Source: an uncultured bacterium (GTDB taxonomy: Bacteria; Omnitrophota; Omnitrophia; Omnitrophales; Aquincolibacteriaceae). From it: a DNA stretch of 64,000 nt. A program made the position numbers and the translations under genes. The notes under the pieces were generated by a model that had not been told where the DNA came from, did no database searches, and saw only the letters and a list, made by a program, of their open reading frames with translations. The stretch covers positions 40,518-104,517 of the forward strand of contig CAYLPP010000002.1 of assembly GCA_964385615.1 (NCBI GenBank), read 5' to 3'. Of this stretch, positions 1 to 64,000 are shown in pieces. Numbering within the stretch: position 1 is the stretch's first letter; every line of letters begins with the position of its first letter.

Positions 1-223
1 ATCAGAACAGCAATGGGACAGGGCAGATCGCGGTCCTGGGCGCTTTGAGACTGTACCTGGACTTCATTAATATGTTTCTGTTTCTTCTCCGTATTTTTGG
101 CCGGAGAAGGGACTAACAAACACACGGCTACCTTAGCCGTGGTTTGTTGTACTTGCGCATAGGCGCAAGTGCTAGTAAAGCCAACCCCTTAAATTTTTTA
201 CGTTTTGGCCGATAACCTAAGCC

Positions 224-975
<752 letters not shown>

Positions 976-979
<4 letters not shown>

Positions 980-3471
980 AGGGGTTGAATCATATTCTGA
1001 CGGTTTTCCGCCGTGAGCTTTCCGCCTATTTTAATTCTTCAATCGCCTACATTTTTATTATTGTTTTCATTTTGCTCAACGGCGGGCTTTACATGACGCA
1101 GTTTTTTGTCATCGGCCTCGCGGATATGCGCCCGTTTTTCCTCCTGCTCCCTTTCGTGCTTTGCGTGTTTCTTCCGGCCATCACCATGCGCCTTTGGGCG
1201 GATGAAAAAAGAGGGAATACGCTCGAGCTTCTATTGACTTTCCCGATGGCGACGCATGAACTGGTGATCGGAAAATTCCTGGCCGGACTGGTTTTTTACG
1301 CGGCGGCTTTAGCTGGAACTTTTACGCTTCCAATCATGCTGAAGTTTCTGGGCACTCCGGATTTCGGCGCGATCCTGGGCGGTTATCTGGGCGCGCTTCT
1401 CGTGGGTTCCTTTTTTCTCGCTCTGGGTATTTTTATTTCCGGCCTTTGCCGTGATCAGATTGTGGCGTTTATTCTGGCTATGATGGTTTGCTTCGGTCTT
1501 TTTCTGACGGGCACGGAATTTCTAGCGGCTTCCATTGACAGCTGGGTGCCTGGTTTTGGAAGTTTTCTTCGGCAGTTCATCGGCGCGGCCGGGCATTTTG
1601 AATCGTTCGCGCGCGGGGTGGCCGATAACCGGGATATTCTTTATTTCGCGGGTGGAACGGTCATTTTTCTGGTGCTGAATGGTTTCTGGCTTGAAGGCCG
1701 GATGAGAGCCGGAGCTAAAAAAATATTCACGATCGCGGTTGCTGTCTGCTGCGGTATTTTTCTGCTGGGGAACTGGTTTTTCGCCACGATTCCAATGGGC
1801 CGTTTCGATCTGACGGAAGGTAAAATTTACACCGTCGCGGATGCCAGCAAGAAAATTCTTAAAGATCTCAAAGCTCCGGTCATTGCCAAGTATTACGTTT
1901 CTCCCGCGGATAAAATGCCCACGGGTTTAAAAACCCTCGAACAGGATGTGATCGACAAGCTTGACGAACTGCGGGTCGCTTCAGGCGGTAATTTCCAATA
2001 CAAGGTTTTCCATATGGAAGCCGCGAACGTGGTGGACAATCCGAAGGGCAAGGAAGGCGAAGAAACGCTCGAACAGCAGCTTCAGAAAAAGGGAATCCAG
2101 CCTTTTCAGGTCAAGGCGATTGAGTCCGATGAGGTGAATGTTCGTTTGGTTTATTCCGCGATTTCTCTAGCTTACAAAGAAAAGCCGGAAGAGATGATTT
2201 CCCGCGTGATTCCCGAAAATCTCCGCGAGCTTGAATATCTGGTCATGTCCCGCATTTACCGTATGACGCTGGACACGGTTCCAAAAATCGCGCTGGTCGC
2301 GCCGTTTCAGGAAAAAAGCGTTAACCCTGAGCTGGCCGCGGTTTTGGCCCAGCTGGGCGGTAAGAAACCGGAGCCTTATAAAGATGACGCGTATGAAGTG
2401 GTTCAGATGGCTCTGGAGTATGAGGGTTACCAAGTTTCGCGCATTGATCTTTCAGAAGAACAGTCGATTACGCGTGACACCAAAACCCTGGTTATTTTGG
2501 AGCCGGAGAAACTTCTCGACCGTCAGCGGTATGAAATTAACCGCTTCCTGAAAACCGGCGGATCGGTTTTTCTGGCGGTGCAGAATTACACTTACGATTA
2601 CCAGACCAACGGCCGTGAGCTGACGATCGAAACTCAGCGCAAAAATCCGGACGTGAATCCATTGCTTAAGGCCTGGGGTTTTGAAGTGGATGAAAATATT
2701 CTAGTCGATCAGCAAAATGACGTCATCAATCTGAGCGGCGCGGCCAAGGTCGGGCCTTTTGATATCAGCGTGCCCGTGCAGGTTCCGATTCAAATTCTGG
2801 TGACTGAAACAGGTATGAATCCTGAAACTTCCATCACGTCGCGGTTAGCGCCTTTGTTTTACTTGTGGGGAACAGCCCTGACCATGGATGACGCGAAAAT
2901 TAAAGCGCAGGGATTGAATGTTCAGAAACTCCTAACTTCTTCAAATGATTCCTGGAAAGTTCCGTTTCCGGATGGAGCGTTGACTCCGCCTCAGCTGAAT
3001 TATAAATCCGGCGAGACCAAAGGCCCGTTTCCGCTCGCGGTGCTGGCCCAGGGACAGTTCGCGGACGCCTATGAAGGCAAAACAATGCCTGAGTGGCCCC
3101 CGCGCCCCGAAGGGGATAAGACCGTGATCAAGCGCGAAAGAGACCTGCCGACGGAACCTGCTCCGGGCCGGCTGATCTTAATTGGAGCCAGCACGCCTTT
3201 TCAGAAACAACTCATTCGAGGCGGGGGCCACCTGAACTTTTTGATCAACTCCATTGATGTTCTTACGCTGGGTGAAGCGCTCGTCACGATCCGTTCTAAA
3301 CAGCCTGTCGACCGCACGGTGCGGAGAATTTCCGCTCCCGCAAAAGTTGCCTGGCGCTTTTTTGTGATGTTCCTGATTCCCGGCCTTCTCGCCGCGGGCG
3401 GCACCGCGCGCATGCTCTGGCGCCGTCAGGCCAAGCAGGCTTATTTGAAAGAGCTTGCCTTGATCAAATGA
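976..3471 (+). CDS. ABC-2 family permease fused to a GldG-like auxiliary domain (831 aa)
   Basis: N-terminal ~250 aa are strongly hydrophobic with multiple TM helices typical of ABC-2 permeases. A long soluble middle region is followed by a C-terminal hydrophobic anchor (FFVMFLIPGLLAAGG), as in GldG. Gene order ATPase-permease-GldG-DUF4340 matches gliding-type ABC loci; the fusion itself is inferred. Confidence 0.7.
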
Positions 3472-4820
3472 AGACCCGTCAGCTTTACATCCTCCTGGTG
3501 ATTTTCGCCGTGCTAGGGGCGGGTATCGCTCTTCGCAGTACTCAAAAACCCCCTCAGCTGGTCTCCGAAGAATTGACTTTGCTTGACCTTTCCATTGATC
3601 CCGCGCGCGTTGAAAAAATAAAAATTCAAAAAGGTCAGGATTCCGCGGGCGTTATTGAACTCGCGAAGCAAAACGGGATTTGGGAGCTGAAGGCCTTAAC
3701 GGCCGGCCGTGTCAGCGCTGAAAAAGCGGAAGAATTACTGATGTCTCTTCAGAAGATAAAAGGCGAACCTCGCGGACGAGGCCAGAATATTTTCCCGGAT
3801 TTCGGCATCGAGGATGAAAAGGCTTTTCAGCTTTCTTTTTATCCGCAATCAGGACCCGCCCTGCTTGAGCTTTATGTCGGAATCAAATCCGCGGGCGATG
3901 GGTTTGTTTTTCTGCGTAAAAAAGGTTCTGAAACGGTTTACCGCGCGGAATCGGATCTGCCCGTAAAGTTTGGCGCGGGAGAAATGCTGGAAGAATCCGT
4001 GTTGAGTCCGGATTTCTGGGTGGCCCGGAATTTTATGGCTTTCGACAGAAATAGCGTGCGGAGTATTCAAATCACCCAATTTGACCAGGGGCGCGAAACG
4101 GTTCCAGCGGATGTTTCCATGTCCGCGGGGGTGTGGAGTTTTGCCCGGCAGGGACTGCCGTTTAAGCCGTCGGAAGGAAAAGTTCTCCGGTTTCTGGAAG
4201 ATCTGAAAAATATTCAGGCTGAAAAAGCATTGCCCGCGGATTCCCAGGATTACGGTTTCTCAAAACCCTCGTGGCGGATAAAAATTAAAACCGAAACAGG
4301 TTCAGAAAAGGTTTTTACGGCGGGAGGCGGCTTCAAACAGGAAGGGGCTGTTTTCTTCCAGTCCTCCGAAGAGTCCGCGGTTTTTCAGGTTTCAGAAACG
4401 GATTTTAAATCGATGGATATTAATGATCTGAATCTGATCTCGGATAACCCGCTGGGCGTGGATCCGGAAGCTGTTGAGAAACTGACGGTTCAAAATGGTA
4501 AGGAAACATTTAATCTCCGGCCGATGGAAAAGAAATGGGAAAATTTAACGGGGTATCTGAAGGATTTAAAAGATATCCAGTTCACCCGGATTTTAGCGGA
4601 TTCAAAAGGATTTAAACCGTCTCAGCACTCGATTGAAATCACTTCCAAGGGTAAAGAACCCGTGACGCTTGAATTCGGGAACCTGATCGACGGCAAGGAG
4701 TACCCCGTCATGATTACCGGAGGAACCGTGCCCTTGACGATCACGGAACAAGTTTATAAATGGTTTTTTGAAAACCAGTACCGATTGAAAGAATCCGAAA
4801 CTTCAGAAATGAAGTCCTGA
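3468..4820 (+). CDS. DUF4340-like protein associated with GldG-type ABC systems (N-terminal signal anchor)
   Basis: N-terminal hydrophobic segment LYILLVIFAVLGAGIAL. The position after the GldG-like gene fits the conserved fourth gene of these clusters. No catalytic motifs recognised. Confidence 0.45.
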   Translation: MKTRQLYILLVIFAVLGAGIALRSTQKPPQLVSEELTLLDLSIDPARVEKIKIQKGQDSAGVIELAKQNGIWELKALTAGRVSAEKAEELLMSLQKIKGEPRGRGQNIFPDFGIEDEKAFQLSFYPQSGPALLELYVGIKSAGDGFVFLRKKGSETVYRAESDLPVKFGAGEMLEESVLSPDFWVARNFMAFDRNSVRSIQITQFDQGRETVPADVSMSAGVWSFARQGLPFKPSEGKVLRFLEDLKNIQAEKALPADSQDYGFSKPSWRIKIKTETGSEKVFTAGGGFKQEGAVFFQSSEESAVFQVSETDFKSMDINDLNLISDNPLGVDPEAVEKLTVQNGKETFNLRPMEKKWENLTGYLKDLKDIQFTRILADSKGFKPSQHSIEITSKGKEPVTLEFGNLIDGKEYPVMITGGTVPLTITEQVYKWFFENQYRLKESETSEMKS

Positions 4821-5570
4821 GTGATCCGCCAGCTTCTTTTCTTCCCCGACAAGACCCACTACGAAAAACCCGCCGATTATCAGTTTGATTTTGACGACGT
4901 TACAATTCAGGCGCCGAACGCGGAGCTTCACGGCTGGTTTTTGAAAGCCGAGAAAGAAAAAGCAGTTCTTTATTTCCTTCACGGTAACGCCGGCAATATT
5001 TCCCACCGTCTTTATAAAGCTAAGGGCTGGGTCGAGCGGGGTTTTTCAGTTCTTCTCCTGGATTACCGGGGTTACGGAAAAAGTTCGGGTGAAATCGAGG
5101 ATGGGGAAGATATTGTCCGCGACGCCGAAGCGGGTCTCGATTTTTTGCTCCATAAAATGAACCGTAAACTCTCGAATCTGATTTTTTACGGGGAATCATT
5201 GGGCACCTATGCCATGGTGCGCCTGGCCTGCCGGCACAAGGCCGCGGCGGTCATTCTGGAAGCGCCTTTCACTTCATTCGTAGATATCGGGAAAATTCAT
5301 TACCCTCAGGCGCCGTCTTTTCTGCTCAAAGGGTTTGAGTTTTCGAGCGAAGAATATATTTCAAAAATCAGAGCGCCTCTTTTTATACTGCACGGCACCG
5401 AAGATGAAATCTGTCCTTATGAAATGTCGGGTATCTTGATCGATAAAGCTCCTGAGCCTAAGGCTCTTTTCACCATTCCCAACGGCGCGCACAATGACCT
5501 TCCGATGACAGCCGGGGATGATTACTGGCAAAAGCCCTTCGAATTTATTTCGAAATATCTGACGGTTTAA
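4821..5570 (+). CDS. alpha/beta-fold hydrolase (GXSXG serine hydrolase, S9/BEM46-like)
   Basis: Nucleophile elbow GESLG. An HGTEDE segment matches the acid position and GAHND the histidine motif of alpha/beta hydrolases. Likely GTG start at 4821 immediately after the upstream stop. Confidence 0.7.
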   Translation: MIRQLLFFPDKTHYEKPADYQFDFDDVTIQAPNAELHGWFLKAEKEKAVLYFLHGNAGNISHRLYKAKGWVERGFSVLLLDYRGYGKSSGEIEDGEDIVRDAEAGLDFLLHKMNRKLSNLIFYGESLGTYAMVRLACRHKAAAVILEAPFTSFVDIGKIHYPQAPSFLLKGFEFSSEEYISKIRAPLFILHGTEDEICPYEMSGILIDKAPEPKALFTIPNGAHNDLPMTAGDDYWQKPFEFISKYLTV

Positions 5571-5719
5571 TTTTCTTCGAACAAATCCAGCTGGCGGTTT
5601 TTCTGTCTTTCTTTTTTCTTTTGGTAGGTTTTTTTGGAGGGCACGACACGCGCTTTGGGGTTGATGCCCCAGGTGCGGCGGATTTTAGGAAGTTTTGGTT
5701 TTTTCTTTTTTGGAGCCAT
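5567..5719 (-). CDS. small basic protein, 49 aa (MAPKKKKPKLPKIRRTWGINPKARVVPSKKTYQKKKERQKNRQLDLFEEN), unannotated small ORF
   Basis: Hand translation of the - strand. Its ATG overlaps the TAA stop of the upstream SuhB-like gene as TAATG (5717-5721). Very lysine/arginine-rich. Absent from the supplied track only because it is below 60 aa. No homologue recognised. Confidence 0.35.
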   Translation of the reverse strand: MAPKKKKPKLPKIRRTWGINPKARVVPSKKTYQKKKERQKNRQLDLFEEN

Positions 5720-6519
5720 TACAGCCCTGTGTTTTGAAAAGGCCTCACGATTTTCAGCATTTCCGGATGAATTCTGGAATTCGAAATCAGGTTCTGGCGG
5801 TCGGCCAGGGTCAGCTTTTGCCCGCGGAAATTCGTCATGGCGCCCCCGGCTTCTTCCAGAATAACCATAGCCGCGGCCTTGTCCCAGGCCTGAAGATTGA
5901 ATTCCCAGTAGCCGTCAAAACGTCCGCACGCGACATAGCAAATATCCAGCGCCGCGGAGCCGGTCCGGCGCAGGTCGGAGACTTTCATTAAAATAGATTT
6001 GAAGACTTGAATGTATTCATCCATCCGTTCATGCCGGTCGTAAGGAAATCCGGTGCAGACCAGAGAGTCGATCAGATTCTTTTGAGGGGAGACGGAAATT
6101 TTCTTGCCATTCAGCGTGGCGCCTTTACCGCGGAATCCCAGAAACAGTTCATTACGGAAAGGATCGTAAACCCCGCCCGCTTCAAGCTTTCCGTTTTCCT
6201 CATAGCCGATAGAAACACAGCTTACGGGGAACCGGTGCGCGAAATTTGTGGTGCCGTCCAGCGGGTCGATAATCCAGCGTGAGCCGGCCAGGCTTTTTCC
6301 CGCCATGGGAGGGGATTCCTCAGTCAGCAGGGCGTGGTCCGGAAAAGCTTTACGGATGGCGGCCACGATGATTTTTTCGCACTTTTTGTCGATTTGCGTG
6401 ACCAGACTGAGTTCGGTCTTCTTTTCGATGGTAATTTTCGAGCGGATGGAGGTTTTCAGGACCTTTCCGGCGTCTTCCAGGCATTTCAAGAGGGTGCTTT
6501 TAATTTTAGGCGTGTTCAT
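5719..6519 (-). CDS. suhB: inositol monophosphatase family protein (SuhB/IMPase-like)
   Basis: IMPase family signatures WIIDPLDGTTNFAHRFP and ALDICYVACGRFDGYWE. Confidence 0.85.
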   Translation of the reverse strand: MNTPKIKSTLLKCLEDAGKVLKTSIRSKITIEKKTELSLVTQIDKKCEKIIVAAIRKAFPDHALLTEESPPMAGKSLAGSRWIIDPLDGTTNFAHRFPVSCVSIGYEENGKLEAGGVYDPFRNELFLGFRGKGATLNGKKISVSPQKNLIDSLVCTGFPYDRHERMDEYIQVFKSILMKVSDLRRTGSAALDICYVACGRFDGYWEFNLQAWDKAAAMVILEEAGGAMTNFRGQKLTLADRQNLISNSRIHPEMLKIVRPFQNTGL

Positions 6520-6596
6520 ATAGAATATGCGCTCTTATTTAACACAAAACCGGCGATTGTCAATCAATACGCTGACCTATTTTTCAGGAGTATGAA

Positions 6597-7694
6597 ATGA
6601 AATCCTACAATGTAACGCTTATCCCGGGTGACGGTATCGGCCCGGAAATCGCCGAAGTCGCCAAAGCCTGCATTGAAGCCACAGGAGTTAAATTCAACTG
6701 GGACGTTCAAAGCGCGGGCGTTGATGTCATGGAAAAAGAAGGCACGCCGCTTCCGGACCGGGTACTGGAATCCATCCGCAAGAACAAAATCGCCATCAAA
6801 TCTCCGATTACCACGCCGGTCGGCACAGGGTTTCGTTCCGTTAACGTGGCTCTGCGTAAAGAGCTTGATCTTTACGCCTGCATCCGGCCCTGTAAATCTT
6901 ACGATGGCGTGCGCTCCCGCTACAAAAATATCGATTTGGTCATCTTCCGCGAAAACACTGAAGACCTTTACGCGGGGATTGAATTTCAGAAAGGCACGCC
7001 CGAAGCGCTTCAGCTGATTCAGGACATTGAGAAACTTTCCAAGAAAAAAATCCGCCAGGATTCCGGCATCAGCATCAAGCCGATTTCTGTTTACGGGTCT
7101 GAGCGCATTTTTAAAGCCGCGTTTGAATACGCCCGCAAATATGGGCGGAAAAAAGTCACGGCGGTCCACAAGGCCAACATTATGAAGTTCTCCGACGGGC
7201 TTTTCCTTGAAGTCGGCCGGAATGTTGCCAAGCAGTATCCGGATATCGAGTTCAATGACCGTATTGTGGACAATATGTCCATGCAGCTGGTGCAGTTTCC
7301 TGAAATGTACGATATCCTCGTTCTCCCTAACCTTTACGGGGACGTGCTTTCTGACCTTTGCGCCGGCTTGATCGGCGGTCTGGGTGTCGCGCCTGGCGCC
7401 AATATCGGCGATGGATACGCGCTTTTTGAAGCGACTCACGGTTCCGCGCCCAAATACAAAGGGCTGAATAAGGTCAATCCCACGGCCGTGATTCTTTCCG
7501 GTGTTCTGATGCTCGATTACATTGGTGAAACGGAAGCTTCCAAGCGTCTTGAAACCGCGGTCGCGGATGTGATTCGCGAAGGCAAAGACGTGACTTATGA
7601 TTTGAAAGAAAGCAAAGACGATAAGACGGCCGTCGGCACCAGGGAAATGGGCGCGGCCATCATTAAAAAATTACAGCAGAAAGTGAAGGTCTGA
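6597..7694 (+). CDS. icd: isocitrate dehydrogenase (isocitrate/isopropylmalate dehydrogenase family, NAD(P)-dependent)
   Basis: Beta-decarboxylating dehydrogenase signature [27 protein letters not shown]. The TCA-gene context favours IDH over LeuB; this cannot be resolved by eye. Confidence 0.75.
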
Positions 7695-7697
7695 TTT

Positions 7698-8636
7698 ATG
7701 GCTAAATCAAAAGTTACGGTTGTCGGGGGCGGATTTGTCGGTGCTACGACCGCTCAGCGCATTCTGGAAAAAGAAATCGCGGACGTTGTTTTGATTGATA
7801 TCGTGGAAGGTATGCCTCAGGGCAAGGCTCTGGACATGATGGAATCCGCGCCGGTCGAAGGTTTTAAAACGAAGATTACCGGCACCAATAATTACGCGGA
7901 CACGGCCCATTCGGATGTGGTGGTGGTCACCGCGGGTATCGCGCGTAAGCCAGGCATGAGCCGTGATGACCTTGTAAACACCAACGCGGGCATCGTGGGC
8001 GGTGTGATCACGCAAGCCGTGAAATATTCTCCGAACGCGATTTTTATTATCGTTTCCAATCCCTTGGACGTGATGACCTATCTGGCCTGGAAAAAATCGG
8101 GTCTTCCTTCTAACCGTGTGTTCGGCATGGCGGGCGAGCTGGATTCCGCGCGCATGGCCTGGTTTATCGCCGAAGCCCTGAACTGCAATCCCGCGGATGT
8201 TCGGGCGATGGTGCTTGGCGGTCACGGCGACGAAATGGTTCCCGTGCCTCAGCATACCAAGGTCAACGGAAAGCCGATTACCGAACTGCTTCCCGCGGAT
8301 AAAATTGAAGCGATTAATCAGCGCACTCGTGACGGCGGCGCTGAAATCGTGAAATACCTTAAAACCGGAAGCGCTTATTACGCGCCTTCTTCCTCCGTTG
8401 TGCGCATGGTCCGCTCCGTGCTTGAGGACAAGAATGAAATCATTGCTTCCTGTGTCTGGCTGACTGGGCAGTACGGGCTGAAAGATGTTTACTGCGGTGT
8501 CCCCGCCAGGCTTGGGCGCAAGGGGATTACCGAAGTGGTGGAACTGCCTCTTACGGACAAGCAAAAACAGGAACTCGCGGTTTCTGCTTCGCATGTGCGC
8601 GAGAACTGCGAACGAATAACGTTAATCGCTAAATAA
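7698..8636 (+). CDS. mdh: malate dehydrogenase (LDH-like MDH family)
   Basis: Rossmann motif KVTVVGGGFVGATTA, substrate-loop GIARKPGMSRDDL, catalytic-region LGGHGDEMVP. Confidence 0.9.
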   Translation: MAKSKVTVVGGGFVGATTAQRILEKEIADVVLIDIVEGMPQGKALDMMESAPVEGFKTKITGTNNYADTAHSDVVVVTAGIARKPGMSRDDLVNTNAGIVGGVITQAVKYSPNAIFIIVSNPLDVMTYLAWKKSGLPSNRVFGMAGELDSARMAWFIAEALNCNPADVRAMVLGGHGDEMVPVPQHTKVNGKPITELLPADKIEAINQRTRDGGAEIVKYLKTGSAYYAPSSSVVRMVRSVLEDKNEIIASCVWLTGQYGLKDVYCGVPARLGRKGITEVVELPLTDKQKQELAVSASHVRENCERITLIAK

Positions 8637-8717
8637 AAGGGTTGTCATCCCTGCGAAAGCAGGGATCCAGGCTTTTAAGAACTGGATTCCAGCTTTCTCT
8701 GGAATGACAGAAGATGG

Positions 8718-11378
8718 ATGAATTCATTTAATTCGAAGTCTCAGCTCAAGGCTGGAAGCAAAACTTATACCATCTGGCGTCTTGATTCGCTGGCCAAGGC
8801 CGGCTTTAATATCAGCCGTCTGCCTTTCTCGATCAAGGTTCTGCTCGAAAATCTTCTGCGCACTGAAGACGGTAAGGCCGTGCGCCGTGAAGATATCGAA
8901 GCTCTGGCCAAGTGGAACCCTTCCAAAAAATCCGATAAGGAAATCAATTTTACGCCCGCGCGTGTGATTCTGCAGGATTTTACCGGTGTTCCCTGCGTGG
9001 TGGATCTGGCGGCCATGCGCGATCAGATGATCAAGCTGGGCAAAGACCCCAAAAAAATCAATCCCCTCCAGCCGGTTGATCTGGTGATTGACCATTCGGT
9101 GCAGGTGGACGCGTTTGGTTCTCCGTCCGCGTTTCAGGAAAACGTTGAAAAAGAATTTTCGCGCAACGTGGAGCGCTATCAATTTCTTCGCTGGGGGCAG
9201 AGCGCGTTTAGAAATTTCCGCGCCGTTCCTCCGGGCACGGGTATCGTGCACCAGGTCAATCTGGAATATCTGGCCAGTGTCGTGATGACCGGTCAGGAAG
9301 GCGGGGAAACGCTGGCTTATCCCGATACACTGGTCGGAACGGATTCTCACACAGTGATGATCAACGGCCTGGGCGTGCTGGGCTGGGGCGTGGGCGGGAT
9401 TGAAGCCGAAGCCGCCATGCTGGGCCAGCCGGTTTCAATGCTGATTCCCGAAGTGATCGGTTTTAAATTGACCGGACAATTAAAAGAAGGCGTGACGGCG
9501 ACTGATTTGGTGCTGACCGCGACGCAAATGCTGCGCAAAAAAGGCGTGGTTGGAAAGTTTGTGGAGTTTTTCGGCCCCGGGCTTGAAAAACTCAGTCTCG
9601 CGGATCGCGCGACGATTGCCAACATGGCGCCTGAATACGGCGCGACCATGGGTTTTTTCCCGGTCGATCAGGAAACAATTAATTATTTAAAGCTGACCAA
9701 CCGCTCCGCTGAGACGGCCGCGCTAGTGGAGACTTACTGCAAAGAGCAGGGGCTTTTCCACACTCCGCAGACACCGGACCCTGTTTTTTCCGATACGCTG
9801 GAACTGGATATTTCCACGGTCGAAGCCAGTCTGGCCGGCCCGAAACGCCCGCAAGACCGCGTGAATTTGACGGGTGTCAAAAAATCTTTCGATGACGCTT
9901 TGACCGCCAGCGGTAAACAGGCTAAGTCCGCCGTGGCGGTGCAGGACGGCGCGGAAAAATTTTCCATGCAGCACGGCAATGTCGTGATTGCCGCGATTAC
10001 CAGCTGCACGAATACTTCGAATCCTGCCGTGATGATCGGCGCGGGAATATTGGCCAAGAAAGCCGTGGAAAAAGGTTTGACCGTCAAGCCGTGGGTCAAG
10101 ACCAGCCTGGCGCCCGGTTCCAAGGTTGTGATGGAATATCTGAAAAAGACGGGTCTTCAGCCGTACCTCGAAAAATTAAAGTTTCATCTGGTGGGTTACG
10201 GCTGTACCACCTGCATTGGCAATTCAGGGCCTTTGCCCGACGCGATTTCCAAGACCGTGAAAGACAATGATCTGGTCGTGGCGGCGGTACTTTCCGGAAA
10301 CCGGAATTTTGAAGGCCGTGTGAATCCGCAGGTGCGCGCCAATTACCTGGCTTCACCTCCGCTGGTCGTGGCTTACGCGCTGGCCGGTGATATGGACATT
10401 GATTTGACCGTTGATCCGATTGGAAAGAATGCTTCGGGCCAGCCGGTTTATCTCAAAGATATCTGGCCGACCAACAAAGAAGTTCAGGATGCGGTGAATC
10501 AAGTGGACGCGGAAATGTTCCGCAGTCAGTATTCCAATGTTTTCGCGGGCGACAAGAACTGGCAGTCGATTCAGGTTCCTACCGGCGATCAATTTGCCTG
10601 GGATGGTAAATCGACGTATGTGAAGAAACCGCCTTATTTTGACGGAATGCCCGCGGTTCCGGCTCCGCTTAAAGATATTGAAAGTGCGCGCGTACTCGGC
10701 GTTTTTGGGGATTCTGTGACGACGGACCATATTTCTCCGGCCGGTAATATCGCTAAAGACAGTCCGGCTGCGCAGTATCTGACGGCTAACGGGGTGAATC
10801 CGAAAGATTTCAATTCTTACGGCGCGCGGCGCGGTAACCACGAAGTCATGATGCGCGGTACTTTTGCCAACATTCGTTTGAAAAATCTTCTGCTTCCAGG
10901 CGTGGAAGGTCCGTATACCAAGTTTCTTTTGGACGGGCCTGAAAAAGGCCAGCAGATGTTTATCTATGACGCTTCCATGAAGTATCAGGCGGCGAAGGTT
11001 CCGCTGATGATTCTGGCGGGTAAAGAATACGGTTCCGGTTCTTCGCGTGACTGGGCGGCGAAAGGCCCGATGCTTTTGGGCGTCAAAGCCGTGATTGCCG
11101 AAAGTTTCGAACGCATTCACCGCAGCAATCTGATCGGGATGGGGATTCTCCCGATGGAATTTGAAGCGGGCCAGAATGCGGCTTCTCTGGGCTTGACCGG
11201 GCAGGAAGTTTTTTCCATCGCCGGGATTGCCAAAGATCTGGCTCCGGGCAAGAAGATGACGGTTTCCGCTTCCGGCAAGACCTTCACCGTTCGCTGTAGA
11301 ATTGACACTCCCGTGGAACTGGCCTATTATCAGCACGGCGGTATTCTTCAATACGTTTTAAGACAACTGGCGAAATGA
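8718..11378 (+). CDS. acnA: aconitate hydratase A
   Basis: 886 aa. Aconitase family motifs [16 protein letters not shown], and cysteine ligands in [10 protein letters not shown] and [10 protein letters not shown]. Confidence 0.9.
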
Positions 11379-11421
11379 GTGTATTTCTCATTTCGCTCAA
11401 TGCGAAGACATTGAGCATCCT

Positions 11422-12060
11422 ATGAGCGAAAAAGAACAGCAGGAATTAAAAGTTTCTCCGCATTTTTACCTTCGGCGCCTTCACTCCCTGACAGGCGTTT
11501 TTCCTATCGGCGCGTTTCTTCTCGAACATATGTTCTCAAACTCCTTCATTACGCGCGGGCCGGAAGCCTACAATAAGCAGATCGAGTTTTTGCTTAGCAT
11601 GCCGTATGTCACGATGATTGAACTTTTTGTCATATATCTTCCGATTCTTTATCACGCGCTTTACGGTTTTTATGTCATGTTTACCGGTAAGAATAATCTG
11701 GGCTGGTATCCGAATAAGGAAAACTGGCTTTACGCCGCTCAGCGGTGGACCGGCATTCTGACCTTTGCGTATATTTCTTACCATGTTTATCACACTAAAA
11801 TTGTTCATGTCCTTTACGGCACGGAAGTCAGCTATGCCCGCATGGCGGAGCTGATGCACAATCCCGGCATTATGGTTTTTTATCTGGTCGGCATGGCCGC
11901 GGCCATGTTTCATTTCGCAAACGGTCTCTGGGGTTTTCTGATCAGCTGGGGGATTACGGTCGGAACCGGCGCCCGCCGGCTTTCGGGCTGGATCTGCACT
12001 CTGCTCGGCCTCTCGCTTTATTTCGCGGGCGTAAACGCGGTTATTCACTTGGTGCGTTAA
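11422..12060 (+). CDS. sdhC: succinate dehydrogenase cytochrome b subunit
   Basis: 212-aa polytopic membrane protein with conserved histidines, immediately upstream of sdhA and sdhB. Confidence 0.7.
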   Translation: MSEKEQQELKVSPHFYLRRLHSLTGVFPIGAFLLEHMFSNSFITRGPEAYNKQIEFLLSMPYVTMIELFVIYLPILYHALYGFYVMFTGKNNLGWYPNKENWLYAAQRWTGILTFAYISYHVYHTKIVHVLYGTEVSYARMAELMHNPGIMVFYLVGMAAAMFHFANGLWGFLISWGITVGTGARRLSGWICTLLGLSLYFAGVNAVIHLVR

Positions 12061-13799
12061 TGGCGGATACAAAAGGTAAAGTTGTCGTTGTCGGCGGAGG
12101 TTTGGCGGGTTTGATGACGACCATCAAGCTCGCGGAAGCCGGCATTGGTGTCGATCTGATTTCGATTGTTCCCTGCAAACGGTCACATTCGGTTTGCGCG
12201 CAGGGCGGGATCAACGCTTCAGTCAATACCAAGGGTGAGGGAGATTCTCCGCAAATTCATTTTGAAGAAACTATTCTAGGCGGAGATTTCCTGGCCAATC
12301 AGCCGATGGTCCGCGAGATGTGTGAGAACGCGCCCAATTTCGTTTATATGCTGGATCGTATGGGGGTGCAGTTCAACCGCACGCCCGAAGGTTTAATTGA
12401 TTTCCGCCGTTTCGGCGGAACGCGTTTTCACCGCACGGCTTTTGCGGGCGCCACAACTGGTCAGCAGATTCTTTACGCGTTGGACGAGCAGGTGCGCCGT
12501 TTCGAAGCTGAAGGGAAAGTGACCCGCTATGAAGGCTGGGAATTTCTTTCCGCGGTGATTGATGATTCCAATGTGGGGCGCGGGATTGTCGCTTTGAATC
12601 TTACTAATTTTGAAGTCCGGTCTTTCCGCGCGGATGCCGTGGTGTTTGCCACCGGCGGATGCGGGATGATTTACGGCCGTTCGACGATGTCGATGATTTG
12701 CACCGGCGCGGCGGCGGGTTCTCTTTTCCAGCAGGGCGTGCATTACGCGAATGCCGAATTTATTCAGATTCATCCCACTGCGATCGCGGGTGAAGACAAG
12801 AATCGGTTGATCTCTGAAGCGGTGCGTGGTGAAGGCGGACGTCTTTGGACTTATAAAGACGGCAAGCGCTGGTATTTCATGGAAGAGTGGTATCCCAAAT
12901 ACGGCAATCTGGTACCGCGCGATATTGCTTCACGCGCGATTTTTAAAGTGGTGCGCGAGCTGAAGCTTGGTCTCGAAGGCAAAGACGTTGTTTATCTCGA
13001 TATTTCCCACGTGGATCCCAAAACGCTCAAAGCCAAGCTGGGCGGAATTCTCGAGCTCTACGAGAAGTTCATGAATGAAGACCCCAGCAAAGTTCCGATG
13101 CGCGTATTTCCATCTGTTCATTATTCCATGGGCGGAATTTATATTGATTCCAAACACATGACGAATGTTCCGGGTCTTCTGGCAGCCGGTGAAGCCGATT
13201 ATCAGTATCACGGAGCTAACCGCTTGGGCGCGAATTCACTGTTGTCCTGCCTTCAGGGCGGGCTGGCAGCCGCGCGTACGGCGGGGGAATACATTCAGGG
13301 TCTGAACCGCTCCGCGGATGATACGGCCGACAAATGGTTTTTGCAGCAGATTAAAAAAGAAGAATCCCGCCAGGATGAAATCCTTCGTCTGCACGGCAAA
13401 GAAAATCCGTATGAGCTTTGGGAAGAAATGGGCGAAGTCATGACTTCTAATGTGACTGTGGTTCGTTACAATAAAAACCTGGAAGAAGCGGATAAGAAAC
13501 TGATTGAGCTCAAGGAACGCGCTAAAAATATCAATGTGGCGGACGTTTCAAAGTGGGCCAATCAAACCGTGGTGTTTACCCGCCAGCTTTTCAATATGCT
13601 TGAGATCGCCCGATGCATCACGCTGGGCGCGCTGGCGCGTAACGAGAGCCGTGGAGCGCATTACAAACCCGATTTTCCGAACCGTGACGACGCCAACTGG
13701 CTCAAGACCACCGTGGCTAAATATACGCCTAAAGGCCCTGAGCTTTCTTACGAAGCGGTCGATACATCACTGTTGAAACCTCGCGAGCGGAAATACTAG
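12060..13799 (+). CDS. sdhA: succinate dehydrogenase flavoprotein subunit
   Basis: FAD-binding VVVVGGGLAGL, covalent-FAD histidine region RSHSVCAQGGINA, and a C-terminal fumarate reductase/SDH domain. Confidence 0.9.
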   Translation: MADTKGKVVVVGGGLAGLMTTIKLAEAGIGVDLISIVPCKRSHSVCAQGGINASVNTKGEGDSPQIHFEETILGGDFLANQPMVREMCENAPNFVYMLDRMGVQFNRTPEGLIDFRRFGGTRFHRTAFAGATTGQQILYALDEQVRRFEAEGKVTRYEGWEFLSAVIDDSNVGRGIVALNLTNFEVRSFRADAVVFATGGCGMIYGRSTMSMICTGAAAGSLFQQGVHYANAEFIQIHPTAIAGEDKNRLISEAVRGEGGRLWTYKDGKRWYFMEEWYPKYGNLVPRDIASRAIFKVVRELKLGLEGKDVVYLDISHVDPKTLKAKLGGILELYEKFMNEDPSKVPMRVFPSVHYSMGGIYIDSKHMTNVPGLLAAGEADYQYHGANRLGANSLLSCLQGGLAAARTAGEYIQGLNRSADDTADKWFLQQIKKEESRQDEILRLHGKENPYELWEEMGEVMTSNVTVVRYNKNLEEADKKLIELKERAKNINVADVSKWANQTVVFTRQLFNMLEIARCITLGALARNESRGAHYKPDFPNRDDANWLKTTVAKYTPKGPELSYEAVDTSLLKPRERKY

Positions 13800-13850
13800 T
13801 AAGGATGCGGATGCGCCTTGCTGTATCGGTAAATAGGAGCCGATGCGGAT

Positions 13851-14600
13851 ATGCCAGAGAAAAAAACGGTCAAAGTTAAAATTAAGCGCCAAGACGGTAA
13901 AGATGCCCGGCCTCACTGGGAAGAGTTCCACATTCCCTACCGGCCGTACATGAATGTCATTATCTGCCTCCAGGAAATCCGTAAGATGCCCAAGACTTTT
14001 GACGGCCGTCCAACGACGCCCCCTTCCTGGGAATCCAGCTGTCTGGAAGAAGTTTGCGGAGTTTGCACTATGGTCATCAACGGCAAAGTCCGTCAGGCAT
14101 GTTCGGCGCTGATTGATCAACTGGGTACGGAAATTACGATTGAACCCATGACTAAATTTCCGCTGGTCCGTGATCTGATCGTCGACCGTTCCCGTCTTTT
14201 TGAAAGTTTGAAACGCGTCAAAGCCTGGATTCCGATTGACGGCACGCACAACCTCGGCCCCGGCCCGCGAATCAATTCCGATCAACAGCAGAAAGATTAT
14301 CTTCTTTCGACCTGCTTTTCATGCGGATGCTGTTTGGAGGTTTGTCCGCAGGTCAACGGACGTTCTGATTTTATGGGCGCCATGGCGATCAATCAGGCCC
14401 GTCTTTTTAATGATCATCCGCTGGGGAAAGGTTCGGCTAAAGAGCGAGTTCAGTCTCTCATGGCGAAGGGTGGTATTGAGGATTGCGGGAATGCTCAAAA
14501 CTGCGTGAAGGCCTGTCCAAAACATATCCCGCTGGTTGAATCCATTGCCGAAATGAATAATCAGGTCACGAAGGCGATCTTCGGCGGTCTTAAGGATTGA
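13851..14600 (+). CDS. sdhB: succinate dehydrogenase iron-sulfur subunit
   Basis: 2Fe-2S cluster CLEEVCGVC, 4Fe-4S CFSCGCCLEVCP and 3Fe-4S CGNAQNCVKACP motifs. Confidence 0.9.
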   Translation: MPEKKTVKVKIKRQDGKDARPHWEEFHIPYRPYMNVIICLQEIRKMPKTFDGRPTTPPSWESSCLEEVCGVCTMVINGKVRQACSALIDQLGTEITIEPMTKFPLVRDLIVDRSRLFESLKRVKAWIPIDGTHNLGPGPRINSDQQQKDYLLSTCFSCGCCLEVCPQVNGRSDFMGAMAINQARLFNDHPLGKGSAKERVQSLMAKGGIEDCGNAQNCVKACPKHIPLVESIAEMNNQVTKAIFGGLKD

Positions 14601-15133
14601 TGGCTTCGCGCAAGCGCAAAACCTCTTCGGTCTTCTCTCCTCAAATAGGTAAGCAAGTTTATATCGATCCTTCCGCCCAAGTTATCGGGCAAGTTTCAAT
14701 CGGGGATTATTCCAGCGTGTGGCCGGGCGTGGTCATGCGAGGGGATATCAATAAAATCAAGATTGGCAGATACACCAATATTCAGGACTTATCCCTTCTG
14801 CACGTTGAAACAAATCAGGCCTGTGTGATCGGGGATTATGTCACGGTGGGCCATCAGGTTTGCCTGCATGCCTGCACGGTGAGAAATCAGGCGCTTGTTG
14901 GAATTGGTTCTATTGTGATGGACGGCGCCGTCATCGGGGAGGGCGCGATCCTCGGAGCGGGAAGTCTAGTGACGCACAATCAGAAACTGAAACCTCATTC
15001 TTTGTATTTTGGCAGACCCGCCAAATTTGTCCGCAAGCTTTCCCGCAAGGAAATCAGCGGTCTTAAGGCCTGGGCTTTGCGCTACGTTGATTATTCAAGC
15101 GCTCATCTTGAAGGCCGGTTTAACAGGGTTTAA
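14600..15133 (+). CDS. gamma-class carbonic anhydrase family / left-handed beta-helix hexapeptide-repeat protein
   Basis: Hexapeptide repeats (VGHQVCLHACTV, IGEGAILGAGSLV) with the conserved histidines of the gamma-CA/PaaY fold. ATG at 14600 overlaps the sdhB stop as TGATG. Confidence 0.7.
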   Translation: MASRKRKTSSVFSPQIGKQVYIDPSAQVIGQVSIGDYSSVWPGVVMRGDINKIKIGRYTNIQDLSLLHVETNQACVIGDYVTVGHQVCLHACTVRNQALVGIGSIVMDGAVIGEGAILGAGSLVTHNQKLKPHSLYFGRPAKFVRKLSRKEISGLKAWALRYVDYSSAHLEGRFNRV

Positions 15134-15245
15134 AGCGGGTCTTCAAACCTTCTATTGGATTTTATAGCAGACTATAACCCTGAACTCTTTGGAAAAGCTT
15201 TTTTCAGGTGCGGATTTCAAACTTTCCGCTATAATAGGGCTCTTT

Positions 15246-16400
15246 ATGTCACCAGAGAATACAGCAAAAGCAGAACCTAATTTCGTCAAAGGCCTGGATG
15301 GTGTAGTTGCTTCCCAGACCGTTTTAAGCCTTGTGGACGGCGCTAACAGCCGGCTCTATTACCGCGGGATCCCCGTTGAAGAGCTAGCCGCGAACTCTTC
15401 TTTTGAAGAAACGGTTTACTTTCTCTGGACTGGCCATCTTCCTTCCGCTTCCGAACTTTCTGAGTTTAAAAAGAACCTCGCTGATAATCGCGCGCTTTCT
15501 CCTGACATTCTTAAGGTTCTGACGACATTTCCCAAAACCGCGCATCCGATGGGGGTTTTACGCACCATGATTTCGGTGATGGGTATTTTTGATAAAGACG
15601 GAGATAAACAGGACCCTGAAAATATGCGCCGGCAGGCTTTGAGGCTTACCGCCTGTGTTCCGACCCTGATCGCCGCTTTCTACCGTATACGGGAAGGCAA
15701 GGAGCCGATCGCTCCGGACAAGAAGCTTTCCCAAGCGGCGGATTTCCTTTATATGATGCACGGCAAAGAGCCCGCGCCTGAAATGGAACGGGCTTTGGAC
15801 GCTTATCTGATTCTTCTGGCTGATCACGGTTTGAACGCGTCTACCTTTTCTGCCCGCGTAACGACGGCGACGGAATCTGATCTTTATTCCGCGATTACTT
15901 CAGCGGTGGGGACCCTCAAGGGGGATCTCCACGGTTCCGCGAATCAGCGCGCCATGGAGATGATTTTGGATATCGCGGACCCGGCTAAGGCTGAAGATTA
16001 TGTGCGCAATCTCTTGAAGCAGAAGAAAAAGGTTATGGGTTTTGGGCACCGCATTTATAAAAAAGAAGATCCCCGCGCCGCGGTTTTCCGCGGAATCGCT
16101 AAAAAACTTTGTGAACGCGTGAAGGAATTCCGCTGGATGGAAATTTCCGACAAGGTTGAAAAAGTCATGTGGGAAGATAAGCAGATTCCCTGCAATGTGG
16201 ATTTCTTTTCCGCTTCGGTTCTTTACGTGCTGGGATTTCCCGTGGATTTTTTTACCACGGTTTTTGCTTCAAGCCGCGTCGCGGGCTGGACCGCTCATGT
16301 GATTGAACAGCGCGCTGACAACCGGCTGATCCGTCCGGCCGCGGAGTATATCGGACCTAAAGATCAGCATTACGTGCCTGCAGACAAGCGCAACCAGTAA
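15246..16400 (+). CDS. gltA: citrate synthase
   Basis: Active-site region VMGFGHRIYKKEDPRA and the HGSANQ histidine motif. The first ATG is at 15246. The supplied ORF starts at a TTG at 15189, and a TATAAT hexamer at 15230-15235 lies inside that extension, favouring the ATG. Confidence 0.85.
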   Translation: MSPENTAKAEPNFVKGLDGVVASQTVLSLVDGANSRLYYRGIPVEELAANSSFEETVYFLWTGHLPSASELSEFKKNLADNRALSPDILKVLTTFPKTAHPMGVLRTMISVMGIFDKDGDKQDPENMRRQALRLTACVPTLIAAFYRIREGKEPIAPDKKLSQAADFLYMMHGKEPAPEMERALDAYLILLADHGLNASTFSARVTTATESDLYSAITSAVGTLKGDLHGSANQRAMEMILDIADPAKAEDYVRNLLKQKKKVMGFGHRIYKKEDPRAAVFRGIAKKLCERVKEFRWMEISDKVEKVMWEDKQIPCNVDFFSASVLYVLGFPVDFFTTVFASSRVAGWTAHVIEQRADNRLIRPAAEYIGPKDQHYVPADKRNQ

Positions 16401-16411
16401 CCGGGGGAAGA

Positions 16412-17578
16412 GTGAACGTACACGAATACCAGGCTAAGGAAATTTTTAAGCGTTACGGAATCCCCGTTAATACTGCCATTCTGGCAAAGACCCCTCAGGA
16501 AGTTTTCCAATCCTCCAAAGAATTAATAAAGCCTGATACCGGCATCGCGGTTAAAGCGCAGGTGCATTCCGGCGGCCGCGGGCGCGCGGGCGGTGTGAAG
16601 GTTGTTTCGACCCCTGAAGAAGCGCGTGATCTTGCCTCTAAACTTTTTGGGAAAAAACTTATCACGGTTCAAAATGGACCTGACGGCCAGCCCGTGGATT
16701 TAATTTTGGTAGAACAGACGGCTCCGATCGCCAAGGAATATTATGTCAGTATTGTCCTGGACCGCAGCGCTGCTAAACCCTGTTTGATTGCTTCTGAAGC
16801 CGGCGGGATGAATATTGAAGAAGTGGCTCATGCCAATCCTGAAAAACTGATCCGTTCCCACTTTTCTCCTGAAACCGGTCTGAGCCTGAAACAGGCTGAG
16901 GATATTGCGGGTAAATTTTCCGGGCTGACCGCGGAGCAGAAAAAAGCTTTCGCCTCCATTTTTGAAGCGCTTGCGAAAATTTTTATGGACCTTGATGCTT
17001 CTCTGATTGAAATCAACCCGCTTGCCGTCATGAAGTCCGGAGGGGTTATCGCTATTGACGCCAAGATCAATTTTGATGATAACGCTCTTTACCGTCACGC
17101 GGATATCGCGGCCCTTCGCGATCCTAACCAGGAAGACAGCCGTGAGGTTGAAGCTAAGAAATTCGACCTGAGCTATGTCGGCCTGGACGGCAGTATCGGC
17201 TGTATTGTTAACGGCGCGGGACTCGCGATGGCTACGATGGATATCATTAAATACGCGGGCGGTGAACCGGCCAACTTTTTGGACGTCGGCGGAGGCGCGG
17301 GAAAAGAAAAAGTCGCCGCGGCTTTTAAAATTATTCTCAAGGATCCCAAAGTTAAAGCCATTCTGGTTAATATTTTCGGCGGAATTATGCGCTGTGATGT
17401 TGTGGCTGAAGGGATTCTGGCGGCGATTAAAGAAGTCGGCGTGCAGGTGCCGTTAGTCGTACGTCTTGAAGGAACAAACGTTGAAGAAGGGAAGGCCATC
17501 TTGAAACAGTCCGGCCTGAAAATTATTTCCGCGTCTGAATTTTCCGAAGCGGCGGAAAAAGTGGTGGGGTCGTTATGA
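16412..17578 (+). CDS. sucC: succinyl-CoA synthetase beta subunit
   Basis: N-terminal ATP-grasp [19 protein letters not shown] and CoA-ligase domain [15 protein letters not shown]. The stop overlaps the sucD start. Confidence 0.9.
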
Positions 17579-18477
17579 GTATTTTGGTTAATAAAGACAC
17601 CAAGGTCATTGTTCAGGGGATTACCGGCACGCACGGCTCTTTTCATGCGCAGAAGATGCTGGAATACGGCACCAAAGTTGTCGGCGGTGTGACGCCTAAA
17701 AAAGGCGGCCAGCAGGTTCACGGCATTCCGGTATTCAACACGGTTAAAGAAGCGGTGCAGGCCACAGGCGCTAACGCCTCTGTGATTTATGTGCCGGCGA
17801 GTTTCGCGGTCGGCGCTATCCGGGAAGCCGGAGAGGCTGGAATTCCGCTGGTCGTCTGTATCACGGAAGGTATTCCCGCGCTGGATATGGCGAAGATCAA
17901 GCCTTGGATTGTTGAAAAGAAAATAACTTTAATTGGGCCGAATTGTCCCGGGATTATCACCCCGGGTGAATGCAAAATCGGCATCATGCCCGGATATATT
18001 CATAAAAAAGGCCGGATCGGCGTGGTTTCCCGCAGCGGGACCCTGACTTATGAAGCGGTCTGGCAGCTTTCGACCCGCGGGATCGGACAGTCCACCTGTA
18101 TCGGAATCGGCGGAGATCCGATTGTCGGCACGAATTTTATCGACGCGCTCCCGCTTTTCGAAAAAGATCCGGATACCGACGCGGTCATTATGATTGGCGA
18201 AATCGGCGGATCCGCGGAAGAAGAAGCCGCGGAATTTATTGAAAAGAAAATGTCCAAACCCGTAGTGGTTTTTATCGCGGGCAGCACGGCTCCTCCGGGG
18301 AAACGTATGGGGCACGCGGGGGCCATTATTTCCGGCGGTTCCGGAAAAGCTGAAGATAAAATCGCTCGGCTTAAAAAAGCCGGAGCCTTTATCGCGCCCA
18401 GTCCGGCTTTGCTCGGCGAAACGATGGAGAAAGTCCTGGCGGAAAAGTATGCTCAAAAATCTCGATCACGAGTTTGA
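17575..18477 (+). CDS. sucD: succinyl-CoA synthetase alpha subunit
   Basis: CoA-binding [14 protein letters not shown] and the phosphohistidine loop [12 protein letters not shown]. Confidence 0.9.
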
Positions 18478-19807
18478 TGAGTACCTGAAATCCCGCGAAC
18501 CGCAAATCCTTAAGGCTATCGCCGGCCTGCCTGAAAAACTTCAGAAAACCTGTTTTCGTTACGGCCGTTTCACAATTCCTACTTTCTATAAAGCCTTCTT
18601 TTTAAGCCCCAAGCAAGAGCATTTACTCAAGCGTGTCAGCGCGACTATGGCCCAGGTTATCAATACCGCCGCGCGGCTGTATTTTGAGGAAGGCCATATG
18701 TCTACGGTTTTCAAAATGAGCCCGGAGGCCGCGGATTTGATTAAGATAGATCCGGGTTATTCTCAAACGGTGGTTTTTGCCCGTTTTGACGCGCTGCTGG
18801 AAGGGGAAAGTTTGAAGGTGATTGAATTTAACACGGATTCTCCGGCGGGCACGGCTTACACGGATCAGCTTGAAGAGGTTTTGTTTTCGGAAGAACCGCT
18901 TCAGGATTTTTTCAAAGAGCATCAGCTGATTCAGCATTCAAGAGCTCAGAACATTCTGGATGTTCTGCTTTCAACTTATGAAGAATTCGGCGGATTTGAA
19001 ATTCCTCAAATCGCGATTATTGACTGGAAAAACGTACGCACTACGCCTGAATACGAATACCTGAAAGTTTTCTTTGAATCCAAAGGGTATAAAACCGTAA
19101 TCGCCGACCCGCGTGAACTGAAGTATAAAGGCGGGAAGCTTTATCATAAGAATTTTCGGGTACATCTGATTTACCGGCGGGTGATTTTTGATGAACTCCT
19201 GGAACGGCTTGATGAAGTGCAGGATATGATCAAAGCATACCGTGAGCACGCCGTCTGCATGGTGAACCCTCTCCGTTCCCGGATTGCCAGTGACAAGGCT
19301 TTGCTTTCCATTTTGACCAATCCGGAATATGATCACTTTTTTACTGAAAATGAAAATAAGATGAAGCGGGAACACATTCCCTGGACGCGCCGTCTGGCGG
19401 ATGCCGAAGATTTTTACGGGCGTAAAAAAATGTACCTGATCGATTTCTTGAAAGACGAAAAAGAAACATTGGTTTTAAAGCCTTCAGCGGCTTTTGGCGG
19501 GCGGGATGTCACGATCGGAAGAGAAACCACGGACAGTGACTGGAATGCCGTCATGGATAAAGCTCTGAAAGGCGATTGGGTCATGCAGGAGTTTGTGAAC
19601 ATTCCGATTTTGACCGTTCCGGAAGTTGTAAATCAGAAGCTTGACTTTGCCTATAAAAAATATAATTTTAATATGTTTGTTTGCGGAGGAAAGTACGCCG
19701 GGAGTTTTGTCCGGCTGAGTTCTGAAAGCATGATCAACGTGGCCAAAGGCGGAGGGTTGATTCCCGCCGTCGCGCCTGAGCATATTCCCGAACGTTTTGG
19801 GAATTGA
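18449..19807 (+). CDS. glutathionylspermidine synthase-family ATP-grasp amidoligase (YgiC/YjfC-like)
   Basis: Segments [43 protein letters not shown] and [15 protein letters not shown] parallel the conserved blocks of E. coli YgiC/Gsp synthetase domain (LENNADTP, KALLPLLWE, KPIFSREGANVSI, MLIGSWLV). This is assessed from memory, not by alignment. Confidence 0.55.
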
Positions 19808-19822
19808 CCTTAAAGGAACTTC

Positions 19823-20251
19823 ATGGAAAAACATCCCCGTCTTTTTACGCTCGAAGAAGCTAACAGCGCGATTCCTCAGCTGGAGGCTATTTTGAAACGT
19901 TTTGAACAGAAGAAACATGCTTCGGAAAAGCTTCATGACGAACTCCTGATGGAAGAGCTTCTTCGGGAGCGCGGTTCGTTGGGCACCCAGGCTTCCGACC
20001 TTCAAGGGATTGAAACCTTTCTGGCGGGGGAAATGGCCCGTCTGGATGACGCGATTCAAGACCTTGAAAATGAAATCCAGGCATTGCGTTCTCTCGGCTG
20101 TAAAGTCCGCAATCTTTCCCGGGGCTGGATTGATTTTCCGGCCCATCAAAACGGCACGGCTATTTTTTATGTATGGAAACGCGGGGAATCTTCCGTGCGT
20201 CATTACCGCCGGGTTGAAGACCGCAGTCAGATTTTTCCGATCGAGACGTAA
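19823..20251 (+). CDS. conserved hypothetical protein (possibly DUF2203-like)
   Basis: 142 aa, helical, N-terminus MEKHPRLFTLEEANSAIPQLE. No catalytic motif recognised. Confidence 0.3.
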   Translation: MEKHPRLFTLEEANSAIPQLEAILKRFEQKKHASEKLHDELLMEELLRERGSLGTQASDLQGIETFLAGEMARLDDAIQDLENEIQALRSLGCKVRNLSRGWIDFPAHQNGTAIFYVWKRGESSVRHYRRVEDRSQIFPIET

Positions 20252-20320
20252 AACGAGCGTAAAAACGGTTTTTACCCCCTCTGTTTCATTGACAAACCCC
20301 GCCTGAGGCGATAGTATCCG

Positions 20321-21133
20321 ATGCCAGAACTTCCTGAAGCGCAAACCGTTGTGTCGCAGCTGTCTGCCGTGCTTCAAGGACTTACGCTGAGCCGGATTCA
20401 TGTGCGCAGAGCGTCGGTTCTGAAAGCCGGAAACTCCTGGGAGTTTGAAAAATTTTTAGACGGAAAAAAAATTACTTCCGTTAAACGGCGCGGGAAATTC
20501 TCCGTTTTGTTTTTTGAAAACCAATGCAAGATCTGGATTCATCTCGGTATGACCGGTCAGCTTGTCTGGAAATGGCAGGGTGAAGATGCGAAGCATGTTC
20601 ACGTGGTTTTTGAGTTTCAGGGAACAAGTGAAAAACTCGCGTTTCGGGATATCCGCCGTTTCGGCGGAATATTTCTGGATAATGGCCGGTTAAAACTTCC
20701 GGACGGAATCGTGAAGTTGGGCCCAGAGCCTCTCGAAATCAATCCGGCGGATTTTCAGGCGAGATTCGGTTCCCGGAATGGACGAATCAAAAGCCTGCTT
20801 ATAAATCAGAGAATTCTGGCAGGGCTCGGAAATATTTACGCGGACGAATGCCTTTTCAGGGCGGGAATTCACCCCCTTCGAAGGCCCGCGAAACTGAAGG
20901 CCCGGTGGCCTAAACTCCACCAGGCGGTTCAGGAAGTCTTAAAAGAAGCGATTGCCGCTGGAGGATCGAGTGTTGATGATTACCGGCATGTGGACGGTAA
21001 GCGCGGGGAGTTCCAAAAATTCCACCGGGTTTACGGCAGGGAAAAGAAACCCTGCTTCACCTGCGGTTCAAACGTGCGGCGGATTGTGATTAGCGGAAGA
21101 AGTTCTTTTTTTTGCCCGGTTTGTCAGTTTTAA
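20321..21133 (+). CDS. mutM: formamidopyrimidine-DNA glycosylase
   Basis: N-terminal MPELPEAQT carries the catalytic Pro2/Glu3. H2TH region, and a C-terminal zinc finger CFTCGSNVRRIVISGRSSFFCPVCQ. Confidence 0.85.
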   Translation: MPELPEAQTVVSQLSAVLQGLTLSRIHVRRASVLKAGNSWEFEKFLDGKKITSVKRRGKFSVLFFENQCKIWIHLGMTGQLVWKWQGEDAKHVHVVFEFQGTSEKLAFRDIRRFGGIFLDNGRLKLPDGIVKLGPEPLEINPADFQARFGSRNGRIKSLLINQRILAGLGNIYADECLFRAGIHPLRRPAKLKARWPKLHQAVQEVLKEAIAAGGSSVDDYRHVDGKRGEFQKFHRVYGREKKPCFTCGSNVRRIVISGRSSFFCPVCQF

Positions 21134-21179
21134 AACAGTAACCATAAGCCCAAAAAAGGGCTCAGAGGAGGAAGTAAAA

Positions 21180-21725
21180 GTGATTCTACCGAAGAAGATT
21201 TTTTTGACCAAAGGCGTGGGTGTTCACCGTGAGAAACTTTCGAGCTTCGAGCTCGCCCTTCGTGACGCGGGGATCGCGCCGTACAACATTGTGCGCGTTT
21301 CCAGCATTTATCCGCCGTACTGCAAGCTGATCTCCAAGGAAGCCGGTTTAAAATATTTGACGCCCGGCCAGATCCTTTTCAGTGTTGTGGCCGAATGCGC
21401 GACTAATGAACCTAACCGTTTGATCGCTTCTTCTATCGGTATGGCGCTTCCTAAAAAGCCTGAGCAGTACGGCTATCTGTCTGAAGCCCACACTTACGGC
21501 TGGACGGAGAAGAAGACGGGTGAATACGCGGAAGACTTGGCAGCGAGCATGCTGGCCACGATTCTGGGCGTGAAATTTGATCCGAATGAAAGCTACGACA
21601 AGCGGCGCGAACAGTGGAAAATTTCCAATGAAATCGTCCGTACCACCGCCAACACCAAGAGCGCGGTTGGCGATAAAGACGGCAAGTGGACTACGGTCAT
21701 TTCCGCGGCTGTGCTGATTCATTAA
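21180..21725 (+). CDS. pdaD: pyruvoyl-dependent arginine decarboxylase
   Basis: Family-typical N-terminus ILPKKIFLTKGVGVHREKL and overall 181-aa length. GTG start preceded by GAGGAGGAAG. Confidence 0.75.
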   Translation: MILPKKIFLTKGVGVHREKLSSFELALRDAGIAPYNIVRVSSIYPPYCKLISKEAGLKYLTPGQILFSVVAECATNEPNRLIASSIGMALPKKPEQYGYLSEAHTYGWTEKKTGEYAEDLAASMLATILGVKFDPNESYDKRREQWKISNEIVRTTANTKSAVGDKDGKWTTVISAAVLIH

Positions 21726-21748
21726 GCGATTTGGTTAGATAAACCCCG

Positions 21749-21780
21749 CACGGTCCATAAAGGCCTGCGGGGTTTCTTTC
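21749..21780 (+). terminator. intrinsic-terminator-like hairpin between pdaD and aguB (ACCCCGCA-N15-TGCGGGGT followed by TTTCTTTCTGTTT)
   Basis: 8-bp GC-rich inverted repeat followed by a U-rich tract. It sits only 6 nt before the aguB ATG, so it could be an attenuator rather than a full stop. Confidence 0.4.
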
Positions 21781-21785
21781 TGTTT

Positions 21786-22667
21786 ATGAAGAAAAAAACT
21801 AAAAATTCAAAAGTGGTCGTAGGTCTGGTTCAGATGTCGAACTCCAAGAGCCCGGAGGCGAATCAGGAAAAGGCTTGTGCCCGTGTGTTGAAAGCGGCCA
21901 AGCAGGGCGCTCAAATCATCTGCCTTCAGGAGATGTACCGCACCCTCTATTTCTGCCAGAAGTATGACCACAAAAATTTCGATCTGGCTGAAACCGTTCC
22001 CGGCCCCAGCACCCGTGTTTTTTGTGAGATTGCCCGCCAGAAGAAAGTCGTGATCATTGTTCCGATTTTTGAAAAACGCGCGGCCGGAATTTATCACAAC
22101 AGCGCGGTTGTGATTGACGCGGACGGACAGATTCTCGGCACTTATCGAAAGATGCATATTCCGGATGATCCCAATTTCTACGAGAAATTTTATTTCACGC
22201 CGGGTGATTTGGGTTTCCGGTCTTTTCAGACCCGGTACGCTAAAATTGGCGTGCTGATCTGCTGGGATCAGTGGTTTCCCGAAGGCGCAAGGTTAACAGC
22301 TCTTTCCGGCGCCCAGATTCTTTTCTACCCGACGGCGATCGGTTTTCACCATTCTGACAAAAAGTTTGCTAAGGCCCAGCTGACCGGCTGGCAGACCGTT
22401 CAGCGGGGACACGCTGTCGCGAACGAAGTTTTTGTTTGCGCCGCAAACCGCGTGGGCAAGGAAGGCCCGGTCAAGTTCTGGGGAAATTCTTTCGTGTCTG
22501 ATCCCTTCGGCACTGTGATTGCCAATGCCGGAGAAGATAAGGAACAAAACCTGATCGTTGAATGTGACCTCAGTCAGATTGAAAGCACACGCCGTAACTG
22601 GCCTTTTCTGCGCGACCGCCGTATCGACGCATATTCCGGAATCACTTCGAGATTTCTGAATGCCTAA
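21786..22667 (+). CDS. aguB: N-carbamoylputrescine amidase (carbon-nitrogen hydrolase / nitrilase superfamily)
   Basis: CN-hydrolase catalytic triad context: LQE at the Glu, GVLICWDQWFPE at the Cys, and a central RKMH lysine. Overlaps the aguA start. Confidence 0.8.
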   Translation: MKKKTKNSKVVVGLVQMSNSKSPEANQEKACARVLKAAKQGAQIICLQEMYRTLYFCQKYDHKNFDLAETVPGPSTRVFCEIARQKKVVIIVPIFEKRAAGIYHNSAVVIDADGQILGTYRKMHIPDDPNFYEKFYFTPGDLGFRSFQTRYAKIGVLICWDQWFPEGARLTALSGAQILFYPTAIGFHHSDKKFAKAQLTGWQTVQRGHAVANEVFVCAANRVGKEGPVKFWGNSFVSDPFGTVIANAGEDKEQNLIVECDLSQIESTRRNWPFLRDRRIDAYSGITSRFLNA

Positions 22668-23721
22668 TCTTCTCACCGGTACCTCTGCTTTGAAGACTCC
22701 GTCTTCGCAGGGCTATTTCATGCCCGCCGAATGGGCAAAGCATGAAGCTACTTGGCTTTCCTGGCCTCATAACACCATTACCTGGCCCGGAAAAAGACTG
22801 GCGCGGGTGCGCGATATCTACCTTCAGATGATTGAGAATCTTCTTCCTGAAGAAAAAGTAAAACTGCTTCTGGCCCCGAAGATGAAAGAAGAAGTTTTGA
22901 AATTTCTTAAGCCCAAGCTTTCACAGAAAAGTCTTAAAAATCTGATTATCATTGAAGAGCCGACAGTAGATGCCTGGATCCGTGATTACGGGCCGACCTT
23001 TGTCGTTAAGAAGGGTGAGAAGGCCTGGGTGAAGTGGACCTTTAACGCCTGGGGCGGAAAGTATTCGGATCTGGCCGAAGACACGCATATTTTTGAAAAT
23101 AAAAAATTAATTGCCCAGCCTTGTTTTGAAGCGGGGATCGTGCTGGAAGGCGGTTCTATTGAAGTGAATGGAGCCGGTACCTGCATGACCAGCGAGCAGT
23201 GTCTTTTAAACAAAAACCGGAATCCCCGCCTGACTCAGTTTGAAATTGAACAATACCTGAAAGAGTATCTCGGCGTTTCCCAGGTGCTTTGGCTGAATGA
23301 AGGAATTGTCGGGGATGATACGGACGGTCACATTGACGATATCGCGCGGTTTGTGGATGAAAAGACGATTTTAACCGTCTATGAAGACAATGTTTCAGAC
23401 GAGAATCACGCGTTCTTAAGAGAGAACTGGGAAAGGCTTAAAGCAGCCGAAACGACTTCCGGAAAGAAATGGAATGTGATTAAACTGCCTATGCCCAAGC
23501 CTGTTGAGGAAGGCGGGGGCAGGCTTCCTGCCAGCTACGCTAATTTCTTGATTGCTAACGCTTCGGTCCTGCTTCCGGTTTATGCCTGCAGGCAAGATAA
23601 GGATGCCGTGAAGATTCTGAAGGAAGTTTTTCCGAAGAAAGATATTGTTCCGATTGACTGCACGGCGATGGTCTATGGCTTGGGCGCGATTCATTGCGTT
23701 TCACAGCAGGAACCCGCCTAA
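22660..23721 (+). CDS. aguA: agmatine deiminase
   Basis: Porphyromonas-type peptidylarginine/agmatine deiminase motifs: WIRDYGP, GGSIEVNGAGTCMTSEQCLLNKNRNP and the C-terminal GAIHCVSQQEP catalytic cysteine. Confidence 0.85.
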   Translation: MPNLLTGTSALKTPSSQGYFMPAEWAKHEATWLSWPHNTITWPGKRLARVRDIYLQMIENLLPEEKVKLLLAPKMKEEVLKFLKPKLSQKSLKNLIIIEEPTVDAWIRDYGPTFVVKKGEKAWVKWTFNAWGGKYSDLAEDTHIFENKKLIAQPCFEAGIVLEGGSIEVNGAGTCMTSEQCLLNKNRNPRLTQFEIEQYLKEYLGVSQVLWLNEGIVGDDTDGHIDDIARFVDEKTILTVYEDNVSDENHAFLRENWERLKAAETTSGKKWNVIKLPMPKPVEEGGGRLPASYANFLIANASVLLPVYACRQDKDAVKILKEVFPKKDIVPIDCTAMVYGLGAIHCVSQQEPA

Positions 23722-23746
23722 TCTCCAGCCGTTAAATAAACACGCT

Positions 23747-24556
23747 TTAGTTTAACGCAAGTGCCTGCTGTTTCTTAAAAGACTCACCGACATCCGCTCG
23801 TCTGGTATTTTCAGGAAGATCGAAATTAAAGTCGGCTGAACCGTTGCCGGCTGAAAACTCCACCGATTTAAAAAGCATGACCGTCTCGTTTGCACCCCGC
23901 TCCGCGTAGGACTCAATTCTTATTTTACCAGGGTAAGAAAAAGATTCTTTTGCTGATTTTTCAACGGTTTCAAATCCGTTTCTTTCAATAAGTGTCCGGG
24001 GCTTGCCGTCCTTGCGGTAATAGACCTCCTTAAGCGTATTCCCATTTCTGTCAGTGTAAACCGAGCGTGAAAGCTGACCGTTTGTTTGAATTCCAAGTTG
24101 AACGAGGTCTCCGGTGTCAGAAAGAATTTGTGTCCGGGTTTCATCAATTAAAGAAGGTTTAAGTGAGCGGTAAAGATCCAAAGCTTTGAGGTGGCTGTGA
24201 ATTTCAGGAGAATCTTCGAGATCGAAGATGGTTCCCGAAAAGACAGTATTTTGACGGGGCAGGTAAAGGTCAAAATTCCGGTCATCCGTTCGGAACACGA
24301 AAAGAAGCTGGTTCTGATCGTTGAAACCTTTCAGGAGGATTTTTTCATCCAGCCGGTTGTAAACCAGATCGGCCCGGCAGAAAGCTTTTTTTCCGTCAGG
24401 AGTTGAGAACTCCATCCGGAGGGAAGCCTGCATTTGAATCCAAAAACCGCGCTGAGCCTCAATTTTTCTGACGATCTCAGAAAGATTCGGCGCTTGAGCC
24501 TGAAGCGGAAGGCACACCAGGACAAGCAGAAAAAGAAAGGGTGCTGTTTTTTTCAT
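23747..24556 (-). CDS. hypothetical secreted lipoprotein-sorting-like protein (LolA/LolB-like fold suspected)
   Basis: N-terminal signal peptide MKKTAPFLFLLVLVCLPLQAQA. Co-directional with, and 18 bp downstream of, the inositol-lipid genes. Confidence 0.35.
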   Translation of the reverse strand: MKKTAPFLFLLVLVCLPLQAQAPNLSEIVRKIEAQRGFWIQMQASLRMEFSTPDGKKAFCRADLVYNRLDEKILLKGFNDQNQLLFVFRTDDRNFDLYLPRQNTVFSGTIFDLEDSPEIHSHLKALDLYRSLKPSLIDETRTQILSDTGDLVQLGIQTNGQLSRSVYTDRNGNTLKEVYYRKDGKPRTLIERNGFETVEKSAKESFSYPGKIRIESYAERGANETVMLFKSVEFSAGNGSADFNFDLPENTRRADVGESFKKQQALALN

Positions 24557-24573
24557 TTTAGAGAAACCGCAGA

Positions 24574-25173
24574 TTAATTTTCGGACGGAGGAACGGAAAG
24601 TTTATTCTTTGTGTAGAGAATCCGGTGAACCGCGGTGGCATTGGTTCCGATCAGAAGAATGATCAGGCACAAAGGGCGCACCCAGCCGCCGAAAGCCGAA
24701 TAGACTCCCAGCACAATCAGCCGTTCCGGTCTTTCAAATACGCCGATCGTGCAATCGTCGATCATGTTTTCCGCCCGCGCTTTGGCGTAGCTGGTTACAA
24801 ACGCTCCCGCAATGATGCCGAGACAAACAGCAGTCCATCCCGCCTGCTGAAGATGAGCGTAATGAACGGCCAGACCGCCGAAAAGAAAAAGATCCGCGTA
24901 GCGGTCAACGGTAGAATCCAGGAACGCGCCGAATTTGGAGATTTTTCCGCTGTGGCGGGCTAAGGGACCGTCGAACATATCGCCAAGACAGGCAAATAGG
25001 AGAAGGATACCCCCCCAGAAGAAATGGCCGGAGGCATAAATCACACCGCTGGTCAGGCTGAGTGCCAGACCAGCGAGTGTGACGTGATTTGGGGAAATGC
25101 CCTTGCTGTCTAGAAAGATAGCGACTTGCTTCAGTCCGGACTCAAGATAAGGGTAGACGTGTTTTCTGAGCAC
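24574..25173 (-). CDS. CDP-alcohol phosphatidyltransferase family protein (candidate phosphatidylinositol-phosphate synthase or DIP-phosphate synthase)
   Basis: Signature D(x)2DG(x)2AR(x)8G(x)3D(x)3D is intact (DMFDGPLARHSGKISKFGAFLDSTVDRYAD) within a 199-aa polytopic membrane protein. Confidence 0.8.
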   Translation of the reverse strand: MLRKHVYPYLESGLKQVAIFLDSKGISPNHVTLAGLALSLTSGVIYASGHFFWGGILLLFACLGDMFDGPLARHSGKISKFGAFLDSTVDRYADLFLFGGLAVHYAHLQQAGWTAVCLGIIAGAFVTSYAKARAENMIDDCTIGVFERPERLIVLGVYSAFGGWVRPLCLIILLIGTNATAVHRILYTKNKLSVPPSEN

Positions 25174-25182
25174 GCCGTCTTC

Positions 25183-26292
25183 TTATCGGGGGCAGGTGCC
25201 CTGCACAAATTTCTTCACGAGCTCTTTGGCTTCCGTGTCAGGAATTTGTTTGGGCGGGTGCTTCATGGTGTAAGCGGACATTGAAATCAGCGGACCGCCG
25301 ATTTTGCGGTCACGGGCGATTTTGGTCGCGCGGATTGCGTCAATCGCGCAGCCGGCGCTGTTCGGTGAATCTTCCACCGACAGACGGAGTTCAATGTTGA
25401 TGGGGAAACCCGCGAAACCGCGGCCTTCCATGCGCAAATAGCAGACCTTGTTGTCGTTCTGCCAGGGAACATAATCTGAAGGACCGATATGAATATTATC
25501 TTCGTGAAGCGGTTCGGCCATCTGGCTCTGCACGGCAGCCGTCTTTGAAATCTTTTTGGATTTCAGGCGCGTGCGGTTGAGCATATTCAGGAAATCCGTG
25601 TTACCGCCGGTGTTCAGCTGGTAAGTACGGTCAACCTTAACTCCGCGGTCTGAGAAAAGCTTGGTCAGAGTGCGGTGGACGATCGTGGCGCCGACCTGAG
25701 CCTTGATATCATCACCGACGCAGGGGATACGCTTGTCTTCAAAGCGCTTGGCCCATTCAGGGTTTGAAACGATAAAGACCGGCATGCAATTGATCAGGCT
25801 GACTCCGGTTTTAAGGCAGGCTTCCGCGTAGAATTCCACGGCTTTCTGGCTTCCGACCGGGAGGTAGTTCAGGAGAATTTCAGCGCCTGATTCCCGGAGG
25901 ACTTTTTCGACATTGCAGGGTTTTTTGTTTGAGAGGACGAAAGTCCGGTCATCCGGGTAATCCGCCATGTGAGCGGAATAGCCGTCAAGCACCGGGCCCA
26001 TCTCTACAACCACTTTGCTTTTGGGGATCCGGTTATTTTCAAGGGGGAGAAGGCAGTTAGGCTTGGCTTTTAAGGCGACGTCAAAGGTTTCGCCCACTTT
26101 TCTTTTGTCGATATCGAAAGCCGCGACAAACTCGATATCTTCAGGGAAATAACCGCCCATTTCGTAGTTCATGAGGCCCATGAATTCTTTTTTCTTCTTG
26201 GCCTTGGTGGTTTCTTTGTAATATTCAATACCTTGAACGAGTGATGCGGCGCAATTACCGACGCCGGCGATCGCAACTTTAATCTTGCCCAT
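25183..26292 (-). CDS. myo-inositol-1-phosphate synthase (archaeal/bacterial short type)
   Basis: N-terminal NAD-binding KVAIAGVGNCASSL-like motif (KVAIAGVGNCAASLVQG), about 370 aa. Family features GPSDYVPW and the catalytic region SYNHLGNNDG-like (SQMAEPLHEDNIHIGPSDYV). Confidence 0.75.
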   Translation of the reverse strand: MGKIKVAIAGVGNCAASLVQGIEYYKETTKAKKKKEFMGLMNYEMGGYFPEDIEFVAAFDIDKRKVGETFDVALKAKPNCLLPLENNRIPKSKVVVEMGPVLDGYSAHMADYPDDRTFVLSNKKPCNVEKVLRESGAEILLNYLPVGSQKAVEFYAEACLKTGVSLINCMPVFIVSNPEWAKRFEDKRIPCVGDDIKAQVGATIVHRTLTKLFSDRGVKVDRTYQLNTGGNTDFLNMLNRTRLKSKKISKTAAVQSQMAEPLHEDNIHIGPSDYVPWQNDNKVCYLRMEGRGFAGFPINIELRLSVEDSPNSAGCAIDAIRATKIARDRKIGGPLISMSAYTMKHPPKQIPDTEAKELVKKFVQGTCPR

Positions 26293-26564
26293 CTGGAAAA
26301 TCCTCCGATTTTAAATTTTAAAATAGCATCCCATCTCAGGCGGGGCCTTTTGGGGAAAGCTCTGAACGGAACTTGCTCAGGCGAAAGTGATTATAGCATT
26401 GAATGCTTCTAAATCAAGCGGAAAGCTTGCCGTGTAAACCATTTAAAACAATAGGGTTGTAAAATATAAGTCCTATAAAAACGATCAAATTAGATTTAAT
26501 CAAGCGGATTTCCTATGATAAAATCCTGCTTTCATCAACCCTGAAAGGATAACCGGAGATTGAA

Positions 26565-26888
26565 ATGACCATTCCTCTTGAAGAATTTAAGAAAATCCAG
26601 CTGAAGGTGGCTCAAATTGAGTCCGTGGAGCCTCATCCAAACGCTGACAGGCTCTATGTTTTGAAAATCAAAGTAGGTGAAGTCCAGAAGCAGATTGTGG
26701 CGGGCATTCGCAAGCACTATACCGAAGAGGAACTTAAAGGGAAAAAGATCGTGATTGTGGATAATCTCGAACCCGCGGTGATTCGGGGAGTGGAGTCTAA
26801 CGGGATGCTTTTGGCGGCATCCGACACAGAGTCTCTGACGGTAATTGTTCCTGAGAGACCGATTTCTGACGGAGCTTTGATTAAGTAA
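26565..26888 (+). CDS. csaA: tRNA-binding protein (CsaA/Trbp111, EMAP-II-like OB fold)
   Basis: LKVAQIESVEPHPNADRLYVLKIKVGE is typical of the MetRS C-terminal-like tRNA-binding domain; the protein is 107 aa. Confidence 0.75.
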   Translation: MTIPLEEFKKIQLKVAQIESVEPHPNADRLYVLKIKVGEVQKQIVAGIRKHYTEEELKGKKIVIVDNLEPAVIRGVESNGMLLAASDTESLTVIVPERPISDGALIK

Positions 26889-26891
26889 AGT

Positions 26892-27279
26892 TTAGAACGG
26901 AACGGCGAAATAGGCTGAAAGATTTTTCCAGGTTACGTAATGAATGTAGGCCAGGAAAACGATGAGGGCGAAAAGACTGATGAACCGGACCGGGCCTTTT
27001 TCATTCCAGAGCTGTTTCATCATAAAGCCGATGAAGCTGAAATACAAAATAGTGATTGGAAGCAGAATCGCGTAATAAGTTACGTTTTGGGATGAGGGGA
27101 GAGGCACGAAGCTTCCGATTACATTCTTAAGGCCGTAGGTCATGTAAAGAGGAGGGCCCATCAGAACCAGCGAAGCATCGTCGCTCCATCTTTTCAGATA
27201 AGCGACAAAGGCCAGAATTCCAAATAGAAAAAAATAACGGATGAGATGATGGATTTGGCCGATTGATTTCTTTTCCATG
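26892..27279 (-). CDS. hypothetical integral membrane protein
   Basis: Four predicted TM helices. Start chosen at the ATG at 27279 to avoid overlap with the divergent DUF1015 gene; the supplied ORF extends to 27404. Confidence 0.3.
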
Positions 27280-27345
27280 AAGTGATTAATGTAGTATGCG
27301 CCCAATTTCTTGTCAAAGAAAAACTCTTGTGCTACTATCAACCCC

Positions 27346-28701
27346 ATGGTTTCTTCCAGTAAGACATCCCCGTTAAAAAAGCTCGCGGACTTCCGGCCTC
27401 TCAAGGGTTGGCGCTACAATCCCGGGCAAATCAATTTTTCAGAGGTTATCGCTCCGCCCTACGATGTCATTTACCCGGCGGAGCAGGAAACCCTTTATAA
27501 ACGGTCTCCTTACAACTGCGTGCGGTTGGTTCTCAATAAGATTGAACCTTCAGACACCGATCAAAATAACCGGTATACCCGCGCGAAGCAGTTTTTCGCG
27601 GACTGGCAGAAATCGGGTCACCTGATTCAGGAAGAAACCCCGGCTTTTTACGTTTACCGTCAGACTTATCAGGATCCGGTGACCGGCCGTAAGCTGGACC
27701 GCACGGCGGTTTTGGGCCGTCTTCGTCTTGAGCCTTTTGACAAAGGAATTGTTGTTCCGCATGAAAAGACGCTGTCTCAGGCGCGCGCGGATCAGCGCAG
27801 ACTTTTGGAAACCGCGCAGGTCAGCTTCTCACCCGTTTTTGGTCTTTATGATGATCCTAAAAAAGAAATGGAATCCGCGGTGGAAAAGATCAAGTCGGGC
27901 AAACCGGCGCTTGATGCCGTAGATGACCAGAAAGTCGCGCACACGGTCTGGCCGGTCACGGACCCGCAAACGCTTGAGAAGATTCAGGAAATCATTTCGC
28001 GGAAAAATATTTATATCGCTGACGGTCACCATCGGTATCAGACTGCGTTAGAGTACAGCCAGGATGTCCGGAAACAGAAAAATGTTCCGGAAGGCGAAGA
28101 CCTGCCGTCGGACTTTGTTTTAATCGCTTTGGTTGAGTTTCATGACCCGGGCTTGATTTTGATGCCGACCCACCGCATCCTTCTTCCTTACGCCGGTTTT
28201 GAAGGGGAAAAGTCGGTTGAAAAGCTGAAAAGCTATTTTAAGGTCGAGCCGGTTTCTGAAGAAGAGCTTAAGAAAAAAATCGCGGTCCGCAATAACGGCA
28301 AAGACGTTTGTATGGGATTGGGGCTGAATGGGAAATATTTTTTCCTGACGCTTACGGAGTTTGAAAAAGCCAAAGCGGCCGTGGGGCTGAGTAAGGCAGA
28401 TGTTTGGTACCGGCTGGACGTGAACATTCTGGCGCATCTGATTTTTAACAAGCTCTGGAACTTGCCTGAATCTGATTGGGAGAAAACGCTTAAATTTACC
28501 CGGATTGAGTCCGAAGCTTTTCAATACGCGTCATCCGCCAAAGCCTGCGCGGTGTTTTTTCTTCAGCCTCCGCGCGTGGAATCGCTCCGGGAGATGGGCG
28601 AAATCCGCGAGCTTATGCCGCAGAAATCCACTTACTTTTACCCCAAGCTGGCCAGCGGGCTCGCGTTTTATGCCCACAAAATCGATTCAGGTACAAAGTG
28701 A
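27346..28701 (+). CDS. DUF1015 family protein
   Basis: Conserved ADGHHRYQTALEY block and overall length. The first ATG is at 27346; the supplied ORF begins at a TTG at 27310. Confidence 0.55.
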   Translation: MVSSSKTSPLKKLADFRPLKGWRYNPGQINFSEVIAPPYDVIYPAEQETLYKRSPYNCVRLVLNKIEPSDTDQNNRYTRAKQFFADWQKSGHLIQEETPAFYVYRQTYQDPVTGRKLDRTAVLGRLRLEPFDKGIVVPHEKTLSQARADQRRLLETAQVSFSPVFGLYDDPKKEMESAVEKIKSGKPALDAVDDQKVAHTVWPVTDPQTLEKIQEIISRKNIYIADGHHRYQTALEYSQDVRKQKNVPEGEDLPSDFVLIALVEFHDPGLILMPTHRILLPYAGFEGEKSVEKLKSYFKVEPVSEEELKKKIAVRNNGKDVCMGLGLNGKYFFLTLTEFEKAKAAVGLSKADVWYRLDVNILAHLIFNKLWNLPESDWEKTLKFTRIESEAFQYASSAKACAVFFLQPPRVESLREMGEIRELMPQKSTYFYPKLASGLAFYAHKIDSGTK

Positions 28702-29735
28702 ATCGGCCTTACCCCGATGAAGGGATGCCGAAAATACCGCCCTTCAAGGCTCCTGCCTGGTTAGTTCCATTTTTTATTGTAGTTATCCTTTTCTCATCCG
28801 GAAGCACGCTGTTTTATGAAGTCGGCCCCGACGAAGTTGGGGTTGTTCAGCAGTTTGGAAAATATGTCCGCACGACTAACCCCGGGCTTCACTTTAAAAT
28901 TCCTTTCGGCGTTGAAACAGTTAAAAACATTAAGGTCACGCATGTCTTTAAAGAAGAATTCGGTTTCCGCACGGTTTCGGCCGGAGTCCGCTCTGTTTAC
29001 GCGGGCCGTGAAGATACCCGCACGGACGCGCGCCGCCGCTCTTTGAGCGCGAGCGGTGATCCATTTCTGGATGAATCTCTGATGCTGACCGGTGATTTGA
29101 ATGTGGCGATCGTGGAATGGATTGTTCAGTTCACGATTAAGGACCCGGTCGCGTTCGCGTTTCGCGTCCGCGATCCGAAAGAAACGATCCGTAATATGTC
29201 AGAGGCTATGATGCGTCTTGTGATCGGCGATCACACGATCAACCAGGTACTGACTGCCGGCCGCGAAAAAATTCAGATTGAAGTGGAAAAGAAACTTCAG
29301 GAAGTGCTCGACAGCTACGGCGCCGGTATCGCGGTGCGGAACGTTATTCTTCAGGATGTGACTCCGCCCAATGAAGTGAAGCCCTCTTTTAACGAAGTGA
29401 ATGAAGCGCGTCAGGAAAAGGAAAAAGCGATTAACCAAGCCTGGGAAGAGTACAACAAAATCATTCCCCGGGCCAAAGGTCAGGCGGAACAGCAGATTCG
29501 CCAGGCGGAAGGTTACGCGGTCGAAAGAATTAACCGCGCGCAGGGCGACGCGAAACGTTTCGAGCTTGCCTGGCAGGCTTATAAAATGGCGCCCGAGGTC
29601 ACGCGCCAGCGTCTTTATCTTGAAATGATTCAGCAGCTTTATCCGGAACTTGGCGAGAAATGGATTTTGGATGATTCCCAGAAAAGTCTGCTGCCTCTTT
29701 TGAATCTAAGGCGGGACGGGAGCTCTGAATCATGA
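28698..29735 (+). CDS. hflK: protease modulator HflK (SPFH/band-7)
   Basis: N-terminal TM anchor then SPFH domain (DEVGVVQQFGKYVRTTNPGLHFKIP). Paired with hflC and overlapping it at the stop. Start is either GTG at 28698 or ATG at 28725. Confidence 0.85.
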   Translation: MNRPYPDEGMPKIPPFKAPAWLVPFFIVVILFSSGSTLFYEVGPDEVGVVQQFGKYVRTTNPGLHFKIPFGVETVKNIKVTHVFKEEFGFRTVSAGVRSVYAGREDTRTDARRRSLSASGDPFLDESLMLTGDLNVAIVEWIVQFTIKDPVAFAFRVRDPKETIRNMSEAMMRLVIGDHTINQVLTAGREKIQIEVEKKLQEVLDSYGAGIAVRNVILQDVTPPNEVKPSFNEVNEARQEKEKAINQAWEEYNKIIPRAKGQAEQQIRQAEGYAVERINRAQGDAKRFELAWQAYKMAPEVTRQRLYLEMIQQLYPELGEKWILDDSQKSLLPLLNLRRDGSSES

Positions 29736-30667
29736 AACAGGGAATTGCCGGTTTGATGATTGTGATTCTTTCTCTGGCGGGCATTGTCGTTTTAAACAGT
29801 GCTTACATTGTGGACCAGACCCAGCAGGTGGTGATAACCCAATTCGGCGAGCCTGTGAGCGGGCCGGTACAAAATCCGGGCCTCCACTGGAAAGTTCCCT
29901 TCGTGCAGACGGTCAATAAATTTGACAAACGAATCCTCGACTGGGACGGTTACCCTTCAGAAGTTCCGACCCGCGACAAAAAATTCATCTGGGTGGATGT
30001 GACCGGACGTTGGCGGATTCAGGATCCCTTGAAGTTTCTTCAGACCATGCACAATGAACGTAACGCCCAATCCCGGCTTGATGACATTATGGACGGTATT
30101 ACGCGCAATTTCATTACCCGCTACGCGCTGGTGGAAGTTGTGCGCACTTCCAACAACCTGCTTGAAGTCAAACAGGACGACGAAGATATTGCTTCCGAAG
30201 AAAGCTATGAAAAAGTCGAAATCGGCCGTGACGCCATCACCCGTGAAATTCTGGATATGGCCCGGGGTATTTTGAAGGATTACGGTATTGAGTTGATCGA
30301 TCTGCGTATTAAACGCATCAATTATATCCCGTCGGTTCAGCAGAAGGTTTTTGAAAGAATGATTTCTGAGCGTAAACGCGCCGCCGAACAGCTTCGTTCT
30401 GAAGGTCAAGGTGTCCGCGCGGAAATCGAAGGTAAGCGCGAAAAGGAACTGCGCCGTATTACTTCCGAAGCGTATAAAACCGCGGTAGAAATTGAAGGGC
30501 AGGCGGACGCTGAAGCAACCAAGATTTATGGGGATGCTTACAGCAAAGATCCCGCTTTTTACGCGTTTACGGCAAGTCTTGAGAAGTATCCGGCCGCTCT
30601 GAAAGATGGCCGGCTGGTTTTGACGACTGACAGCGAATTCCTGCGTTTCCTCAAGAAAAAGGACTGA
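29732..30667 (+). CDS. hflC: protease modulator HflC (SPFH/band-7)
   Basis: TM anchor, SPFH domain YIVDQTQQVVITQFGEP, and a coiled-coil C-terminus. Confidence 0.85.
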   Translation: MKQGIAGLMIVILSLAGIVVLNSAYIVDQTQQVVITQFGEPVSGPVQNPGLHWKVPFVQTVNKFDKRILDWDGYPSEVPTRDKKFIWVDVTGRWRIQDPLKFLQTMHNERNAQSRLDDIMDGITRNFITRYALVEVVRTSNNLLEVKQDDEDIASEESYEKVEIGRDAITREILDMARGILKDYGIELIDLRIKRINYIPSVQQKVFERMISERKRAAEQLRSEGQGVRAEIEGKREKELRRITSEAYKTAVEIEGQADAEATKIYGDAYSKDPAFYAFTASLEKYPAALKDGRLVLTTDSEFLRFLKKKD

Positions 30668-30677
30668 TTTCCGTTCC

Positions 30678-32066
30678 GTGCGGAAAATTTTCACTCAAAC
30701 CCGCAACTCCTCTCTCTCCCCCTGGCAGGTTTTTCAAAATTTGACCGGCCCTTCCCGGAAATGTTTCTTTCTGGACAGCGCTTTGCGCAGTCCCTCTCGG
30801 GGCAGTGCTCACGGAAAAGCCGGAGCGTTTTCTTATTTGGGATCAAACCCTTTCCTTGAAGTTATCGTGAAGAAAAACCGCGTTCATGTGACGGGGCTTG
30901 AAACAAGTGTTTTTCCGGTTTCGAAACTATTTTCTGTTCTCCGCCGGCTTTTTAAAAAATACCGAGCGGTCCGTGAACCGGAGCATCGATTTTTTAACGG
31001 CGGTGCCGTCGGATTTATGGGCTATGAAATGGCCCGGTATTTTGAAAAAATCCGGTTTCGCTCTAAACCTTCCGCGGGCACGCCCGATTTTTATCTGGCC
31101 TTTTATTCCGAATTAATCGCTTATGATCACACTAATAAAAAATATGTGCTCATTGTCCGGGCTCAGAATTCGGAATCGTCCCGCCTGAAATTTCAGAAAC
31201 TCGAAAGAGCTTTCCAGTCCGCGGTTCACTCTGAAAAAGCCTTTCGTGTCGGGGGTTTTAAACCTGAAATTCCCAAAAACCGTTTTGAAGCGATGGTGCG
31301 CCGCGCGCGGCAGTACATTCAGGCGGGGGATATTTATCAGGCGAATCTGTCGCAGGGTTTTTCTTTTTCCTTTAAAGGCAGTGATACGGGACTTTATGAA
31401 AAGCTCCGCAGGATTAACCCGTCGCCGTTTGCTTCTTTCCTTCGGGCGGGGGAGTTAAGTATCGTGTCCAGTTCCCCTGAAAGATTGGTTAGTAAAAAAG
31501 GAAAACATTGTGAGACACGCCCCATCGCGGGCACCCGGCCCCGACGGCCCGGATTGGAGAAAAAACTTTTGGCCAGTTCCAAGGAAAGAGCGGAACACAT
31601 CATGCTTCTTGATTTAGAGCGCAACGATTTGGGCCGGGTTTGCGATTACCGCAGTGTTCGTGTTACGGAAATGATGGGCATTGAAAAGTATTCGCACGTC
31701 ATCCATATTGTTTCCGCGGTAACCGGCCGGCTTTCAAAAGGGAAAGACGGCTGGGATCTGGTCAGAGCCATGTTTCCCGGCGGTACGATCACCGGGTGCC
31801 CCAAAGTCCGGTGCATGGAAATTATCGACGAACTTGAAAGAAGCCGGCGCGGACTCTACACAGGGTCTATCGGTTATTTCGGATTTAACGGGGACCTGGA
31901 TTTAAATATTATCATTCGGACGCTGGTGCTTCAGGGCGGTCAAGGCCGGCTTCAGGCCGGAGCCGGCATTGTTTATGATTCCGTACCTTCGCGGGAATAT
32001 CAGGAAACGCTTCACAAAGGCCGCGCGCTAGTGCAGGCGCTTGGGGTTGGACGCGTGAAAAAATGA
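30678..32066 (+). CDS. pabB: aminodeoxychorismate synthase component I (chorismate-binding enzyme)
   Basis: Chorismate-binding family motifs SPERLV, GTRPR, LLDLERNDLG and PGGTITGCPKVRCMEII. Followed by pabC with an ATGA overlap. Confidence 0.75.
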   Translation: MRKIFTQTRNSSLSPWQVFQNLTGPSRKCFFLDSALRSPSRGSAHGKAGAFSYLGSNPFLEVIVKKNRVHVTGLETSVFPVSKLFSVLRRLFKKYRAVREPEHRFFNGGAVGFMGYEMARYFEKIRFRSKPSAGTPDFYLAFYSELIAYDHTNKKYVLIVRAQNSESSRLKFQKLERAFQSAVHSEKAFRVGGFKPEIPKNRFEAMVRRARQYIQAGDIYQANLSQGFSFSFKGSDTGLYEKLRRINPSPFASFLRAGELSIVSSSPERLVSKKGKHCETRPIAGTRPRRPGLEKKLLASSKERAEHIMLLDLERNDLGRVCDYRSVRVTEMMGIEKYSHVIHIVSAVTGRLSKGKDGWDLVRAMFPGGTITGCPKVRCMEIIDELERSRRGLYTGSIGYFGFNGDLDLNIIIRTLVLQGGQGRLQAGAGIVYDSVPSREYQETLHKGRALVQALGVGRVKK

Positions 32067-32893
32067 CGGCGCTTTATTCCAACGGAAAAAAAATCAAAGA
32101 CCAGATTCTTCTAAGCCGTTTCGATGCCGAAGCGGTTGGTGTTTTCGAAAGTCTCCGCACTTACAAGGGCCGGATTTTTCATCTTCAGGAACATCTGGAG
32201 CGGTTTCAAGATTCCATCCGCACCGCCGGCGCTGAGAAGATTCCGGAAGCGTTTTTAAAAGAAGAGCTTGAATCCGCGCTGGCCGCGTTTAAAAAAGATT
32301 TTCCGAAAGAATCGAAGGAAGACCTTTTTATCCGTGTGACTCTTTGGCCCTATGGCTCCAAAGACGGAGGCTGCCTTCTGGTTCAGATTACCCACCGCCG
32401 TCATTCCCCCGATCTTTACAAAAACGGGGTAGTGCTGAGAACTTCCAGTGTGCGCCGTTCGCTTTCTCACGCTTCACCGCCTCAGGCCAAGACTTCCGAT
32501 TATAAAAACGCGCTCATGGCCACTTTGGATCCTTTGCCGGGCTATGAATGGGTTTTTCTGGATCACGAGGGTTTCGTGACGGAAGTGCGCATCGGCAATC
32601 TTTTTACCGTGAAGAAAAAGACACTTTTCACACCGCCCGCCACGGGAATCTTGAATGGCGTGACCCGGCGCTTCGTGATAGAATCAGCCCGCCAGACCGG
32701 AATGAACGTGAAGGAAATTCCGCTGACCCGCCACGATATTTACAATGCGGATGAGGCGTTTTTGACCAATACCTCGTGGGAAATACTTCCCGTCAGAGAA
32801 CTTGACCGCCGCGCGATCGGCCGTAAAGTTCCCGGCCCCGTAACCCTGAAATTGCACAAACTCTTTAAAAAGAAGGCGCTTTCATGTCTTTAA
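32063..32893 (+). CDS. pabC: aminodeoxychorismate lyase (class IV aminotransferase fold)
   Basis: Fold-type IV PLP enzyme (FETLRTYKG, a lysine region, EAFLTNT). The pairing with pabB supports PabC over a branched-chain aminotransferase. Confidence 0.65.
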   Translation: MTALYSNGKKIKDQILLSRFDAEAVGVFESLRTYKGRIFHLQEHLERFQDSIRTAGAEKIPEAFLKEELESALAAFKKDFPKESKEDLFIRVTLWPYGSKDGGCLLVQITHRRHSPDLYKNGVVLRTSSVRRSLSHASPPQAKTSDYKNALMATLDPLPGYEWVFLDHEGFVTEVRIGNLFTVKKKTLFTPPATGILNGVTRRFVIESARQTGMNVKEIPLTRHDIYNADEAFLTNTSWEILPVRELDRRAIGRKVPGPVTLKLHKLFKKKALSCL

Positions 32894-34470
32894 AATCCAT
32901 TCGTCTGGCCCTGATCAGTGTTTCCGATAAAACCGGTCTTGTTCCCTTTGCCCAGTTTCTTGATAAATCCAAAGTTAAAATTCTTTCAACCGGCGGGACA
33001 CTCAAAGCTCTTCAGGAAGCCGGCATCAAGGCGGTGCCTGTGGATGAATACACGGGTTTCCCTGAAATGATGGACGGGCGCGTTAAAACGCTTCATCCTA
33101 AAATCCACGGCGGACTTCTTTACCGGCGCGATAAAAAGGAACACGCGGATCAGGCCAGGAAGCACGGGATTGAAGCGATTGATTTGGTCGTGGTGAATCT
33201 TTACCCATTTGAAAAGGTAACCAGCAATCCGGATGTGGATCTTGAAACCGCGATTGAAAATATTGATATCGGCGGGCCCTCCATGCTCCGCTCCGCCGCC
33301 AAGAACGCTCATTCCGTGACCGTGGTTTGCGATCCCGCGGATTACGCCCGGGTGATTCAGGAGATGCAGGATAAAAAAGGTGCGGTTAGTAATGCTTTAA
33401 AACAAGAGCTCGCGCTGAAAGTTTTTGAACGCACGGCCCGTTACGATGCCGCGATTTCGAGTTTCCTGAGCTCGCGCGTTAGTAAAGAAGCATCCGCCGC
33501 TCCTGTTTCCGAAGCGCTTCCTTCCGCCATGACGCTGGAATACGTGAAAAATATGGATTTGCGCTACGGGGAGAATCCCCATCAGAAAGCGGCTTTTTAC
33601 GCGCGCGCCGGAGTGAAAACGGCCGGTTTTAAACAGCATCACGGGAAGGAACTCTCTTTCAACAACCTGCTTGATATTGAGGCGGTTGTGGAAATGCTCA
33701 AAGAATTTGAAGAGCCCGCGGCTTGTGTGGTCAAACACAACAATCCTTGCGGGGCGGCCCAGGACAAGAATCTTGGCAAGGCGCTGGAATATGCCGTCGA
33801 ATGCGATTCCATGTCGGCTTTCGGCGGCATTATCGGTGTTAACCGGGTCTGCACCCGGGAACTGGCCGAGCTGGCTTTTGATAAATTGAAATTTTTCGAA
33901 GTGTTTGTCGCGCCCAAGTTTGAGCCGGACGCTCTGGAATTTATGAAGAAGCGTCAGAACCTCCGCCTGATTGAGCTTGAAAAAAACGCAATGTATGAAC
34001 CTTTGGATTATAAATTTCTCAATAACGGAGTTTTGGTTCAGCAAAAAGACCTTCCTTTGCCTCAGAGAATGGCGGAGTTAAAGAAAAGTCTGCGTGTCGT
34101 GACGGATATTAAATTGAGTCCTTCTGAAATTGAAGATCTTTTGTTCGCGTTTAAATGTGTCAAGGTTGTGAAGTCGAATGCGATTGTTATTACTCAGGGA
34201 CGGCAGACCGTGGGTATCGGCGCGGGGCAGATGTCGCGCGTGGATTCGGTGGAAATTGCCTGCCGTAAGGCAGGGTACCGGACCGATGGCGGATATCTGG
34301 CTTCCGACGCTTTCTTTCCCATGCCCGATTCAATTGAGGTTGCGGCTCAGCACAAGATTAAAGCGATTATTCAGCCCGGCGGTTCGCTCAAAGACGCGGA
34401 TGTGGTCGCGGCCTGTAATGAGTTTGGAATTGCCATGGTCTTCACCGGCGAGCGCCACTTTAAACACTAA
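32884..34470 (+). CDS. purH: bifunctional AICAR transformylase / IMP cyclohydrolase
   Basis: MGS-like N-terminus ALISVSDKTGL and AICARFT motifs (KHNNPCGAA, GGIIGVN). C-terminus HFKH. Confidence 0.9.
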   Translation: MSLKSIRLALISVSDKTGLVPFAQFLDKSKVKILSTGGTLKALQEAGIKAVPVDEYTGFPEMMDGRVKTLHPKIHGGLLYRRDKKEHADQARKHGIEAIDLVVVNLYPFEKVTSNPDVDLETAIENIDIGGPSMLRSAAKNAHSVTVVCDPADYARVIQEMQDKKGAVSNALKQELALKVFERTARYDAAISSFLSSRVSKEASAAPVSEALPSAMTLEYVKNMDLRYGENPHQKAAFYARAGVKTAGFKQHHGKELSFNNLLDIEAVVEMLKEFEEPAACVVKHNNPCGAAQDKNLGKALEYAVECDSMSAFGGIIGVNRVCTRELAELAFDKLKFFEVFVAPKFEPDALEFMKKRQNLRLIELEKNAMYEPLDYKFLNNGVLVQQKDLPLPQRMAELKKSLRVVTDIKLSPSEIEDLLFAFKCVKVVKSNAIVITQGRQTVGIGAGQMSRVDSVEIACRKAGYRTDGGYLASDAFFPMPDSIEVAAQHKIKAIIQPGGSLKDADVVAACNEFGIAMVFTGERHFKH

Positions 34471-34577
34471 ATGAAGTTCTAGACAGAGCATGGCTGTAGT
34501 GAAAAACCCTCGGCGCGCAGGCTGGTTGCCTCCGGGTTTTATTCTCAACAGATTCCCCACCCAAAAACTTTAAAACC

Positions 34578-35807
34578 GTGAACTTTAAAGAGGCGCTTTT
34601 CTATTTAGATTCGTTTTTGAACTTTGAACGAATCCATTTCTATCCGCGGGGCCGTCAATGGAACCTGGACCGGATGAAACTGCTTTTGAGGTGGGCCGGT
34701 CATCCGCAGGAAAGTTACGAACGGGTTTTAATCGCGGGGACCAAAGGAAAAGGTTCGACCGGTTTTTTTCTGGAATCGATTCTCGAAGCTTCGGGCGTCT
34801 CGACCGGGTTTTATTCTTCCCCCCATATTTCCGACCCGCGTGAACGGATTCGTATCGGCGGGAAAATAATTTCAAAAGAAACATTCGCCCGCGCAATGAC
34901 TTGGGTGCGGTCCATCGTTTCAAAACCCGGCAAAACCCCGGGATTCACCTATTTTGAAATTATGACGTTACTGGCCGCTTATTGTTTTAAGAAAGCGGGA
35001 GTGCGGGTTGGGATTTTTGAAGTTGGGCTGGGAGGCCGTCTGGATGCTACAAACGCGCTTGAGCACGGCCTCAGCATTTTAACGCCGATTCATTATGACC
35101 ATGAAGCGGTGCTGGGTCATACCTTGACTGAAATTGCGGGGGAAAAAGCCGCGGTTATCCGGCGGTATTCGCCGGTCATTACCGGGCCTCAACTGCCTGA
35201 AGCGATGAAAGTCATTCAAAAACAGATCCGGCTTCGCGAAGCGAAACTACTACGGGCTGAGCCCTATTCCGGACGGATTCCGCTGGAAGGGGATTTTCAA
35301 CAGCTCAATGCCGGAATAGCCTTTCGGGCAGCCCAGGAGCTTTCTATAAGGAAGGGGTTTCATCTGGCTCCGGGCCTTGAGAGAAGGCTTCCTTTGAGGA
35401 AAGGGTGGCCTGGGCGCATGGAATGGCTGAATCGAGGCCGTATTTTGATTGATGGTGCCCATAATCCTGTGTCTATTCAAGCGCTTGTCAGAAACCTGAA
35501 GATGCTTAAAATCAAAGACCCTGTGCTGGTTTTTGGAACCTCACGGGATAAAAACTCCGAAGCCATGCTTCAGAGCTTGGCCCGCGTCTCTCAGGAAATT
35601 ATTTTAACTCCGGTACCGGGATGCAGGAGTCAACGGCTCGAAATTCTTTTAAAACAGGCTTCGAAGCATTTTTCACTTATGTTTCCGGCGGCGAATGTCC
35701 GTCAGGCAATGGCCCTGGCGCTTCAAAGGGTCGGACAAAAACGTAAGATAGCGGCAACCGGTTCCTTTTATCTGATTGGGGAGATTCGAAAGAGATTTTA
35801 TGCCTGA
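34578..35807 (+). CDS. folC: folylpolyglutamate synthase / dihydrofolate synthase
   Basis: Mur-ligase P-loop IAGTKGKGST and ATP-binding segments. GTG start. Confidence 0.8.
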   Translation: MNFKEALFYLDSFLNFERIHFYPRGRQWNLDRMKLLLRWAGHPQESYERVLIAGTKGKGSTGFFLESILEASGVSTGFYSSPHISDPRERIRIGGKIISKETFARAMTWVRSIVSKPGKTPGFTYFEIMTLLAAYCFKKAGVRVGIFEVGLGGRLDATNALEHGLSILTPIHYDHEAVLGHTLTEIAGEKAAVIRRYSPVITGPQLPEAMKVIQKQIRLREAKLLRAEPYSGRIPLEGDFQQLNAGIAFRAAQELSIRKGFHLAPGLERRLPLRKGWPGRMEWLNRGRILIDGAHNPVSIQALVRNLKMLKIKDPVLVFGTSRDKNSEAMLQSLARVSQEIILTPVPGCRSQRLEILLKQASKHFSLMFPAANVRQAMALALQRVGQKRKIAATGSFYLIGEIRKRFYA

Positions 35808-37182
35808 TTTAAGACTTGAAGATACGATCGCGGCGGTTGCGACGCCTCCTGGTGAAGGAGGGATTGCCGTACTGCGCGTCAGCGGTCCGGAAGCTTTGCG
35901 CGTGACCGGCGAAGTGTTCCGCCCTCAAAAAGGCTGTTTGAAAGATTTTCCTTCCCACACCATCCACTTGGGTGAAATTCACGAAGACGGCAAAATCATT
36001 GATCAGGCGCTGGTCAGTCTTTTCCGTGCTCCGAATTCATACACGGGTGAAGAAGTGGTTGAAATTAGTTCGCACGGAGGTTTGCTTGTAACGCGAAAGA
36101 TTCTGAACGCGCTGATCAGCCGCGGCGCGCGTCACGCGCAGCCGGGGGAATTCACCAAGCGCGCGTTTTTAAACGGAAAAATAAATCTGACTCAAGCTGA
36201 AGCGGTTCTGGATTTAATCAAAGCTAAAAGTGACAAGTCGCTTGAAACCGCGCTGCGTCAACTTTCGGGTTCGCTTTCTGAAAAAATAAAGTCTCTTAAA
36301 GATAGATTGATGAAAATTTACGCGCACCTGGAAGCGTTTCTGGATTTTCCTGAAGAAGATCTGGAAATTTATTCGGACCGTCAGTTTCTTGAAAGTTTCT
36401 CAGCCGCCGAAAAAGAACTTCAGGCTTTGGCCGAAAGCTTCCGGCGCGGGGCTATTTTTCGTGAAGGAGTCAGGGTGGCAATTGTAGGCCGTCCCAATGC
36501 CGGAAAGTCCTCTCTTTTCAACGTGCTTTTAAGCCGTGATAGAGCCCTGGTTTCCGAATACCCCGGAACTACCCGGGACATACTGGAAGAGGCCGTTGAA
36601 ATTGGAGGGATTTATGTGAGGCTGACGGATACGGCGGGACTGGATTCCGGCCTTGAGCACCCGTTGGACCGGATGGGCATGGAACGCACCCGCGAGTCGC
36701 TTAAGGGCGCGGATTATTATCTTTATGTTGTGGATGCTTCCTCGCCCTGGAACTCTGAAGAAAAAAAACTGACAGATGAAATTATTTCAAAACCATTTTT
36801 AGCGGTGCTTAATAAATGTGATTTAGGTTTGAAAATCAAAAAAGAGATTTCGGAAAATTTTCCGGGAACTGAGTTCATTCCGGTTTCTACCAAAACAAGA
36901 GAAGGCCTGGACAAACTTGAAGAGAAAATTTCCGAAATGATTTTAAAATCAGATTCCGGCAGTGAACATGAACACCTGACGCGGTTAAGACATAAGAACG
37001 CTGTGGATCAGGCGCTGGATTTTTTGAGACGTGCGCGGAACAATTTTCAGAACCGCCAGTCGCTGGAATACCCGGTTGAAGACATTAAGGCCTCTCTTGC
37101 TTCGCTTCAGGAATTGATCGGGGAAGTCTACTCGGAAGACCTTCTAGACGTGATTTTCTCGGAATTCTGCATCGGAAAGTGA
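35801..37182 (+). CDS. mnmE: tRNA modification GTPase MnmE
   Basis: G1 GRPNAGKSS, G3 DTAGL, G4 NKCD, and the C-terminal FCIGK motif. Confidence 0.85.
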
Positions 37183-37305
37183 GGTTTTTTCGCGAGTGCA
37201 GAATGTTGACCCGCTTTTTACTTTGATTTTTTAATCTGACAAGAAAATTTACACGCATTTTTCCCTATAGAAACCAAAGATTAAAAAAAATTTATTTTTT
37301 TTATT

Positions 37306-37340
37306 TGACAGCGTGTGATTGTGTGCTTAAAATGCGCAAC
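37306..37340 (+). promoter_or_regulatory. near-consensus sigma70 promoter (TTGACA-17 bp-TAAAAT) with an upstream A/T tract
   Basis: TTGACAgcgtgtgattgtgtgctTAAAAT, preceded by aaaaaaaatttatttttttt (UP-element-like). It lies about 470 bp upstream of nrdJ. Confidence 0.4.
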
Positions 37341-37502
37341 ACCTGAAGAAATTTTGAAGTTTTTTGACAATTAGTTTCGGTTTTGGATCCGTAAATCCGA
37401 GAAAAAAAACAAATGCAGTTCCGTCATTATACTTTTTCTGATGATTTGATGTCCGCGCCAATGACCGGCGCGTTAGCAACAGGTTATTTAGAACGGATTT
37501 AA

Positions 37503-37544
37503 GGCGGTCTTACCCCTTCGAGGGCTAAAGCCGTCTTTTTTTTT
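37503..37544 (+). terminator. intrinsic-terminator-like hairpin plus T9 run inside the nrdJ leader
   Basis: GGCGGTCTTACCCCTTCGAGGGCTAAAGCCGTC can fold with an inner CCCCT/AGGG stem. It is followed by TTTTTTTTT. Confidence 0.4.
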
Positions 37545-37715
37545 CTCTGAAATTCCGGAAGTCGCACAAAACTTCCATCAACCGAAATAAAGGGGAACTC
37601 AGCACCAGACTCTGGCTATGCTGACTCATTTCGGACGACCCAACACTGGAAAAATTCCAACAAAAAAATTAACTCAAGAGTTTAAACAGCCTTGACGAAC
37701 TATTGTCTAAAGATA

Positions 37716-37760
37716 CTACATATGGTAGACCTTAAGGGTGATTATCTACTATATGTTGAG
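37716..37760 (+). promoter_or_regulatory. tandem NrdR-box-like imperfect palindromes upstream of nrdJ
   Basis: ctacATATGgtag (37716-37728) and ctacTATATGttgag (37746-37760) are 30 bp apart, resembling the paired A/T-cored 16-bp NrdR operators. Both are imperfect. Confidence 0.3.
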
Positions 37761-37810
37761 AATAGTGCGATAAGGTTTTAAAAAGATTTAAATAAAGGGA
37801 GGCCCCTTAT

Positions 37811-40800
37811 ATGAGCACTAAAGTTGAAAAAAAGCCCCAAGCAATTCCCCCGGCATCTAAACCCGGTTCAGGCCTCAAGATAGGGCGTAAATTTACCCGC
37901 GCGGGTGAGAATCCGCTGGATGCAATTGATTATGTGAAGCGCAGTTCTATGATCACAAATCCTGACGGTTCCGTGGTTTTCCGCATGGATAATGTGGAAG
38001 TTCCTAAGGAATGGAGCCAGCTGGCCACCGATATTATCGTTTCTAAATATTTCCGCAAAGCCGGAGTGCCCGGCACGGGCAGTGAAGTCAGCGCCCGCCA
38101 GGTTGTTTACCGCATTGCTCACACGATTCGTAAAGCCGGCGAGAAATTCGGCGGTTATTTTAATTCGGCGGAAGACGCTCAGGCTTTTGAAGACGAACTT
38201 CTTCATTTGATGATTACCCAGAAATGCGTTTTCAATTCTCCGGTCTGGTTTAACTGCGGTTTGAGCGAGTACGGAATCACGGGAAGCGGCGGTAATTATT
38301 TCTGGGACCCGGAAACCGATTCCATCAAGGAAACCACGGACGCTTATTCACATCCGCAGTGCTCAGCATGTTTCATTCAGTCGGTTAAAGATGATCTGAT
38401 GTCCATCTTTGATCTGGTGAAGCATGAAGCCCGCCTTTTCAAATACGGTTCCGGCACCGGCACTAACTTTTCAAATCTTCGCGGGCGTCAGGAAAAACTT
38501 TCCGGCGGAGGAACTTCTTCCGGTTTGATGTCTTTCCTGGAAGTGCTTGACCGCGGTGCGGGCGCGACCAAATCCGGCGGTACCACACGCCGTGCGGCCA
38601 AGATGGTCTGCCTTGATATGGATCACCCCGAAATCGCGGATTTCATTAACTGGAAAGTTCGTGAAGAAAAGAAAGTCGCGGCGCTGATCGCGGCCGGCTA
38701 TTCTTCAGATTTCAACGGGGAAGCTTATAAAACCGTTGCCGGTCAGAATTCCAACAATTCTGTCCGTATCTCCGATGAATTCATGCAGTCTTATCTCAAT
38801 GACGGTGACTGGAATACCAAATCCCGTACTACCGGGGAAGTGATTGGTACTTACAAGGCCCGTGATCTGATGGATCAGGTGGCTTACGCAGCCTGGGCTT
38901 GCGCGGATCCCGGTGTTCAGTTTGATACCATCATTAATGATTGGCATACTTCAGCCAAAACCGGCCGTATCAATGCCTCCAATCCTTGCTCTGAATATAT
39001 GTTCTTGGACGACACGGCTTGTAATCTGGCTTCCATTAACGTCATGAAATATTTGAAGGAAGACGGAAGCTTTGATATTGAAGCTTACCGCCATACCGTC
39101 CGTATTTTCATCACGGCTATGGAGATCATTATCGATCTGGCTTCTTATCCGACCCAGCCGATTGCCAAGAACAGCCATGATTTCCGCCCGCTTGGCCTGG
39201 GTTACGCGAATCTCGGCACGCTTCTGATGGTCAGCGGAATTCCTTATGACAGCCCTGAAGCTTCGGCGATCTGCAGTGCGCTGACGGCTATCATGACTGG
39301 TCACGCGTATAAAACTTCCGCGGAAATCGCGGCCAGCAAAGGTCCGTTTCCGGGGTACGCGCCCAACCGTGAATCCATGCTTCGCGTTATGAACAAGCAT
39401 CGCGACGCGTCCTACAAGATTTCCCACGAACATTGCTGGGAAGATGTTTTGATCGCCGCCCATGAAGACTGGGATGAAGCGGTCGCGTTTGGTGAAAAAT
39501 ACGGCTACCGCAACGCGCAGGCTTCCGTGATCGCGCCCACCGGCACGATCGGCCTTCTGATGGATTGCGATACGACCGGTATCGAACCTGATTTCGCGCT
39601 GGTGAAATTCAAGAAACTGGCCGGCGGCGGTTATTTTAAAATCATCAACCAGTCCGTTCCGGTCGCGCTTGAAAAGCTGGGCTATTCCAAAGGCGAAATT
39701 CAGGACATCATTGAGTACATTCAGGGCACGTCCCGCCTGGAAGGTACACCCTGGATCAACCGTGAGACTCTGAAAGCCAAAGGGCTGACGGATGAAGACC
39801 TGAACAAAATTGAACCCGCGCTTCCTTCCGTGTTCGATCTGACCTTCGCATTCAATAAGTGGACGCTGGGTGAAGAAGCGATGAAACGCCTTGGTCTTAA
39901 GCCTGAACAGTACAACAACCCGAAGTTCAATCTTCTGGAAGCTGTCGGTTTCTCAAAAGCTGAAATTGAAGAAGCCAACTCCGTGGTCTGCGGTACCATG
40001 ACGATTGAAGGCGCTCCGCACCTGAAGCTTGAGCACCTGCCGATTTTTGACTGCGCCAACAAGTGCGGCAAGATCGGCAAGCGTTTCCTGGAACCCATGT
40101 CTCATGTGCGCATGATGGCCGCGGCCCAGCCGTTTATTTCGGGCGCGATTTCCAAGACCGTCAATCTTCCGAACGAATGCACGGTGGACGAAATCAAGAA
40201 TATCTACGTGGAATCCTGGAAGCTCGGCCTTAAAGCAGTTGCTCTTTACCGTGATGGTTCCAAGCTTTCTCAGCCTCTTAACGCCAAGAAGGATGATGAT
40301 TCTTCCAAGGATGAGAAAGGCGCCAAGGCCCAGCCGGCTGCGGCGGTTCAGCCCAAGCGCAAGAAACTTTCCAAGAAGCGCGCGGGCATTACGGTGGAAG
40401 CCCGCATCGGCGGACAGAAGCTTTACCTTCGCACCGGCGAATATGATGACGGTAACCTGGGTGAAATTTTTGTGGATGTCGCCAAAGAGGGCACTACGCT
40501 TCGTTCCGTGATCAACTGCTTCGCCATGTCGGTTTCGATGGGCTTACAGTATGGTGTTCCGCTTGAAGAGTATGTCAGCTTGTTTACGGGCACCCGTTTT
40601 GAACCTCAGGGGCCTGTGGATCATCCGAATATCAAGAATGCCACCTCGATCGTGGATTTCATCTTCCGCCTTCTGGGTATGGAATATCTGGGCCGTACCG
40701 ATTTCATTCAGGTTCCGCCCGATCCGTCCACGCTTGAGATCGCCAAGAAGAATCCGAATAAAATGCCGAGCATCGCGCTTCAGATGCCTCCGGCTGAAAG

Positions 40801-41023
40801 CCTTCCCAAGCCGAAAACTCCGGTTAAGGGAACCAATGGCGGAACGATTGCCCGCGCGGCCGGCGGAAATACTTCAAGCCTGCTTCAGGGAACTTCGGCT
40901 TCCAATGAGCATCTGGCCAATATGATGGGCGATGCGCCGCTTTGCTCCTGCGGTCACGTTACGGTGCGCAGTGGTTCATGCTACAAGTGCTTGAACTGCG
41001 GTAACAGTCTCGGCTGTTCCTGA
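37811..41023 (+). CDS. nrdJ: adenosylcobalamin-dependent (class II) ribonucleoside-diphosphate reductase
   Basis: 1070 aa. Class II active-site [20 protein letters not shown], a thiyl-radical Cys region, and a C-terminal Cys-rich tail [25 protein letters not shown]. Confidence 0.9.
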
Positions 41024-41271
41024 TTTTCGTTAAGGCTCAGGGGTTGCGCTACGGCACCGCTCGGACCGCGAGAAAAACACCGGTCTGAGCGGTCCTCGCC
41101 TACTTGCGGGCCGGATTTTTCATTACCATTAAAAATCTCGGCCCTTTAGTTGCCTCCGCGCAAACCCATTCGCCTCTCCTCAAATCCAGCCGATCCGCCT
41201 TTAAACTAGTGTCTCAACCCTTTTTCAATCCTGCCTGAAGCTGCCGGGCTCTTCTGCCGATTTAATTAAGT

Positions 41272-43041
41272 ATGGAAAAGCGTGATCAAATCTTCGGAAG
41301 GAACCGCCGGCCCGGAGCTAGAACACCGGATCTGATTCACCTCGCACTCTGCATGGTGTTTACCGGCGCTTTTATTCTCCTCCTTTCCTCAGGCCGGCTG
41401 GAACGCGCCGAAAAAATCTTCTTCGATTACTTTCTTCGCCAGCGTCCGCCAGCGCCGGCTTCTTCTGACCTCCTGCTGATTAATATTGATGAGGAAAGCT
41501 TGCGCGCGATTGGGCCCTGGCCATGGCCTTGGCGTTATCACGCGGAAATCATCCGGATTTTAAAAAAAGCGGGCGCCAAATCGATTATTTTTGATTACCC
41601 ATTTGAAGGAACTCCTTTAGAAGAAGACCATCTCAAGCTTTCACAGACGATCGCCGACGCGGGCAATGTTTTTCTTCCTGTTTCGCTGGAAATCCGGAGC
41701 AATAAAAAGATATGGGTTCATTCTCTGCCCGTGGACCTGGAACCTGCGGGGGATAAAACGGTCTGGGAACACGCCCCAATGGATATTGAAACTCGCGCGG
41801 CGGATATCGGGCATATCAATTTAACAGCGGATGATGATGGGGTGCTTAGACGCGTGAACGCTTTTACGGCTTATGGAAATGAAACTTATGCCTATGAACC
41901 GCTTGCCGCGGCATATCAATTGAAACATCCGGGGATGAAGTGGACGCCTTCATCTCAGGATTGGCAAGTTCCTTTAGATGAAAAAGGCCGGCTTTTAATT
42001 AACTGGCTCGGCAGGGACCGGGAACTTTTTCAGAAAATATCTTTCGCGGCCGTGGTACGGAGCGCTCAGTCGGAAGAAAAAGGAATGACTTCAGATGACG
42101 GGCTTGAAAAAGTAAAAGGGAAAATTTGTCTGGTCGGCGTTACGTCGCCGGGTCTTTCAAAAACATTCGCGACTCCGCTGGACGCGGCCTGTCCTTCCGT
42201 TCTGGTTCAGGCGCATGTGCTTTCTGGCGCGCTGACAGGCCGGCAGTTAATCCCCGGCTCTTTTATGCTAAATGCTTTTTATCTTTCTCTCGCGGGATTT
42301 CTGGCGAGCCTTTGTTTCGTGCTTTTTAGAGGGGTTAGCGCGTTTTTCGCGGGACTGGGCCTCGGTGCCGTCTGCCTAGTTTTTTCTTTTTTGATTTTTT
42401 GGAATGCGTCTATTTGGATTTATCCGGTCCATCCGCTTCTGCTGACATTGACCTTGTTTATTTTTTCCGCGATTTATACCGCCATTACGGGAGCGCGGGA
42501 GCGCTCAAAGCTTTTCGATTTGGCCACGCGTGACGGTCTGACCGGGCTTTTTGTCATCCGGCACTTCCGGGAAATTCTGAATCAGGAAGTTCAGCAGGCT
42601 CAGCTTGAAAAACGTCCGCTCGCGGTTATTTTGATTGATATCGATGACTTTAAAAAAATCAATGACACCTACGGTCATCCGGCGGGAGACATGGTGCTTA
42701 AAAAAGTCGCGGAAGCCGTTTGCGCCAATTGCCGGATCAAACGGCCGCTGAACAAGATTGATTTTGTCGCGCGATACGGCGGTGAGGAGCTGATCCTGAT
42801 GCTCCGTTCAAAGCTTTCCGACGCGGCTTTCAAAGTCGCCGAACGTATCCGAAAAGCCGTTGAGCAGACGGCTTTCGAATGGGACGGTCAGAAGATTAAA
42901 GTCACGATCAGTCTCGGCGCTGCGAGTCTGCACGCGGGTGAGAATGTTCCGGATTTAATGGTGCGCCGCGCGGATGAAGCTCTTTATCGGGCTAAGCGCA
43001 ACGGCAAGAATCAGGTCTGCGTTGAAACCTTTGCGGCATAA
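41272..43041 (+). CDS. CHASE2 sensor domain-containing diguanylate cyclase (GGDEF)
   Basis: N-terminal TM plus periplasmic CHASE2-like region, three TM helices, then GGDEF domain with the RYGGEEL active-site variant and a DxLT-like DGLTGLF. Confidence 0.8.
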   Translation: MEKRDQIFGRNRRPGARTPDLIHLALCMVFTGAFILLLSSGRLERAEKIFFDYFLRQRPPAPASSDLLLINIDEESLRAIGPWPWPWRYHAEIIRILKKAGAKSIIFDYPFEGTPLEEDHLKLSQTIADAGNVFLPVSLEIRSNKKIWVHSLPVDLEPAGDKTVWEHAPMDIETRAADIGHINLTADDDGVLRRVNAFTAYGNETYAYEPLAAAYQLKHPGMKWTPSSQDWQVPLDEKGRLLINWLGRDRELFQKISFAAVVRSAQSEEKGMTSDDGLEKVKGKICLVGVTSPGLSKTFATPLDAACPSVLVQAHVLSGALTGRQLIPGSFMLNAFYLSLAGFLASLCFVLFRGVSAFFAGLGLGAVCLVFSFLIFWNASIWIYPVHPLLLTLTLFIFSAIYTAITGARERSKLFDLATRDGLTGLFVIRHFREILNQEVQQAQLEKRPLAVILIDIDDFKKINDTYGHPAGDMVLKKVAEAVCANCRIKRPLNKIDFVARYGGEELILMLRSKLSDAAFKVAERIRKAVEQTAFEWDGQKIKVTISLGAASLHAGENVPDLMVRRADEALYRAKRNGKNQVCVETFAA

Positions 43042-43135
43042 ATTTTCATGGCTGAACAGGGGAATGGCGGAGAGGGAGCCCTGACTTCATCATAAAATCT
43101 TGTGAAGTCAGGACACTCCACTCCAAGAGTAAACG

Positions 43136-43219
43136 CGGAGAGGGAGGGACTCGAACCCTCAAGCGGTTGCCCGCGCCGGTTTTCGAGACCGGTACCTTGC
43201 CAATTCGGAGCACCTCTCC
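43136..43219 (-). tRNA. tRNA-Ser (anticodon CGA), class II with long variable arm
   Basis: Reverse complement reads GGAGAGGTG...CCGGT-CTCGAAA-ACCGG...GCGGGCAACCGC...GAGGGTTCGAGTCCCTC-CCTCTCC-G. It has a 7/7 acceptor stem, a 5-bp anticodon stem with U33 and anticodon CGA, a variable stem-loop and a TPsiC arm. It is very similar to E. coli tRNA-Ser(CGA). The D-stem is weak (2 bp plus a mismatch). No encoded CCA. Confidence 0.7.
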
Positions 43220-43351
43220 GTAAAGAGCACCCATGTTACCTTTTTGACCCGCGTTCGTAAATATCAAAGTCTTTGTTTCAATCCTCCGATTGAGATAGAA
43301 TACACCCTCTATGCCAACCCGAAAATTTGCTAGAAGAGGCACTGCTGCGCT

Positions 43352-45055
43352 GTGAGTTATCTCGTTTTCGCCCGCAAATTCCGTCCGCAGGGTTTTGAAG
43401 ATGTCGTGGGCCAGGAGCCCATTGTCACCACCCTTAAGAACGCCATCAAGCAGGAAAGAATCCCGCAAAACTTTCTTTTTTCAGGACCTCGCGGTGTCGG
43501 TAAAACCTCCACTGCCCGTATTCTGGCCAAAGCGCTGAATTGCGCTAAAGGTCCGACTGAAAACCCCTGCGGAAAATGCGTGTCCTGCGAAGAAATTACG
43601 CAAGGAACCTCGCTGGACGTTCTGGAAATTGACGGTGCTTCCAACCGAGGAATCGACGAGATTCGCAACTTGCGCGAGACCGTGAAATTCAAGCCGGTCA
43701 GCGCGCGGATGAAAATTTACATCATCGATGAAGTTCATATGCTGACTACTGAAGCTTTCAACGCGCTTCTGAAGACACTCGAAGAACCGCCCGCGCACGT
43801 CAAATTCGTTTTTGCCACGACGGAATCCCATAAAATGCCTCTGACGATTCTGTCGCGCTGTCACCGTTTCCAATTCAAAAGAATTCCCCTGAAACAGATT
43901 TCCGAGAAGCTTCAGGAAATTGCCAGGAAGGAAAAGCTTAAAGCTGAAAAAAACGCGCTTTTCCTGATCGCTCAGGCCAGCGAAGGTTCTCTGCGTGACG
44001 CGGAGAGCCTTTTGGATCAAATGGCCAGTTTCTCGAAAGGGGAGATTAAAGAAACGGATGTGTCTTCGCTTCTGGGCTTGGCCTCTGAGAGTATTTATTT
44101 TTCAGTGCTCACCGCGATTAAACAAAAAGACACGCAGAAAGTCTTTTCGACGATCGCGGAGCTTTACGATGGAGGCAAAGACCTCCCTCAGTTCGCTAAG
44201 GGTCTGCTTGAAACATTCCGCAGTTTAATTTTATGTCAAAGTACGGACAAGCCGGGCGATTTTATTGAAATCAGCGAAGAGGGTTTGGCTGAACTTCAAA
44301 AAAGAAAAAATGAATTCTCGAAAAATGAGATCATGCTCGCTCTTAATATTCTTGGAAATCTTCAAAACCAGCTGCGCCGTAATTTAGCACCGCCGAGGCT
44401 GTTAGTTGAAACCTCCCTTTTGAAACTGCTTCATCTGGAAGGTTTGTACGCGGTAGAAGCACTGCTTGAAGGTCAGGCGCCTTCTGCCCCTGCGGCGCCT
44501 GCGAGACCCGCCCATCAGCCGCCCGGCGCTTCTTACCGGACTCCGGCTTCTTCACCGGCACCTGCCGCCGTGAGACCGCCGGTTCAAAATATTGAAAAAA
44601 CTGTTTCCGCGCCCAAGGCCGCGCCCGCTTCGAATCGGACCGGTTCCGCTTCTTTTTCAGAGATTCAAGGGATTTGGCCTAGGGTCATTGAATATGTCAA
44701 AACCAAGCGGATGTCAGCGGGTATTTTCCTTTCCGAATCAGAACCGATTGAAGTCGCCGGCGGCGCGCTGACATTGGGGCTTCCGGCCGAATTTCAGTTT
44801 CATAAAGAGATGCTGGAAAAAAGCACCAACCGCCAGCTGATTGAAGAGGCCTTTGAAACGGTTTTGAATCAGAAGTTCCGTGTCCAGTTTGTCGTGACCC
44901 AGGGGCCGGCATCTCCCAAAGGTACGCCCGTTTCTGAAGAGCCGGCTCCCGCAGCCGCGCCCGCGCCGGAAGCCGCGGATTCCGCTCAAATGACCGACAT
45001 CCTTTCTCAAACCCTGAATATCTTTCAGGGTTCCAAAATTATCAGAGTTGAGTAA
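43352..45055 (+). CDS. dnaX: DNA polymerase III subunit gamma/tau
   Basis: AAA+ clamp-loader N-terminus FRPQGFEDVVGQE, Walker A GPRGVGKTS, zinc module CGKCVSCEE, SRC motif, and a Pro/Ala-rich linker. GTG start. Confidence 0.9.
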   Translation: MSYLVFARKFRPQGFEDVVGQEPIVTTLKNAIKQERIPQNFLFSGPRGVGKTSTARILAKALNCAKGPTENPCGKCVSCEEITQGTSLDVLEIDGASNRGIDEIRNLRETVKFKPVSARMKIYIIDEVHMLTTEAFNALLKTLEEPPAHVKFVFATTESHKMPLTILSRCHRFQFKRIPLKQISEKLQEIARKEKLKAEKNALFLIAQASEGSLRDAESLLDQMASFSKGEIKETDVSSLLGLASESIYFSVLTAIKQKDTQKVFSTIAELYDGGKDLPQFAKGLLETFRSLILCQSTDKPGDFIEISEEGLAELQKRKNEFSKNEIMLALNILGNLQNQLRRNLAPPRLLVETSLLKLLHLEGLYAVEALLEGQAPSAPAAPARPAHQPPGASYRTPASSPAPAAVRPPVQNIEKTVSAPKAAPASNRTGSASFSEIQGIWPRVIEYVKTKRMSAGIFLSESEPIEVAGGALTLGLPAEFQFHKEMLEKSTNRQLIEEAFETVLNQKFRVQFVVTQGPASPKGTPVSEEPAPAAAPAPEAADSAQMTDILSQTLNIFQGSKIIRVE

Positions 45056-45070
45056 ATAAGGTTTTTCATT

Positions 45071-45676
45071 ATGGCTCTCAAAGGTTACGCGGACTGGATG
45101 TCTCAGTTGGTCGAGGCGTTGACCAAACTTCCCGGGGTGGGCCGCCGCTCGGCTGAGCGCATGGTTTTCTACCTTTTACGCGCGTCTAAACCGGAAGCGC
45201 TGAAACTCTCCTCTCTGATTACCGCCGTTAAAGAAAATATTTTCTTTTGTGACCGCTGTCATAATTTCGCTGACGCGAAAATCTGCCATATTTGTTCCGA
45301 TCCCGGCCGGGATAAAGGAATTATTTGCGTGGTTGAAGATCCCAAAGACGTCATCGCGATTGAAAAAACGGGGAGTTATGCCGGAGTTTATCATGTTTTG
45401 CTTGGTGTCCTGTCGCCCTTGGAAGGCGTAGGTCCGGATGAAATTCAGATCATTGATCTGATCCGGCGTGTCAAAGAAGAAAAAATCAGAGAAGTGATTC
45501 TTGCTACGAACCCAAACACAGAGGGTGAAGCCACCGCTCTTTATATCAGCCGAATGATCAAGTCTTCGGGAGTCAAGGTTTCGCGGATTGCGCGGGGCAT
45601 TCCGGTCGGCAGTCACATTGAATATACCGACCAAGCGACGCTTTCCCGCGCTTTGGAAGGCCGGCTTCCAGCGTAA
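45071..45676 (+). CDS. recR: recombination protein RecR
   Basis: HhH region, C4 zinc finger CDRCHNFADAKICHIC, and Toprim domain GIICVVEDPKDV. Confidence 0.9.
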   Translation: MALKGYADWMSQLVEALTKLPGVGRRSAERMVFYLLRASKPEALKLSSLITAVKENIFFCDRCHNFADAKICHICSDPGRDKGIICVVEDPKDVIAIEKTGSYAGVYHVLLGVLSPLEGVGPDEIQIIDLIRRVKEEKIREVILATNPNTEGEATALYISRMIKSSGVKVSRIARGIPVGSHIEYTDQATLSRALEGRLPA

Positions 45677-45681
45677 CATCA

Positions 45682-45705
45682 GTACTTGCGCATCGGCGCA
45701 AGTAC
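45682..45705. repeat. 10-bp perfect palindrome GTACTTGCGC-ATCG-GCGCAAGTAC (REP-like), second copy at 149-172
   Basis: The same stem sequence (ACTTGCGC...GCGCAAGT) with a 4-nt loop occurs at 149-172, upstream of the ABC ATPase gene. The 45682 copy is flanked by the 16-bp direct repeats CCGGCTTCCAGCGTAA and CCGGCTTCCAGCGTGA. Confidence 0.5.
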
Positions 45706-45965
45706 CGGCTTCCAGCGTGAAGCCAATTGTCTGAGGGGTGCTTGAAACCCTTGGTTTTGGCCTAAAAATCAGTCCTGTCTTTTTATAGCAATCTAGCGCA
45801 TTTCCGCATAACGGATAACGGCATTATTTTTTCTGTTTTGAAAAAGCGGGAATTTGCACCCGGTTTCTTGACTTGTCAGATAAGCCGTGTTACTTTTTTT
45901 CCGCCTTTCGGTTTTAAACCCCTTTTTCAGCAGTAAAAAAATATTCTTAAAAGGTGATACTTTTT

Positions 45966-48900
45966 ATGTCTGGAAACTCCAAAAGCCGCTTCTCTCTTCC
46001 TTTAAGGGCCGTCAGTCTGACTGTGGCGCTTCTTTTCAGCGTTCAGACTCTTTTGTCCGCGGCGCCTGCCGTGAACCCCCAGCAGAAGGTTTTTCAGAAT
46101 TTTCAGATTTCCGAAGAACTAGGAAGAGTTGAAGAAGCTTTTCTTCCTGAAACGGCGGATTCTTCCAAGGCGTTGATCGTTCATATACGCGACGCTCACG
46201 CCCAGCCTGAAGCTCAGCGTAAAATTCAAGCGATTCTCAACTCTCTTGCCGTGAATAAAAAGATCGAGTTGGTGGCCGCTGAGGCCGCTTTTGGGCCGAT
46301 TGATGCTTCCGTTTTGAAACTTCTACCGGATGATAAATCCAACCGCGCTATGGCGGAAGATATGGCGGATTCTGGCGAAGTGAACGGCGTTGAACTTTTC
46401 GCGCTTCAAAATGACCACGGCATTGAATTGCGGGGTGTTGAAGACCCGGAGCTTTACCGCCAGAGCCTGCAGATTTTCGCAAGTCTTAAAAAATCCAAGC
46501 AATCAATCAAAGATGTTTTGTCCGCTTACCGGACGGCTGTTGAAAGCCTGGAAGCGCGTCTTTTGAACCCGGAACTTCAGCAATACCTCATTAAGAAAAG
46601 ATCCTGGGAACAGAACCATGATATTTCGCTCGATTATTTCCGCTACCTTCAGACGCTTGCCCGGAAAAAACTGAATCTGGATTTAAGCGGAGCCGGCTTC
46701 CAGTTTGAATGGCCTCAGATGGTCCGGTTGATCAAAACGGCCGAAATGGATTCGGCTCTGGACCGTGAACGCGCGGTTTCCGAAACTCTCCAGCTGGCTG
46801 AAACTTTCGAGAAATCGGCGGGTTTGGGGCGGGACTATATCGCTCCTGGACTGCGTCAGCTGGTTTCCCGCGATTCAAACGGGGATTTCCGCCTCTGGAT
46901 GCTTCAGCATCCGGCTGCTGGAGTCCAGTCCATCCGTCATTTTTACGAAGCTTTGTGGCGTGAAAGCAAGAAACAGAAGATTTCACTTTTGCAGTATCCC
47001 GAATTTCTCGCTCTGGGCGGAAGTTTGATTTTGAGAGATGAAATTGACGCGCCCGCGCTTTTTTCTGAAGCCGAAAAACTGGAACGTCTTATCGAAAAAG
47101 AAATTGTACGCACTGAAGAAGAGAAAAAACTTTTCGCGATTTCTTCGGACTTAGCGTTGGCCGGGCGTCTTCTTTCCCTGGAGCTTACGCGCGCTGATTA
47201 TCCCATGTATCTTCAAAGAGCAGGCGAGTTTGAACCGGAAGTTTTTCGCCGCCGGGTTCAGGATTTTTCAGGCCGTAAACAAAAACTCCCGCTTCTTTCC
47301 GGGGACTTGCTTGAAAAGGCCTCTGAGTTTTACAGGCTTTCAGTTCTTCGCGATCAGACTTTAATCGAAAAAACTCTTGCGGCGGCGTCCGGCAGGCCGG
47401 CTGCGCTTGTCGCCGGCGGTTTTCATAGCGAAGGGCTTCTCGAAATCCTGAAAGCGAAGAATATTCCCTATATTTCCATCACCCCTAAAATTAATAACCT
47501 TGCCGATGAGAGCCTTTACGAAAAAGCCATGATTGGTTCCGGGAATCCGGCTTTTGCCCAGCTTTCCGTCAACACTCTGGGAGTTCAGTTTTTAGCTCAG
47601 CCCGCGCGGGTTTATCAGAAAGTTTCAGGCAGTCCGAGTCAGACAGCCCGTCTTTTGCGCGGTCTTCTAGTTTCCGGCGTGAGAGCGATGTCCTCTGAAA
47701 GACGCGGTTCCCTGGAGATTTATCAGACTGTTACGGACGCGATTTCGAGCCATCCTGATATTTTTGGCAATAATGCCCGCGTTATTCTTCGTGAACAGGT
47801 TCCGGTTCAGCTCCGCGCGGGGAAAACGGCTGTTGATGTTCTCTATTTAGATATTCCTTCTCTTGGCCTGAAGAAAGAGTTGACCTTGCGGAATGGAAGA
47901 ATGTTTGAAGTCAGCCCGCTGGTCCGCTTTTCGGATGAACAGCCGGCTGAAAATGTTCAAGCCCGCTCTGAAACAAGAATTTCCCGAAAAAAGCTTATCG
48001 CGGGCGCGGCTGTTCTGTTTCTGGGTTTAGGGATTACTGGCGGTATTTATGAATTCAACCGGCGCGCGGAAATCGCGAGACAGGAAGCGATAGACGCGTC
48101 CCGGATCCGGTATTTTAAAATTGACGTTCCGGTCCGGTATACGCCGAATTATGACCGCCCTCAGACTTATTCCACCGCGGAACTTCAAAAGATTCAGAAA
48201 GAAACAATCGTGAAGGTTAGCGCTGTTCTTGGTGTTAATTTTGATTCGGGGCAGAAAGCTCATGTTAAAGCTCTCGCGGACTTTTACGGATTGACTCATA
48301 CCGGCACGGTATCTCCCGTTATGACAGACGGTGATGTTGAATGGTGGGTTAAATTTTCCTCGAACAGAAGAAAAATCAGCCACTGGACCCAGGATCAGGA
48401 AAATGAAGCGCTGGTCCTGCAGTTTTTCTGGAGATGGCAGACACGGGAAGTGATGGAGCATTACGGTGTTGTTTCCAAGCATCAAGGGGATATTAGCGCG
48501 ATTTCCGAAGCTTCGGACGCGGCTAGGAGCCTTGAGCCGGCAGTTGACGCTTTATTCATTAAGGCAACCCGGAATCATCAGGAAATTCCGGCCTTTATCC
48601 GCGACCGGAAACTTCGCTCTGAAGCGCGTGTCACACGGTCTCCCGAAGAGCTTTATGTGATCAGTGAAATTGTTCGTCTAGTTAGTGTGTTGGATTCCAA
48701 AGGCCTTCGCGCCAAGATTCACGGCCGTAACCTTCTGGAGTTTGGCAGTCACGGTGAAGCCCTTGTTTCTTTTATTCAGCGTTACAGCGTACTGAAGAAT
48801 CTTGATGATATCCGCCGGGTCTTGGCCTGGCGTTTGGATCTTGAATCCAAATCAGGTTTGCCGCTGAATGGTATGGACGCTTCCAAGTCGGCGGAAAAAA

Positions 48901-51900
48901 CCCGGCTGATTTACGAGTCCATTTTTGACCCTGCTGCTTTTCTTAAACACTGGGCTGAGAGAAAACCTAACGAGCCGCATCCTCTTAACATTGTTTTCTT
49001 CCGCCGCGCGCAGAGCGGAGCGGAAATCACCAACCTTTTGAAGTCTCTTCCGAATGTGAATGTCCAGATCGTTTTGAGCGCCACCGATGACGGGCTGGGC
49101 TGGTATGAAGCCGCGCGCCAGTTTCGCGCCACCGGAGTTCCCGGCGCAGGCAAGGCCCTGCTGGACTTGGCGCAGGATTTTCACGCCAAGGATTTTCTGG
49201 CGTTCCGTCTTTCCGGGAAAGGCAAGGGTGATGATGAGTTTACCCGTGATTTTACCGCGCTCGTTCTGAAGCTTCACGCCCCGCATGATGCCAACTTGGT
49301 CCTTTCCGATGAAATGAAGATCATTTTTCAGAAAGCTATGAGGATGAATATTGAAAAAAGAAGAGCTATGGCGGATTATCTGGAGACCTTCCTTGAAGAA
49401 GTTCAGCGCCGGCATCGGGAAAACGCGGACTTTACGTTCCGTCTGAAAAATATTCCGCTTCGAAGCCTTGTACTCCTTGGCGCTTCCCTGAAATTTAAGA
49501 GTGATGGCGAATTGACGGATTACTGGCAAAAAGCATTAGACGCGACGGCGGTCCTGCTTGACGTAAAAGCGGGTAACCGCGTTATTTTCCCTACCCGCGA
49601 AAGACAGCATCTGCTCGCCGTGCGTGAAGACGGTACAGTCTACTTTTCAGAAACCGGGGTTAACCGTTACGGGTATGAGCCCCCTTTCCTCGGCTACACT
49701 ACCGACTCTTCATTTTTAGGTCTTTGGCTGGTCAGCGAAACCGTGGATGAGGCTTTTATTGAATCCATTAAATCCAAATTATCAGCTGAAGGCATTGAAC
49801 TAGGAGATATTCCTGAAGCCGCGCTTCCGGCGGAAATTTCACGGGAAAACCGGCGGGAAGTCATCGCGACCACTAAAAAAGTCCAGCCTGATCAGGCCGC
49901 GCGCGTCGCGCAGCTTTTTTCTGAAATGTCGACAACCGCTGTTAGTGCCGATTCCGTGAACCGTGTGCCGGTTTCTTTGGAGGCGGATGCCGCGATCCGC
50001 TCTGCGGATGTTGTTTTCTATACTACGGCGGCTTTTGAAACCAACGTTGGCGCGGCGTTGATCGTCCCGGGCGTTGAAGACGCTATTAAACAAAATCGTA
50101 AAGCCGTGAAAATCGCTCTCGCGGAAATCAACGGCGGTAATGAAAAGAACCTCCCGCTTCTCGCGCTTAAAAATATCGAACGTTATTTGAGTCATTCCCC
50201 TATGGGTGACCTGACTCATGTTCAGGACCACGCGGATTTTGTTCTTGCGGGTCTTTTGGGCAGTCAGGATCCTAACAAGGCAGTTCCATATTTAATTGAA
50301 ACGGAACAGGCGGCGGGCGGATTAGTTTCCGCGGTCGCGCTTGATGCCAGAACTGACGAAACCCATGGATTTTACAGTTCTCCTGTATTAAGCGAAGCTA
50401 TGATTGCGCTGGTTGGGCTCAAAGCCGCGGACTTTCGCGTGTCGGACTCCGGCGGGCTGATGCCGGACGCTAAAGCTGTGGATTCCGTTTCCCGGGAAAA
50501 TAATCAGGCTGGTCTTTTCCGTAAAAAGAAACCGGTTGCGGCTCTGATCCGTGAAATTAAAACAAATTTTCCGAGAATCGTGAAAGAGGGCGCGTTTGCC
50601 TTTGACGTAGACATGACTCTTCTTCCTAAAAATTCGGATGAACTGACCGACTACCCCGAACTGGCTTATCTTTTAATGAGAATGCTTCGCGAGGGTGTGA
50701 CGGTTTCTATTATTTCGGGCAACTCTTTTGAAGAGCAGGGCGCGAGAATCCTGGAAGCGATTAAAAGAGAAATGAAAGACGATTTTTCAGCGCTCGATAA
50801 TCTGGTTTTTTATGTCAGCGGCGGCGCGACCCGCTTTAACATTAATAAAAATGGGGAAGTCGTTCCTGACGCGGAGTACAACCGCAGTCACGAGCTGAAT
50901 CTCGATATTCTTAAAAGCGGCGTCAATCAGGCTTTGAGAGAACTGGCGGCCAAGAATTTTGGTTTGAATCCGGATCAGCTGGCGGCGTTTATATCGGAAA
51001 CTCAGAAGAAAAACGGCAGTCACGTCACCTTTCCATGGAAAGACGGCGGTGTTTGGGAACCGGAATGGCTGACTCCCGCCGAGGTCAAGGCTCGTAAGGA
51101 AAAGAAGCAGCCCCTGGCGTTTCCGTGGGTTGAAGTGCGGGGCGACTTCATCACCCCTGGCAGTATTGTGGCAAGTATTACCGTAAAACCGATGCAAGTC
51201 TTTGAGTATGAGGGTAATAAGATCGACCTTCGCGATGAGTTTCAGGCTCACCTGAGAACTCTAATGTTTGAAAATCAGGGGAGCTTTGTGATCCGTTCCG
51301 GCGGGACCTCTTCCACGGATATTACAACCAGCACAGCCAATAAAAATGTCGCGCTTGAAAACCTGATCGCCAGCCGCGGCCTGGATGCTAAATGGGTTTT
51401 TTATTTTGGGGATGAATTTTACCAAAGACAAGTAGCCGTGAGCTCTGGAACTGTCACGCAGTTGGGTAACGATGAAGCCATCGCCCTCGACCCGAATCTT
51501 TCCGCGTTCCGCACGCTTGCTGTCAATTCCACGGATATGAAAGGTGCTTCCGCAAAAACAATCTGGATTGGGCGCTCTCCTCAGGCCACGCTCGAATTTT
51601 TGGAATCAGTGGTGATTAATCCTGCTGAAATTTCCAAAAGATCGGAAGTCCGGATTAATTTCAGCCGTGATGACCAGGCTCCGCAGGAGTTCTCCGCCGA
51701 AGTTGGTATTGAGGGAAGCTCCAAAGCGGTTTACGCGGAAAAAGATCCTGAAAGCCGCGCCGTTTATGTTTGGGTCAAAGAGAAAGGCACTCAGGGAGGC
51801 GTAAGTCAGGCGCTCCTTCTGCCGGATCTCGCCGGTAATGATGTCAGCGCTGTTGATGCCGCCCGGACGCTTGCTGATTATCTCGCGGGATGGGTTAAAG

Positions 51901-54900
51901 CCGGCACCATTAAAGGTGACGCGCGTCTTCAGCTTTATCTGATCCCGCTCCTGATGACTCTTGATTCAAGGCATCCTGCTCCCGCGCCTGGAACCGTCAT
52001 CTATCTTTCGCTTACTAAAGTTAAGGAAGCAACTGCCAAGATGCGCTCCGAAGCGCGCGCGGAGTCAAAGGAATCTACTGAGAATTTTCCTCCTGCCTTT
52101 GACTCGTTTATTTGGCCGCAGCTCCCTCAGGAGGTCTCACCTTTTTGGAATCCCTCCGCGGCGGATGTCACTTTTGTAAATAATGGGGAATTCAAAGCTG
52201 TACTAGTCATTCCGGCGGCTGTGACCGTAAAATTAAAAACCGGCGGAAATACTGGGCCAACACTGGTGACGATTATTGAGGCGTCCTTGCGGAATGCCGG
52301 ATACGCTCCCGAAGATTACCAAATTAAGATAGAAAGGAAAGTGGATCACAAAGTAGAAATTTATTTTAAAAAACTGCTCGGTTCTTCCCGCTCAGAAGCG
52401 CGGATGGTGACGGCTAACGATGGTTGGCTGGATTCTGATGAAAAGACGCGCTTAATGAATGGGTTTTTTCAGAATTCAAAAATTGATCCTGCCTGGCATT
52501 TCATTACCGGCGTCGACAATATGCAGGTTGTGGCAACGCTTCACGAACCTGACCGCCCCGCGGGGCCTGTAGAAGCTGATCCTCGGTTTTTTTGGCCGCA
52601 TGTCTCTAGTGCTTTATGGACACTTCAATGGCTCGCCAATAATAAAAATGAATTTCTTAAAGACCGTGGAGACGCGGCTCTATTGACTTCGCTGGAGGAT
52701 TGGCTGACAGGTTGGAAGCAGATTCTTCTTCGCGTTATCAGCAATGAAGGGGAACGTGATAACGCGCCTCAGTTTCAGAAAGGAATTTTAGAAGCATACC
52801 TTTATCTCCTGGATACTCCTGAGGAAATTCGCCAGCGGGTGGATTGGTTCGGCGATGTGCTGGAAGTGACTAATGGCATTGTGTCGGATATTTTTGAAGG
52901 GTCCGTTTCAATGGGCGCTTTTGTCGCGCCGAATGCGGCCCTGAGCATGCCGGATGCGGCTTATTTTTACCGTTGGGTGGTACGCGGGAAAGTGGATCTC
53001 CAGGTTTCGGATAATTTAATTGCCGATGTCCCGGTTAACGTGGCCCGGTTGGCTGAAGCGACAAAAAAGCGGGCAGATCAGCTGAAGATTGCTCTTTTAA
53101 TTCGCCCCAGGCATTTCGCGGTGATTGAAGAATTGATCAAAGCGGGCATCCAGATTCCTGAAAGCGACAAAGCCCGGTATGATGCCATTTTAGCGATCGG
53201 AGATGAAGCTGTTCAAAAAGCCGAAAAGCTTAAATTTTTCGGCGGGCTTGAGAAGCAATCCAAAGAAAAAGGTTATTTGGTCTGGGGGAACATTGTACTG
53301 GCTGCTGACGGAGATATGATGCCTGCTTTTGCGGTTATGACTGAAGATCTTGATGCTGTGATCGCGGCCGGAGGCCCGAATGAAGTTCTCTTGGGCGCTA
53401 TGATTGCCAAGATTTTCAACGGTTCATTTAAAGGGCGCCTGGTGCCCGCGGATGCTTTGAAAGAAGAAAATAGAACCGCGAATATTACGACTGCGAAATG
53501 GAATTCGGCGGAACGTCAGAAACTTCTGGAGCATAACCTGTTTCCTCCTGATGTTACTGCGAATGAGAGGCTGGCGATTCTTAAAGAAGTGGCTGAAAAT
53601 CCTTACGCATTGAATAAAAATCTGACGGAAGCTCAGCGCCATGTCGATTATGTCTGGACTCAAGATGAAGCTGTTCCCGGTAATGACGGTGTTTTTTACG
53701 CGGCGACCGCTAAAATGTCCCCTGTCGGCAGTCCCTGGGTTAAAGCTCTTAAGGGAATCGAGTTTGATGCTGCTTCAGGAAATGTTTCAGTCTATCAAAT
53801 TCGAGCTGGTCTTTCAGGGGATGTCCGCGTTTTTAGAGTTATTTTTAAAACCGTTATTGCGGGCTTGCGCGATCAGATTCACGCGATTGAATTTGGGAGT
53901 GAATATGATGCCCGCGCTTCCCGGGTTTTTCAGGAGAGTGAATCTGAAAAACTCTATGATCTTTACTACGCGCTAGGCCGCGCGCTTTTCCGTTTCCGGC
54001 AGTATGAAGAAGCTTTTACGGCTTTTGAAGAAGCTCGGCGCAATGCCTCAGGGAATCCCGGCCGTTTGGCGAAAATCGAAGCTGTGATTGCCCATTACGC
54101 AGGATTGCAGACTTTGGTTCGGGAAAAGGATTCTCCTAATGAAAAAGCCCTGCCGTATTTTATCGAAGCCTCTAAGACGGATCATCAGGATTTAGAAGGT
54201 TCAGCGGGAAGCCGTGTGTTGGCCCAACTCCTTCTTAAATTCTTAGCTGAAAAAATCGAGAAAGAGTTAAAGAAAAACTTTGATTCTGAAGCCAAGGATA
54301 AAGCGCTTGGGTTTCTTCAGCAAAGGACCTTGATTGCCCCTGAAACCGCGGATGAGAACCGGGAAATTCGTGATCGCATTTCAAATATTACGGCAAAATC
54401 CGAGGTTCGATCAGTAGTTCAGGTTCAGACGGTTGAACTTCCCAAAGCGACTGAACCGCTGGAGATTTTCAGGAAACTTCCCGGGCTTGAAAATGCGGGG
54501 GTTTCTGAAGCTCAGGATTTCATCAGAAAGTATCATTTGCGCGCCACCGTTCAATATGAGGGCGGATCGGAGCTGGAGCTTGACGATCTTGATCGGTCTT
54601 TGGAGAAAAACTGGAAAATTGGAGGAGACCGGAAAGCTGCTGTCCGTTTGCGCTACTATCCGTTTCCCCAGGATAAGCAGACTCTGCGGAACGCCATTGC
54701 CTCGCTCGCGGGAGTGCTTGTTTACGCGCTTGAAAAGGACTATCCGGATCAGGAAATCGAAGCCTATAAAATCGCGCGTGTTCCCACGGATGAAGAGCCT
54801 GTTACGGTGCAGGAACTCAAGACATTTCTCGATAATTTGAGTGTTAACCTGATTTACAAACCCGAGAACACGGATTTAGATCAGTCTGAAGGGTGGTATT

Positions 54901-55925
54901 TTCAGATCGCCAGAAAAAAAGAAGATTTGCTTTACGGAGAAGTTGAAATCGGGCCTTTTCTGGGAACTCTTTCCGAAGATGGGTCTGCCCGTCTTGATCA
55001 GGGTGATTTGATGCTTGTTTATGAAATTCTGGATGCCCGGAATGTTCTGGATGAAAAAGAAGTAACAGAAGTCGGCCCTGAAATTCTCAGAATCTTCAAA
55101 AATGTTTCTCGTTCTGAGTCTAGGGTTCAAACTGAACCTCTCAAGGTAAATACGCGGTTCCTTACCCCTTCTCTCGAAGCTCAAGGCCGTACGGCTGAAG
55201 ATCTTTTCGCGGTCGCGGAAACTTCAACTCAGCGTGTTTTTGCCCAGCCGGATATTGACCTCGCGGGACCTGATTTTATCCGGGTTCAGTACGGGTGGGA
55301 CGGCGCGCAGACACTGCCCTTGAGCTCTGAAATTAAAACGGCAGGAAAAGTTTCTCAGGGAACTCCTAATACCGCTCAGTACGGAACCGCCCGCACGGTT
55401 GTGCTTCGCGGAGACACGGGAATTACAGTGGAAGACTTGCAGGCTATGGATCTTCAGCCTGGAAGCCGTGTGATTGTCGTGGATGAAATTGGCGGCCCGT
55501 CATTTCTCTGGAACCGTTACGCCAGCATGAAGCTTCCGAATAATGTACGGATTGAACGCCGGAGTGTTCTGGACGCTCTTGCTTATAATGAAATCAAAAA
55601 AGTTTTTGCTGAAAACCCGGCCAGCGTTCCGGTTCTGATTTTACCAGTCGGTACGCCCGATCCTTTGCTGGAGTCTTATCAGACCACGGCTGAACGTAAA
55701 GGTCTCGTGATCGCGTCTCCGCGCACCGCGGATGCCCGCCGTGCTATGGCTTGGGTGGTCCGAATGGAAGCTGATAAACTGCGCCAGCAGATTCCCGACG
55801 GCCTGACTTTCCGTTTCCAGTCTGACGCGCTTTCGCCGACCAGTGTTCAGCCCGGCGCTGAAAACCGGTTCGCTAAAGTCATGCTGGCCGCGGTCAGCAC
55901 CCAGCGTTTCCAGACCGCCGCGTAA
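45966..55925 (+). CDS. giant multidomain protein (3,319 aa): signal peptide, one internal TM, degenerate CofD/YvcK-like region, HAD-IIB phosphatase-like domain, TPR-like helices, otherwise uncharacterised
   Basis: Uninterrupted ORF of about 10 kb. ATG at 45966 with RBS AAAGGTGA 8 nt upstream. N-terminal signal LPLRAVSLTVALLFSVQTLLSAAPA. TM helix LIAGAAVLFLGLGITGGIY near nt 47990-48050. IVFFRRAQSG...IVLSATDDGLG near nt 48990-49110 resembles YvcK/CofD IVVIGGGTG...IVTVADDGGSSG. HAD motifs FDVDMTL (motif I), VSIISGNS (motif II), KNVALEN lysine and FGDEF (motif IV) lie near nt 50590-51450. Confidence 0.75.
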   Translation: MSGNSKSRFSLPLRAVSLTVALLFSVQTLLSAAPAVNPQQKVFQNFQISEELGRVEEAFLPETADSSKALIVHIRDAHAQPEAQRKIQAILNSLAVNKKIELVAAEAAFGPIDASVLKLLPDDKSNRAMAEDMADSGEVNGVELFALQNDHGIELRGVEDPELYRQSLQIFASLKKSKQSIKDVLSAYRTAVESLEARLLNPELQQYLIKKRSWEQNHDISLDYFRYLQTLARKKLNLDLSGAGFQFEWPQMVRLIKTAEMDSALDRERAVSETLQLAETFEKSAGLGRDYIAPGLRQLVSRDSNGDFRLWMLQHPAAGVQSIRHFYEALWRESKKQKISLLQYPEFLALGGSLILRDEIDAPALFSEAEKLERLIEKEIVRTEEEKKLFAISSDLALAGRLLSLELTRADYPMYLQRAGEFEPEVFRRRVQDFSGRKQKLPLLSGDLLEKASEFYRLSVLRDQTLIEKTLAAASGRPAALVAGGFHSEGLLEILKAKNIPYISITPKINNLADESLYEKAMIGSGNPAFAQLSVNTLGVQFLAQPARVYQKVSGSPSQTARLLRGLLVSGVRAMSSERRGSLEIYQTVTDAISSHPDIFGNNARVILREQVPVQLRAGKTAVDVLYLDIPSLGLKKELTLRNGRMFEVSPLVRFSDEQPAENVQARSETRISRKKLIAGAAVLFLGLGITGGIYEFNRRAEIARQEAIDASRIRYFKIDVPVRYTPNYDRPQTYSTAELQKIQKETIVKVSAVLGVNFDSGQKAHVKALADFYGLTHTGTVSPVMTDGDVEWWVKFSSNRRKISHWTQDQENEALVLQFFWRWQTREVMEHYGVVSKHQGDISAISEASDAARSLEPAVDALFIKATRNHQEIPAFIRDRKLRSEARVTRSPEELYVISEIVRLVSVLDSKGLRAKIHGRNLLEFGSHGEALVSFIQRYSVLKNLDDIRRVLAWRLDLESKSGLPLNGMDASKSAEKTRLIYESIFDPAAFLKHWAERKPNEPHPLNIVFFRRAQSGAEITNLLKSLPNVNVQIVLSATDDGLGWYEAARQFRATGVPGAGKALLDLAQDFHAKDFLAFRLSGKGKGDDEFTRDFTALVLKLHAPHDANLVLSDEMKIIFQKAMRMNIEKRRAMADYLETFLEEVQRRHRENADFTFRLKNIPLRSLVLLGASLKFKSDGELTDYWQKALDATAVLLDVKAGNRVIFPTRERQHLLAVREDGTVYFSETGVNRYGYEPPFLGYTTDSSFLGLWLVSETVDEAFIESIKSKLSAEGIELGDIPEAALPAEISRENRREVIATTKKVQPDQAARVAQLFSEMSTTAVSADSVNRVPVSLEADAAIRSADVVFYTTAAFETNVGAALIVPGVEDAIKQNRKAVKIALAEINGGNEKNLPLLALKNIERYLSHSPMGDLTHVQDHADFVLAGLLGSQDPNKAVPYLIETEQAAGGLVSAVALDARTDETHGFYSSPVLSEAMIALVGLKAADFRVSDSGGLMPDAKAVDSVSRENNQAGLFRKKKPVAALIREIKTNFPRIVKEGAFAFDVDMTLLPKNSDELTDYPELAYLLMRMLREGVTVSIISGNSFEEQGARILEAIKREMKDDFSALDNLVFYVSGGATRFNINKNGEVVPDAEYNRSHELNLDILKSGVNQALRELAAKNFGLNPDQLAAFISETQKKNGSHVTFPWKDGGVWEPEWLTPAEVKARKEKKQPLAFPWVEVRGDFITPGSIVASITVKPMQVFEYEGNKIDLRDEFQAHLRTLMFENQGSFVIRSGGTSSTDITTSTANKNVALENLIASRGLDAKWVFYFGDEFYQRQVAVSSGTVTQLGNDEAIALDPNLSAFRTLAVNSTDMKGASAKTIWIGRSPQATLEFLESVVINPAEISKRSEVRINFSRDDQAPQEFSAEVGIEGSSKAVYAEKDPESRAVYVWVKEKGTQGGVSQALLLPDLAGNDVSAVDAARTLADYLAGWVKAGTIKGDARLQLYLIPLLMTLDSRHPAPAPGTVIYLSLTKVKEATAKMRSEARAESKESTENFPPAFDSFIWPQLPQEVSPFWNPSAADVTFVNNGEFKAVLVIPAAVTVKLKTGGNTGPTLVTIIEASLRNAGYAPEDYQIKIERKVDHKVEIYFKKLLGSSRSEARMVTANDGWLDSDEKTRLMNGFFQNSKIDPAWHFITGVDNMQVVATLHEPDRPAGPVEADPRFFWPHVSSALWTLQWLANNKNEFLKDRGDAALLTSLEDWLTGWKQILLRVISNEGERDNAPQFQKGILEAYLYLLDTPEEIRQRVDWFGDVLEVTNGIVSDIFEGSVSMGAFVAPNAALSMPDAAYFYRWVVRGKVDLQVSDNLIADVPVNVARLAEATKKRADQLKIALLIRPRHFAVIEELIKAGIQIPESDKARYDAILAIGDEAVQKAEKLKFFGGLEKQSKEKGYLVWGNIVLAADGDMMPAFAVMTEDLDAVIAAGGPNEVLLGAMIAKIFNGSFKGRLVPADALKEENRTANITTAKWNSAERQKLLEHNLFPPDVTANERLAILKEVAENPYALNKNLTEAQRHVDYVWTQDEAVPGNDGVFYAATAKMSPVGSPWVKALKGIEFDAASGNVSVYQIRAGLSGDVRVFRVIFKTVIAGLRDQIHAIEFGSEYDARASRVFQESESEKLYDLYYALGRALFRFRQYEEAFTAFEEARRNASGNPGRLAKIEAVIAHYAGLQTLVREKDSPNEKALPYFIEASKTDHQDLEGSAGSRVLAQLLLKFLAEKIEKELKKNFDSEAKDKALGFLQQRTLIAPETADENREIRDRISNITAKSEVRSVVQVQTVELPKATEPLEIFRKLPGLENAGVSEAQDFIRKYHLRATVQYEGGSELELDDLDRSLEKNWKIGGDRKAAVRLRYYPFPQDKQTLRNAIASLAGVLVYALEKDYPDQEIEAYKIARVPTDEEPVTVQELKTFLDNLSVNLIYKPENTDLDQSEGWYFQIARKKEDLLYGEVEIGPFLGTLSEDGSARLDQGDLMLVYEILDARNVLDEKEVTEVGPEILRIFKNVSRSESRVQTEPLKVNTRFLTPSLEAQGRTAEDLFAVAETSTQRVFAQPDIDLAGPDFIRVQYGWDGAQTLPLSSEIKTAGKVSQGTPNTAQYGTARTVVLRGDTGITVEDLQAMDLQPGSRVIVVDEIGGPSFLWNRYASMKLPNNVRIERRSVLDALAYNEIKKVFAENPASVPVLILPVGTPDPLLESYQTTAERKGLVIASPRTADARRAMAWVVRMEADKLRQQIPDGLTFRFQSDALSPTSVQPGAENRFAKVMLAAVSTQRFQTAA

Positions 55926-55974
55926 TCCGCATTTTCTTGACAGGCTTTCGGCGGTTTGGCTACACTGCCATCCT

Positions 55975-56706
55975 ATGCCCGCGCGACAGATTCTTGTTTT
56001 GGATAAAAAGGAAAGCCAGTGGCCCGCGTTTCTAAGCGAATGCTTTGAAGAAACGCCGTCAAAGGTTCATATTTTTGACAACCCTTCGCAGGCCGCTTTA
56101 TGGACCACTCAGAATAAAGCCGATTTTTGTTTTGTCCGGCCTGAACTTCTTTCCATGAGTCTTGCCCAGAAGCTCAAGTTCCTTCGTGAAAGCGTTAAAT
56201 CCTTCCGCTTGTTCGGTCTTGATTCCATGAATAAATCTCTGCCATTCGATGACTTTGTCGATGGGTACACCTCCACGGTCAGCGCGTTTCAGCGCAAACT
56301 TTCCCAGCATTTGGAATTTTCTGAAAAGATCCAAGTTTTGATTGTGGATGATGAGCAGGATATCGGGCACATGATTCAGGACTTTTTGCTCGACCGCGCC
56401 CACCCGTCGTTTCTGGCGGATTACACTGATGACGGGCATAAGGCGCTGGAGTGGCTTGCAAAGAAAAGGTATGACGTGGTTGTGCTGGACGTGAAAATGC
56501 CGATCCTGGACGGACGGGAAATTTACCGGGGAATCGTCGAGAAAAAGATTAAAACCGCGGTGATCGTTTTTTTTGACGCCATTTCCGGCGATGAAATTTC
56601 CGACATTCACAAGATTGGCCGTCCGGCCATTGTGGATAAAGGTTCGAGTCAAAGCAGTATGCCTGAAATGCTGGCGCTGATTAAAAAAATGGCCTACTTC
56701 GGATGA
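55975..56706 (+). CDS. response regulator with a degenerate N-terminal pseudo-receiver and a canonical C-terminal receiver domain, no output domain
   Basis: The second half has IQVLIVDDEQDIG, phospho-acceptor context VVVLDVKMPILDG and downstream T/K positions. The first ~110 aa are REC-like in length and hydrophobic pattern but lack the acidic pocket. First ATG is at 55975; the supplied ORF start at 55843 overlaps the giant gene. Confidence 0.55.
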   Translation: MPARQILVLDKKESQWPAFLSECFEETPSKVHIFDNPSQAALWTTQNKADFCFVRPELLSMSLAQKLKFLRESVKSFRLFGLDSMNKSLPFDDFVDGYTSTVSAFQRKLSQHLEFSEKIQVLIVDDEQDIGHMIQDFLLDRAHPSFLADYTDDGHKALEWLAKKRYDVVVLDVKMPILDGREIYRGIVEKKIKTAVIVFFDAISGDEISDIHKIGRPAIVDKGSSQSSMPEMLALIKKMAYFG

Positions 56707-57791
56707 ACCGCCGGATCGGAGTTTTCTTTTTTCTTGTTTTGTTTTCCGGATGCGCGTTCGCGGTGCGCTGGCCGGCCTTCGCGGTTAAAAGCAATAAATC
56801 AGAAAAAGTTTTCCGCGGTGTTTTTCACGTCCACTCCTTTTATTCTCATGATTCCAAAGCGGACTTTTCTGACTTGATTGAAACGGCCCGCAAGGCCAAC
56901 TTAGACTTTGTTGTTGTTACGGACCACAACAACACGCTGGCCAAGGAAGCGTATGACCGGAGCAGTCTTCCGCGCGATCCGCTTCTGGTTTTCGGGAATG
57001 AAGTTTCTTCCAGCGAAGGGCATATCATCATGCTGGGGGTTTATGAAGAACCGCCTCCGGACAGGGAATCCGGCCAGGAGGTCATTGACTGGGCGCATGA
57101 AAAAGGCGGTTATGCCATTATTCCGCACCCCTTCAGTCCGAAAAGCGACTGGGACAATTGGAATGTTCAGAACTTTGACGGCATTGAGATCTACAATTTC
57201 TTTCACTCTATCTATGACAGTTCGCTGATTGAATTCGGGCTGGAGTTCGCTTTTCTTCCTCCGCATTATTTTTTAAAGGCTCTCGACCGGCCGATGGCGA
57301 AGACCCTGCCTCTTTGGGATGAACGGCTCGAAAAAGGCCGGCTGGCCGGACTTGGCGGTACGGATGCTCACACTCATTTTAAATTTGGAAATTTTTCTCC
57401 CGAAAATCTTCTGCTGTCCTATCAGGCCGTCAACGTTTTCGCGCTGGCGGATTCTTTGGAACCGGAAAAAATTGTTGAAGCCTTGGGTAAAGGGCGGAGC
57501 TTTACGGCTTTTGAGACTGAAGGGGATGCTGGGCAATTTTCTTTCACCGCGGAAGCGGGCGGGAACAAATACCGGATGGGGGACACGATTCCCGTCGGCA
57601 GTGAAATCACTTTCAGAATACAGACGCCTTTGCCGGCTCGTATCCTTTTGATTCATCACGGAAATGTTATCCTTGAACATGAGGGTGTTGAAGCGGTTTT
57701 TAAAACCGGGGAGGCCGGCGCTTACCGTGTGGAAGTTCAGAAAAACTCGAAACCTTGGATTATGGCGAACCCTATTTATGCGGAGGGCTAA
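56703..57791 (+). CDS. PHP-domain metal-dependent phosphoesterase, predicted lipoprotein
   Basis: PHP motif FHVHSFYSHDSKADFSDLIETARKANLDFVVVTDHN plus later His/Asp clusters (HIIMLG, IIPHPF, GGTDAHTH). N-terminal signal with a lipobox-like LFSGC. Overlaps the upstream stop as ATGA. Confidence 0.7.
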   Translation: MNRRIGVFFFLVLFSGCAFAVRWPAFAVKSNKSEKVFRGVFHVHSFYSHDSKADFSDLIETARKANLDFVVVTDHNNTLAKEAYDRSSLPRDPLLVFGNEVSSSEGHIIMLGVYEEPPPDRESGQEVIDWAHEKGGYAIIPHPFSPKSDWDNWNVQNFDGIEIYNFFHSIYDSSLIEFGLEFAFLPPHYFLKALDRPMAKTLPLWDERLEKGRLAGLGGTDAHTHFKFGNFSPENLLLSYQAVNVFALADSLEPEKIVEALGKGRSFTAFETEGDAGQFSFTAEAGGNKYRMGDTIPVGSEITFRIQTPLPARILLIHHGNVILEHEGVEAVFKTGEAGAYRVEVQKNSKPWIMANPIYAEG

Positions 57792-58824
57792 AGCCCTTCT
57801 TATTTTTTTACCCGTCTTTTTTTTCTCCGGGTGCACAGCCTGGCAGCCTTTTTCTCAAAAAGAACCCGCTTCGAAACCTTCTTTTTACGAGCACTACTAC
57901 GATTATCCCGCGCCGGATCTGAACGCTAAAATTATCCGTGAACAAGTAACAAAGCATTACCTTCTGCGGACGGTGGAGTTCCCGCTGAATCTTCCCAGCG
58001 GGCTCGAAGTGAAAAATCTCCCCGAATTCCGCCGGCGGAATGAAGAGCTTTTCAAGACCGATCAAAAAACCGCGAATGATGCCGCGCTTCGCTACACCGT
58101 GCGGATTGATTATTACCTTCCCAGAAACCTCAAGCCCGGCGAGAAACGGCCGGCGGTTTTGATTTCTCCCATTTTGGGCGGGAATATGGTGGTGGATCAT
58201 TTCGCGCGGTATTACGCGGGCCGAGGGTTTGCCGCGGCGATTGTTTACCGTAAACGCCTTTTCTGGGAAGAAGGCAATGATGACATCCGGCAATTTGAAG
58301 ATTATATGCGCGTGTCTGTCATCCGTCTTCGCGAAGCGCTGGACTGGCTCGAAGTTCAGCCGGAGGTAGACGCTTCACGAATCGGAAGTTTTGGTGTCAG
58401 CTACGGGGCGATTTTACACACCATCCTGGCGGCAGTTGAACCCCGCATTCGTTATCACGTGCTGGCCATGCCCGCGGGACCGATCTCTGAAGTGATCGCG
58501 CATTGCCCCGATAAGGCCGTGACCAAACTCATGACTTACGCGCGGGAGCATTACGGCTGGTCCGCTGAGAAAGTGGAAAAGGATTTGAGTGGAGTCATCA
58601 AAACCGATCCGCTTCTGCTGGCTCCGCAGGTACCTCGCGAAAAAGTGGAAGTCTATGCGGCTCTCTTTGACCGGGTGGTGGGAGCGGGGCGGTCCTTTCG
58701 AGTTTGGCGAGCGCTGGGCAAACCTAAATTGAGGGTCATGCCTTTCGGTCATTACGGCGGGATTTCCGTGTTTCCTCTGCTTCAAACCCAGTCTTATCTG
58801 GCGCTTAAAAAGCATCTGAAGTAA
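57778..58824 (+). CDS. alpha/beta-hydrolase (GXSXG esterase/dienelactone-hydrolase-like), predicted lipoprotein
   Basis: Signal peptide MRRAKALLIFLPVFFFSGC with a lipobox-like FSGC. Nucleophile elbow GVSYG. A late Asp and the PFGHYGG histidine fit an alpha/beta hydrolase triad. The start overlaps the PHP gene end by 14 nt. Confidence 0.6.
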   Translation: MRRAKALLIFLPVFFFSGCTAWQPFSQKEPASKPSFYEHYYDYPAPDLNAKIIREQVTKHYLLRTVEFPLNLPSGLEVKNLPEFRRRNEELFKTDQKTANDAALRYTVRIDYYLPRNLKPGEKRPAVLISPILGGNMVVDHFARYYAGRGFAAAIVYRKRLFWEEGNDDIRQFEDYMRVSVIRLREALDWLEVQPEVDASRIGSFGVSYGAILHTILAAVEPRIRYHVLAMPAGPISEVIAHCPDKAVTKLMTYAREHYGWSAEKVEKDLSGVIKTDPLLLAPQVPREKVEVYAALFDRVVGAGRSFRVWRALGKPKLRVMPFGHYGGISVFPLLQTQSYLALKKHLK

Positions 58825-61230
58825 TTATTTTTTTAAGTTTTCGAAATCAAAATGATGATACTCACTGTCTGCCGCTCTCGAACCGTCGTCGGCGTTGGCA
58901 ATCCAGAATTCCGGAAAAGCAAAAACCGCGCTTTGAATATTTGATCCCGGAGCCAGTTCTTTGGCGAATTCCATGACGGTTTTCGGGGTGATTTCTCCGT
59001 AGTATTTCTCGGCAAGCCGGCCGTGCTTCTGATAACGGATTTCAAACGCGCTTCCGGTGGGCGGTTCCAGGCCGGGCTGGTCAGGTTTGCCTCCGGAAGC
59101 TATTTGAAGATTCCGGATTTCAGGATCGAGCGCGGGATCTCCCCGGAACACCGCGCAGGGCACTCGAAGCGCGTAGCCCGCTTTTTCATTCGGGTCATTG
59201 TCGCCGAAGACCGCGAAATGAGAATGCGTGGTTTCAAAAACGAAAGCTTTTCTTTCTTCCGCGCTTGCCGCGACGTAATTATAACCGCGTGTGCGTGCCG
59301 CGGTTTCAAAGATTGTTTTTGCCGATTCAAGATTTGAAGCGTTCTCCAACGCCTCCTTAATTAAAAACGGCATAGGTGTTCCTTCCAGGGATTCATCTTT
59401 CGAAACCGCGCCGATCTGCCCTAGAGAAATTCCCGCGTCATTCATGCCGGAAAGAACTCCGGAGAAACCCGCGTATCCAAGATTGACGTAAGCTTGCCTG
59501 CCTGGCTTTTCAATGAATTTAACTGCGGCATCGCGGTGAATGCCGATTCCGCGGTTCCAGTCCAGGTTACGCAGAGCAATCATCCGGCCGTCTTTTGTCG
59601 CCTTGCCCCAGTAAGCGCCGTTAGTGCACCAGGAAGGATAAACTTCGGGAAGCGCGTGAAGGCGTTCCATCGTTTTCAGCGGAATACCGGCACCGTCGGC
59701 CAGGCCTTTGATTTGCAAAAAGTCCTCATAAGAAATAAACGGCTCCATTTTTTTCCAGGCGCGGTCCATGGAAAAGTGGATCAGCCATTTTCCGGCCAGG
59801 GGAACGGGCAATTGCTTTTTCAGGTAAGTCTCAATGCCTTCGGAAGCTGAATGGATTTCTTTTTTAAGAAGCCGGCCTTCTTCATAGCCAATGTGATAGG
59901 CATCGCCCCGGAGTTTGATGACGGGCAGACCCTGGTCATAGCTTAAAGAGCCTTCTGGCCGGAGTTGTTTTTTTTCCGTTTCGGTCAGAAGTTGTTCGGT
60001 TTGTTCGATGGCGGTTTCCTGCGTCCACCGGCTCATGCCGGGCCCGTAAAAACTGACCCGGGCCTCGTATTGACCGCGGTCGCGGTAGTAACGGGGCGAA
60101 ACAACATAGGCGATGTAATCGTTGGCGTATCCGGCAATCAGAGGAGTCAACCCCCGGGCCCGAAGGTGATTTTCAATTTCATGGCCGGGCCCTGAAGTCA
60201 GTTCTCCAGGAAAAGCGAAGATGAGAAAATTACCCATTCGAAGGGATTGAAAATAACTTTCACGCGCGAAGACACGCCCGCCCAGCCAGGAAGGTGTCCG
60301 CATTTTTCCGAGCCGGGCTTTAACCGGCGGGAGTTTTTTCTTTTCGAGAACACTTTGCCAGAGTCCGTCGACAGACGCCGGATGAAAAGAAGCTTTTTCG
60401 AATCGCTCGAGAAGCTGACGGCCGTAAGCCAGCATTTTTTCGTGACGGTCCTCAAGAGAAGGCGCGCGCGGTCTGAGATCACCGGCCGCGCCGTTGATCA
60501 GCAGCGCGGTTGATCCGGGAAACTGTTTTTCAACGCCGGAACATAAAACTCCGGGAAAATCGGCTGAGAATTTCAGATTTCCCGCCGAAAGCAGGGTGGG
60601 GTGAGCCGCTATGAAGATTAAATGCCCCGTCACTTCGCCTTGTTTTGTTTTGAAGCGGAGAATCCGCATTTTCCGGGATTCTTTGAGCGCGGGGTCCATT
60701 CTGTTTTCAACCAAGTCATCAATTTGAATTTCCGCGCTTTCTGTTTCCGCCGGACTCAAGTTCCGCAGGCTTTCAACCGCGGAGTCCGCGATTTTCTGAG
60801 ACAGCTGTTTAAAAACGTCCGCCCGTTTTTTACCGAGAATGAATTTTTCCCAGAACCGGCTCCCGTAAGCGCCGGCGCCTGAATGGCTGTGTGTCGCGGC
60901 CAGCATCAGCTGACGGTCTTTGAGAGGAAATTTTTTTCTTATCTGAAGAAGAACTTCTTCGCGCAATTCCGCGTCCACAAGAACTTGGTCAGCTGAAATA
61001 AAGACGAATGTTTCTTCGCCGTTCCGCAGGGCCAGCGCGCGGGCGTAAAGGGGGTCGAGAATTCCTTCGGAAGAATGGCCGTGACGTTTGCCGTATCCGC
61101 CCAACGGTGTTCCTATGGGCGGAGTGATTTCCTGCTTTCCGGATCCGGCCTCGATATTTTGCGCTCGAACGGGCTGAACGAATCCTGAAACTGCGCAAAT
61201 CCAAAGGAGAAAAAAGAAGGTTCGTTTCAT
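58825..61230 (-). CDS. secreted fusion protein: neutral/alkaline ceramidase-like N-terminal domain plus C-terminal Ntn-hydrolase (peptidase C45 / acyl-CoA:6-APA acyltransferase-like) domain
   Basis: Signal peptide MKRTFFFLLWICAVSGFVQPVRA with RBS GAGGGAAG. ITPPIGTPLGGYGKRHGHSSEGILDPLYARALAL and AATHSHSGAG match the neutral ceramidase N-terminal core. The C-terminal SWCTNGAYWGKATKDGRMIALRNLDW...GMNDAGISLG resembles the C45/AAT Ntn-hydrolase nucleophile-Cys region. Start taken at the internal ATG at 61230 rather than 61254. Confidence 0.6.
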   Translation of the reverse strand: MKRTFFFLLWICAVSGFVQPVRAQNIEAGSGKQEITPPIGTPLGGYGKRHGHSSEGILDPLYARALALRNGEETFVFISADQVLVDAELREEVLLQIRKKFPLKDRQLMLAATHSHSGAGAYGSRFWEKFILGKKRADVFKQLSQKIADSAVESLRNLSPAETESAEIQIDDLVENRMDPALKESRKMRILRFKTKQGEVTGHLIFIAAHPTLLSAGNLKFSADFPGVLCSGVEKQFPGSTALLINGAAGDLRPRAPSLEDRHEKMLAYGRQLLERFEKASFHPASVDGLWQSVLEKKKLPPVKARLGKMRTPSWLGGRVFARESYFQSLRMGNFLIFAFPGELTSGPGHEIENHLRARGLTPLIAGYANDYIAYVVSPRYYRDRGQYEARVSFYGPGMSRWTQETAIEQTEQLLTETEKKQLRPEGSLSYDQGLPVIKLRGDAYHIGYEEGRLLKKEIHSASEGIETYLKKQLPVPLAGKWLIHFSMDRAWKKMEPFISYEDFLQIKGLADGAGIPLKTMERLHALPEVYPSWCTNGAYWGKATKDGRMIALRNLDWNRGIGIHRDAAVKFIEKPGRQAYVNLGYAGFSGVLSGMNDAGISLGQIGAVSKDESLEGTPMPFLIKEALENASNLESAKTIFETAARTRGYNYVAASAEERKAFVFETTHSHFAVFGDNDPNEKAGYALRVPCAVFRGDPALDPEIRNLQIASGGKPDQPGLEPPTGSAFEIRYQKHGRLAEKYYGEITPKTVMEFAKELAPGSNIQSAVFAFPEFWIANADDGSRAADSEYHHFDFENLKK

Positions 61231-61323
61231 GGCTTCCCTCTGAAAGTATGCCATAATTTAAACAAACGCTTAAGGTTCTTCCGGGTCGCACCGAAACACC
61301 CCATAGAGAAAAGGCGGGAGATT

Positions 61324-61686
61324 ATGGCTAAAAAAATTCTTCTGGTTGATGACGAAATCGAGATTCGCGGTTTCATGCAGGACTATTTTGAAGACCGCGA
61401 ATTCCAAGTCTCTATCGCTTCTGACGGCGCCGAGGGCCTGGCCCTTTTTGAGAAAGATCAGTTTGACCTGATTGTCTGCGATATGCTGATGCCGAAAATG
61501 ATCGGGATTGAATTTCTCAGGCGGGTGAAAGAGAAAAAGCCCGATCAGCGGGTCATTATGATGACCGGTGTTAAGGAAGAATCCATGATGGAAAAGGCCA
61601 AGGCTTTGGGCTGTCTCCATTATTTGACCAAGCCGGTGAAGCTTTCCGATATCGAAGCCCGCGTTAACGAGTGTTTCGCATCTTAG
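61324..61686 (+). CDS. single-domain response regulator (CheY-like receiver)
   Basis: KILLVDDE, phospho-acceptor LIVCDMLMPKM, downstream T (MMTG) and K (LTKP) positions. 120 aa. Confidence 0.8.
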   Translation: MAKKILLVDDEIEIRGFMQDYFEDREFQVSIASDGAEGLALFEKDQFDLIVCDMLMPKMIGIEFLRRVKEKKPDQRVIMMTGVKEESMMEKAKALGCLHYLTKPVKLSDIEARVNECFAS

Positions 61687-61798
61687 CAGGTTGGCATCGG
61701 TGTACTAGACAGGACACGGTTTCATTAGCCGTGCCTGGCTGTACCAATGCGTTGGCATTGGTAAAAAAAACTACGAACTCCAGCCTTGTTATCGTAAA

Positions 61799-63733
61799 AT
61801 GATGCCCATGTTCCCCAGGAAACTTTCAAAACGGGCTATTTCTCTGTTTTGTATTTTCAACCTTTGCATATCCTTTTTACTGCCCGTTCCGGCCTTCGCT
61901 GAAAAAGCCCCGCTCACCGATGACGAACTTCTCGACCTGATTCAGCGCAAAAGCCTGGATTATTTTATCAATGAGAGAAGCGCTGTTACGGGGCTGGTGC
62001 GCGACCGGGCCAATAATTCCAGGGAAGGAATCAATAATTCGCCCGCGAGTATCGCCGCGACCGGTTTCGCTCTGGCGGTTTACGCTTCCGCGGTTTCCAG
62101 AAACTGGCTTGATTACGGAACTGCCAAAGAAATGACCCGCAAAACCCTGCAGTTTTTTTTGGAGAAAGCCCCGCAGGAACATGGATTTTTCTATCACTTT
62201 ATGGATATGGAGACGGGACAAAGGTTCCGGGACTCCGAAGTGTCGCCGATTGATACCGCGCTTCTTTTGGCTGGAGCGATGTTTGCCGCGGAATATTATG
62301 AAGAGCCGGATGTCCGTGAGCTGGTGAATAAGATTTATGACCGCGTTGACTGGGAGTGGATGCTTCACGGCGGGAAAACCTTCGCCATGGCCTGGAGCCC
62401 GGAGAGCGGTTTTCAGAAAAACCGGTGGGACACTTACAATGAATCGATGGTTATGTATCTTCAGGCGATTGGTTCTTCCGCCCATCCAATTCCCGCGGAG
62501 AGCTGGAAAGCCATCAAACGGCCCGCGGGAAGTTACAAGAATTACCGTTTGATTTTTCAACCGCCGCTCTTCACGCATCAGTATTCTCACATCTTCGTTG
62601 ATTTCCGCAATAAACATGACGGTTTTGCAGACTATTTCAGGAATTCGACCGATGCTTCTCTGGCTAATCGCGCTTTCTGCATGGAACACGCGGACCGCTT
62701 TCCAGGGTATGGGCCGGATAGCTGGGGTTTGACGGCCTCTGACGGGCCTACCGGATATGCCGCCTACGGCGCGGCTCCGGGGCCGGCGCGCCACGATGGT
62801 ACGATTGCTCCGACCGGCTGCGGAAGCTCGATTGTTTTCACGCCTAAAGAATCACTGGCCTGCTTGAGGAATTTTTATGAAAACGAGGACGGTCTTTGGG
62901 GCCGTTACGGGTTCGCGGACGCTTTTAATAAAGGAAAGAAGTGGGTGGCTCCGGATGTGATAGGGATTGATCAGGGAGCCTTATTTCTAATGATTGAGAA
63001 TTACCGAAGCGCTTTGATCTGGAAGATGATGTCCAAGAGTCTTCCGATCAACCGTGCGATGGAGGCTGTTGGTTTTAAGGAGGGAACTATGGAATTGCCC
63101 TGGCCAGAGCCTCCTTCTGAAAAAGCGGTTTATATTCAGCAGGGAATCGAAGTGAACGCGCTTTTAAGCGACTGGCCTAACGGGAAGCCCCTGGAAATGG
63201 ATGAATCCTTTATTGAGACCGGGAGTTTTAAGGAAGGCAGGGCCCCCAAGGTTCAGATTCGTTTCGGCTGGAACCGGGCGGCGCTCTTCTTCTATGCCAA
63301 AGTGGCGGATCCGGACTTGGTTGCCAGAAAAACCGGAAGAAATATATGGATGGATGATATGATTGAGCTTTATATTGATCCCCAAGGTGACGGGCTGGAC
63401 TGGGGCCAGCGCGGTGATTTTCAGATTGGATTCCGGCCCGATCCGGAGACCGGTGAAGTGCTGACCTGGTCCTGGTTTGGAGACGGCGGAGACCCGCAGA
63501 AGGAATCGGCCGCTTTGGCGCGCAGTTTTTCCGATCAGTCCGGATATTTAGTTGAAGGAGCGGTCAGCTGGGAATATTTGGGAATTAAACCGGAACCTGG
63601 GATGGTGGTCCGGCTTTCGGCTGCCGTGCATGATATCGACTCTGACCGCAGTGACGGCAAGCTCCAATGGTTTTTTAGAAATGAAGAAAAGAGCGGGCAT
63701 TACGTTCTTGGGAAACTTGTGCTGGAAGCATGA
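61799..63733 (+). CDS. secreted six-hairpin glycoside-hydrolase-like protein (glucoamylase/DUF3131-like catalytic domain) with C-terminal CBM9-like carbohydrate-binding domain
   Basis: Signal peptide. The central region (GFALAVYA...PIDTALLLAGAMFAAEYY...DTYNESMVMYLQAIGS) resembles the putative glucoamylase/GH144-type alpha/alpha-toroid families. The C-terminal WMDDMIELYIDPQGDG is typical of CBM9/DOMON-like modules. Confidence 0.45.
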   Translation: MMPMFPRKLSKRAISLFCIFNLCISFLLPVPAFAEKAPLTDDELLDLIQRKSLDYFINERSAVTGLVRDRANNSREGINNSPASIAATGFALAVYASAVSRNWLDYGTAKEMTRKTLQFFLEKAPQEHGFFYHFMDMETGQRFRDSEVSPIDTALLLAGAMFAAEYYEEPDVRELVNKIYDRVDWEWMLHGGKTFAMAWSPESGFQKNRWDTYNESMVMYLQAIGSSAHPIPAESWKAIKRPAGSYKNYRLIFQPPLFTHQYSHIFVDFRNKHDGFADYFRNSTDASLANRAFCMEHADRFPGYGPDSWGLTASDGPTGYAAYGAAPGPARHDGTIAPTGCGSSIVFTPKESLACLRNFYENEDGLWGRYGFADAFNKGKKWVAPDVIGIDQGALFLMIENYRSALIWKMMSKSLPINRAMEAVGFKEGTMELPWPEPPSEKAVYIQQGIEVNALLSDWPNGKPLEMDESFIETGSFKEGRAPKVQIRFGWNRAALFFYAKVADPDLVARKTGRNIWMDDMIELYIDPQGDGLDWGQRGDFQIGFRPDPETGEVLTWSWFGDGGDPQKESAALARSFSDQSGYLVEGAVSWEYLGIKPEPGMVVRLSAAVHDIDSDRSDGKLQWFFRNEEKSGHYVLGKLVLEA

Positions 63734-64000
63734 AGAAAAAAGTTTCTAAAACAAATTCTTTTTTAGGGGCTATCGTGCGGGAAATCCGCATGGAGAAGAA
63801 CATGACAGGCGCGGAGCTTTGCCGGAAGGCTCCGAAACTGGATCCGCGCACACTGACCGCGCTTGAAAAAGGCCGTATTATCAATCCGTCGCTGGAAACA
63901 CTGGACGCGGTGGCCGCAGGGCTGGGTCTGAAAGTCAGTGATCTTTTTATTCGGCGTGAACAGCGCCTGATGACCGTGTTTCAGTCTGGAACCCAAAAAG
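63730..64000 (+). CDS. XRE-family helix-turn-helix transcriptional regulator (partial, continues beyond window)
   Basis: MKKKVSKTNSFLGAIVREIRMEKNMTGAELCRKAPKLDPRTLTALEKGRIINPSLETLDAVAAGLGLKVSDLF matches the Cro/C1 HTH pattern. The ATG overlaps the upstream stop (ATGA). No stop is reached before the window end. Confidence 0.5.
   Translation, partial: MKKKVSKTNSFLGAIVREIRMEKNMTGAELCRKAPKLDPRTLTALEKGRIINPSLETLDAVAAGLGLKVSDLFIRREQRLMTVFQSGTQK

Follow-up and report, generated by a model that had tools for sequence, protein, structure and literature searches.

A conserved three-gene locus in Omnitrophota points to inositol phospholipid synthesis coupled to a LolA-fold protein

Inositol phospholipids are usually seen as a trait of eukaryotes, archaea and actinobacteria, to which Bacteroidota have been added recently. 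The mycobacterial and actinobacterial phosphatidylinositol (PI) pathway consists of Ino1 (Rv0046c) and PgsA1 (Rv2612c), and structures of phosphatidylinositol-phosphate (PIP) synthases have been solved from Renibacterium salmoninarum (5d92) and M. kansasii (6wm5). Among diderms, Bacteroides thetaiotaomicron has the genes for MIPS (myo-inositol-1-phosphate synthase) and PIP synthase clustered in BT_1522-BT_1526 and makes PIP as an intermediate (Heaver et al. 2022, PMC9246714), and the archaeal archaetidylinositol-phosphate (AIP) synthase provides a further point of comparison. On the side of lipid transport, pathway-specific LolA-like genes are found in lipid clusters, namely LolA2/LolB2 for flexirubin (PMC11885536) and ApeL/ApeN for aryl polyenes (PMC8253772), the function of these LolA-like proteins being itself hypothetical. 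A literature search returned no paper tying Omnitrophota (Omnitrophica) to inositol lipids, and no survey of PIP synthase over bacterial phyla.

The locus described here lies in a 64-kb stretch of Omnitrophota DNA (the window), where the list of open reading frames contains three co-directional genes on the minus strand in the order MIPS, transferase and LolA-like gene. We consider it probable that these constitute an operon for an inositol phospholipid made by the two-step route of mycobacteria, Bacteroides and archaea, together with a functionally coupled LolA-fold protein. Transcription would run from about 26400 down to 23747. The MIPS gene (26292..25183, 369 aa) ends in a TAA stop at 25185..25183; 9 bases (GAAGACGGC) separate this from the GTG start, at 25173, of the transferase (25173..24574, 199 aa), so that the adjacent, co-directional arrangement with a 9-bp gap was found as originally predicted. 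A further gap of 17 bp leads to the LolA-like reading frame (24556..23747, 269 aa). The GTG start agrees with 28 of 28 homologues, in which the N-terminus reads M-[LI]-R-[KE], and a GGAGGA Shine-Dalgarno sequence stands 8 nt 5' of the MIPS ATG. A promoter-like site on the minus strand (TTGATT-16-TATAAT with a TG extension, 26390..26417; 10/12 in a consensus scan) falls in the 272-bp divergent intergenic region 5' of MIPS, but is weak evidence because the count of such sites in the region is not above shuffled expectation. A terminator scan yielded hits that were intragenic and below expectation only, and therefore gave no evidence on the operon boundary.

The first gene encodes a myo-inositol-1-phosphate (inositol-3-phosphate) synthase of the short bacterial Ino1 type, as in mycobacteria. 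Its Inos-1-P_synth domain (Pfam PF01658) scored 129 bits against a gathering cutoff of 27 and covered the full model (1-107). Over residues 3-365 the protein matched M. tuberculosis Ino1 (PDB 1gr0) with 393 bits and 51% identity in 363 columns, compared with 199 bits for 6k96, a five-membered cyclitol-phosphate synthase. The MIPS-like gene is accordingly a genuine MIPS and does not group with unrelated NAD-dependent dehydrogenases. The N-terminal NAD-binding glycine motif (G10-V-G-N-C-A) is present, and D195, K282, D308 and K344 align with D197, K284, D310 and K346, which are reported to be essential in M. tuberculosis Ino1. TIGR03450, the equivalog model for the actinobacterial, mycothiol-type INO1, matched at full length with 424 bits and its cutoff of 638 was not reached; judged by sequence, the protein is a homologue outside this narrow group, which is what one would expect of another phylum. 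Among the Omnitrophota loci, MIPS identity is 78-89%.

The second gene encodes a predicted all-helical membrane protein with a CDP-alcohol phosphatidyltransferase domain (Pfam PF01066, 62.6 bits). The complete motif reported for it was recovered in the sequence (D65-x2-D68-G69-x2-A72-R73-x8-G82-x3-D86-x3-D90), and D65, D68, G69, A72, R73, G82, D86 and D90 are unchanged in 28 Omnitrophota homologues. Across 52 family members from many phyla, seven of the motif residues are invariant; the eighth, R73, is replaced by K in a single member and kept in the other 51. This motif alone does not specify the substrate, and several sources (automatic JGI names) label homologues PgsA, both of which would fit an ordinary PgsA (phosphatidylglycerophosphate synthase), or some other CDP-alcohol transferase with no tie to inositol, that happens to stand beside MIPS. 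The family scores point elsewhere. Of the NCBIfam models, NF040950 (AIP synthase) and NF045883 (PIP synthase) gave 143 and 129 bits, both at full length, whereas the BT1523-type model gave 89 (cutoff 350), DIPPS 53 (cutoff 580) and PgsA (TIGR00560) 32.5 (cutoff 109); the AIP and PIP synthase scores are thus three to four times those for DIPPS and PgsA. Because the two best scores are below their curated equivalog cutoffs (180 for NF040950 and 170 for NF045883), the protein is filed in the broad PIP/AIP-synthase family and in neither equivalog.

Comparisons with solved structures gave the same order. The best PDB sequence matches of the transferase were 5d92, 6h53 and 6wm5, and a profile built from 28 homologues scored 101-111 bits against PIP synthases, 64 against AF2299, 56 against DIPPS and 21 against PgsA. 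When the AF2 model of the transferase (pLDDT 89.5) was searched with Foldseek, PIP synthases made up 10 of the 11 top matches (TM 0.73-0.79), the best superpositions having TM 0.74-0.79 at 28-32% identity; the remaining one was AF2299, and further AF2299 chains and DIPPS came next. A PGP synthase structure was a much poorer match (TM 0.58, E 0.018).

The inositol-phosphate pocket of MtPgsA1 is positively charged and is formed by R94, S132, Y133, K135, R137, R152, R155 and R195 (PMC6506517). All eight residues are kept in the alignment with the Omnitrophota transferase, as R91, S128, Y129, K131, R133, R148, R151 and R184. Within the 52 family members, five of the pocket residues are invariant, K131 is always K or R, and R184 is R in all 50 sequences that cover that column. 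By contrast, the corresponding residues of E. coli PgsA are K, S, A, R, W, T, Q and Y, so that six of the eight are replaced, with S132 retained and R in place of K135. In a neighbour-joining tree the transferase falls inside an Omnitrophota clade within the PIPS/AIPS family, and E. coli PgsA forms a long outgroup branch. This tree held no DIPPS reference, the comparison with DIPPS being made on HMM, PDB and fold scores only. The expectation that the transferase would group with inositol-phosphate-using enzymes, and away from PgsA, was therefore borne out by the tree, with which the profile and fold scores agree. These data support the assignment of the transferase as an inositol-phosphate-using lipid synthase of the PIP/AIP-synthase family, neither a PgsA nor a DIPP synthase. 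With MIPS adjacency recurring in four phyla as well, a PgsA placed beside MIPS by chance is very improbable.

Within this family, the transferase resembles the mycobacterial enzyme in size, motif, pocket and fold, although identity is about 28-32% and the score is under the NCBIfam PIP-synthase cutoff. The likeness to the archaeal AIP synthase is that NF040950 is the top curated model and that the pocket residues are the same in an Archaeoglobus sequence; against it, the score is under the 180-bit cutoff and the window transferase groups with bacterial sequences in the tree, not with the archaeal one. A bacterial host would also be expected to supply CDP-diacylglycerol rather than CDP-archaeol. 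On the strength of scores, residues, the tree and the context, an archaeal-type lipid was rejected as a reading.

The two enzymatic steps can be written out from these assignments. MIPS would convert glucose-6-phosphate to 1L-myo-inositol-1-phosphate (equivalent to D-myo-inositol-3-phosphate), and the transferase, going by its sequence and fold, would move the phosphatidyl moiety of CDP-diacylglycerol onto the inositol phosphate to give PIP and CMP. By analogy with mycobacteria, this second reaction would presumably be that of CDP-DAG and Ins-3-P to PIP (PMC6506517). That the two enzymes act in this way, with these predicted substrates and products, is in our view very likely.

The original prediction had named an inositol lipid and an inositol phosphodiester side by side, and of the two the lipid is favoured over di-myo-inositol phosphate (DIP). 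Synthesis of DIP, an osmolyte, would make the transferase a stand-alone DIPP synthase that joins CDP-inositol and inositol phosphate, with IMPase-type dephosphorylation afterwards. DIPP synthases have the same motif and bind inositol phosphate too, the Thermococcales IPCT/DIPPS model and PDB 4mnd are weak matches to the transferase, and the window does contain a real IMPase-family gene (5719..6519, minus strand; PF00459, 230 bits). The DIPPS scores are nevertheless far under those for PIPS/AIPS, and the Thermococcales model matches residues 25-133 only. A nucleotidyltransferase (IPCT, the CTP:inositol-1-phosphate cytidylyltransferase) was found neither in the 64-kb window nor beside the operon in the annotated related loci (L083-L086). 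The IMPase gene is 18 kb from the operon and not linked to it, and an IMPase was detected near the transferase in none of 80 related loci with flanks of up to 6 kb. The obligate partner of the transferase is, moreover, a predicted periplasmic protein whose fold is one for hydrophobic ligands. DIP is a solute of hyperthermophiles, whereas sludge, lakes and groundwater are the sources of the related contigs. Taken together, these observations leave the osmolyte with hardly any likelihood. They also bear on the IMPase gene itself, which had been put forward as a possible supplier of the dephosphorylation step: the gene stands as an IMPase-family member, but that role does not, being unlinked to the operon and dispensable for the PIP-synthase route because the synthase takes inositol phosphate directly.

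For the inositol phospholipid route, dephosphorylation acts on the lipid PIP, and Bacteroides uses a PgpA-family enzyme for it (PMC9246714). In the Omnitrophota host, PIP would presumably be converted to PI by a phosphatase encoded outside the window: the 64 kb yielded no PIP phosphatase (PgpA, PAP2 or HAD type), no CdsA and no lipid glycosyltransferase, and the annotated related loci were also without a PgpA-family PIP phosphatase or an AUR1-like IPC synthase. ORF170 (27404..26892) was considered as a hidden PIP phosphatase and rejected: inspection by eye showed neither a PAP2 nor a PgpA motif, Pfam gave no match, and a plus-strand tRNA_bind gene stands between it and the operon.

Related loci show how constant the gene order is. 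In 33 of the 34 Omnitrophota loci with enough sequence, and also in two Nitrospirota loci (L038 and L060), the gene directly upstream of the transferase is MIPS, and in Nitrospirota, Chloroflexota and Gemmatimonadota the two are again paired, with MIPS of differing types. The adjacency of MIPS and transferase is not due to chance. Transferase homologues were found in Acidobacteriota, Gemmatimonadota, Chloroflexota, Methylomirabilota, Nitrospirota and Aquificota, often beside MIPS, and at the gene level the supposed rarity outside Actinobacteria and Bacteroidota was not borne out. On the other side, in each of the 46 informative loci the transferase is directly followed by the LolA-like gene. 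Clustering of the adjacent transferases from 51 loci, with those of L002-L004 added, gave 39 groups at 90% identity and 10 at 70%. The transferase and the LolA-like gene stay paired in three loci without MIPS (L002, L131 and L134), and their junctions are short or overlapping while the downstream flank changes. In two Omnitrophota loci (L005 and L009), MIPS and transferase are present and the LolA-like gene is absent. The neighbourhood with DUF1015 and tRNA_bind is likewise syntenic across the phylum, so that part of the linkage may reflect a gene order that was simply inherited, and not a coupling of functions. The third gene, which had been described simply as following the transferase, does adjoin it, but is more than a mere neighbour, being the transferase's most tightly linked partner.

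The product of this third gene had no significant sequence match in Pfam, NCBIfam or the PDB, either as a single sequence or as a 40-sequence profile; sub-threshold Pfam matches to DUF4292, DUF2092 and LolA_like (E 0.02-0.07) appeared in 1-2 of the 40 family members. Identifiable homologues occur in Omnitrophota only. Its AF2 model (pLDDT 87.9, pTM 0.82) gave Foldseek matches in the PDB at E 7e-12 to 1e-9, probability 1.00 and TM 0.41-0.66, led by P. gingivalis LolA3 and LolB, 3bk5, NE2245 (3buu) and E. coli LolA. At the level of the predicted structure, the LolA/LolB fold (an unclosed beta-barrel with a helical plug) is thereby confirmed, and with it the earlier description of the gene as lipoprotein-sorting-like. 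Inspected by eye, the N-terminus looks like a signal-peptidase-I-type signal peptide, with an A-x-A cleavage region in most homologues and no conserved lipobox cysteine among them. The protein would be exported to the periplasm as a LolA/LolB half-barrel coupled in function to the transferase.

What such a protein might carry is a separate matter. Most plausibly its ligands are the acyl chains of the inositol lipid or a derivative, and it would carry or pass this lipid on towards the outer membrane; we propose a periplasmic carrier of the inositol lipid tentatively, and the protein could equally carry lipoproteins. A stricter version, in which it is a dedicated carrier that extracts anionic PI, PIP or a derivative and brings it as far as the outer membrane or the cell surface, is a rather unlikely one on present evidence. 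The precedent of flexirubin and aryl polyenes is similar in that a secreted LolA-fold protein sits inside a specialised membrane-lipid operon, with a presumed role in outer-membrane transport. It differs in that the partner here is a phospholipid head-group pathway rather than a polyketide-like pigment pathway, in that the gene comes without a LolB-like lipoprotein or an RND exporter, and in that its sequence family is confined to Omnitrophota and lacks a Pfam assignment.

The LolA-fold gene could instead be the housekeeping lipoprotein carrier of Omnitrophota, placed beside the transferase by inherited order, which would leave the enzymology of MIPS and PIP synthase unchanged. True LolA proteins are among its best fold matches, the apparent signal-peptidase-I-type signal peptide is what LolA has, and the conservation of DUF1015 and tRNA_bind upstream shows strong synteny throughout the phylum. 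Against this, there is no significant sequence match to the Pfam LolA families, and in L005 and L009 the transferase is not followed by the gene. It also stays with the transferase, through short or overlapping junctions, despite a changed downstream flank and where the locus has lost MIPS, and no LolCDE genes lie in the 64-kb window. We regard a housekeeping role as somewhat unlikely, and retain functional coupling to the synthase as the preferred reading.

Compared with the described systems as whole loci, the Omnitrophota operon differs from the mycobacterial case in uniting both genes, in having no PimA/PatA glycolipid genes adjacent, and in belonging to a candidate phylum of Gram-negative type with a LolA-fold gene attached. 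With Bacteroides it shares the clustering of MIPS and PIP synthase, the diderm envelope and the predicted PIP intermediate, although the BT1523-type model is far from its cutoff, the window contains no PgpA-family PIP phosphatase, GtrA-like protein or IPC synthase, and the Bacteroides cluster has no LolA-like gene. Alternatively, PI or PIP may be an intermediate only, the end product being a surface glycolipid (phosphatidylinositol mannoside-like) or an inositol-phosphoceramide that the LolA-like protein handles. A GT4 glycosyltransferase does stand between MIPS and transferase in one Chloroflexota locus (L037), and Bacteroides makes inositol-phosphoceramide from the same first steps (PMC9246714). 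A ceramidase-domain protein is encoded in the window at 58825..61254, but it is 33 kb from the operon. Neither the operon nor the window contains a glycosyltransferase, an acyltransferase, a serine palmitoyltransferase or an AUR1-like IPC synthase, and a larger end product of this kind seems to us improbable.

The inositol phospholipid reading thus places a MIPS and PIP-synthase pathway, encoded in the window and strongly conserved in related loci, in the uncultured phylum Omnitrophota. Given the synthase homologues in many further phyla, environmental bacteria may have inositol lipids far more widely than one would gather from surveys of lipids in cultured strains. As these homologues often stand beside MIPS, the enzyme pair is of an already known type; the enzymology is not new, and only the obligate LolA-like partner looks so. 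How phospholipids pass across the periplasm is an open question in diderm bacteria, and the pairing of synthase and LolA-fold protein offers a testable candidate for the crossing of one phospholipid class. If the protein were a dedicated carrier, it would be the first LolA-like transporter specific to a phospholipid class. An inositol lipid resembling those of eukaryotes or archaea on the surface of these ultra-small, probably host-dependent bacteria could, if present, matter for their contact with hosts or prey.

The three co-directional minus-strand genes encode a myo-inositol-1-phosphate synthase (26292..25183, a 369-aa ORF; MIPS), a CDP-alcohol phosphatidyltransferase (25173..24574, a 199-aa ORF with a GTG start) and a LolA-like protein (24556..23747, a 269-aa ORF), with gaps of 9 bp between the first two and 17 bp between the second and third. 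The coordinates and 9-bp gap of the original prediction and the complete D-x2-D-G-x2-A-R...G-x3-D-x3-D motif (D65...D90) it had reported were all correct in the sequence, and its main reading of the first two genes as an inositol-lipid synthesis pair was right, the finding being real. Upstream, 272 bp of intergenic sequence separate the trio from a divergent plus-strand gene for a tRNA-binding-domain protein (26565..26888). A ribosome-binding site (GGAGGA) lies ahead of the MIPS gene, and one good sigma-70-like match (TTGATT-16-TATAAT, 26417..26390) was found upstream of it, such matches being no commoner there than in shuffled sequence. Downstream, the trio and a convergent agmatine deiminase gene (22660..23721) face each other end to end. 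This gene closes a complete plus-strand agmatine to putrescine route (21180..23721) that also comprises pyruvoyl arginine decarboxylase and N-carbamoylputrescine amidase.

The first-gene product, originally called MIPS-like, was confirmed as MIPS by an Inos-1-P_synth domain (PF01658, 129 bits) and an end-to-end alignment with M. tuberculosis inositol-3-phosphate synthase (PDB 1gr0; 393 bits, 51% identity), well above the next-closest enzyme class, five-membered cyclitol-phosphate synthase (199 bits). The dinucleotide-binding motif GVGNCA is kept at the N-terminus, and the Asp and Lys positions that we take to be essential in M. tuberculosis Ino1 are conserved. Since the protein scores 424 bits against the 638-bit cutoff of the actinobacterial equivalog TIGR03450, it is a short bacterial-type MIPS outside that narrow group. 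MIPS is highly conserved across Omnitrophota loci (78–89% identity).

For the second gene, four independent lines (curated profiles, PDB sequences, fold and pocket residues) assign the product to the inositol-phosphate-using group of CDP-alcohol phosphatidyltransferases. Over its full length it scored 143 bits against the archaetidylinositol-phosphate (AIP) synthase profile and 129 bits against the phosphatidylinositol-phosphate (PIP) synthase profile; both fall below the curated cutoffs (180 and 170 bits, respectively), so that the protein is filed in the broader family only and in neither equivalog. Scores were lower for the Bacteroides BT1523 type (89 bits), the di-myo-inositol-phosphate-pathway synthase (DIPPS; 53 bits, partial), PgsA (32.5 bits) and PssA or cardiolipin synthase (~22 bits). 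The best PDB sequence matches were the PIP synthases of Renibacterium, M. tuberculosis and M. kansasii, at 57–74 bits with the single sequence; with a 28-sequence profile PIP synthases reached 101–111 bits, compared to 64 for AF2299, 56 for DIPPS and 21 for PGP synthase. An all-helical AlphaFold model (pLDDT 89.5) superposed best on the same PIP synthases (TM 0.74–0.79, 28–32% identity), followed by AF2299 and DIPPS, with PGP synthase far behind (TM 0.58, E 0.018).

In M. tuberculosis PgsA1, the inositol-phosphate pocket is formed by R94, S132, K135, R152, R155 and R195, plus R137 from the partner chain; mutagenesis backs R155, R195 and R94, and Y133 and R137 were also mutated (PMC6506517). 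R94, S132, Y133, K135, R137, R152, R155 and R195 correspond to R91, S128, Y129, K131, R133, R148, R151 and R184 of the window protein. All eight are invariant in 28 Omnitrophota homologues; across 52 members of the family, drawn from about ten phyla plus one archaeon, five of the positions never vary, all 50 sequences that reach the R184 column have R there, and K131 is K or R throughout. The corresponding residues in E. coli PgsA are K, S, A, R, W, T, Q and Y. In a neighbour-joining tree, the window protein fell inside a monophyletic Omnitrophota clade nested in the family to which the actinobacterial enzymes characterised by experiment belong; E. coli PgsA formed a long outgroup branch. This simple tree had no bootstrap and no DIPPS reference, and so backs the distinction from PgsA more than relationships within the family.

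On the model of mycobacteria and Bacteroides (PMC6506517, PMC9246714), MIPS would supply D-myo-inositol-3-phosphate, which the transferase would condense with CDP-diacylglycerol to give phosphatidylinositol phosphate; a lipid phosphatase would then convert this to PI. Such a route would not need free inositol. An IMPase-family gene had been proposed as the source of dephosphorylation: the gene is real (6519..5719, PF00459, 230 bits), but it lies 18 kb from the operon among unrelated metabolic genes, and no IMPase was found within flanks of up to 6 kb around the transferase at 80 related loci. IMPase is a near-ubiquitous housekeeping family. None of the 46 ORFs of the window encodes a phosphatase of the PgpA, PAP2 or HAD type, CdsA, a cytidylyltransferase or a lipid glycosyltransferase. 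The pair might instead make di-myo-inositol phosphate, as the original prediction had also allowed. This is disfavoured by the weak DIPPS scores, the mesophilic settings from which related contigs derive, the character of the third gene, and the absence from both the 64-kb window and the annotated related loci of a gene for the CTP:inositol-1-phosphate cytidylyltransferase that this pathway needs.

Other metabolic genes of the window include a plus-strand TCA-cycle run (6597..18477) encoding isocitrate dehydrogenase, malate dehydrogenase, aconitase, citrate synthase, succinyl-CoA ligase and the cytochrome b, flavoprotein and iron-sulfur subunits of succinate dehydrogenase. A class II (B12-dependent) ribonucleotide reductase (37811..41023, plus strand; 1070 aa, C-terminal TSCPD domain) is preceded by a 628-bp gap (37183..37810) in which no ORF reaches 70 aa and GC is the lowest of the window (0.44); the gap could hold a riboswitch or other RNA. 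The only Pfam matches of a giant 3323-aa ORF (45954..55925, plus strand) are a GlpX-type fructose-1,6-bisphosphatase-like segment (residues 2238–2402, 58 bits) and a weak CofD-like segment (residues 1188–1398). An 809-aa protein (58825..61254, minus strand) combines a neutral/alkaline ceramidase N-terminal domain (PF04734, 96 bits) with an AAT acyltransferase/hydrolase-type domain, a possible hint that this genome metabolises sphingolipids or ceramides.

Every close transferase homologue with an organism name derives from a metagenome-assembled genome of Candidatus Omnitrophota/Omnitrophica. When one genome per GTDB species was scanned, relatives turned up at no fewer than 592 loci, the best 80 of which include Omnitrophota, Acidobacteriota, Gemmatimonadota, Chloroflexota, Methylomirabilota/Rokubacteria, Nitrospirota, Aquificota, Deferribacterota, Desulfobacterota, Verrucomicrobiota, an alphaproteobacterium, Actinomadura and Archaeoglobus. 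At several of these loci MIPS is next to the transferase or close to it. Nitrospirota have a MIPS 62–65% identical directly upstream of the transferase. In Chloroflexota (L037:2811-6585) a MIPS gene (47–48% identity), a 558-aa GT4 glycosyltransferase and the transferase follow in that order, an arrangement reminiscent of PIM synthesis. In Gemmatimonadaceae (L016:6004-8068) the transferase is directly followed by a 449-aa long eukaryote/archaeal-type MIPS (PF07994 and PF01658); pairing with two unrelated MIPS types independently supports the functional assignment. It also indicates that at the gene level the predicted pathway extends beyond Actinobacteria and Bacteroidota, outside which inositol lipids had been considered uncommon. 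Methylomirabilota/Rokubacteria carry single 900–1015-aa ORFs (L014:5719-8559, L039:5548-8595, L053:5830-8601; also L047, L069 and L076) in which a PIP-synthase-like domain is followed by TPR repeats and a C-terminal SLT lytic transglycosylase domain (PF01464, 95–98 bits), which looks like a membrane lipid synthase fused to a periplasmic murein hydrolase.

The 269-aa third protein begins with a signal peptide (MKKTAPFLFLLVLVCLPLQAQA, with P the next residue) and matched nothing in Pfam, NCBIfam or the PDB sequences, searches with a 40-sequence profile included. The 93 homologues that could be detected are unnamed or "hypothetical", and those bearing an organism name are without exception from Omnitrophota. 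A confident AlphaFold model built with 40 homologues (pLDDT 87.9, pTM 0.82) has a LolA/LolB fold, bearing out the earlier "lipoprotein-sorting-like" label; the top PDB matches (E 7e-12 to 1e-9, TM 0.41–0.66) were P. gingivalis LolA3 and LolB, the Vibrio "outer membrane lipoprotein-sorting protein" 3bk5, Nitrosomonas NE2245, and LolA of E. coli, Vibrio, Yersinia and Pseudomonas. Judged by eye, signal peptides of the A-x-A type predominate among the homologues and no lipobox is conserved, which suggests a soluble periplasmic, LolA-like protein rather than one anchored like LolB. The best-conserved stretch (residues 108–134, G-[ST]-I-F-D-L-E-D-S-P-x-I-x-S-H-L-K-A-L-D-L-Y-R-A-L-K-P) covers a low-confidence loop and the sole internal helix of the model and, speculatively, is consistent with a lid or docking element.

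Linkage was assessed at 54 loci, drawn from metagenomes and exact-sequence look-ups, that encode proteins related to the third one. The transferase lay directly upstream on the same strand at all 46 loci with at least 700 nt of upstream sequence, and the order MIPS then transferase was seen at 33 of the 34 with at least 1900 nt. Clustering the adjacent transferases of 51 loci (this set pooled with L002-L004) gave 39, 16 and 10 groups at 90%, 80% and 70% identity, so the linkage does not reflect one genome sampled repeatedly. Junctions between transferase and third gene are short or overlapping (at L085 the transferase ends at 5000 and the following gene starts at 5001; at L086 the two overlap by 8 nt), and the flank downstream of the trio varies between agmatine deiminase and PHO4/PhoU/Pst genes. 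At L002 (881-2940), L131 (786-2686) and L134 (200-2058) MIPS is missing from the locus and the transferase and LolA-like pair is kept; loci without MIPS between the tRNA_bind gene and the transferase include Ca. Taenariivivens baikalensis. In such genomes MIPS may lie elsewhere, or inositol phosphate may be acquired from outside. Two Omnitrophota loci, L005 and L009, have MIPS and transferase and lack the third gene.

LolA-fold proteins have a hydrophobic cavity that holds acyl chains. The most economical reading, which we put forward tentatively, is that the third protein is devoted to carrying or chaperoning the inositol lipid, or something derived from it, in the periplasm. Pathway-specific Lol-type copies likewise occur within lipid-pigment clusters: flexirubin loci contain LolA2/LolB2 (PMC11885536) and aryl polyene clusters contain ApeL and ApeN (PMC8253772), for which product transfer to the outer membrane is proposed and unproven. 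The main rival, that the protein is the general LolA of the phylum in a conserved neighbourhood, is only slightly less likely. The upstream genes (tRNA_bind, a 120–170-aa membrane ORF and DUF1015) are also syntenic, so that inherited gene order contributes to the linkage pattern and tempers the inference. In the window this membrane ORF (26892..27404, minus strand; no Pfam match) lies between the tRNA_bind gene and the DUF1015 gene (27310..28701, plus strand), is conserved at 40–52% identity in at least seven Omnitrophota loci and, like the DUF1015 gene, is syntenic with the inositol operon across the phylum; its listed TTG start overlaps the DUF1015 gene and is probably too early.

A literature search returned no paper on inositol lipids in Omnitrophota. 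The enzyme pair is a fresh instance, in an uncultured phylum, of a well-understood pathway; the feature that goes beyond the known is a PIP-synthase gene obligately tied to an Omnitrophota-specific secreted LolA-fold protein.

Follow-up and report, generated by a model that had tools for sequence, protein, structure and literature searches.

A secreted ceramidase-like/C45 fusion protein, an alpha/beta-hydrolase lipoprotein and a PHP metallohydrolase lipoprotein, encoded side by side in a Candidatus Omnitrophota genome, make up a genuine module of exported hydrolases that is conserved in evolution. We analysed a window of 64,000 nucleotides from this genome and put at about even the prospect that its hydrolase block consists of two adjacent, separable units, of which the core module deconstructs an acylated envelope amphiphile. 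The block had been predicted to hold seven genes with tight or overlapping junctions, and all seven were found in place, with domain calls that were essentially right by Pfam and NCBIfam:

55975-56706, plus strand: RR2, a response regulator of 243 aa with a Pfam REC match on its C-terminal half
56703-57791, plus strand: PHP metallohydrolase lipoprotein, CehA/McbA type (NCBIfam, lipobox)
57778-58824, plus strand: alpha/beta-hydrolase lipoprotein, serine esterase/peptidase type (triad, lipobox)
58825-61254, minus strand: secreted Ceramidase_alk + C45/AAT fusion (Pfam, NCBIfam)
61324-61686, plus strand: CheY-like receiver (Pfam, 5.3e-28)
61799-63733, plus strand: secreted GH144-family (PF10091) protein with CBM9 (Pfam, signal peptide)
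63730-64000, plus strand: XRE-family HTH regulator, 5' part only, the gene being cut by the window end

Computed overlaps and short gaps bear out the compact arrangement. RR2 overlaps the PHP gene by 4 nt, and the PHP gene overlaps that of the alpha/beta hydrolase (true start 57778, not 57781) by 14 nt; the alpha/beta-hydrolase and fusion genes converge with zero gap, the fusion and CheY genes diverge across 69 nt, 112 nt separate CheY from GH144, and GH144 overlaps XRE by 4 nt, with ATGA at the GH144 stop.

The fusion protein, which carries a type-I signal peptide and probably starts at M9 (61230), divides as follows:

59965-61161, minus strand: neutral-ceramidase-like Zn amidase part, aa 32-430
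58828-59922, minus strand: C45 Cys-Ntn hydrolase part with its pro-segment, aa 445-809
59626-59628: codon of C543, at the predicted self-cleavage site W542/C543 of the C45 part

Pfam recognised both halves (Ceramidase_alk, 2.8e-27; C45/AAT, 2.8e-08), the NCBIfam C45_proenzyme model (NF040521) scored 125 bits against a cut-off of 85, and a PDB profile search matched the neutral ceramidase CerN (2zws) at 6e-33. In an AlphaFold2 model of the protein (pLDDT 85.8), Foldseek placed the ceramidase part on 2zws (1.6e-24) and the Ntn part on IAT (2x1c; 7.6e-15, TMt 0.76), followed by acid ceramidase (2e-11) and NAAA (6e-11); the beta-subunits of NAAA and acid ceramidase also gave faint profile matches to the C45 part. 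IAT is the fungal acyl-CoA:isopenicillin N acyltransferase, and some C45 enzymes, IAT included, are non-lipid amidases or acyltransferases. Residues H122, H124, R185, H218, E/D351, Y383, Y396 and C543 are kept in 21 homologues, and this conservation of the Zn, catalytic and C45 Cys residues indicates that the protein is putatively competent for catalysis. About 50 further homologues show the same fusion, which is also present in a lineage at 28% identity, while in a high-GC clade the two parts are adjacent genes that overlap by 4 nt and each encode a signal peptide. Judged from its sequence, the protein is thus two unrelated, putative ceramidase-like amidases joined in one exported polypeptide. 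The original prediction of a ceramidase-like/Ntn fusion with N-acyl-lipid amidase chemistry agrees with these results, since the modelled folds, those of neutral ceramidase, acid ceramidase and NAAA, point to that chemistry.

Both accessory hydrolases of the core are predicted lipoproteins. The PHP protein carries an N-terminal lipobox (LFSGC) whose Cys is kept in homologues, and consists of a PHP barrel and a C-terminal beta-sandwich. It exceeds the cut-off of the CehA/McbA model NF038032 (6e-35, 121 bits against 80), and its metal ligands H42, H44, H75, E100, H107, H142, D221 and H223 are kept in 40 homologues, features by which it is classed as a putative trinuclear metallohydrolase of the PHP superfamily, CehA/McbA type. 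The top PDB fold match of its AlphaFold2 model (pLDDT 92.7) was the two-domain PHP-like phosphoesterase 3e38 (1.7e-12). The named CehA/McbA members cleave a carbamate pesticide, carbaryl, and not a phosphoester. Hence, of the phosphoesterase lipoprotein that had been proposed, the PHP fold and the lipobox stand, whereas its phosphoesterase activity is an assumption drawn from the fold. The alpha/beta hydrolase has the lipobox FFSGC, likewise kept in homologues, and a triad of S208 (in the nucleophile elbow GVSYG), D298 and H325 that is invariant in 40 homologues. Its Pfam matches (DLH, S9, S15 and BAAT_C) are weak and each under its cut-off, its PDB sequence matches are esterases, and it weakly resembles the quorum-quenching lactonase UilS (3.9e-5).

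Recurrence of this gene order in relatives, which the original prediction had proposed as a check, was assessed in a comparison set of 77 related loci, and the fusion, alpha/beta-hydrolase and PHP genes co-localise repeatedly. Among the 32 Omnitrophota loci that have Cer and C45 and a downstream flank of 5 kb or more, an alpha/beta hydrolase lies downstream of Cer-C45 in 30 and a PHP gene nearby in 22, in the same convergent arrangement; PHP is absent in about a third of loci (for example L001, L002 and L020). In 6-7 Nitrospirota loci the genes are co-directional, in the order PHP, Cer, an unknown lipoprotein and alpha/beta hydrolase. The linkage holds down to about 30-35% protein identity, where the flanking genes are wholly different. 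Distant PHP homologues show no linkage with ceramidase genes, which is confined to the present subfamily. In the high-GC clade, 1.5-8.5 kb with housekeeping genes such as IspH and UPF0047 parts Cer/C45 from the alpha/beta hydrolase and PHP, so part of the core linkage could be inherited synteny. A subtilase gene is inserted in the module at L001, and TldD/PmbA genes lie near the module in the high-GC clade. Gene content, export signals (the signal peptide of the fusion and the lipoboxes conserved in homologues of both lipoproteins, as had been expected), intact catalytic residues, the fused or split state of Cer and C45, and conserved linkage are direct observations on the core.

The remaining genes join the core in close relatives only, and the proposal that all seven act as one system does not hold. 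The enzyme of this second group has two domains:

61901-63112, plus strand: GH144 catalytic domain, aa ~35-438 (PF10091, 1.4e-71)
63215-63724, plus strand: CBM9-like domain, aa 473-642 (CBM9_1, 2.7e-12)

Secretion and the CBM9-like tail (PDB match to the CBM9 1i82, 6e-9) were called correctly, but the glucoamylase label was not: it is merely the Pfam name of PF10091, and the protein is a member of the GH144 beta-1,2-glucanase family. Its catalytic domain matches XcSGL (8xul, 3e-67) and CpSGL (5gzh, 8e-55), and E215, F258 and Y320 align with CpSGL E211, F268 and Y330. GH144 is specific for beta-1,2-glucan and belongs to a clan defined by these Glu, Phe and Tyr residues (PMC12102758). A homologue 65% identical to the XRE regulator (L005, 7047-7673) matches HTH_3 (1.4e-9), with OEP, HlyD and AcrB genes after it, the operon order in relatives being CheY-GH144-XRE-OEP-MFP-RND. 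GH144, XRE and CheY occur in only 7-9 close relatives, and at L001, L004 and L009 inserted genes lie between them and Cer-C45. GH144 therefore belongs to an operon separate from the hydrolase core.

The two receivers are similarly restricted. RR2, which at 10 loci adjoins the gene for PHP or for the alpha/beta hydrolase and is confined to close relatives, consists of:

55975-56319, plus strand: N-terminal pseudo-receiver, aa 1-115
56323-56670, plus strand: receiver that looks phosphorylatable, aa 117-232

RR2 had been described as two receivers with no output domain. An output domain is indeed lacking, but only the C-terminal half is a conventional receiver (Response_reg on aa 121-232, 4.6e-16; D125, D126, D172 and K222 invariant). 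The N-terminal half gave no match in the Pfam search; profile-profile alignment (hhalign) relates it to the adjoining CheY family (95% probability, E 2.6e-8), yet it carries R55 at the phospho-Asp position and has no acidic pair. CheY, with D9, D10, D53 and K103 invariant, is a canonical single-domain receiver whose gene opens the second transcription unit; it adjoins GH144 in 7 relatives. Both receivers are orphan within the window, where a search of all ORFs of at least 150 aa found no histidine kinase domain, but at L001 and L004 a CHASE2 histidine kinase lies at the corresponding position, beside CheY/GH144.

Overall, our best inference for the substrate of the core is an N-/O-acylated, possibly phosphorylated envelope amphiphile, and the core probably strips acyl and phosphate groups off an envelope lipid. 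As we infer substrate class and reaction order, the first unit would be an extracytoplasmic module of the Sec-secreted fusion, whose C45 part is predicted to mature through self-cleavage before Cys543, and two membrane-anchored lipoproteins, active in the periplasm or on the membrane surface. Acyl groups would be attached to the target through amide and ester bonds, and its head group would probably be a phosphate or another ester; sphingolipid-like, lipid-A-like and aminolipid-type molecules, own or scavenged, are candidates. Removal of N-acyl chains would fall to the two amidase domains, that of O-acyl chains to the Ser-Asp-His alpha/beta hydrolase, and that of a phospho- or carbamate-type ester to the PHP enzyme. 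The second, lineage-restricted unit would comprise CheY-GH144/CBM9-XRE, followed in relatives by a TolC-like/MFP/RND pump, and its product would be a secreted beta-1,2-glucan hydrolase rather than a glycolipid enzyme. RR2 and CheY may be local regulators gained in the present clade, with a kinase partner likely of the CHASE2 type found at the equivalent position in relatives.

The original prediction instead united the seven genes and a giant gene of the window in one inositol-phosphoceramide or glycolipid system, with GH144 as its glycosidase and the inositol genes as a link, which we regard as highly improbable. Contiguous, tightly joined genes for an amidase, an esterase, a phosphoesterase-fold enzyme and a glycosidase would suit it, as would the ceramidase-type folds of the fusion, and the window does encode myo-inositol-1-phosphate synthase (MIPS) and a CDP-alcohol phosphatidyltransferase (24574-26292, minus strand) together with an IMPase-family gene. 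However, the MIPS and transferase genes lie 30 kb from the hydrolase module; MIPS falls within 10 kb of the module at 0 of the 77 loci, and a CDP-alcohol transferase homologue lies near it at just one (L010). The giant gene adjoins the core in the closest clade only and is missing at L011 and all distant loci, the window holds no sphingolipid-synthesis gene, and we found no support for inositol-phosphoceramide as the substrate. GH144, XRE and CheY accompany the core in close relatives only, in their operon with an RND pump. The prediction was to fail if its hydrolases had well-established, unrelated substrates, and for the glycosidase this is what we found because the GH144 substrate is beta-1,2-glucan and the defining residues are kept here (PMC12102758).

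We consider it unlikely that the core acts on non-lipids such as peptides, peptidoglycan-derived amides, small N-acyl compounds or signals (for instance N-acyl-homoserine lactones), or carbamates and esters of xenobiotic origin. The presence of IAT among C45 members, the faint likeness of the alpha/beta hydrolase to S9/S15 peptidases, dienelactone hydrolase and UilS, the naming of the PHP subfamily after carbaryl hydrolases, and the subtilase and TldD/PmbA neighbours are consistent with such substrates. On the other hand, lipid amidases are fold neighbours of both fusion domains, with acid ceramidase and NAAA ranking directly after IAT; both accessory enzymes are membrane-anchored; every peptidase-like match is under its curated cut-off; and the TldD/PmbA, IspH and UPF0047 genes seem to reflect synteny particular to the clade, not partnership. 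That the hydrolases share no function, their adjacency being a gene order inherited in a poorly sampled phylum, appears quite improbable: one phylum supplies most loci, housekeeping genes intervene in the high-GC clade and PHP is lost from several loci, but the three families are also linked in Nitrospirota in another order and orientation, fusion or translational coupling joins Cer to C45, and the linkage outlasts complete change of the flanks. We thus favour an envelope amphiphile as the target of the core.

Our literature search found no paper describing this hydrolase module, an uncharacterised cluster that combines already known enzyme families in a novel way. Among its closest counterparts is plcH (PA0844)-cerN (PA0845) of Pseudomonas aeruginosa, which encodes a secreted sphingomyelinase/phospholipase C and a neutral ceramidase that act sequentially on an exogenous amide-linked lipid, one which the organism itself need not synthesise (PMC5150637). 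Here too a secreted Zn amidase of neutral-ceramidase fold is encoded near a candidate phosphoester-cleaving enzyme, and the Zn and catalytic residues of CerN are conserved. Unlike CerN, the ceramidase part is ~400 aa long, lacks the ceramidase C-terminal domain, scores far under the NCBIfam neutral-ceramidase equivalog cut-off (40 bits against 1200) and shares its polypeptide with a C45 Ntn hydrolase. In place of PlcH, the candidate phosphoesterase is an unrelated lipoprotein of PHP fold, and the module has an extra alpha/beta-hydrolase lipoprotein and no SphR-type regulator. With acid ceramidase (ASAH1), NAAA and IAT the Ntn domain shares the alpha-beta-beta-alpha fold, the presence of a pro-segment and, where cleavage is predicted, an invariant Cys; by sequence it belongs to C45 (NF040521) and not, like acid ceramidase and NAAA, to C89, and unlike all three it comes from a bacterium, is exported through Sec and forms one chain with another, unrelated putative amidase.

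The GH144 protein aligns over its whole catalytic domain with CpSGL (Chitinophaga) and XcSGL (Xanthomonas) (E 1e-55 to 1e-67), keeps the clan-defining residues and is secreted, but differs in its C-terminal CBM9-like module; compared with known GH144 enzymes, its operon in relatives holds CheY, XRE and an RND pump and no beta-1,2-glucan uptake or phosphorylase genes. Finally, the PHP protein resembles the CehA/McbA family in its above-cut-off score and full His/Asp/Glu metal ligand set, and the structural-genomics protein BVU_3505 (3e38) in its barrel and beta-sandwich; in contrast to both, it is a lipoprotein linked to ceramidase-like genes.

ORF listing and profile searches confirmed seven genes between position 55975 and the window end, with the tight or overlapping junctions of the original prediction.

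Genes from position 55975 to the window end
55975-56706, + strand: RR2, a pseudo-receiver plus receiver protein of 243 aa; the REC profile matches the C-terminal half only (4.6e-16)
56703-57791, + strand: PHP, a metallohydrolase lipoprotein (NCBIfam CehA/McbA metallohydrolase NF038032, 121.2 bits against a cut-off of 80)
57778-58824, + strand: alpha/beta-hydrolase lipoprotein, which in fact starts with the ATG at 57778
58825-61254, - strand: Cer-C45, an 809-aa fusion of a neutral-ceramidase-like Zn amidase part (Cer; Ceramidase_alk, 2.8e-27) and a Cys-Ntn hydrolase part (C45; C45/AAT NF040521, 125.3 bits against 85)
61324-61686, + strand: CheY
61799-63733, + strand: PF10091 'Glycoamylase' plus CBM9 protein (GH144)
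From 63730: XRE-type HTH gene, its 3' part beyond the window end

RR2 overlaps PHP by 4 nt and PHP overlaps the alpha/beta-hydrolase gene by 14 nt; the latter and Cer-C45 are convergent with a gap of 0, Cer-C45 and CheY are divergent with 69 nt between them, and CheY lies 112 nt from the GH144 gene, which in turn overlaps the XRE gene by 4 nt. The database copy of the fusion protein has 801 aa. A scan of the region yielded 5 promoter-like sites, a count not above that in shuffled sequence (4.7±2.3), and 23 terminator-like sites (15.1±3.9 in shuffled sequence), so that both counts were near expectation. A sigma-70-like promoter match (10/12; 55937-55966, +) is located within the 49-nt gap between the stop codon of the giant gene and the start of RR2, which suggests that RR2, PHP and the alpha/beta hydrolase could be transcribed from this site independently of the giant gene.

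Contigs were scanned with an alignment of fusion-protein homologues; the resulting 77 loci, with flanks of up to 10 kb, were queried with all window proteins and their ORFs clustered. The homologues belonged almost exclusively to metagenome-assembled genomes of Candidatus Omnitrophota, and ~50 of them have both domains. Where a locus encoded Cer and C45 and continued for at least 5 kb downstream (32 loci), the alpha/beta hydrolase was present in 30 and PHP in 22, and the gene order was constant: PHP and the alpha/beta hydrolase in one orientation, followed by Cer-C45 in the other. In a high-GC Omnitrophota clade Cer and C45 are separate genes that overlap by 4 nt and each have their own signal peptide, so that in Rosetta-stone terms the window gene joins two partners that are both secreted. 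The fusion was also found in a lineage with 28% identity (P0061), in which the Cys and the RNLDW motif are kept. Outside the Omnitrophota, 6-7 Nitrospirota loci (Manganitrophaceae and others) carry PHP, Cer, a 450-aa lipoprotein gene and the alpha/beta hydrolase in this order on a single strand and without C45. None of the core neighbours occurred at the other Cer-only loci (~15, from several phyla), and no ceramidase neighbour was found for distant PHP homologues (≤33% identity). Co-localisation of the seven genes held for the core (Cer-C45, alpha/beta hydrolase and PHP), with linkage conserved across two phyla, whereas RR2, CheY, GH144 and XRE accompany the core only in close relatives.

Several of these loci contained further genes. 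The Nitrospirota lipoprotein, conserved at ~450-490 aa in the interval from Cer to the alpha/beta hydrolase (L056 12925-14397, L057 5020-6375 and L060 2993-4348), had no Pfam match and no similarity to C45 by tblastn, and loci L056 and L057 also have a second, degenerate ceramidase-like paralogue upstream. Locus L001 has a 938-aa S8 subtilase gene between Cer-C45 and the alpha/beta hydrolase (12591-15407) and lacks the PHP gene. The CCA-adding enzyme, UPF0047, IspH, DUF4900 and TldD/PmbA genes of the high-GC clade were considered as partners and judged to reflect synteny only; the CCA-adding enzyme, UPF0047, IspH and TldD/PmbA genes are housekeeping genes. On a Bdellovibrionales contig (L082 4529-7194) the gene for a distant PHP homologue overlaps a PMT_2/ArnT-like glycosyltransferase gene by 4 nt, a possible sign that PHP proteins of this branch act on a lipid-linked or envelope substrate.

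In the Cer part of the fusion, H122, H124, R185, H218, Y383 and Y396 were invariant across 21 homologues, and position 351 was Glu in 18 and Asp in 3. The conserved Zn ligands and catalytic residues align to H97, H99, H204, E411, Y448 and Y460 of PaCD, and Cer possesses both the Zn-ligand set (His, His, Glu, Tyr) and the catalytic His, Arg and Tyr of PaCD and human nCDase. The full-length ceramidase architecture was not found: the fusion protein scored 40.4 bits against the cut-off of 1200 for the neutral-ceramidase equivalog NF041649, it had no match to the C-terminal ceramidase domain, and the catalytic part stops near aa 430, where the C45 domain follows. The latter exceeded the curated cut-offs of PF03417 (34.2 bits against 23.2) and NF040521. 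Residue C543, invariant in the 21 homologues and in P0061, lies ~95 aa into the C45 profile match, which fits a nucleophile Cys after a pro-segment of ~100 aa; the fusion protein is predicted to cleave itself before this residue, between W542 and C543. An AlphaFold model of the fusion (pLDDT 85.8) matched neutral ceramidase 2zws in Foldseek (1.6e-24), and the C-terminal domain matched, in this order, isopenicillin N acyltransferase (IAT; 2x1c, 7.6e-15, TMt 0.76), then acid ceramidase and N-acylethanolamine acid amidase (NAAA) (~1e-11), with penicillin V and bile-salt hydrolases ranking after these. A type-I signal peptide was assigned by rule. The predicted secreted ceramidase-like/Ntn-hydrolase fusion was thus borne out by profile for both domains, by rule for the signal peptide and by model for the folds.

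The PHP protein conserves the metal ligands H42, H44, H75, E100, H107, H142, D221 and H223, and profile score, motif and fold all agree with its family assignment. Its model (pLDDT 92.7) consists of a PHP barrel and a beta-sandwich, with 3e38, 2anu and RNase AM as the best fold matches and the uncharacterised Bacteroides protein 3e38 as the closest; a sequence search of the PDB returned no informative match. The named members of the CehA/McbA family act on a carbamate ester, whereas phosphoesterase activity had been assumed in the original prediction. In the alpha/beta hydrolase the triad S208 (GVSYG), D298 and H325 was invariant in 40 of 40 homologues. Its Pfam matches all scored below their curated cut-offs (DLH 17.7 against 21, S9 16.5 against 22.6, S15 19.8 against 23 and BAAT_C 20 against 20.9), and a PDB sequence search retrieved generic esterases only. 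Lipoboxes are present at both N-termini (LFSGC in PHP and FFSGC in the alpha/beta hydrolase), and nearly all homologues of the two proteins have a hydrophobic stretch and, after it, a Cys with G, A or S just before it. The lipobox calls were made by rule and by eye rather than with a dedicated predictor; on this basis the lipobox Cys in the window proteins and their homologues agrees with the proposed localisation of both as lipoproteins. With catalytic residues, metal ligands and export signals conserved, the core enzymes look active and exported.

The remaining genes of the block have a narrower distribution. RR2 adjoins PHP or the alpha/beta hydrolase in 10 close relatives only. Its N-terminal half has a receiver fold (hhalign against CheY, 95%, E 2.6e-8) but has neither the acidic pair nor the phospho-Asp, and is a pseudo-receiver since R55 occupies the Asp position, whereas the C-terminal half keeps the receiver residues D125, D126, D172 and K222, as CheY does with D9, D10, D53 and K103. 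In 7-9 close relatives CheY, GH144 and XRE are situated upstream of Cer-C45, with inserted genes between Cer-C45 and the three in L001, L004 and L009. The receivers had been described as orphans, and indeed HisKA and HATPase_c domains were absent from all window ORFs of at least 150 aa; however, a CHASE2-HisKA-HATPase kinase gene lies between CheY/GH144 and Cer-C45 in two relatives (L001 3870-6011 and L004 7846-9864), so the receivers are orphan only locally. In place of the kinase the window encodes a CHASE2-GGDEF protein (41272-43041, +). The pairing of CHASE2 with GGDEF here and with HisKA/HATPase in the relatives looks like a swap of output domains in a protein that may serve the local receivers as their sensor.

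The PF10091 protein scored 241 bits against a cut-off of 27, carries a type-I signal peptide by rule, and matched characterised GH144 endo-beta-1,2-glucanases and a sophorohydrolase in the PDB (8xul, 3e-67; 5gzh, 8e-55; 5z06). The beta-1,2-glucanase clan (GH-S) is defined by E211, F268 and Y330 of CpSGL (PMC12102758), and the window protein has E215, F258 and Y320 at the aligned positions. Judged by these alignments, it joins a CBM9-like module to a beta-1,2-glucan enzyme and is not a glycolipid glycosidase. The original prediction, which had named a 'glucoamylase-like' glycosidase and had accepted well-established unrelated substrates as grounds for refutation, fails here on profile, PDB homologues and clan residues. 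A beta-1,2-glucan utilisation locus (with GH94 phosphorylase and ABC importer) was considered for this gene and rejected, the genes downstream being OEP, HlyD and AcrB. Downstream of XRE, relatives have overlapping genes for a TolC-like OEP, a HlyD-type MFP and an AcrB-type RND protein (L005 26-7075), and an RND pump operon almost certainly lies beyond window position 64000. A secreted GH144 beta-1,2-glucanase and an RND efflux pump form an unusual combination in one operon.

Neither the giant gene nor the inositol genes could be retained as parts of the system. The giant gene (45954-55925, +) is an ORF of 3323 aa with GlpX-FBPase-like, CofD-like and HAD-like domains; a preprint on giant proteins of Omnitrophota mentions FBPase-like domains (10.1101/2023.11.21.568195). 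RR2 is immediately preceded by large ORFs in L001-L006 and L009, but these share with one another and with the window gene only a C-terminal region of ~250 aa at 25-30% identity, indicating very rapid divergence or replacement of the body of the gene. Locus L011 has the order dnaX-recR-RR2 with no giant gene between recR and RR2, and no giant-gene homologue stood beside the core at distant loci, which makes it a neighbour specific to one clade. The genes for myo-inositol-1-phosphate synthase (MIPS) and a small CDP-alcohol phosphatidyltransferase were confirmed at 24574-26292 (-). By tblastn, MIPS was within 10 kb of the module in 0 of 77 loci, and the transferase and its adjacent ORF gave one match in these loci, a CDP-alcohol transferase in L010; the proposed link to inositol-phospho-ceramide is accordingly not supported. 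Inositol phospholipids or inositol solutes may be among the products of this organism, without any link to the hydrolase block. The two genes are followed by one for a secreted 269-aa protein without Pfam match (23747-26292, -, for all three), and an inositol-monophosphatase-family gene lies 18 kb from them (5719-6519, -). The window also holds a compact TCA-cycle cluster (IDH, MDH, aconitase, SDH, citrate synthase and succinyl-CoA ligase) and a polyamine trio (pyruvoyl arginine decarboxylase, CN-hydrolase and agmatine deiminase), which jointly occupy 6597-18477 and 21180-23721.

Overall, the best-supported interpretation is a conserved extracytoplasmic hydrolase module of coupled amidases, a serine esterase and a PHP metallohydrolase, in which two amidase chemistries would be joined covalently or by translational coupling and the membrane-anchored esterase and metallohydrolase would serve as accessory enzymes. 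We infer that its substrate is an N-/O-acylated, probably phosphorylated amphiphile, because each amidase domain has lipid amidases as its fold neighbours and the two accessory enzymes carry lipid anchors. Against a lipid amphiphile speak the score of Cer, 40 bits where the neutral-ceramidase equivalog demands 1200, together with its missing C-terminal domain, the hydrolysis of a carbamate by the named members of the PHP subfamily, and the lack of PHP in about a third of the loci. A more far-reaching proposal, which we consider rather doubtful, is that Cer, fused to or obligatorily paired with the NAAA/acid-ceramidase-like Ntn domain, constitutes with dedicated esterase and PHP lipoproteins an unrecognised bacterial pathway for full extracytoplasmic breakdown of amide-linked membrane lipids (for example sphingolipids, lipid A or aminolipids), used by Omnitrophota of ultra-small size and possible host dependence and by some Nitrospirota for lipid harvest from other cells or for recycling of their own outer membrane.

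The original prediction is therefore partly supported: instead of a seven-gene system there is a core with four functions, without inositol or glycolipid link, and this core is, as far as gene linkage across two phyla and the fused and split genes can tell, better founded than had been proposed. The lipid model should be kept free of GH144, the XRE regulator and the inositol genes. If the core degrades amide-linked lipids, it would open to biochemistry, for the first time, the acquisition or recycling of membrane components by uncultured, ultra-small Omnitrophota, and would give both the widespread, unstudied ceramidase-like subfamily of ~430 aa and bacterial C45 enzymes a function. Given the conserved partners and the fused-versus-split pattern, the model is open to a direct test with four recombinant proteins. 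We found no publication on the module, nor on Omnitrophota with ceramidase or neutral ceramidase with PHP, and in the main Omnitrophota papers neither ceramidase nor PHP nor response regulators come up in this connection. Among known systems the nearest is plcH-cerN of P. aeruginosa, adjacent genes whose secreted phosphodiesterase and neutral ceramidase dismantle host sphingomyelin (PMC5150637); the window module uses different partner families and is a new assembly from known enzyme families.

What the first reader, a model, noticed from the sequence alone, without database searches (positions are those of the whole stretch)
58825..61230. Neutral-ceramidase-like domain fused to an Ntn (C45/AAT-like) hydrolase in one secreted 800-aa protein
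The N-terminal 400 aa carry the neutral/alkaline ceramidase signature. This includes the ITPPxGxPLGGYGxR opening and the HSHSG metal-site region. The C-terminal 350 aa carry an Ntn-hydrolase nucleophile context (SW-C-TNGAY...RNLDW...GMNDAGISLG) like peptidase C45 / isopenicillin-N acyltransferase. Both halves cleave amide bonds of acylated substrates. A covalent fusion of the two is not an architecture I recognise. It would make a two-headed amidase, or a ceramidase with a self-processing regulatory module.
Basis: partly seen in the sequence, partly recalled or inferred. Interest (0 to 1): 0.65.

Follow-up and report, generated by a model that had tools for sequence, protein, structure and literature searches.

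The report
Two-headed exported amidase, ceramidase-like plus C45
One exported ~800-residue protein of an Omnitrophota bacterium joins a zinc "neutral-ceramidase-like" amidase to a self-cleaving cysteine (C45) amidase. The pairing also occurs elsewhere as two adjacent genes and as a three-enzyme fusion with an esterase, so it marks an uncharacterised multi-hydrolase system whose substrate is unknown.

Summary
A single ORF (58825-61254, minus strand; likely start at 61230) encodes a signal peptide, a short neutral-ceramidase-type domain and a complete C45/IAT-type Ntn proenzyme. All seven ceramidase active-site positions are kept. The Cys543/Arg562/Asp565 set is kept too. There is no ceramidase C-terminal beta-domain and no frameshift. 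AlphaFold gives pLDDT 95.5 and pTM 0.93. Foldseek matches neutral ceramidase (E 5e-30), then IAT (1e-16), then acid ceramidase and NAAA (~1e-11).

The architecture is not unique. About 47 close full-length homologues exist, and 28 species-level genomes carry the locus, mostly Omnitrophota. At least 27 further divergent 50%-identity clusters carry the same fusion. About ten genomes encode the halves as adjacent genes, and there the C45 gene has its own lipoprotein signal. At least 12 clusters are triple fusions with an alpha/beta-hydrolase. In the window, a lipoprotein alpha/beta-hydrolase lies tail-to-tail with the gene, preceded by a CehA/McbA-type PHP metallohydrolase.

Best reading: an envelope-located amide and ester deacylating enzyme set. 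The substrate is unknown. I found no paper describing it. I rate it a new variant of known kinds, of moderate interest.

The parts
58825..61254 (-). Whole ORF of 809 codons plus the stop at 58825-58827. The probable CDS is 58825-61230, starting at Met9 (801 aa).
   Evidence: P0001 (801 aa, 100% identical) starts at Met9. A GAGGGA box precedes the ATG at 61228-61230.
61162..61230 (-). Predicted Sec signal peptide, residues 9-31: MKRTFFFLLWICAVSGFVQPVRA, with cleavage before Gln32.
   Evidence: Read from the sequence; no predictor was run. Orthologues carry either a similar signal or a lipobox, for example LLLSGC in P0047.
59980..61158 (-). Short neutral-ceramidase-like Zn-amidase domain, residues about 33-425. 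The active-site equivalents are H122, H124, R185, H218, E351, Y383 and Y396.
   Evidence: Pfam PF04734, E 2.8e-27. Profile against PDB: 2zws 3.7e-34 and 4wgk 2e-29, with the residue alignment shown. Foldseek 2zws, E 4.7e-30. The residues are invariant or near-invariant. Codons were checked.
59923..59979 (-). Inter-domain linker, residues about 426-444 (TEKKQLRPEGSLSYDQGLP). In split-gene relatives this position holds the stop codon, the intergenic gap and the lipoprotein signal peptide of the C45 gene.
   Evidence: In every split locus the tblastn matches break at 801-aa-query residues about 397/425, which is ORF 405/433. Junction sequences are shown.
59629..59922 (-). C45 pro-region, or alpha-subunit: residues 445-542, mostly helical, ending at Trp542.
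   Evidence: NCBIfam C45_proenzyme matches from residue 449 at profile position 1. Helices at model residues 444-530. Foldseek aligns with the whole IAT precursor 2x1c, TMt 0.76.
59626..59628 (-). Codon TGC for Cys543, the predicted Ntn nucleophile. The predicted autoproteolytic site is Trp542|Cys543.
   Evidence: Invariant in 22 of 22 close homologues and kept in 30 of 32 members of the extended set. It aligns with the Cys143Ala position of acid ceramidase 5u81. It sits at the start of strand 534-542 in model numbering.
58828..59628 (-). C45 beta-subunit, residues 543-809. It contains R562-N-L-D565-W566, which matches the RNxD motif of acid ceramidase and NAAA.
   Evidence: The residue roles in acid ceramidase come from PMC5915598.
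57778..58824 (+). Conserved partner 1: a lipoprotein alpha/beta-hydrolase of 348 aa counted from MRRAKALL. It has the lipobox FFFSGC and the triad Ser208/Asp298/His325. It lies tail-to-tail with the fusion gene with no gap.
   Evidence: Weak Pfam S15/BAAT_C/DLH hits. It is immediately downstream and convergent in 25 of the 39 fetched loci, some of which duplicate the same contig; in 5 more (L012, L028, L029, L031, L039) it lies 0.5-4.6 kb away. The triad and Cys19 are at least 95% conserved in 21 sequences. A homologous type of domain is fused in cis in the triple fusions.
56703..57791 (+). Conserved partner 2, found only in the fused clade: a PHP-fold CehA/McbA-family metallohydrolase of 362 aa with lipobox LFSGC. 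It overlaps the alpha/beta-hydrolase start by 14 nt.
   Evidence: NCBIfam NF038032, 121 bits against a cut-off of 80. Pfam PHP. Present in 16 of the 39 fetched loci (12 after removing duplicate contigs), all in the fused clade. The metal-ligand His/Asp/Glu residues and Cys17 are conserved.
55843..56706 (+). Response-regulator receiver protein upstream of the PHP gene. The true start is probably internal, since homologues are about 244 aa. It is often syntenic.
   Evidence: Pfam Response_reg. Synteny.
61324..61686 (+). Single-domain response regulator, divergent from the fusion gene. Syntenic in a subset of loci.

Best explanation
The gene encodes an exported, bifunctional amidohydrolase of 86.5 kDa once the signal peptide is removed.

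Two catalytic heads.
- Head 1 is a truncated neutral-ceramidase-fold metallo-amidase. It keeps the whole Zn and catalytic constellation but lacks the C-terminal beta-domain of canonical ceramidases.
- Head 2 is a complete C45/IAT-type Ntn proenzyme.

Inferred maturation. The protein most likely cleaves itself between Trp542 and Cys543. The new N-terminal cysteine would then become the nucleophile. The 57-kDa fragment (ceramidase-like domain plus C45 alpha-subunit) and the 29-kDa beta-subunit would stay together as one particle.

Partners. The two heads work in the cell envelope together with a membrane-anchored serine alpha/beta-hydrolase. In this clade a CehA/McbA-type PHP metallo-esterase is also present. 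Together they would remove amide-linked and ester-linked acyl groups from one multi-acylated substrate or substrate family.

Substrate. An N-acylated lipid is my first guess: ceramide-like, ornithine-lipid or lipid-A-like, or an N-acyl amine.

Shown here: domain identities, conserved catalytic residues, the export signals as read from the sequence, the fused, split and triple-fused gene forms, and synteny.
Inferred: autoproteolysis, activity of both heads, cooperation on one substrate, and the nature of that substrate.
For: Domains and fold: (pLDDT 95.5, pTM 0.93).

Catalytic residues.
- H122, H124, R185, H218, Y383, Y396 and E397 are invariant in the close family. E351 is replaced by Asp only in the P0047 clade.
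- All of these, plus C543 and D565, persist in divergent and triple fusions.
- In the profile alignment C543/R562/D565 lie opposite the C143(A)...R-N-M-D stretch of acid ceramidase. That stretch holds Cys143, Arg159 and Asp162, whose roles are described in PMC5915598.

Functional linkage of the components.
- About ten species-level genomes have the two halves as adjacent same-strand genes that break exactly at the linker.
- The two half-trees are congruent, and fused and split forms are interleaved.
- At least 12 clusters fuse ceramidase-like, C45 and alpha/beta-hydrolase domains in one chain.
- Direct ceramidase-like plus alpha/beta-hydrolase fusions also exist: P0192 and P0284.
- The alpha/beta-hydrolase gene is the conserved convergent neighbour.

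Envelope location.
- The fusion has a signal peptide.
- Lipobox cysteines are conserved in both partners and in the split C45 genes.

Lipid hints.
- The only characterised relatives of head 1 that I know of are ceramidases.
- After IAT, the structural neighbours of head 2 are acid ceramidase and NAAA.
- One relative fuses the ceramidase-like domain to the lipid-binding SCP2 domain: P0148.
Against: - No activity data exist for any member.
- NCBIfam's neutral-ceramidase equivalog model scores only 40 bits against a cut-off of 1200. About 60 residues of the canonical catalytic domain and the whole C-terminal domain are missing. Ceramide itself is therefore not implied.
- The characterised C45 enzymes I know of (IAT, Tan) act on small soluble amides, not lipids.
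- The esterase partner looks like CE7 acetyl-esterases or acylaminoacyl peptidases, not lipases. A glucoamylase-like/CBM9 gene is often nearby. Both would fit an acylated glycan or peptide substrate.
- The residue before the Cys is Trp, Leu or Phe in this family, not the Gly of IAT. Self-cleavage is therefore unproven.
- The fusion gene is convergent with its partners, so it is not co-transcribed with them.
- The triple-fusion model shows the esterase on a disordered linker. That indicates tethering, not a fixed three-site machine.
- I had no model coordinates, so the geometry between the two active sites is unknown.
Confidence: 0.55

Rival explanations
1. It is a genuine ceramidase system. 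Head 1 hydrolyses ceramide or a bacterial sphingolipid. Head 2 acts like acid ceramidase or NAAA on the same or a related N-acyl lipid. The purpose would be turnover of the cell's own sphingolipids, or scavenging of host or prey sphingolipids.
For: All seven neutral-ceramidase active-site positions are kept. Head 2 resembles acid ceramidase and NAAA in fold (E about 1e-11, TMt 0.65-0.70) and shares the RNxD motif. Pseudomonas secretes a ceramidase to exploit host sphingolipids (PMC5150637, abstract listed).
Against: The score is far below the ceramidase equivalog threshold. The C-terminal domain is absent and the catalytic domain is shortened. The 64-kb window holds no sphingolipid synthesis genes. 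The best structural match for head 2 is IAT, not acid ceramidase. The role of the esterase and CehA-like partners would be left unexplained.
Confidence: 0.15
2. The module deacylates an acylated envelope glycan or peptide rather than a lipid. Candidates are N- or O-acetylated or acylated peptidoglycan, exopolysaccharide or lipopeptide. The purpose would be remodelling of the cell's own wall or attack on prey cell walls, in line with the proposed predatory lifestyle of Omnitrophota.
For: The alpha/beta-hydrolase resembles CE7 acetyl esterases, cephalosporin-C deacetylase and acylaminoacyl peptidase. A glucoamylase-like (PF10091) + CBM9 gene is a frequent neighbour. In the window, L001 and L003 the module follows a giant ORF. 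Giant Omnitrophota genes have been linked to degradation of prey cell walls (bioRxiv 10.1101/2023.11.21.568195). The known C45 substrates are soluble amides (from my own knowledge).
Against: The outer flanks, including the giant ORF and the glucoamylase-like gene, are not conserved across the family: L005-L008 and the split clade lack them. No ceramidase-fold enzyme is known to act on glycans.
Confidence: 0.15
3. It is a ceramidase-like enzyme whose C45 half is only a self-processing or regulatory module with no substrate of its own.
For: Ntn proenzymes are activated by autoproteolysis. In acid ceramidase, cleavage uncovers the active site (PMC5915598). The high pTM suggests tight packing of the two halves.
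Against: The C45 half exists as an independent lipoprotein gene in about ten genomes and as stand-alone homologues elsewhere. Its Cys, Asp and flanking residues are conserved at 25-30% identity. Its nearest families are all true enzymes.
Confidence: 0.07
4. It is a quorum-quenching or N-acyl-signal degrading set. The two amidase heads would act as acylases on N-acyl-homoserine lactones or similar signals. The alpha/beta-hydrolase and the PHP metallohydrolase would act as lactonases.
For: The best NCBIfam hit of the alpha/beta-hydrolase is the UilS quorum-quenching lactonase family, though at only 23.5 bits against a cut-off of 400. From my own knowledge, not tested here: Cys-Ntn penicillin-V-acylase relatives from Gram-negative bacteria hydrolyse long-chain AHLs.
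Against: All hits pointing this way are far below family thresholds. There is no LuxI/LuxR context in the window.
Confidence: 0.05

Closest known systems
Neutral/alkaline non-lysosomal ceramidase (Pseudomonas aeruginosa PaCD, PDB 2ZWS/2ZXC; human ASAH2, PDB 4WGK)
   Same: The fold of the catalytic domain matches (Foldseek E 4.7e-30 and 1.2e-28). The profile match is E 3.7e-34. In that alignment H122, H124, R185, H218, E351, Y383 and Y396 lie opposite PaCD His97, His99, Arg160, His204, Glu411, Tyr448 and Tyr460. The roles of those PaCD residues are recalled from Inoue et al. 2009; the paper could not be opened here. Like the Pseudomonas enzyme, the protein is exported.
   Different: Identity is only about 19%. 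The C-terminal beta-sandwich domain (PF17048) is absent and a C45 domain stands in its place. The stretch matching PaCD residues 282-394 is about 60 residues shorter. The NCBIfam neutral-ceramidase equivalog scores 40 bits against a cut-off of 1200. The substrate is unknown.
Acyl-CoA:isopenicillin N acyltransferase (IAT) / MEROPS peptidase family C45 (PDB 2X1C/2X1D/2X1E)
   Same: NCBIfam C45_proenzyme and Pfam AAT both score above their cut-offs. This is the best structural match for the C-terminal half, covering both the alpha and beta parts of the proenzyme (E 1e-16, TMt 0.75-0.76). A pro-region of about 100 residues precedes the nucleophile Cys.
   Different: Identity is about 14%. The residue before the Cys is Trp, Leu or Phe rather than Gly. 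The predicted location is the periplasm or envelope, where no acyl-CoA is available, so hydrolysis or lipid-donor transacylation is more likely than CoA-dependent transfer. The domain is fused behind another amidase.
Acid ceramidase (ASAH1) and N-acylethanolamine acid amidase (NAAA)
   Same: The Cys-Ntn alpha-beta-beta-alpha fold with an alpha-subunit matches (Foldseek E 6e-12 and 3e-11, TMt 0.65-0.70). Cys543 aligns with the Cys143 position, and R562-N-L-D565 aligns with R-N-M-D (roles in PMC5915598).
   Different: The sequence-profile match is only marginal (E 0.02-0.7). No Pfam hit to a family other than AAT was returned for this half. No saposin-like partner is present, and the environment is not lysosomal.
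CehA/McbA carbamate hydrolases (PHP-fold metallo-esterases): relevant to the neighbouring gene, not to the fusion protein
   Same: The neighbour at 56703-57791 passes NCBIfam NF038032 with 121 bits against a cut-off of 80. It is predicted to be exported, and McbA is periplasmic (PMC8292978).
   Different: It is much shorter than CehA/McbA, whose catalytic His residues lie at positions 313-504. It is lipoprotein-anchored. No xenobiotic catabolic context is present.

Membership tests
Neutral/alkaline ceramidase (Pfam PF04734 + PF17048; NCBIfam NF041649) | Catalytic-domain homology (PF04734 above the gathering score) | tested here: met
   96 bits against a cut-off of 32.1. Foldseek 2zws, E 4.7e-30.
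Neutral/alkaline ceramidase (Pfam PF04734 + PF17048; NCBIfam NF041649) | Zn ligands and catalytic residues: PaCD His97, His204, Glu411, Tyr448, plus His99, Arg160 and Tyr460 | tested here: met
   The equivalents H122, H218, E351, Y383, H124, R185 and Y396 come from the alignment. They are conserved. The residue roles are recalled from the literature and were not re-read here (searches failed).
Neutral/alkaline ceramidase (Pfam PF04734 + PF17048; NCBIfam NF041649) | C-terminal beta-sandwich domain (PF17048) | tested here: not met
   No PF17048 hit at E up to 1. The C-terminal half has the IAT fold.
Neutral/alkaline ceramidase (Pfam PF04734 + PF17048; NCBIfam NF041649) | Full-length equivalog score (NF041649 cut-off 1200 bits) | tested here: not met
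   40.4 bits.
Neutral/alkaline ceramidase (Pfam PF04734 + PF17048; NCBIfam NF041649) | Hydrolysis of the N-acyl bond of ceramide | not testable with these tools
   Needs an enzyme assay.
Peptidase C45 / IAT-type Ntn proenzyme (NCBIfam NF040521, Pfam PF03417) | Family profile above the curated cut-off | tested here: met
   NF040521: 125.3 bits against 85. PF03417: 34.2 bits against 23.2.
Peptidase C45 / IAT-type Ntn proenzyme (NCBIfam NF040521, Pfam PF03417) | Alpha-beta-beta-alpha Ntn fold, with the nucleophile Cys at the start of a core strand after a pro-region of about 100 residues | tested here: met
   Foldseek 2x1c, TMt 0.76. Cys543 is model residue 535, at the start of strand 534-542 after helices 444-530. 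It is invariant.
Peptidase C45 / IAT-type Ntn proenzyme (NCBIfam NF040521, Pfam PF03417) | Gly-Cys scissile bond as in IAT (Gly102-Cys103; recalled) | tested here: not met
   The residue before the Cys is Trp, Leu or Phe in the close family and variable (G, M, I, R, H) in divergent members. Acid ceramidase and NAAA also lack Gly here, so this does not exclude self-cleavage.
Peptidase C45 / IAT-type Ntn proenzyme (NCBIfam NF040521, Pfam PF03417) | Autoproteolytic maturation | not testable with these tools
   Needs SDS-PAGE or mass spectrometry of wild-type and C543A protein. Expected fragments are 57.3 and 29.2 kDa.
Acid ceramidase / NAAA (choloylglycine-hydrolase-type Cys-Ntn) | Sequence-family membership | tested here: not met
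   Only marginal profile hits to 5u81 and 6dxy (E 0.02-0.03). Pfam returns AAT only.
Acid ceramidase / NAAA (choloylglycine-hydrolase-type Cys-Ntn) | Cys...Arg-x-x-Asp catalytic arrangement | tested here: met
   C543, R562 and D565 align to Cys143(Ala), Arg159 and Asp162 (roles). In the triple fusions the Arg is replaced by Ser or Thr.

The most novel reading that the evidence does not exclude
The ceramidase-like head, the C45 head and the tethered or neighbouring esterase form a previously unrecognised envelope 'deacylation machine'. It would strip both amide- and ester-linked acyl chains from one complex lipid, such as lipid A, an ornithine or amino lipid, or a sphingolipid. That lipid could belong to the cell itself or to the prey or host of these putatively predatory or epibiotic Omnitrophota. 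It would be the first enzyme to combine the neutral-ceramidase fold and the acid-ceramidase-type Ntn fold in one particle. The repeated independent fusion of the parts would reflect substrate channelling between the sites.
Probability: 0.2. Interest if true: 0.7.

Novelty: new variant of a known kind. Interest (0 to 1): 0.5.

Why it matters
The two catalytic folds joined here are the ones that animals use separately as neutral ceramidase and as acid ceramidase/NAAA.

The components occur in four arrangements: separate genes, a two-domain fusion, a three-domain fusion, and a direct ceramidase-like plus esterase fusion. That is strong comparative-genomic evidence that they act on a common substrate or pathway, and no such pathway has been described.

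- It gives a first functional handle on the large, uncharacterised group of short (~450 aa) bacterial 'Ceramidase_alk' proteins. The family profile drew 28,336 hits in the representative library.
- It does the same for bacterial C45 proteins.
- It points to a concrete, testable envelope enzyme set in Omnitrophota, a phylum with almost no cultured members and a proposed host-dependent or predatory lifestyle.

If the substrate proves to be a membrane lipid, the system would be a new route of bacterial lipid turnover or of attack on other cells. If not, it would widen the known chemistry of the ceramidase fold.

Tried and rejected
Hypotheses rejected.
- Frameshift or assembly artefact. About 47 orthologues are intact single ORFs. 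Real frameshifted copies do exist (L010/L021, L028) and look different.
- The C-terminal half as the ceramidase beta-domain.
- The neighbouring 'PHP' gene as a phosphatase, and with it my early idea of a 'phosphate + ester + amide', lipid-A-type logic. I weakened this once the gene passed the CehA/McbA esterase-type family cut-off.
- A rigid three-enzyme complex. The triple-fusion model has a disordered Pro/Lys linker before the esterase and pTM 0.72.

Attempts that gave nothing.
- The exact database twin P0001 is not on record in the contig index.
- The afdb50 fold library was unavailable, so I could not check for UniProt/AFDB entries with the same architecture.
- The primary structure papers for neutral ceramidase could not be opened, and full-text searches for the residue numbers found nothing. 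The residue roles are therefore recalled.
- The sigma-70 promoter scan found no site near the gene; terminator-like hits were not above the shuffled expectation.
- The contexts of a triple fusion (L040) and of a divergent double fusion (L041) showed no further conserved partners.
- Annotation of the whole window found no sphingolipid, lipid A or ornithine-lipid genes that could point to a substrate.

Limitations.
- Literature searches for this fusion, or for ceramidase or C45 genes in Omnitrophota, found nothing.
- Model coordinates are not exposed by the tools, so distances and tunnels between the two active sites were not measured.


Full report
1. THE OBSERVATION

The region holds one uninterrupted ORF at 58825..61254 on the minus strand, 809 codons. 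This ATG is preceded by a GAGGGA ribosome-binding-like box. It is also the start of the 801-aa database protein P0001, which is 100% identical. I take 58825-61230 as the CDS.

From Met9 the N-terminus reads MKRTFFFLLWICAVSGFVQPVRA|QN. This has the features of a Sec signal peptide; I read that from the sequence and ran no predictor.

2. DOMAIN IDENTITIES

- Pfam finds Ceramidase_alk (PF04734, E 2.8e-27, two stretches) and AAT (PF03417, E 2.8e-8, above its gathering score).
- NCBIfam places residues 449-684 in C45_proenzyme (NF040521) at 125 bits against a cut-off of 85.
- The neutral-ceramidase equivalog model scores only 40 bits against 1200.
- No hit to the ceramidase C-terminal domain PF17048 was returned.

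A profile built from 22 family members hits the two solved neutral ceramidases: 2zws at 3.7e-34 and 4wgk at 2e-29. For the C-terminal half it gives marginal hits to acid ceramidase, NAAA and IAT, at E 0.02-0.1.

An AlphaFold2 model built on an 89-sequence alignment is very confident: mean pLDDT 95.5 and pTM 0.93. That pTM implies a defined packing of the two halves. Foldseek against the PDB returns:

| Half | Match | E-value | TM-score (target) |
|---|---|---|---|
| N-terminal | neutral ceramidase 2zws | 4.7e-30 | 0.56 |
| C-terminal | IAT precursor and mature forms | ~1e-16 | 0.75-0.76 |
| C-terminal | acid ceramidase | 6e-12 | 0.65 |
| C-terminal | NAAA | 3e-11 | 0.70 |
| C-terminal | bile-salt hydrolases, penicillin V acylases | ~1e-7 | 0.45-0.53 |

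The IAT match covers both the alpha and the beta parts of the proenzyme.

3. CATALYTIC RESIDUES

In the alignment to Pseudomonas ceramidase, seven residues of this protein lie opposite seven PaCD residues:

| This protein | H122 | H124 | R185 | H218 | E351 | Y383 | Y396 |
|---|---|---|---|---|---|---|---|
| PaCD | His97 | His99 | Arg160 | His204 | Glu411 | Tyr448 | Tyr460 |

From memory of Inoue et al. 2009, these PaCD residues are the Zn ligands and catalytic residues. I could not open that paper here.

All seven are invariant or near-invariant in the close family. The only change is E351 to Asp in one clade. They persist in divergent and triple-fusion relatives.

In the C-terminal half, Cys543 is invariant. 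It lies at the start of a core beta-strand, after about 100 mostly helical residues. It aligns with the mutated Cys143 of acid ceramidase 5u81. R562-N-L-D565 aligns with that enzyme's R-N-M-D. The roles of Cys143, Arg159 and Asp162 are described in PMC5915598.

The residue before the Cys is Trp, Leu or Phe, not the Gly of IAT. Self-cleavage is therefore plausible but not shown. If it occurs, the products would be 57.3 and 29.2 kDa.

4. HOW WIDESPREAD IT IS

- About 47 near-full-length proteins at 38-64% identity carry both Pfam domains. The named ones come from Candidatus Omnitrophica/Omnitrophota MAGs.
- A scan of one genome per species found 28 loci. Most are labelled Omnitrophota; a few MAGs are labelled Planctomycetia or Verrucomicrobiota.
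- An exhaustive profile search of 1.84 billion representative proteins gave 28,336 hits. Most are single-domain relatives.
- Among the best 150 hits are at least 27 further 50%-identity clusters of 750-1130 aa that match both domains in one stretch. Of the ten I sampled, eight passed both Pfam gathering scores; two (P0176, P0220) had only sub-threshold AAT hits.

The architecture is therefore recurrent. Databases auto-name it 'neutral/alkaline non-lysosomal ceramidase N-terminal domain-containing protein'. I found no paper that describes it.

5. FUSED, SPLIT AND TRIPLE-FUSED FORMS

In L027, L029-L034, L038 and L039, the two halves are separate, adjacent, same-strand ORFs. L009 is also split, with an IS110 element inserted between them. 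The break is always at the linker.

In these split forms the C45 ORF begins with its own lipoprotein signal, for example LLAGC, FAGC or ISSGC. In L039 the stop codon is followed directly, in the same frame, by the GTG start.

Rough NJ trees of the two halves, made without support values, are congruent. Fused and split forms are interleaved. This suggests long co-inheritance and more than one fusion or fission event.

At least 12 clusters of 1108-1149 aa add a third, C-terminal alpha/beta-hydrolase domain. Two further architectures join the ceramidase-like domain directly to an alpha/beta-hydrolase: P0192 and P0284.

The model of a triple fusion has pLDDT 89 and pTM 0.72. The esterase sits behind a disordered Pro/Lys-rich linker. 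Its nearest folds are CE7 acetyl esterases and acylaminoacyl peptidases.

6. NEIGHBOURHOOD

In the window the fusion gene lies tail-to-tail, with no gap, against an alpha/beta-hydrolase gene at 57778-58824.
- It carries the lipobox FFFSGC and the triad Ser208/Asp298/His325.
- The triad and the lipobox Cys are at least 95% conserved in 21 homologues.
- The same neighbour lies immediately downstream and convergent in most fetched loci whose contig reaches that far, split forms included. In five loci it lies a little further away.
- Its homology to the esterase domain of a triple fusion is weak but detectable: E 9e-6, including the GxSxG elbow.

Upstream of it, in the fused clade only, lies a 362-aa lipoprotein with a PHP domain. 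It passes the NCBIfam CehA/McbA metallohydrolase cut-off at 121 bits against 80. Characterised members of that family are periplasmic carbamate esterases (PMC8292978).

The outer flanks vary between genomes. They include response regulators, a glucoamylase-like/CBM9 gene, RND efflux genes and a giant ORF. The rest of the window is ordinary chromosome.

7. INTERPRETATION

Shown here:
- two intact catalytic centres of different mechanism in one exported chain;
- repeated genetic coupling to each other and to a serine esterase;
- envelope targeting signals on every component.

Inferred:
- Ntn self-cleavage at Trp542|Cys543;
- activity of both heads;
- cooperation in removing amide- and ester-linked acyl groups from a shared substrate.

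The substrate is open. Three observations point to a lipid: the only characterised relatives of head 1 that I know of are ceramidases, head 2 resembles acid ceramidase and NAAA, and one relative carries an SCP2 fusion. Three point to an acylated glycan, peptide or small amide: the esterase is CE7-like, a CBM9 glycosidase is a frequent neighbour, and the known C45 substrates are soluble.

I rank the general 'multi-head envelope deacylase' reading at about 0.55. The rivals are listed separately.

8. NOVELTY AND SCORE

Both domains belong to known families. The combination is undescribed in the literature I could search. The same is true of the fusion/fission series and of the conserved esterase partnership.

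It is not a neutral ceramidase by the equivalog and domain-architecture tests. It is a C45 family member by profile and fold. I classify it as a new variant of a known kind, with interest 0.5. It gives a solid, testable lead on two large uncharacterised bacterial protein groups, but there is no evidence yet for a new mechanism or for a particular substrate.

Noticed in passing
window 45954-55925 (+): A 3323-aa ORF lies directly upstream of the module. Its only Pfam hits are an FBPase_glpX-like stretch and a CofD-like stretch. Homologous loci carry ORFs of more than 4707 aa and 10303 aa at the same relative position. This resembles the giant Omnitrophota proteins discussed in bioRxiv 10.1101/2023.11.21.568195.
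   Followed up: partly
window 56703-57791 (+): The 'PHP domain' lipoprotein passes the NCBIfam CehA/McbA metallohydrolase cut-off (121 bits against 80). That is a carbamate-esterase-type family, not a classical PHP phosphatase. It is much shorter than the characterised enzymes.
   Followed up: partly
window 61799-63733 (+) and 61324-61686 (+): A glucoamylase-like (PF10091) + CBM9 protein and a single-domain response regulator sit on the other side of the fusion gene. They are syntenic in L001, L003, L010, L016, L018, L025 and L036, but not across the whole family.
   Followed up: partly
L010 5818-8212 (same contig as L021); L028 5740-8442: Here the orthologue is broken over three reading frames: 161 + 241 + 447 codons in L010. 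This is either a pseudogene or MAG frameshift errors. It contrasts with the clean two-gene split of other genomes.
   Followed up: no
L039 around 6990-7000: The ceramidase-like ORF ends ...YPKKKK*. It is followed immediately, in the same frame, by the GTG start of the lipoprotein C45 gene (VKVLRLTAYCLLVAAVFAGC...). Loss of a single stop codon would fuse the two genes.
   Followed up: partly
L009 5355-6608: An IS110-family transposase gene is inserted between the split ceramidase-like and C45 genes.
   Followed up: no
window 58824/58825; L003 10405-10439: The convergent stop codons of the fusion gene and the alpha/beta-hydrolase gene abut with no spacer in the window. In L003 the two genes overlap by 35 nt. 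No terminator stands out between them.
   Followed up: no
proteins P0148, P0292-P0298, P0073, P0290: In other proteins the short ceramidase-like domain is fused to SCP2 (lipid-binding), to cytochrome c/HEAT 'membrane-bound dehydrogenase-like' regions, to Big_5 and to Endonuclease_1. It appears to be a promiscuous module in PVC-type multidomain proteins.
   Followed up: no
proteins P0143, P0147, P0186, P0193, P0205, P0212, P0227: These long proteins (1010-1689 aa) match the family profile in three or four separate stretches, and the best stretch is the C45 part. They may carry other C45-containing multidomain architectures.
   Followed up: no
window 25183-26292 (-): A myo-inositol-1-phosphate synthase gene lies about 33 kb from the module. 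It is the only gene in the window with a possible link to lipid head groups, and I found nothing that connects it to the module.
   Followed up: no
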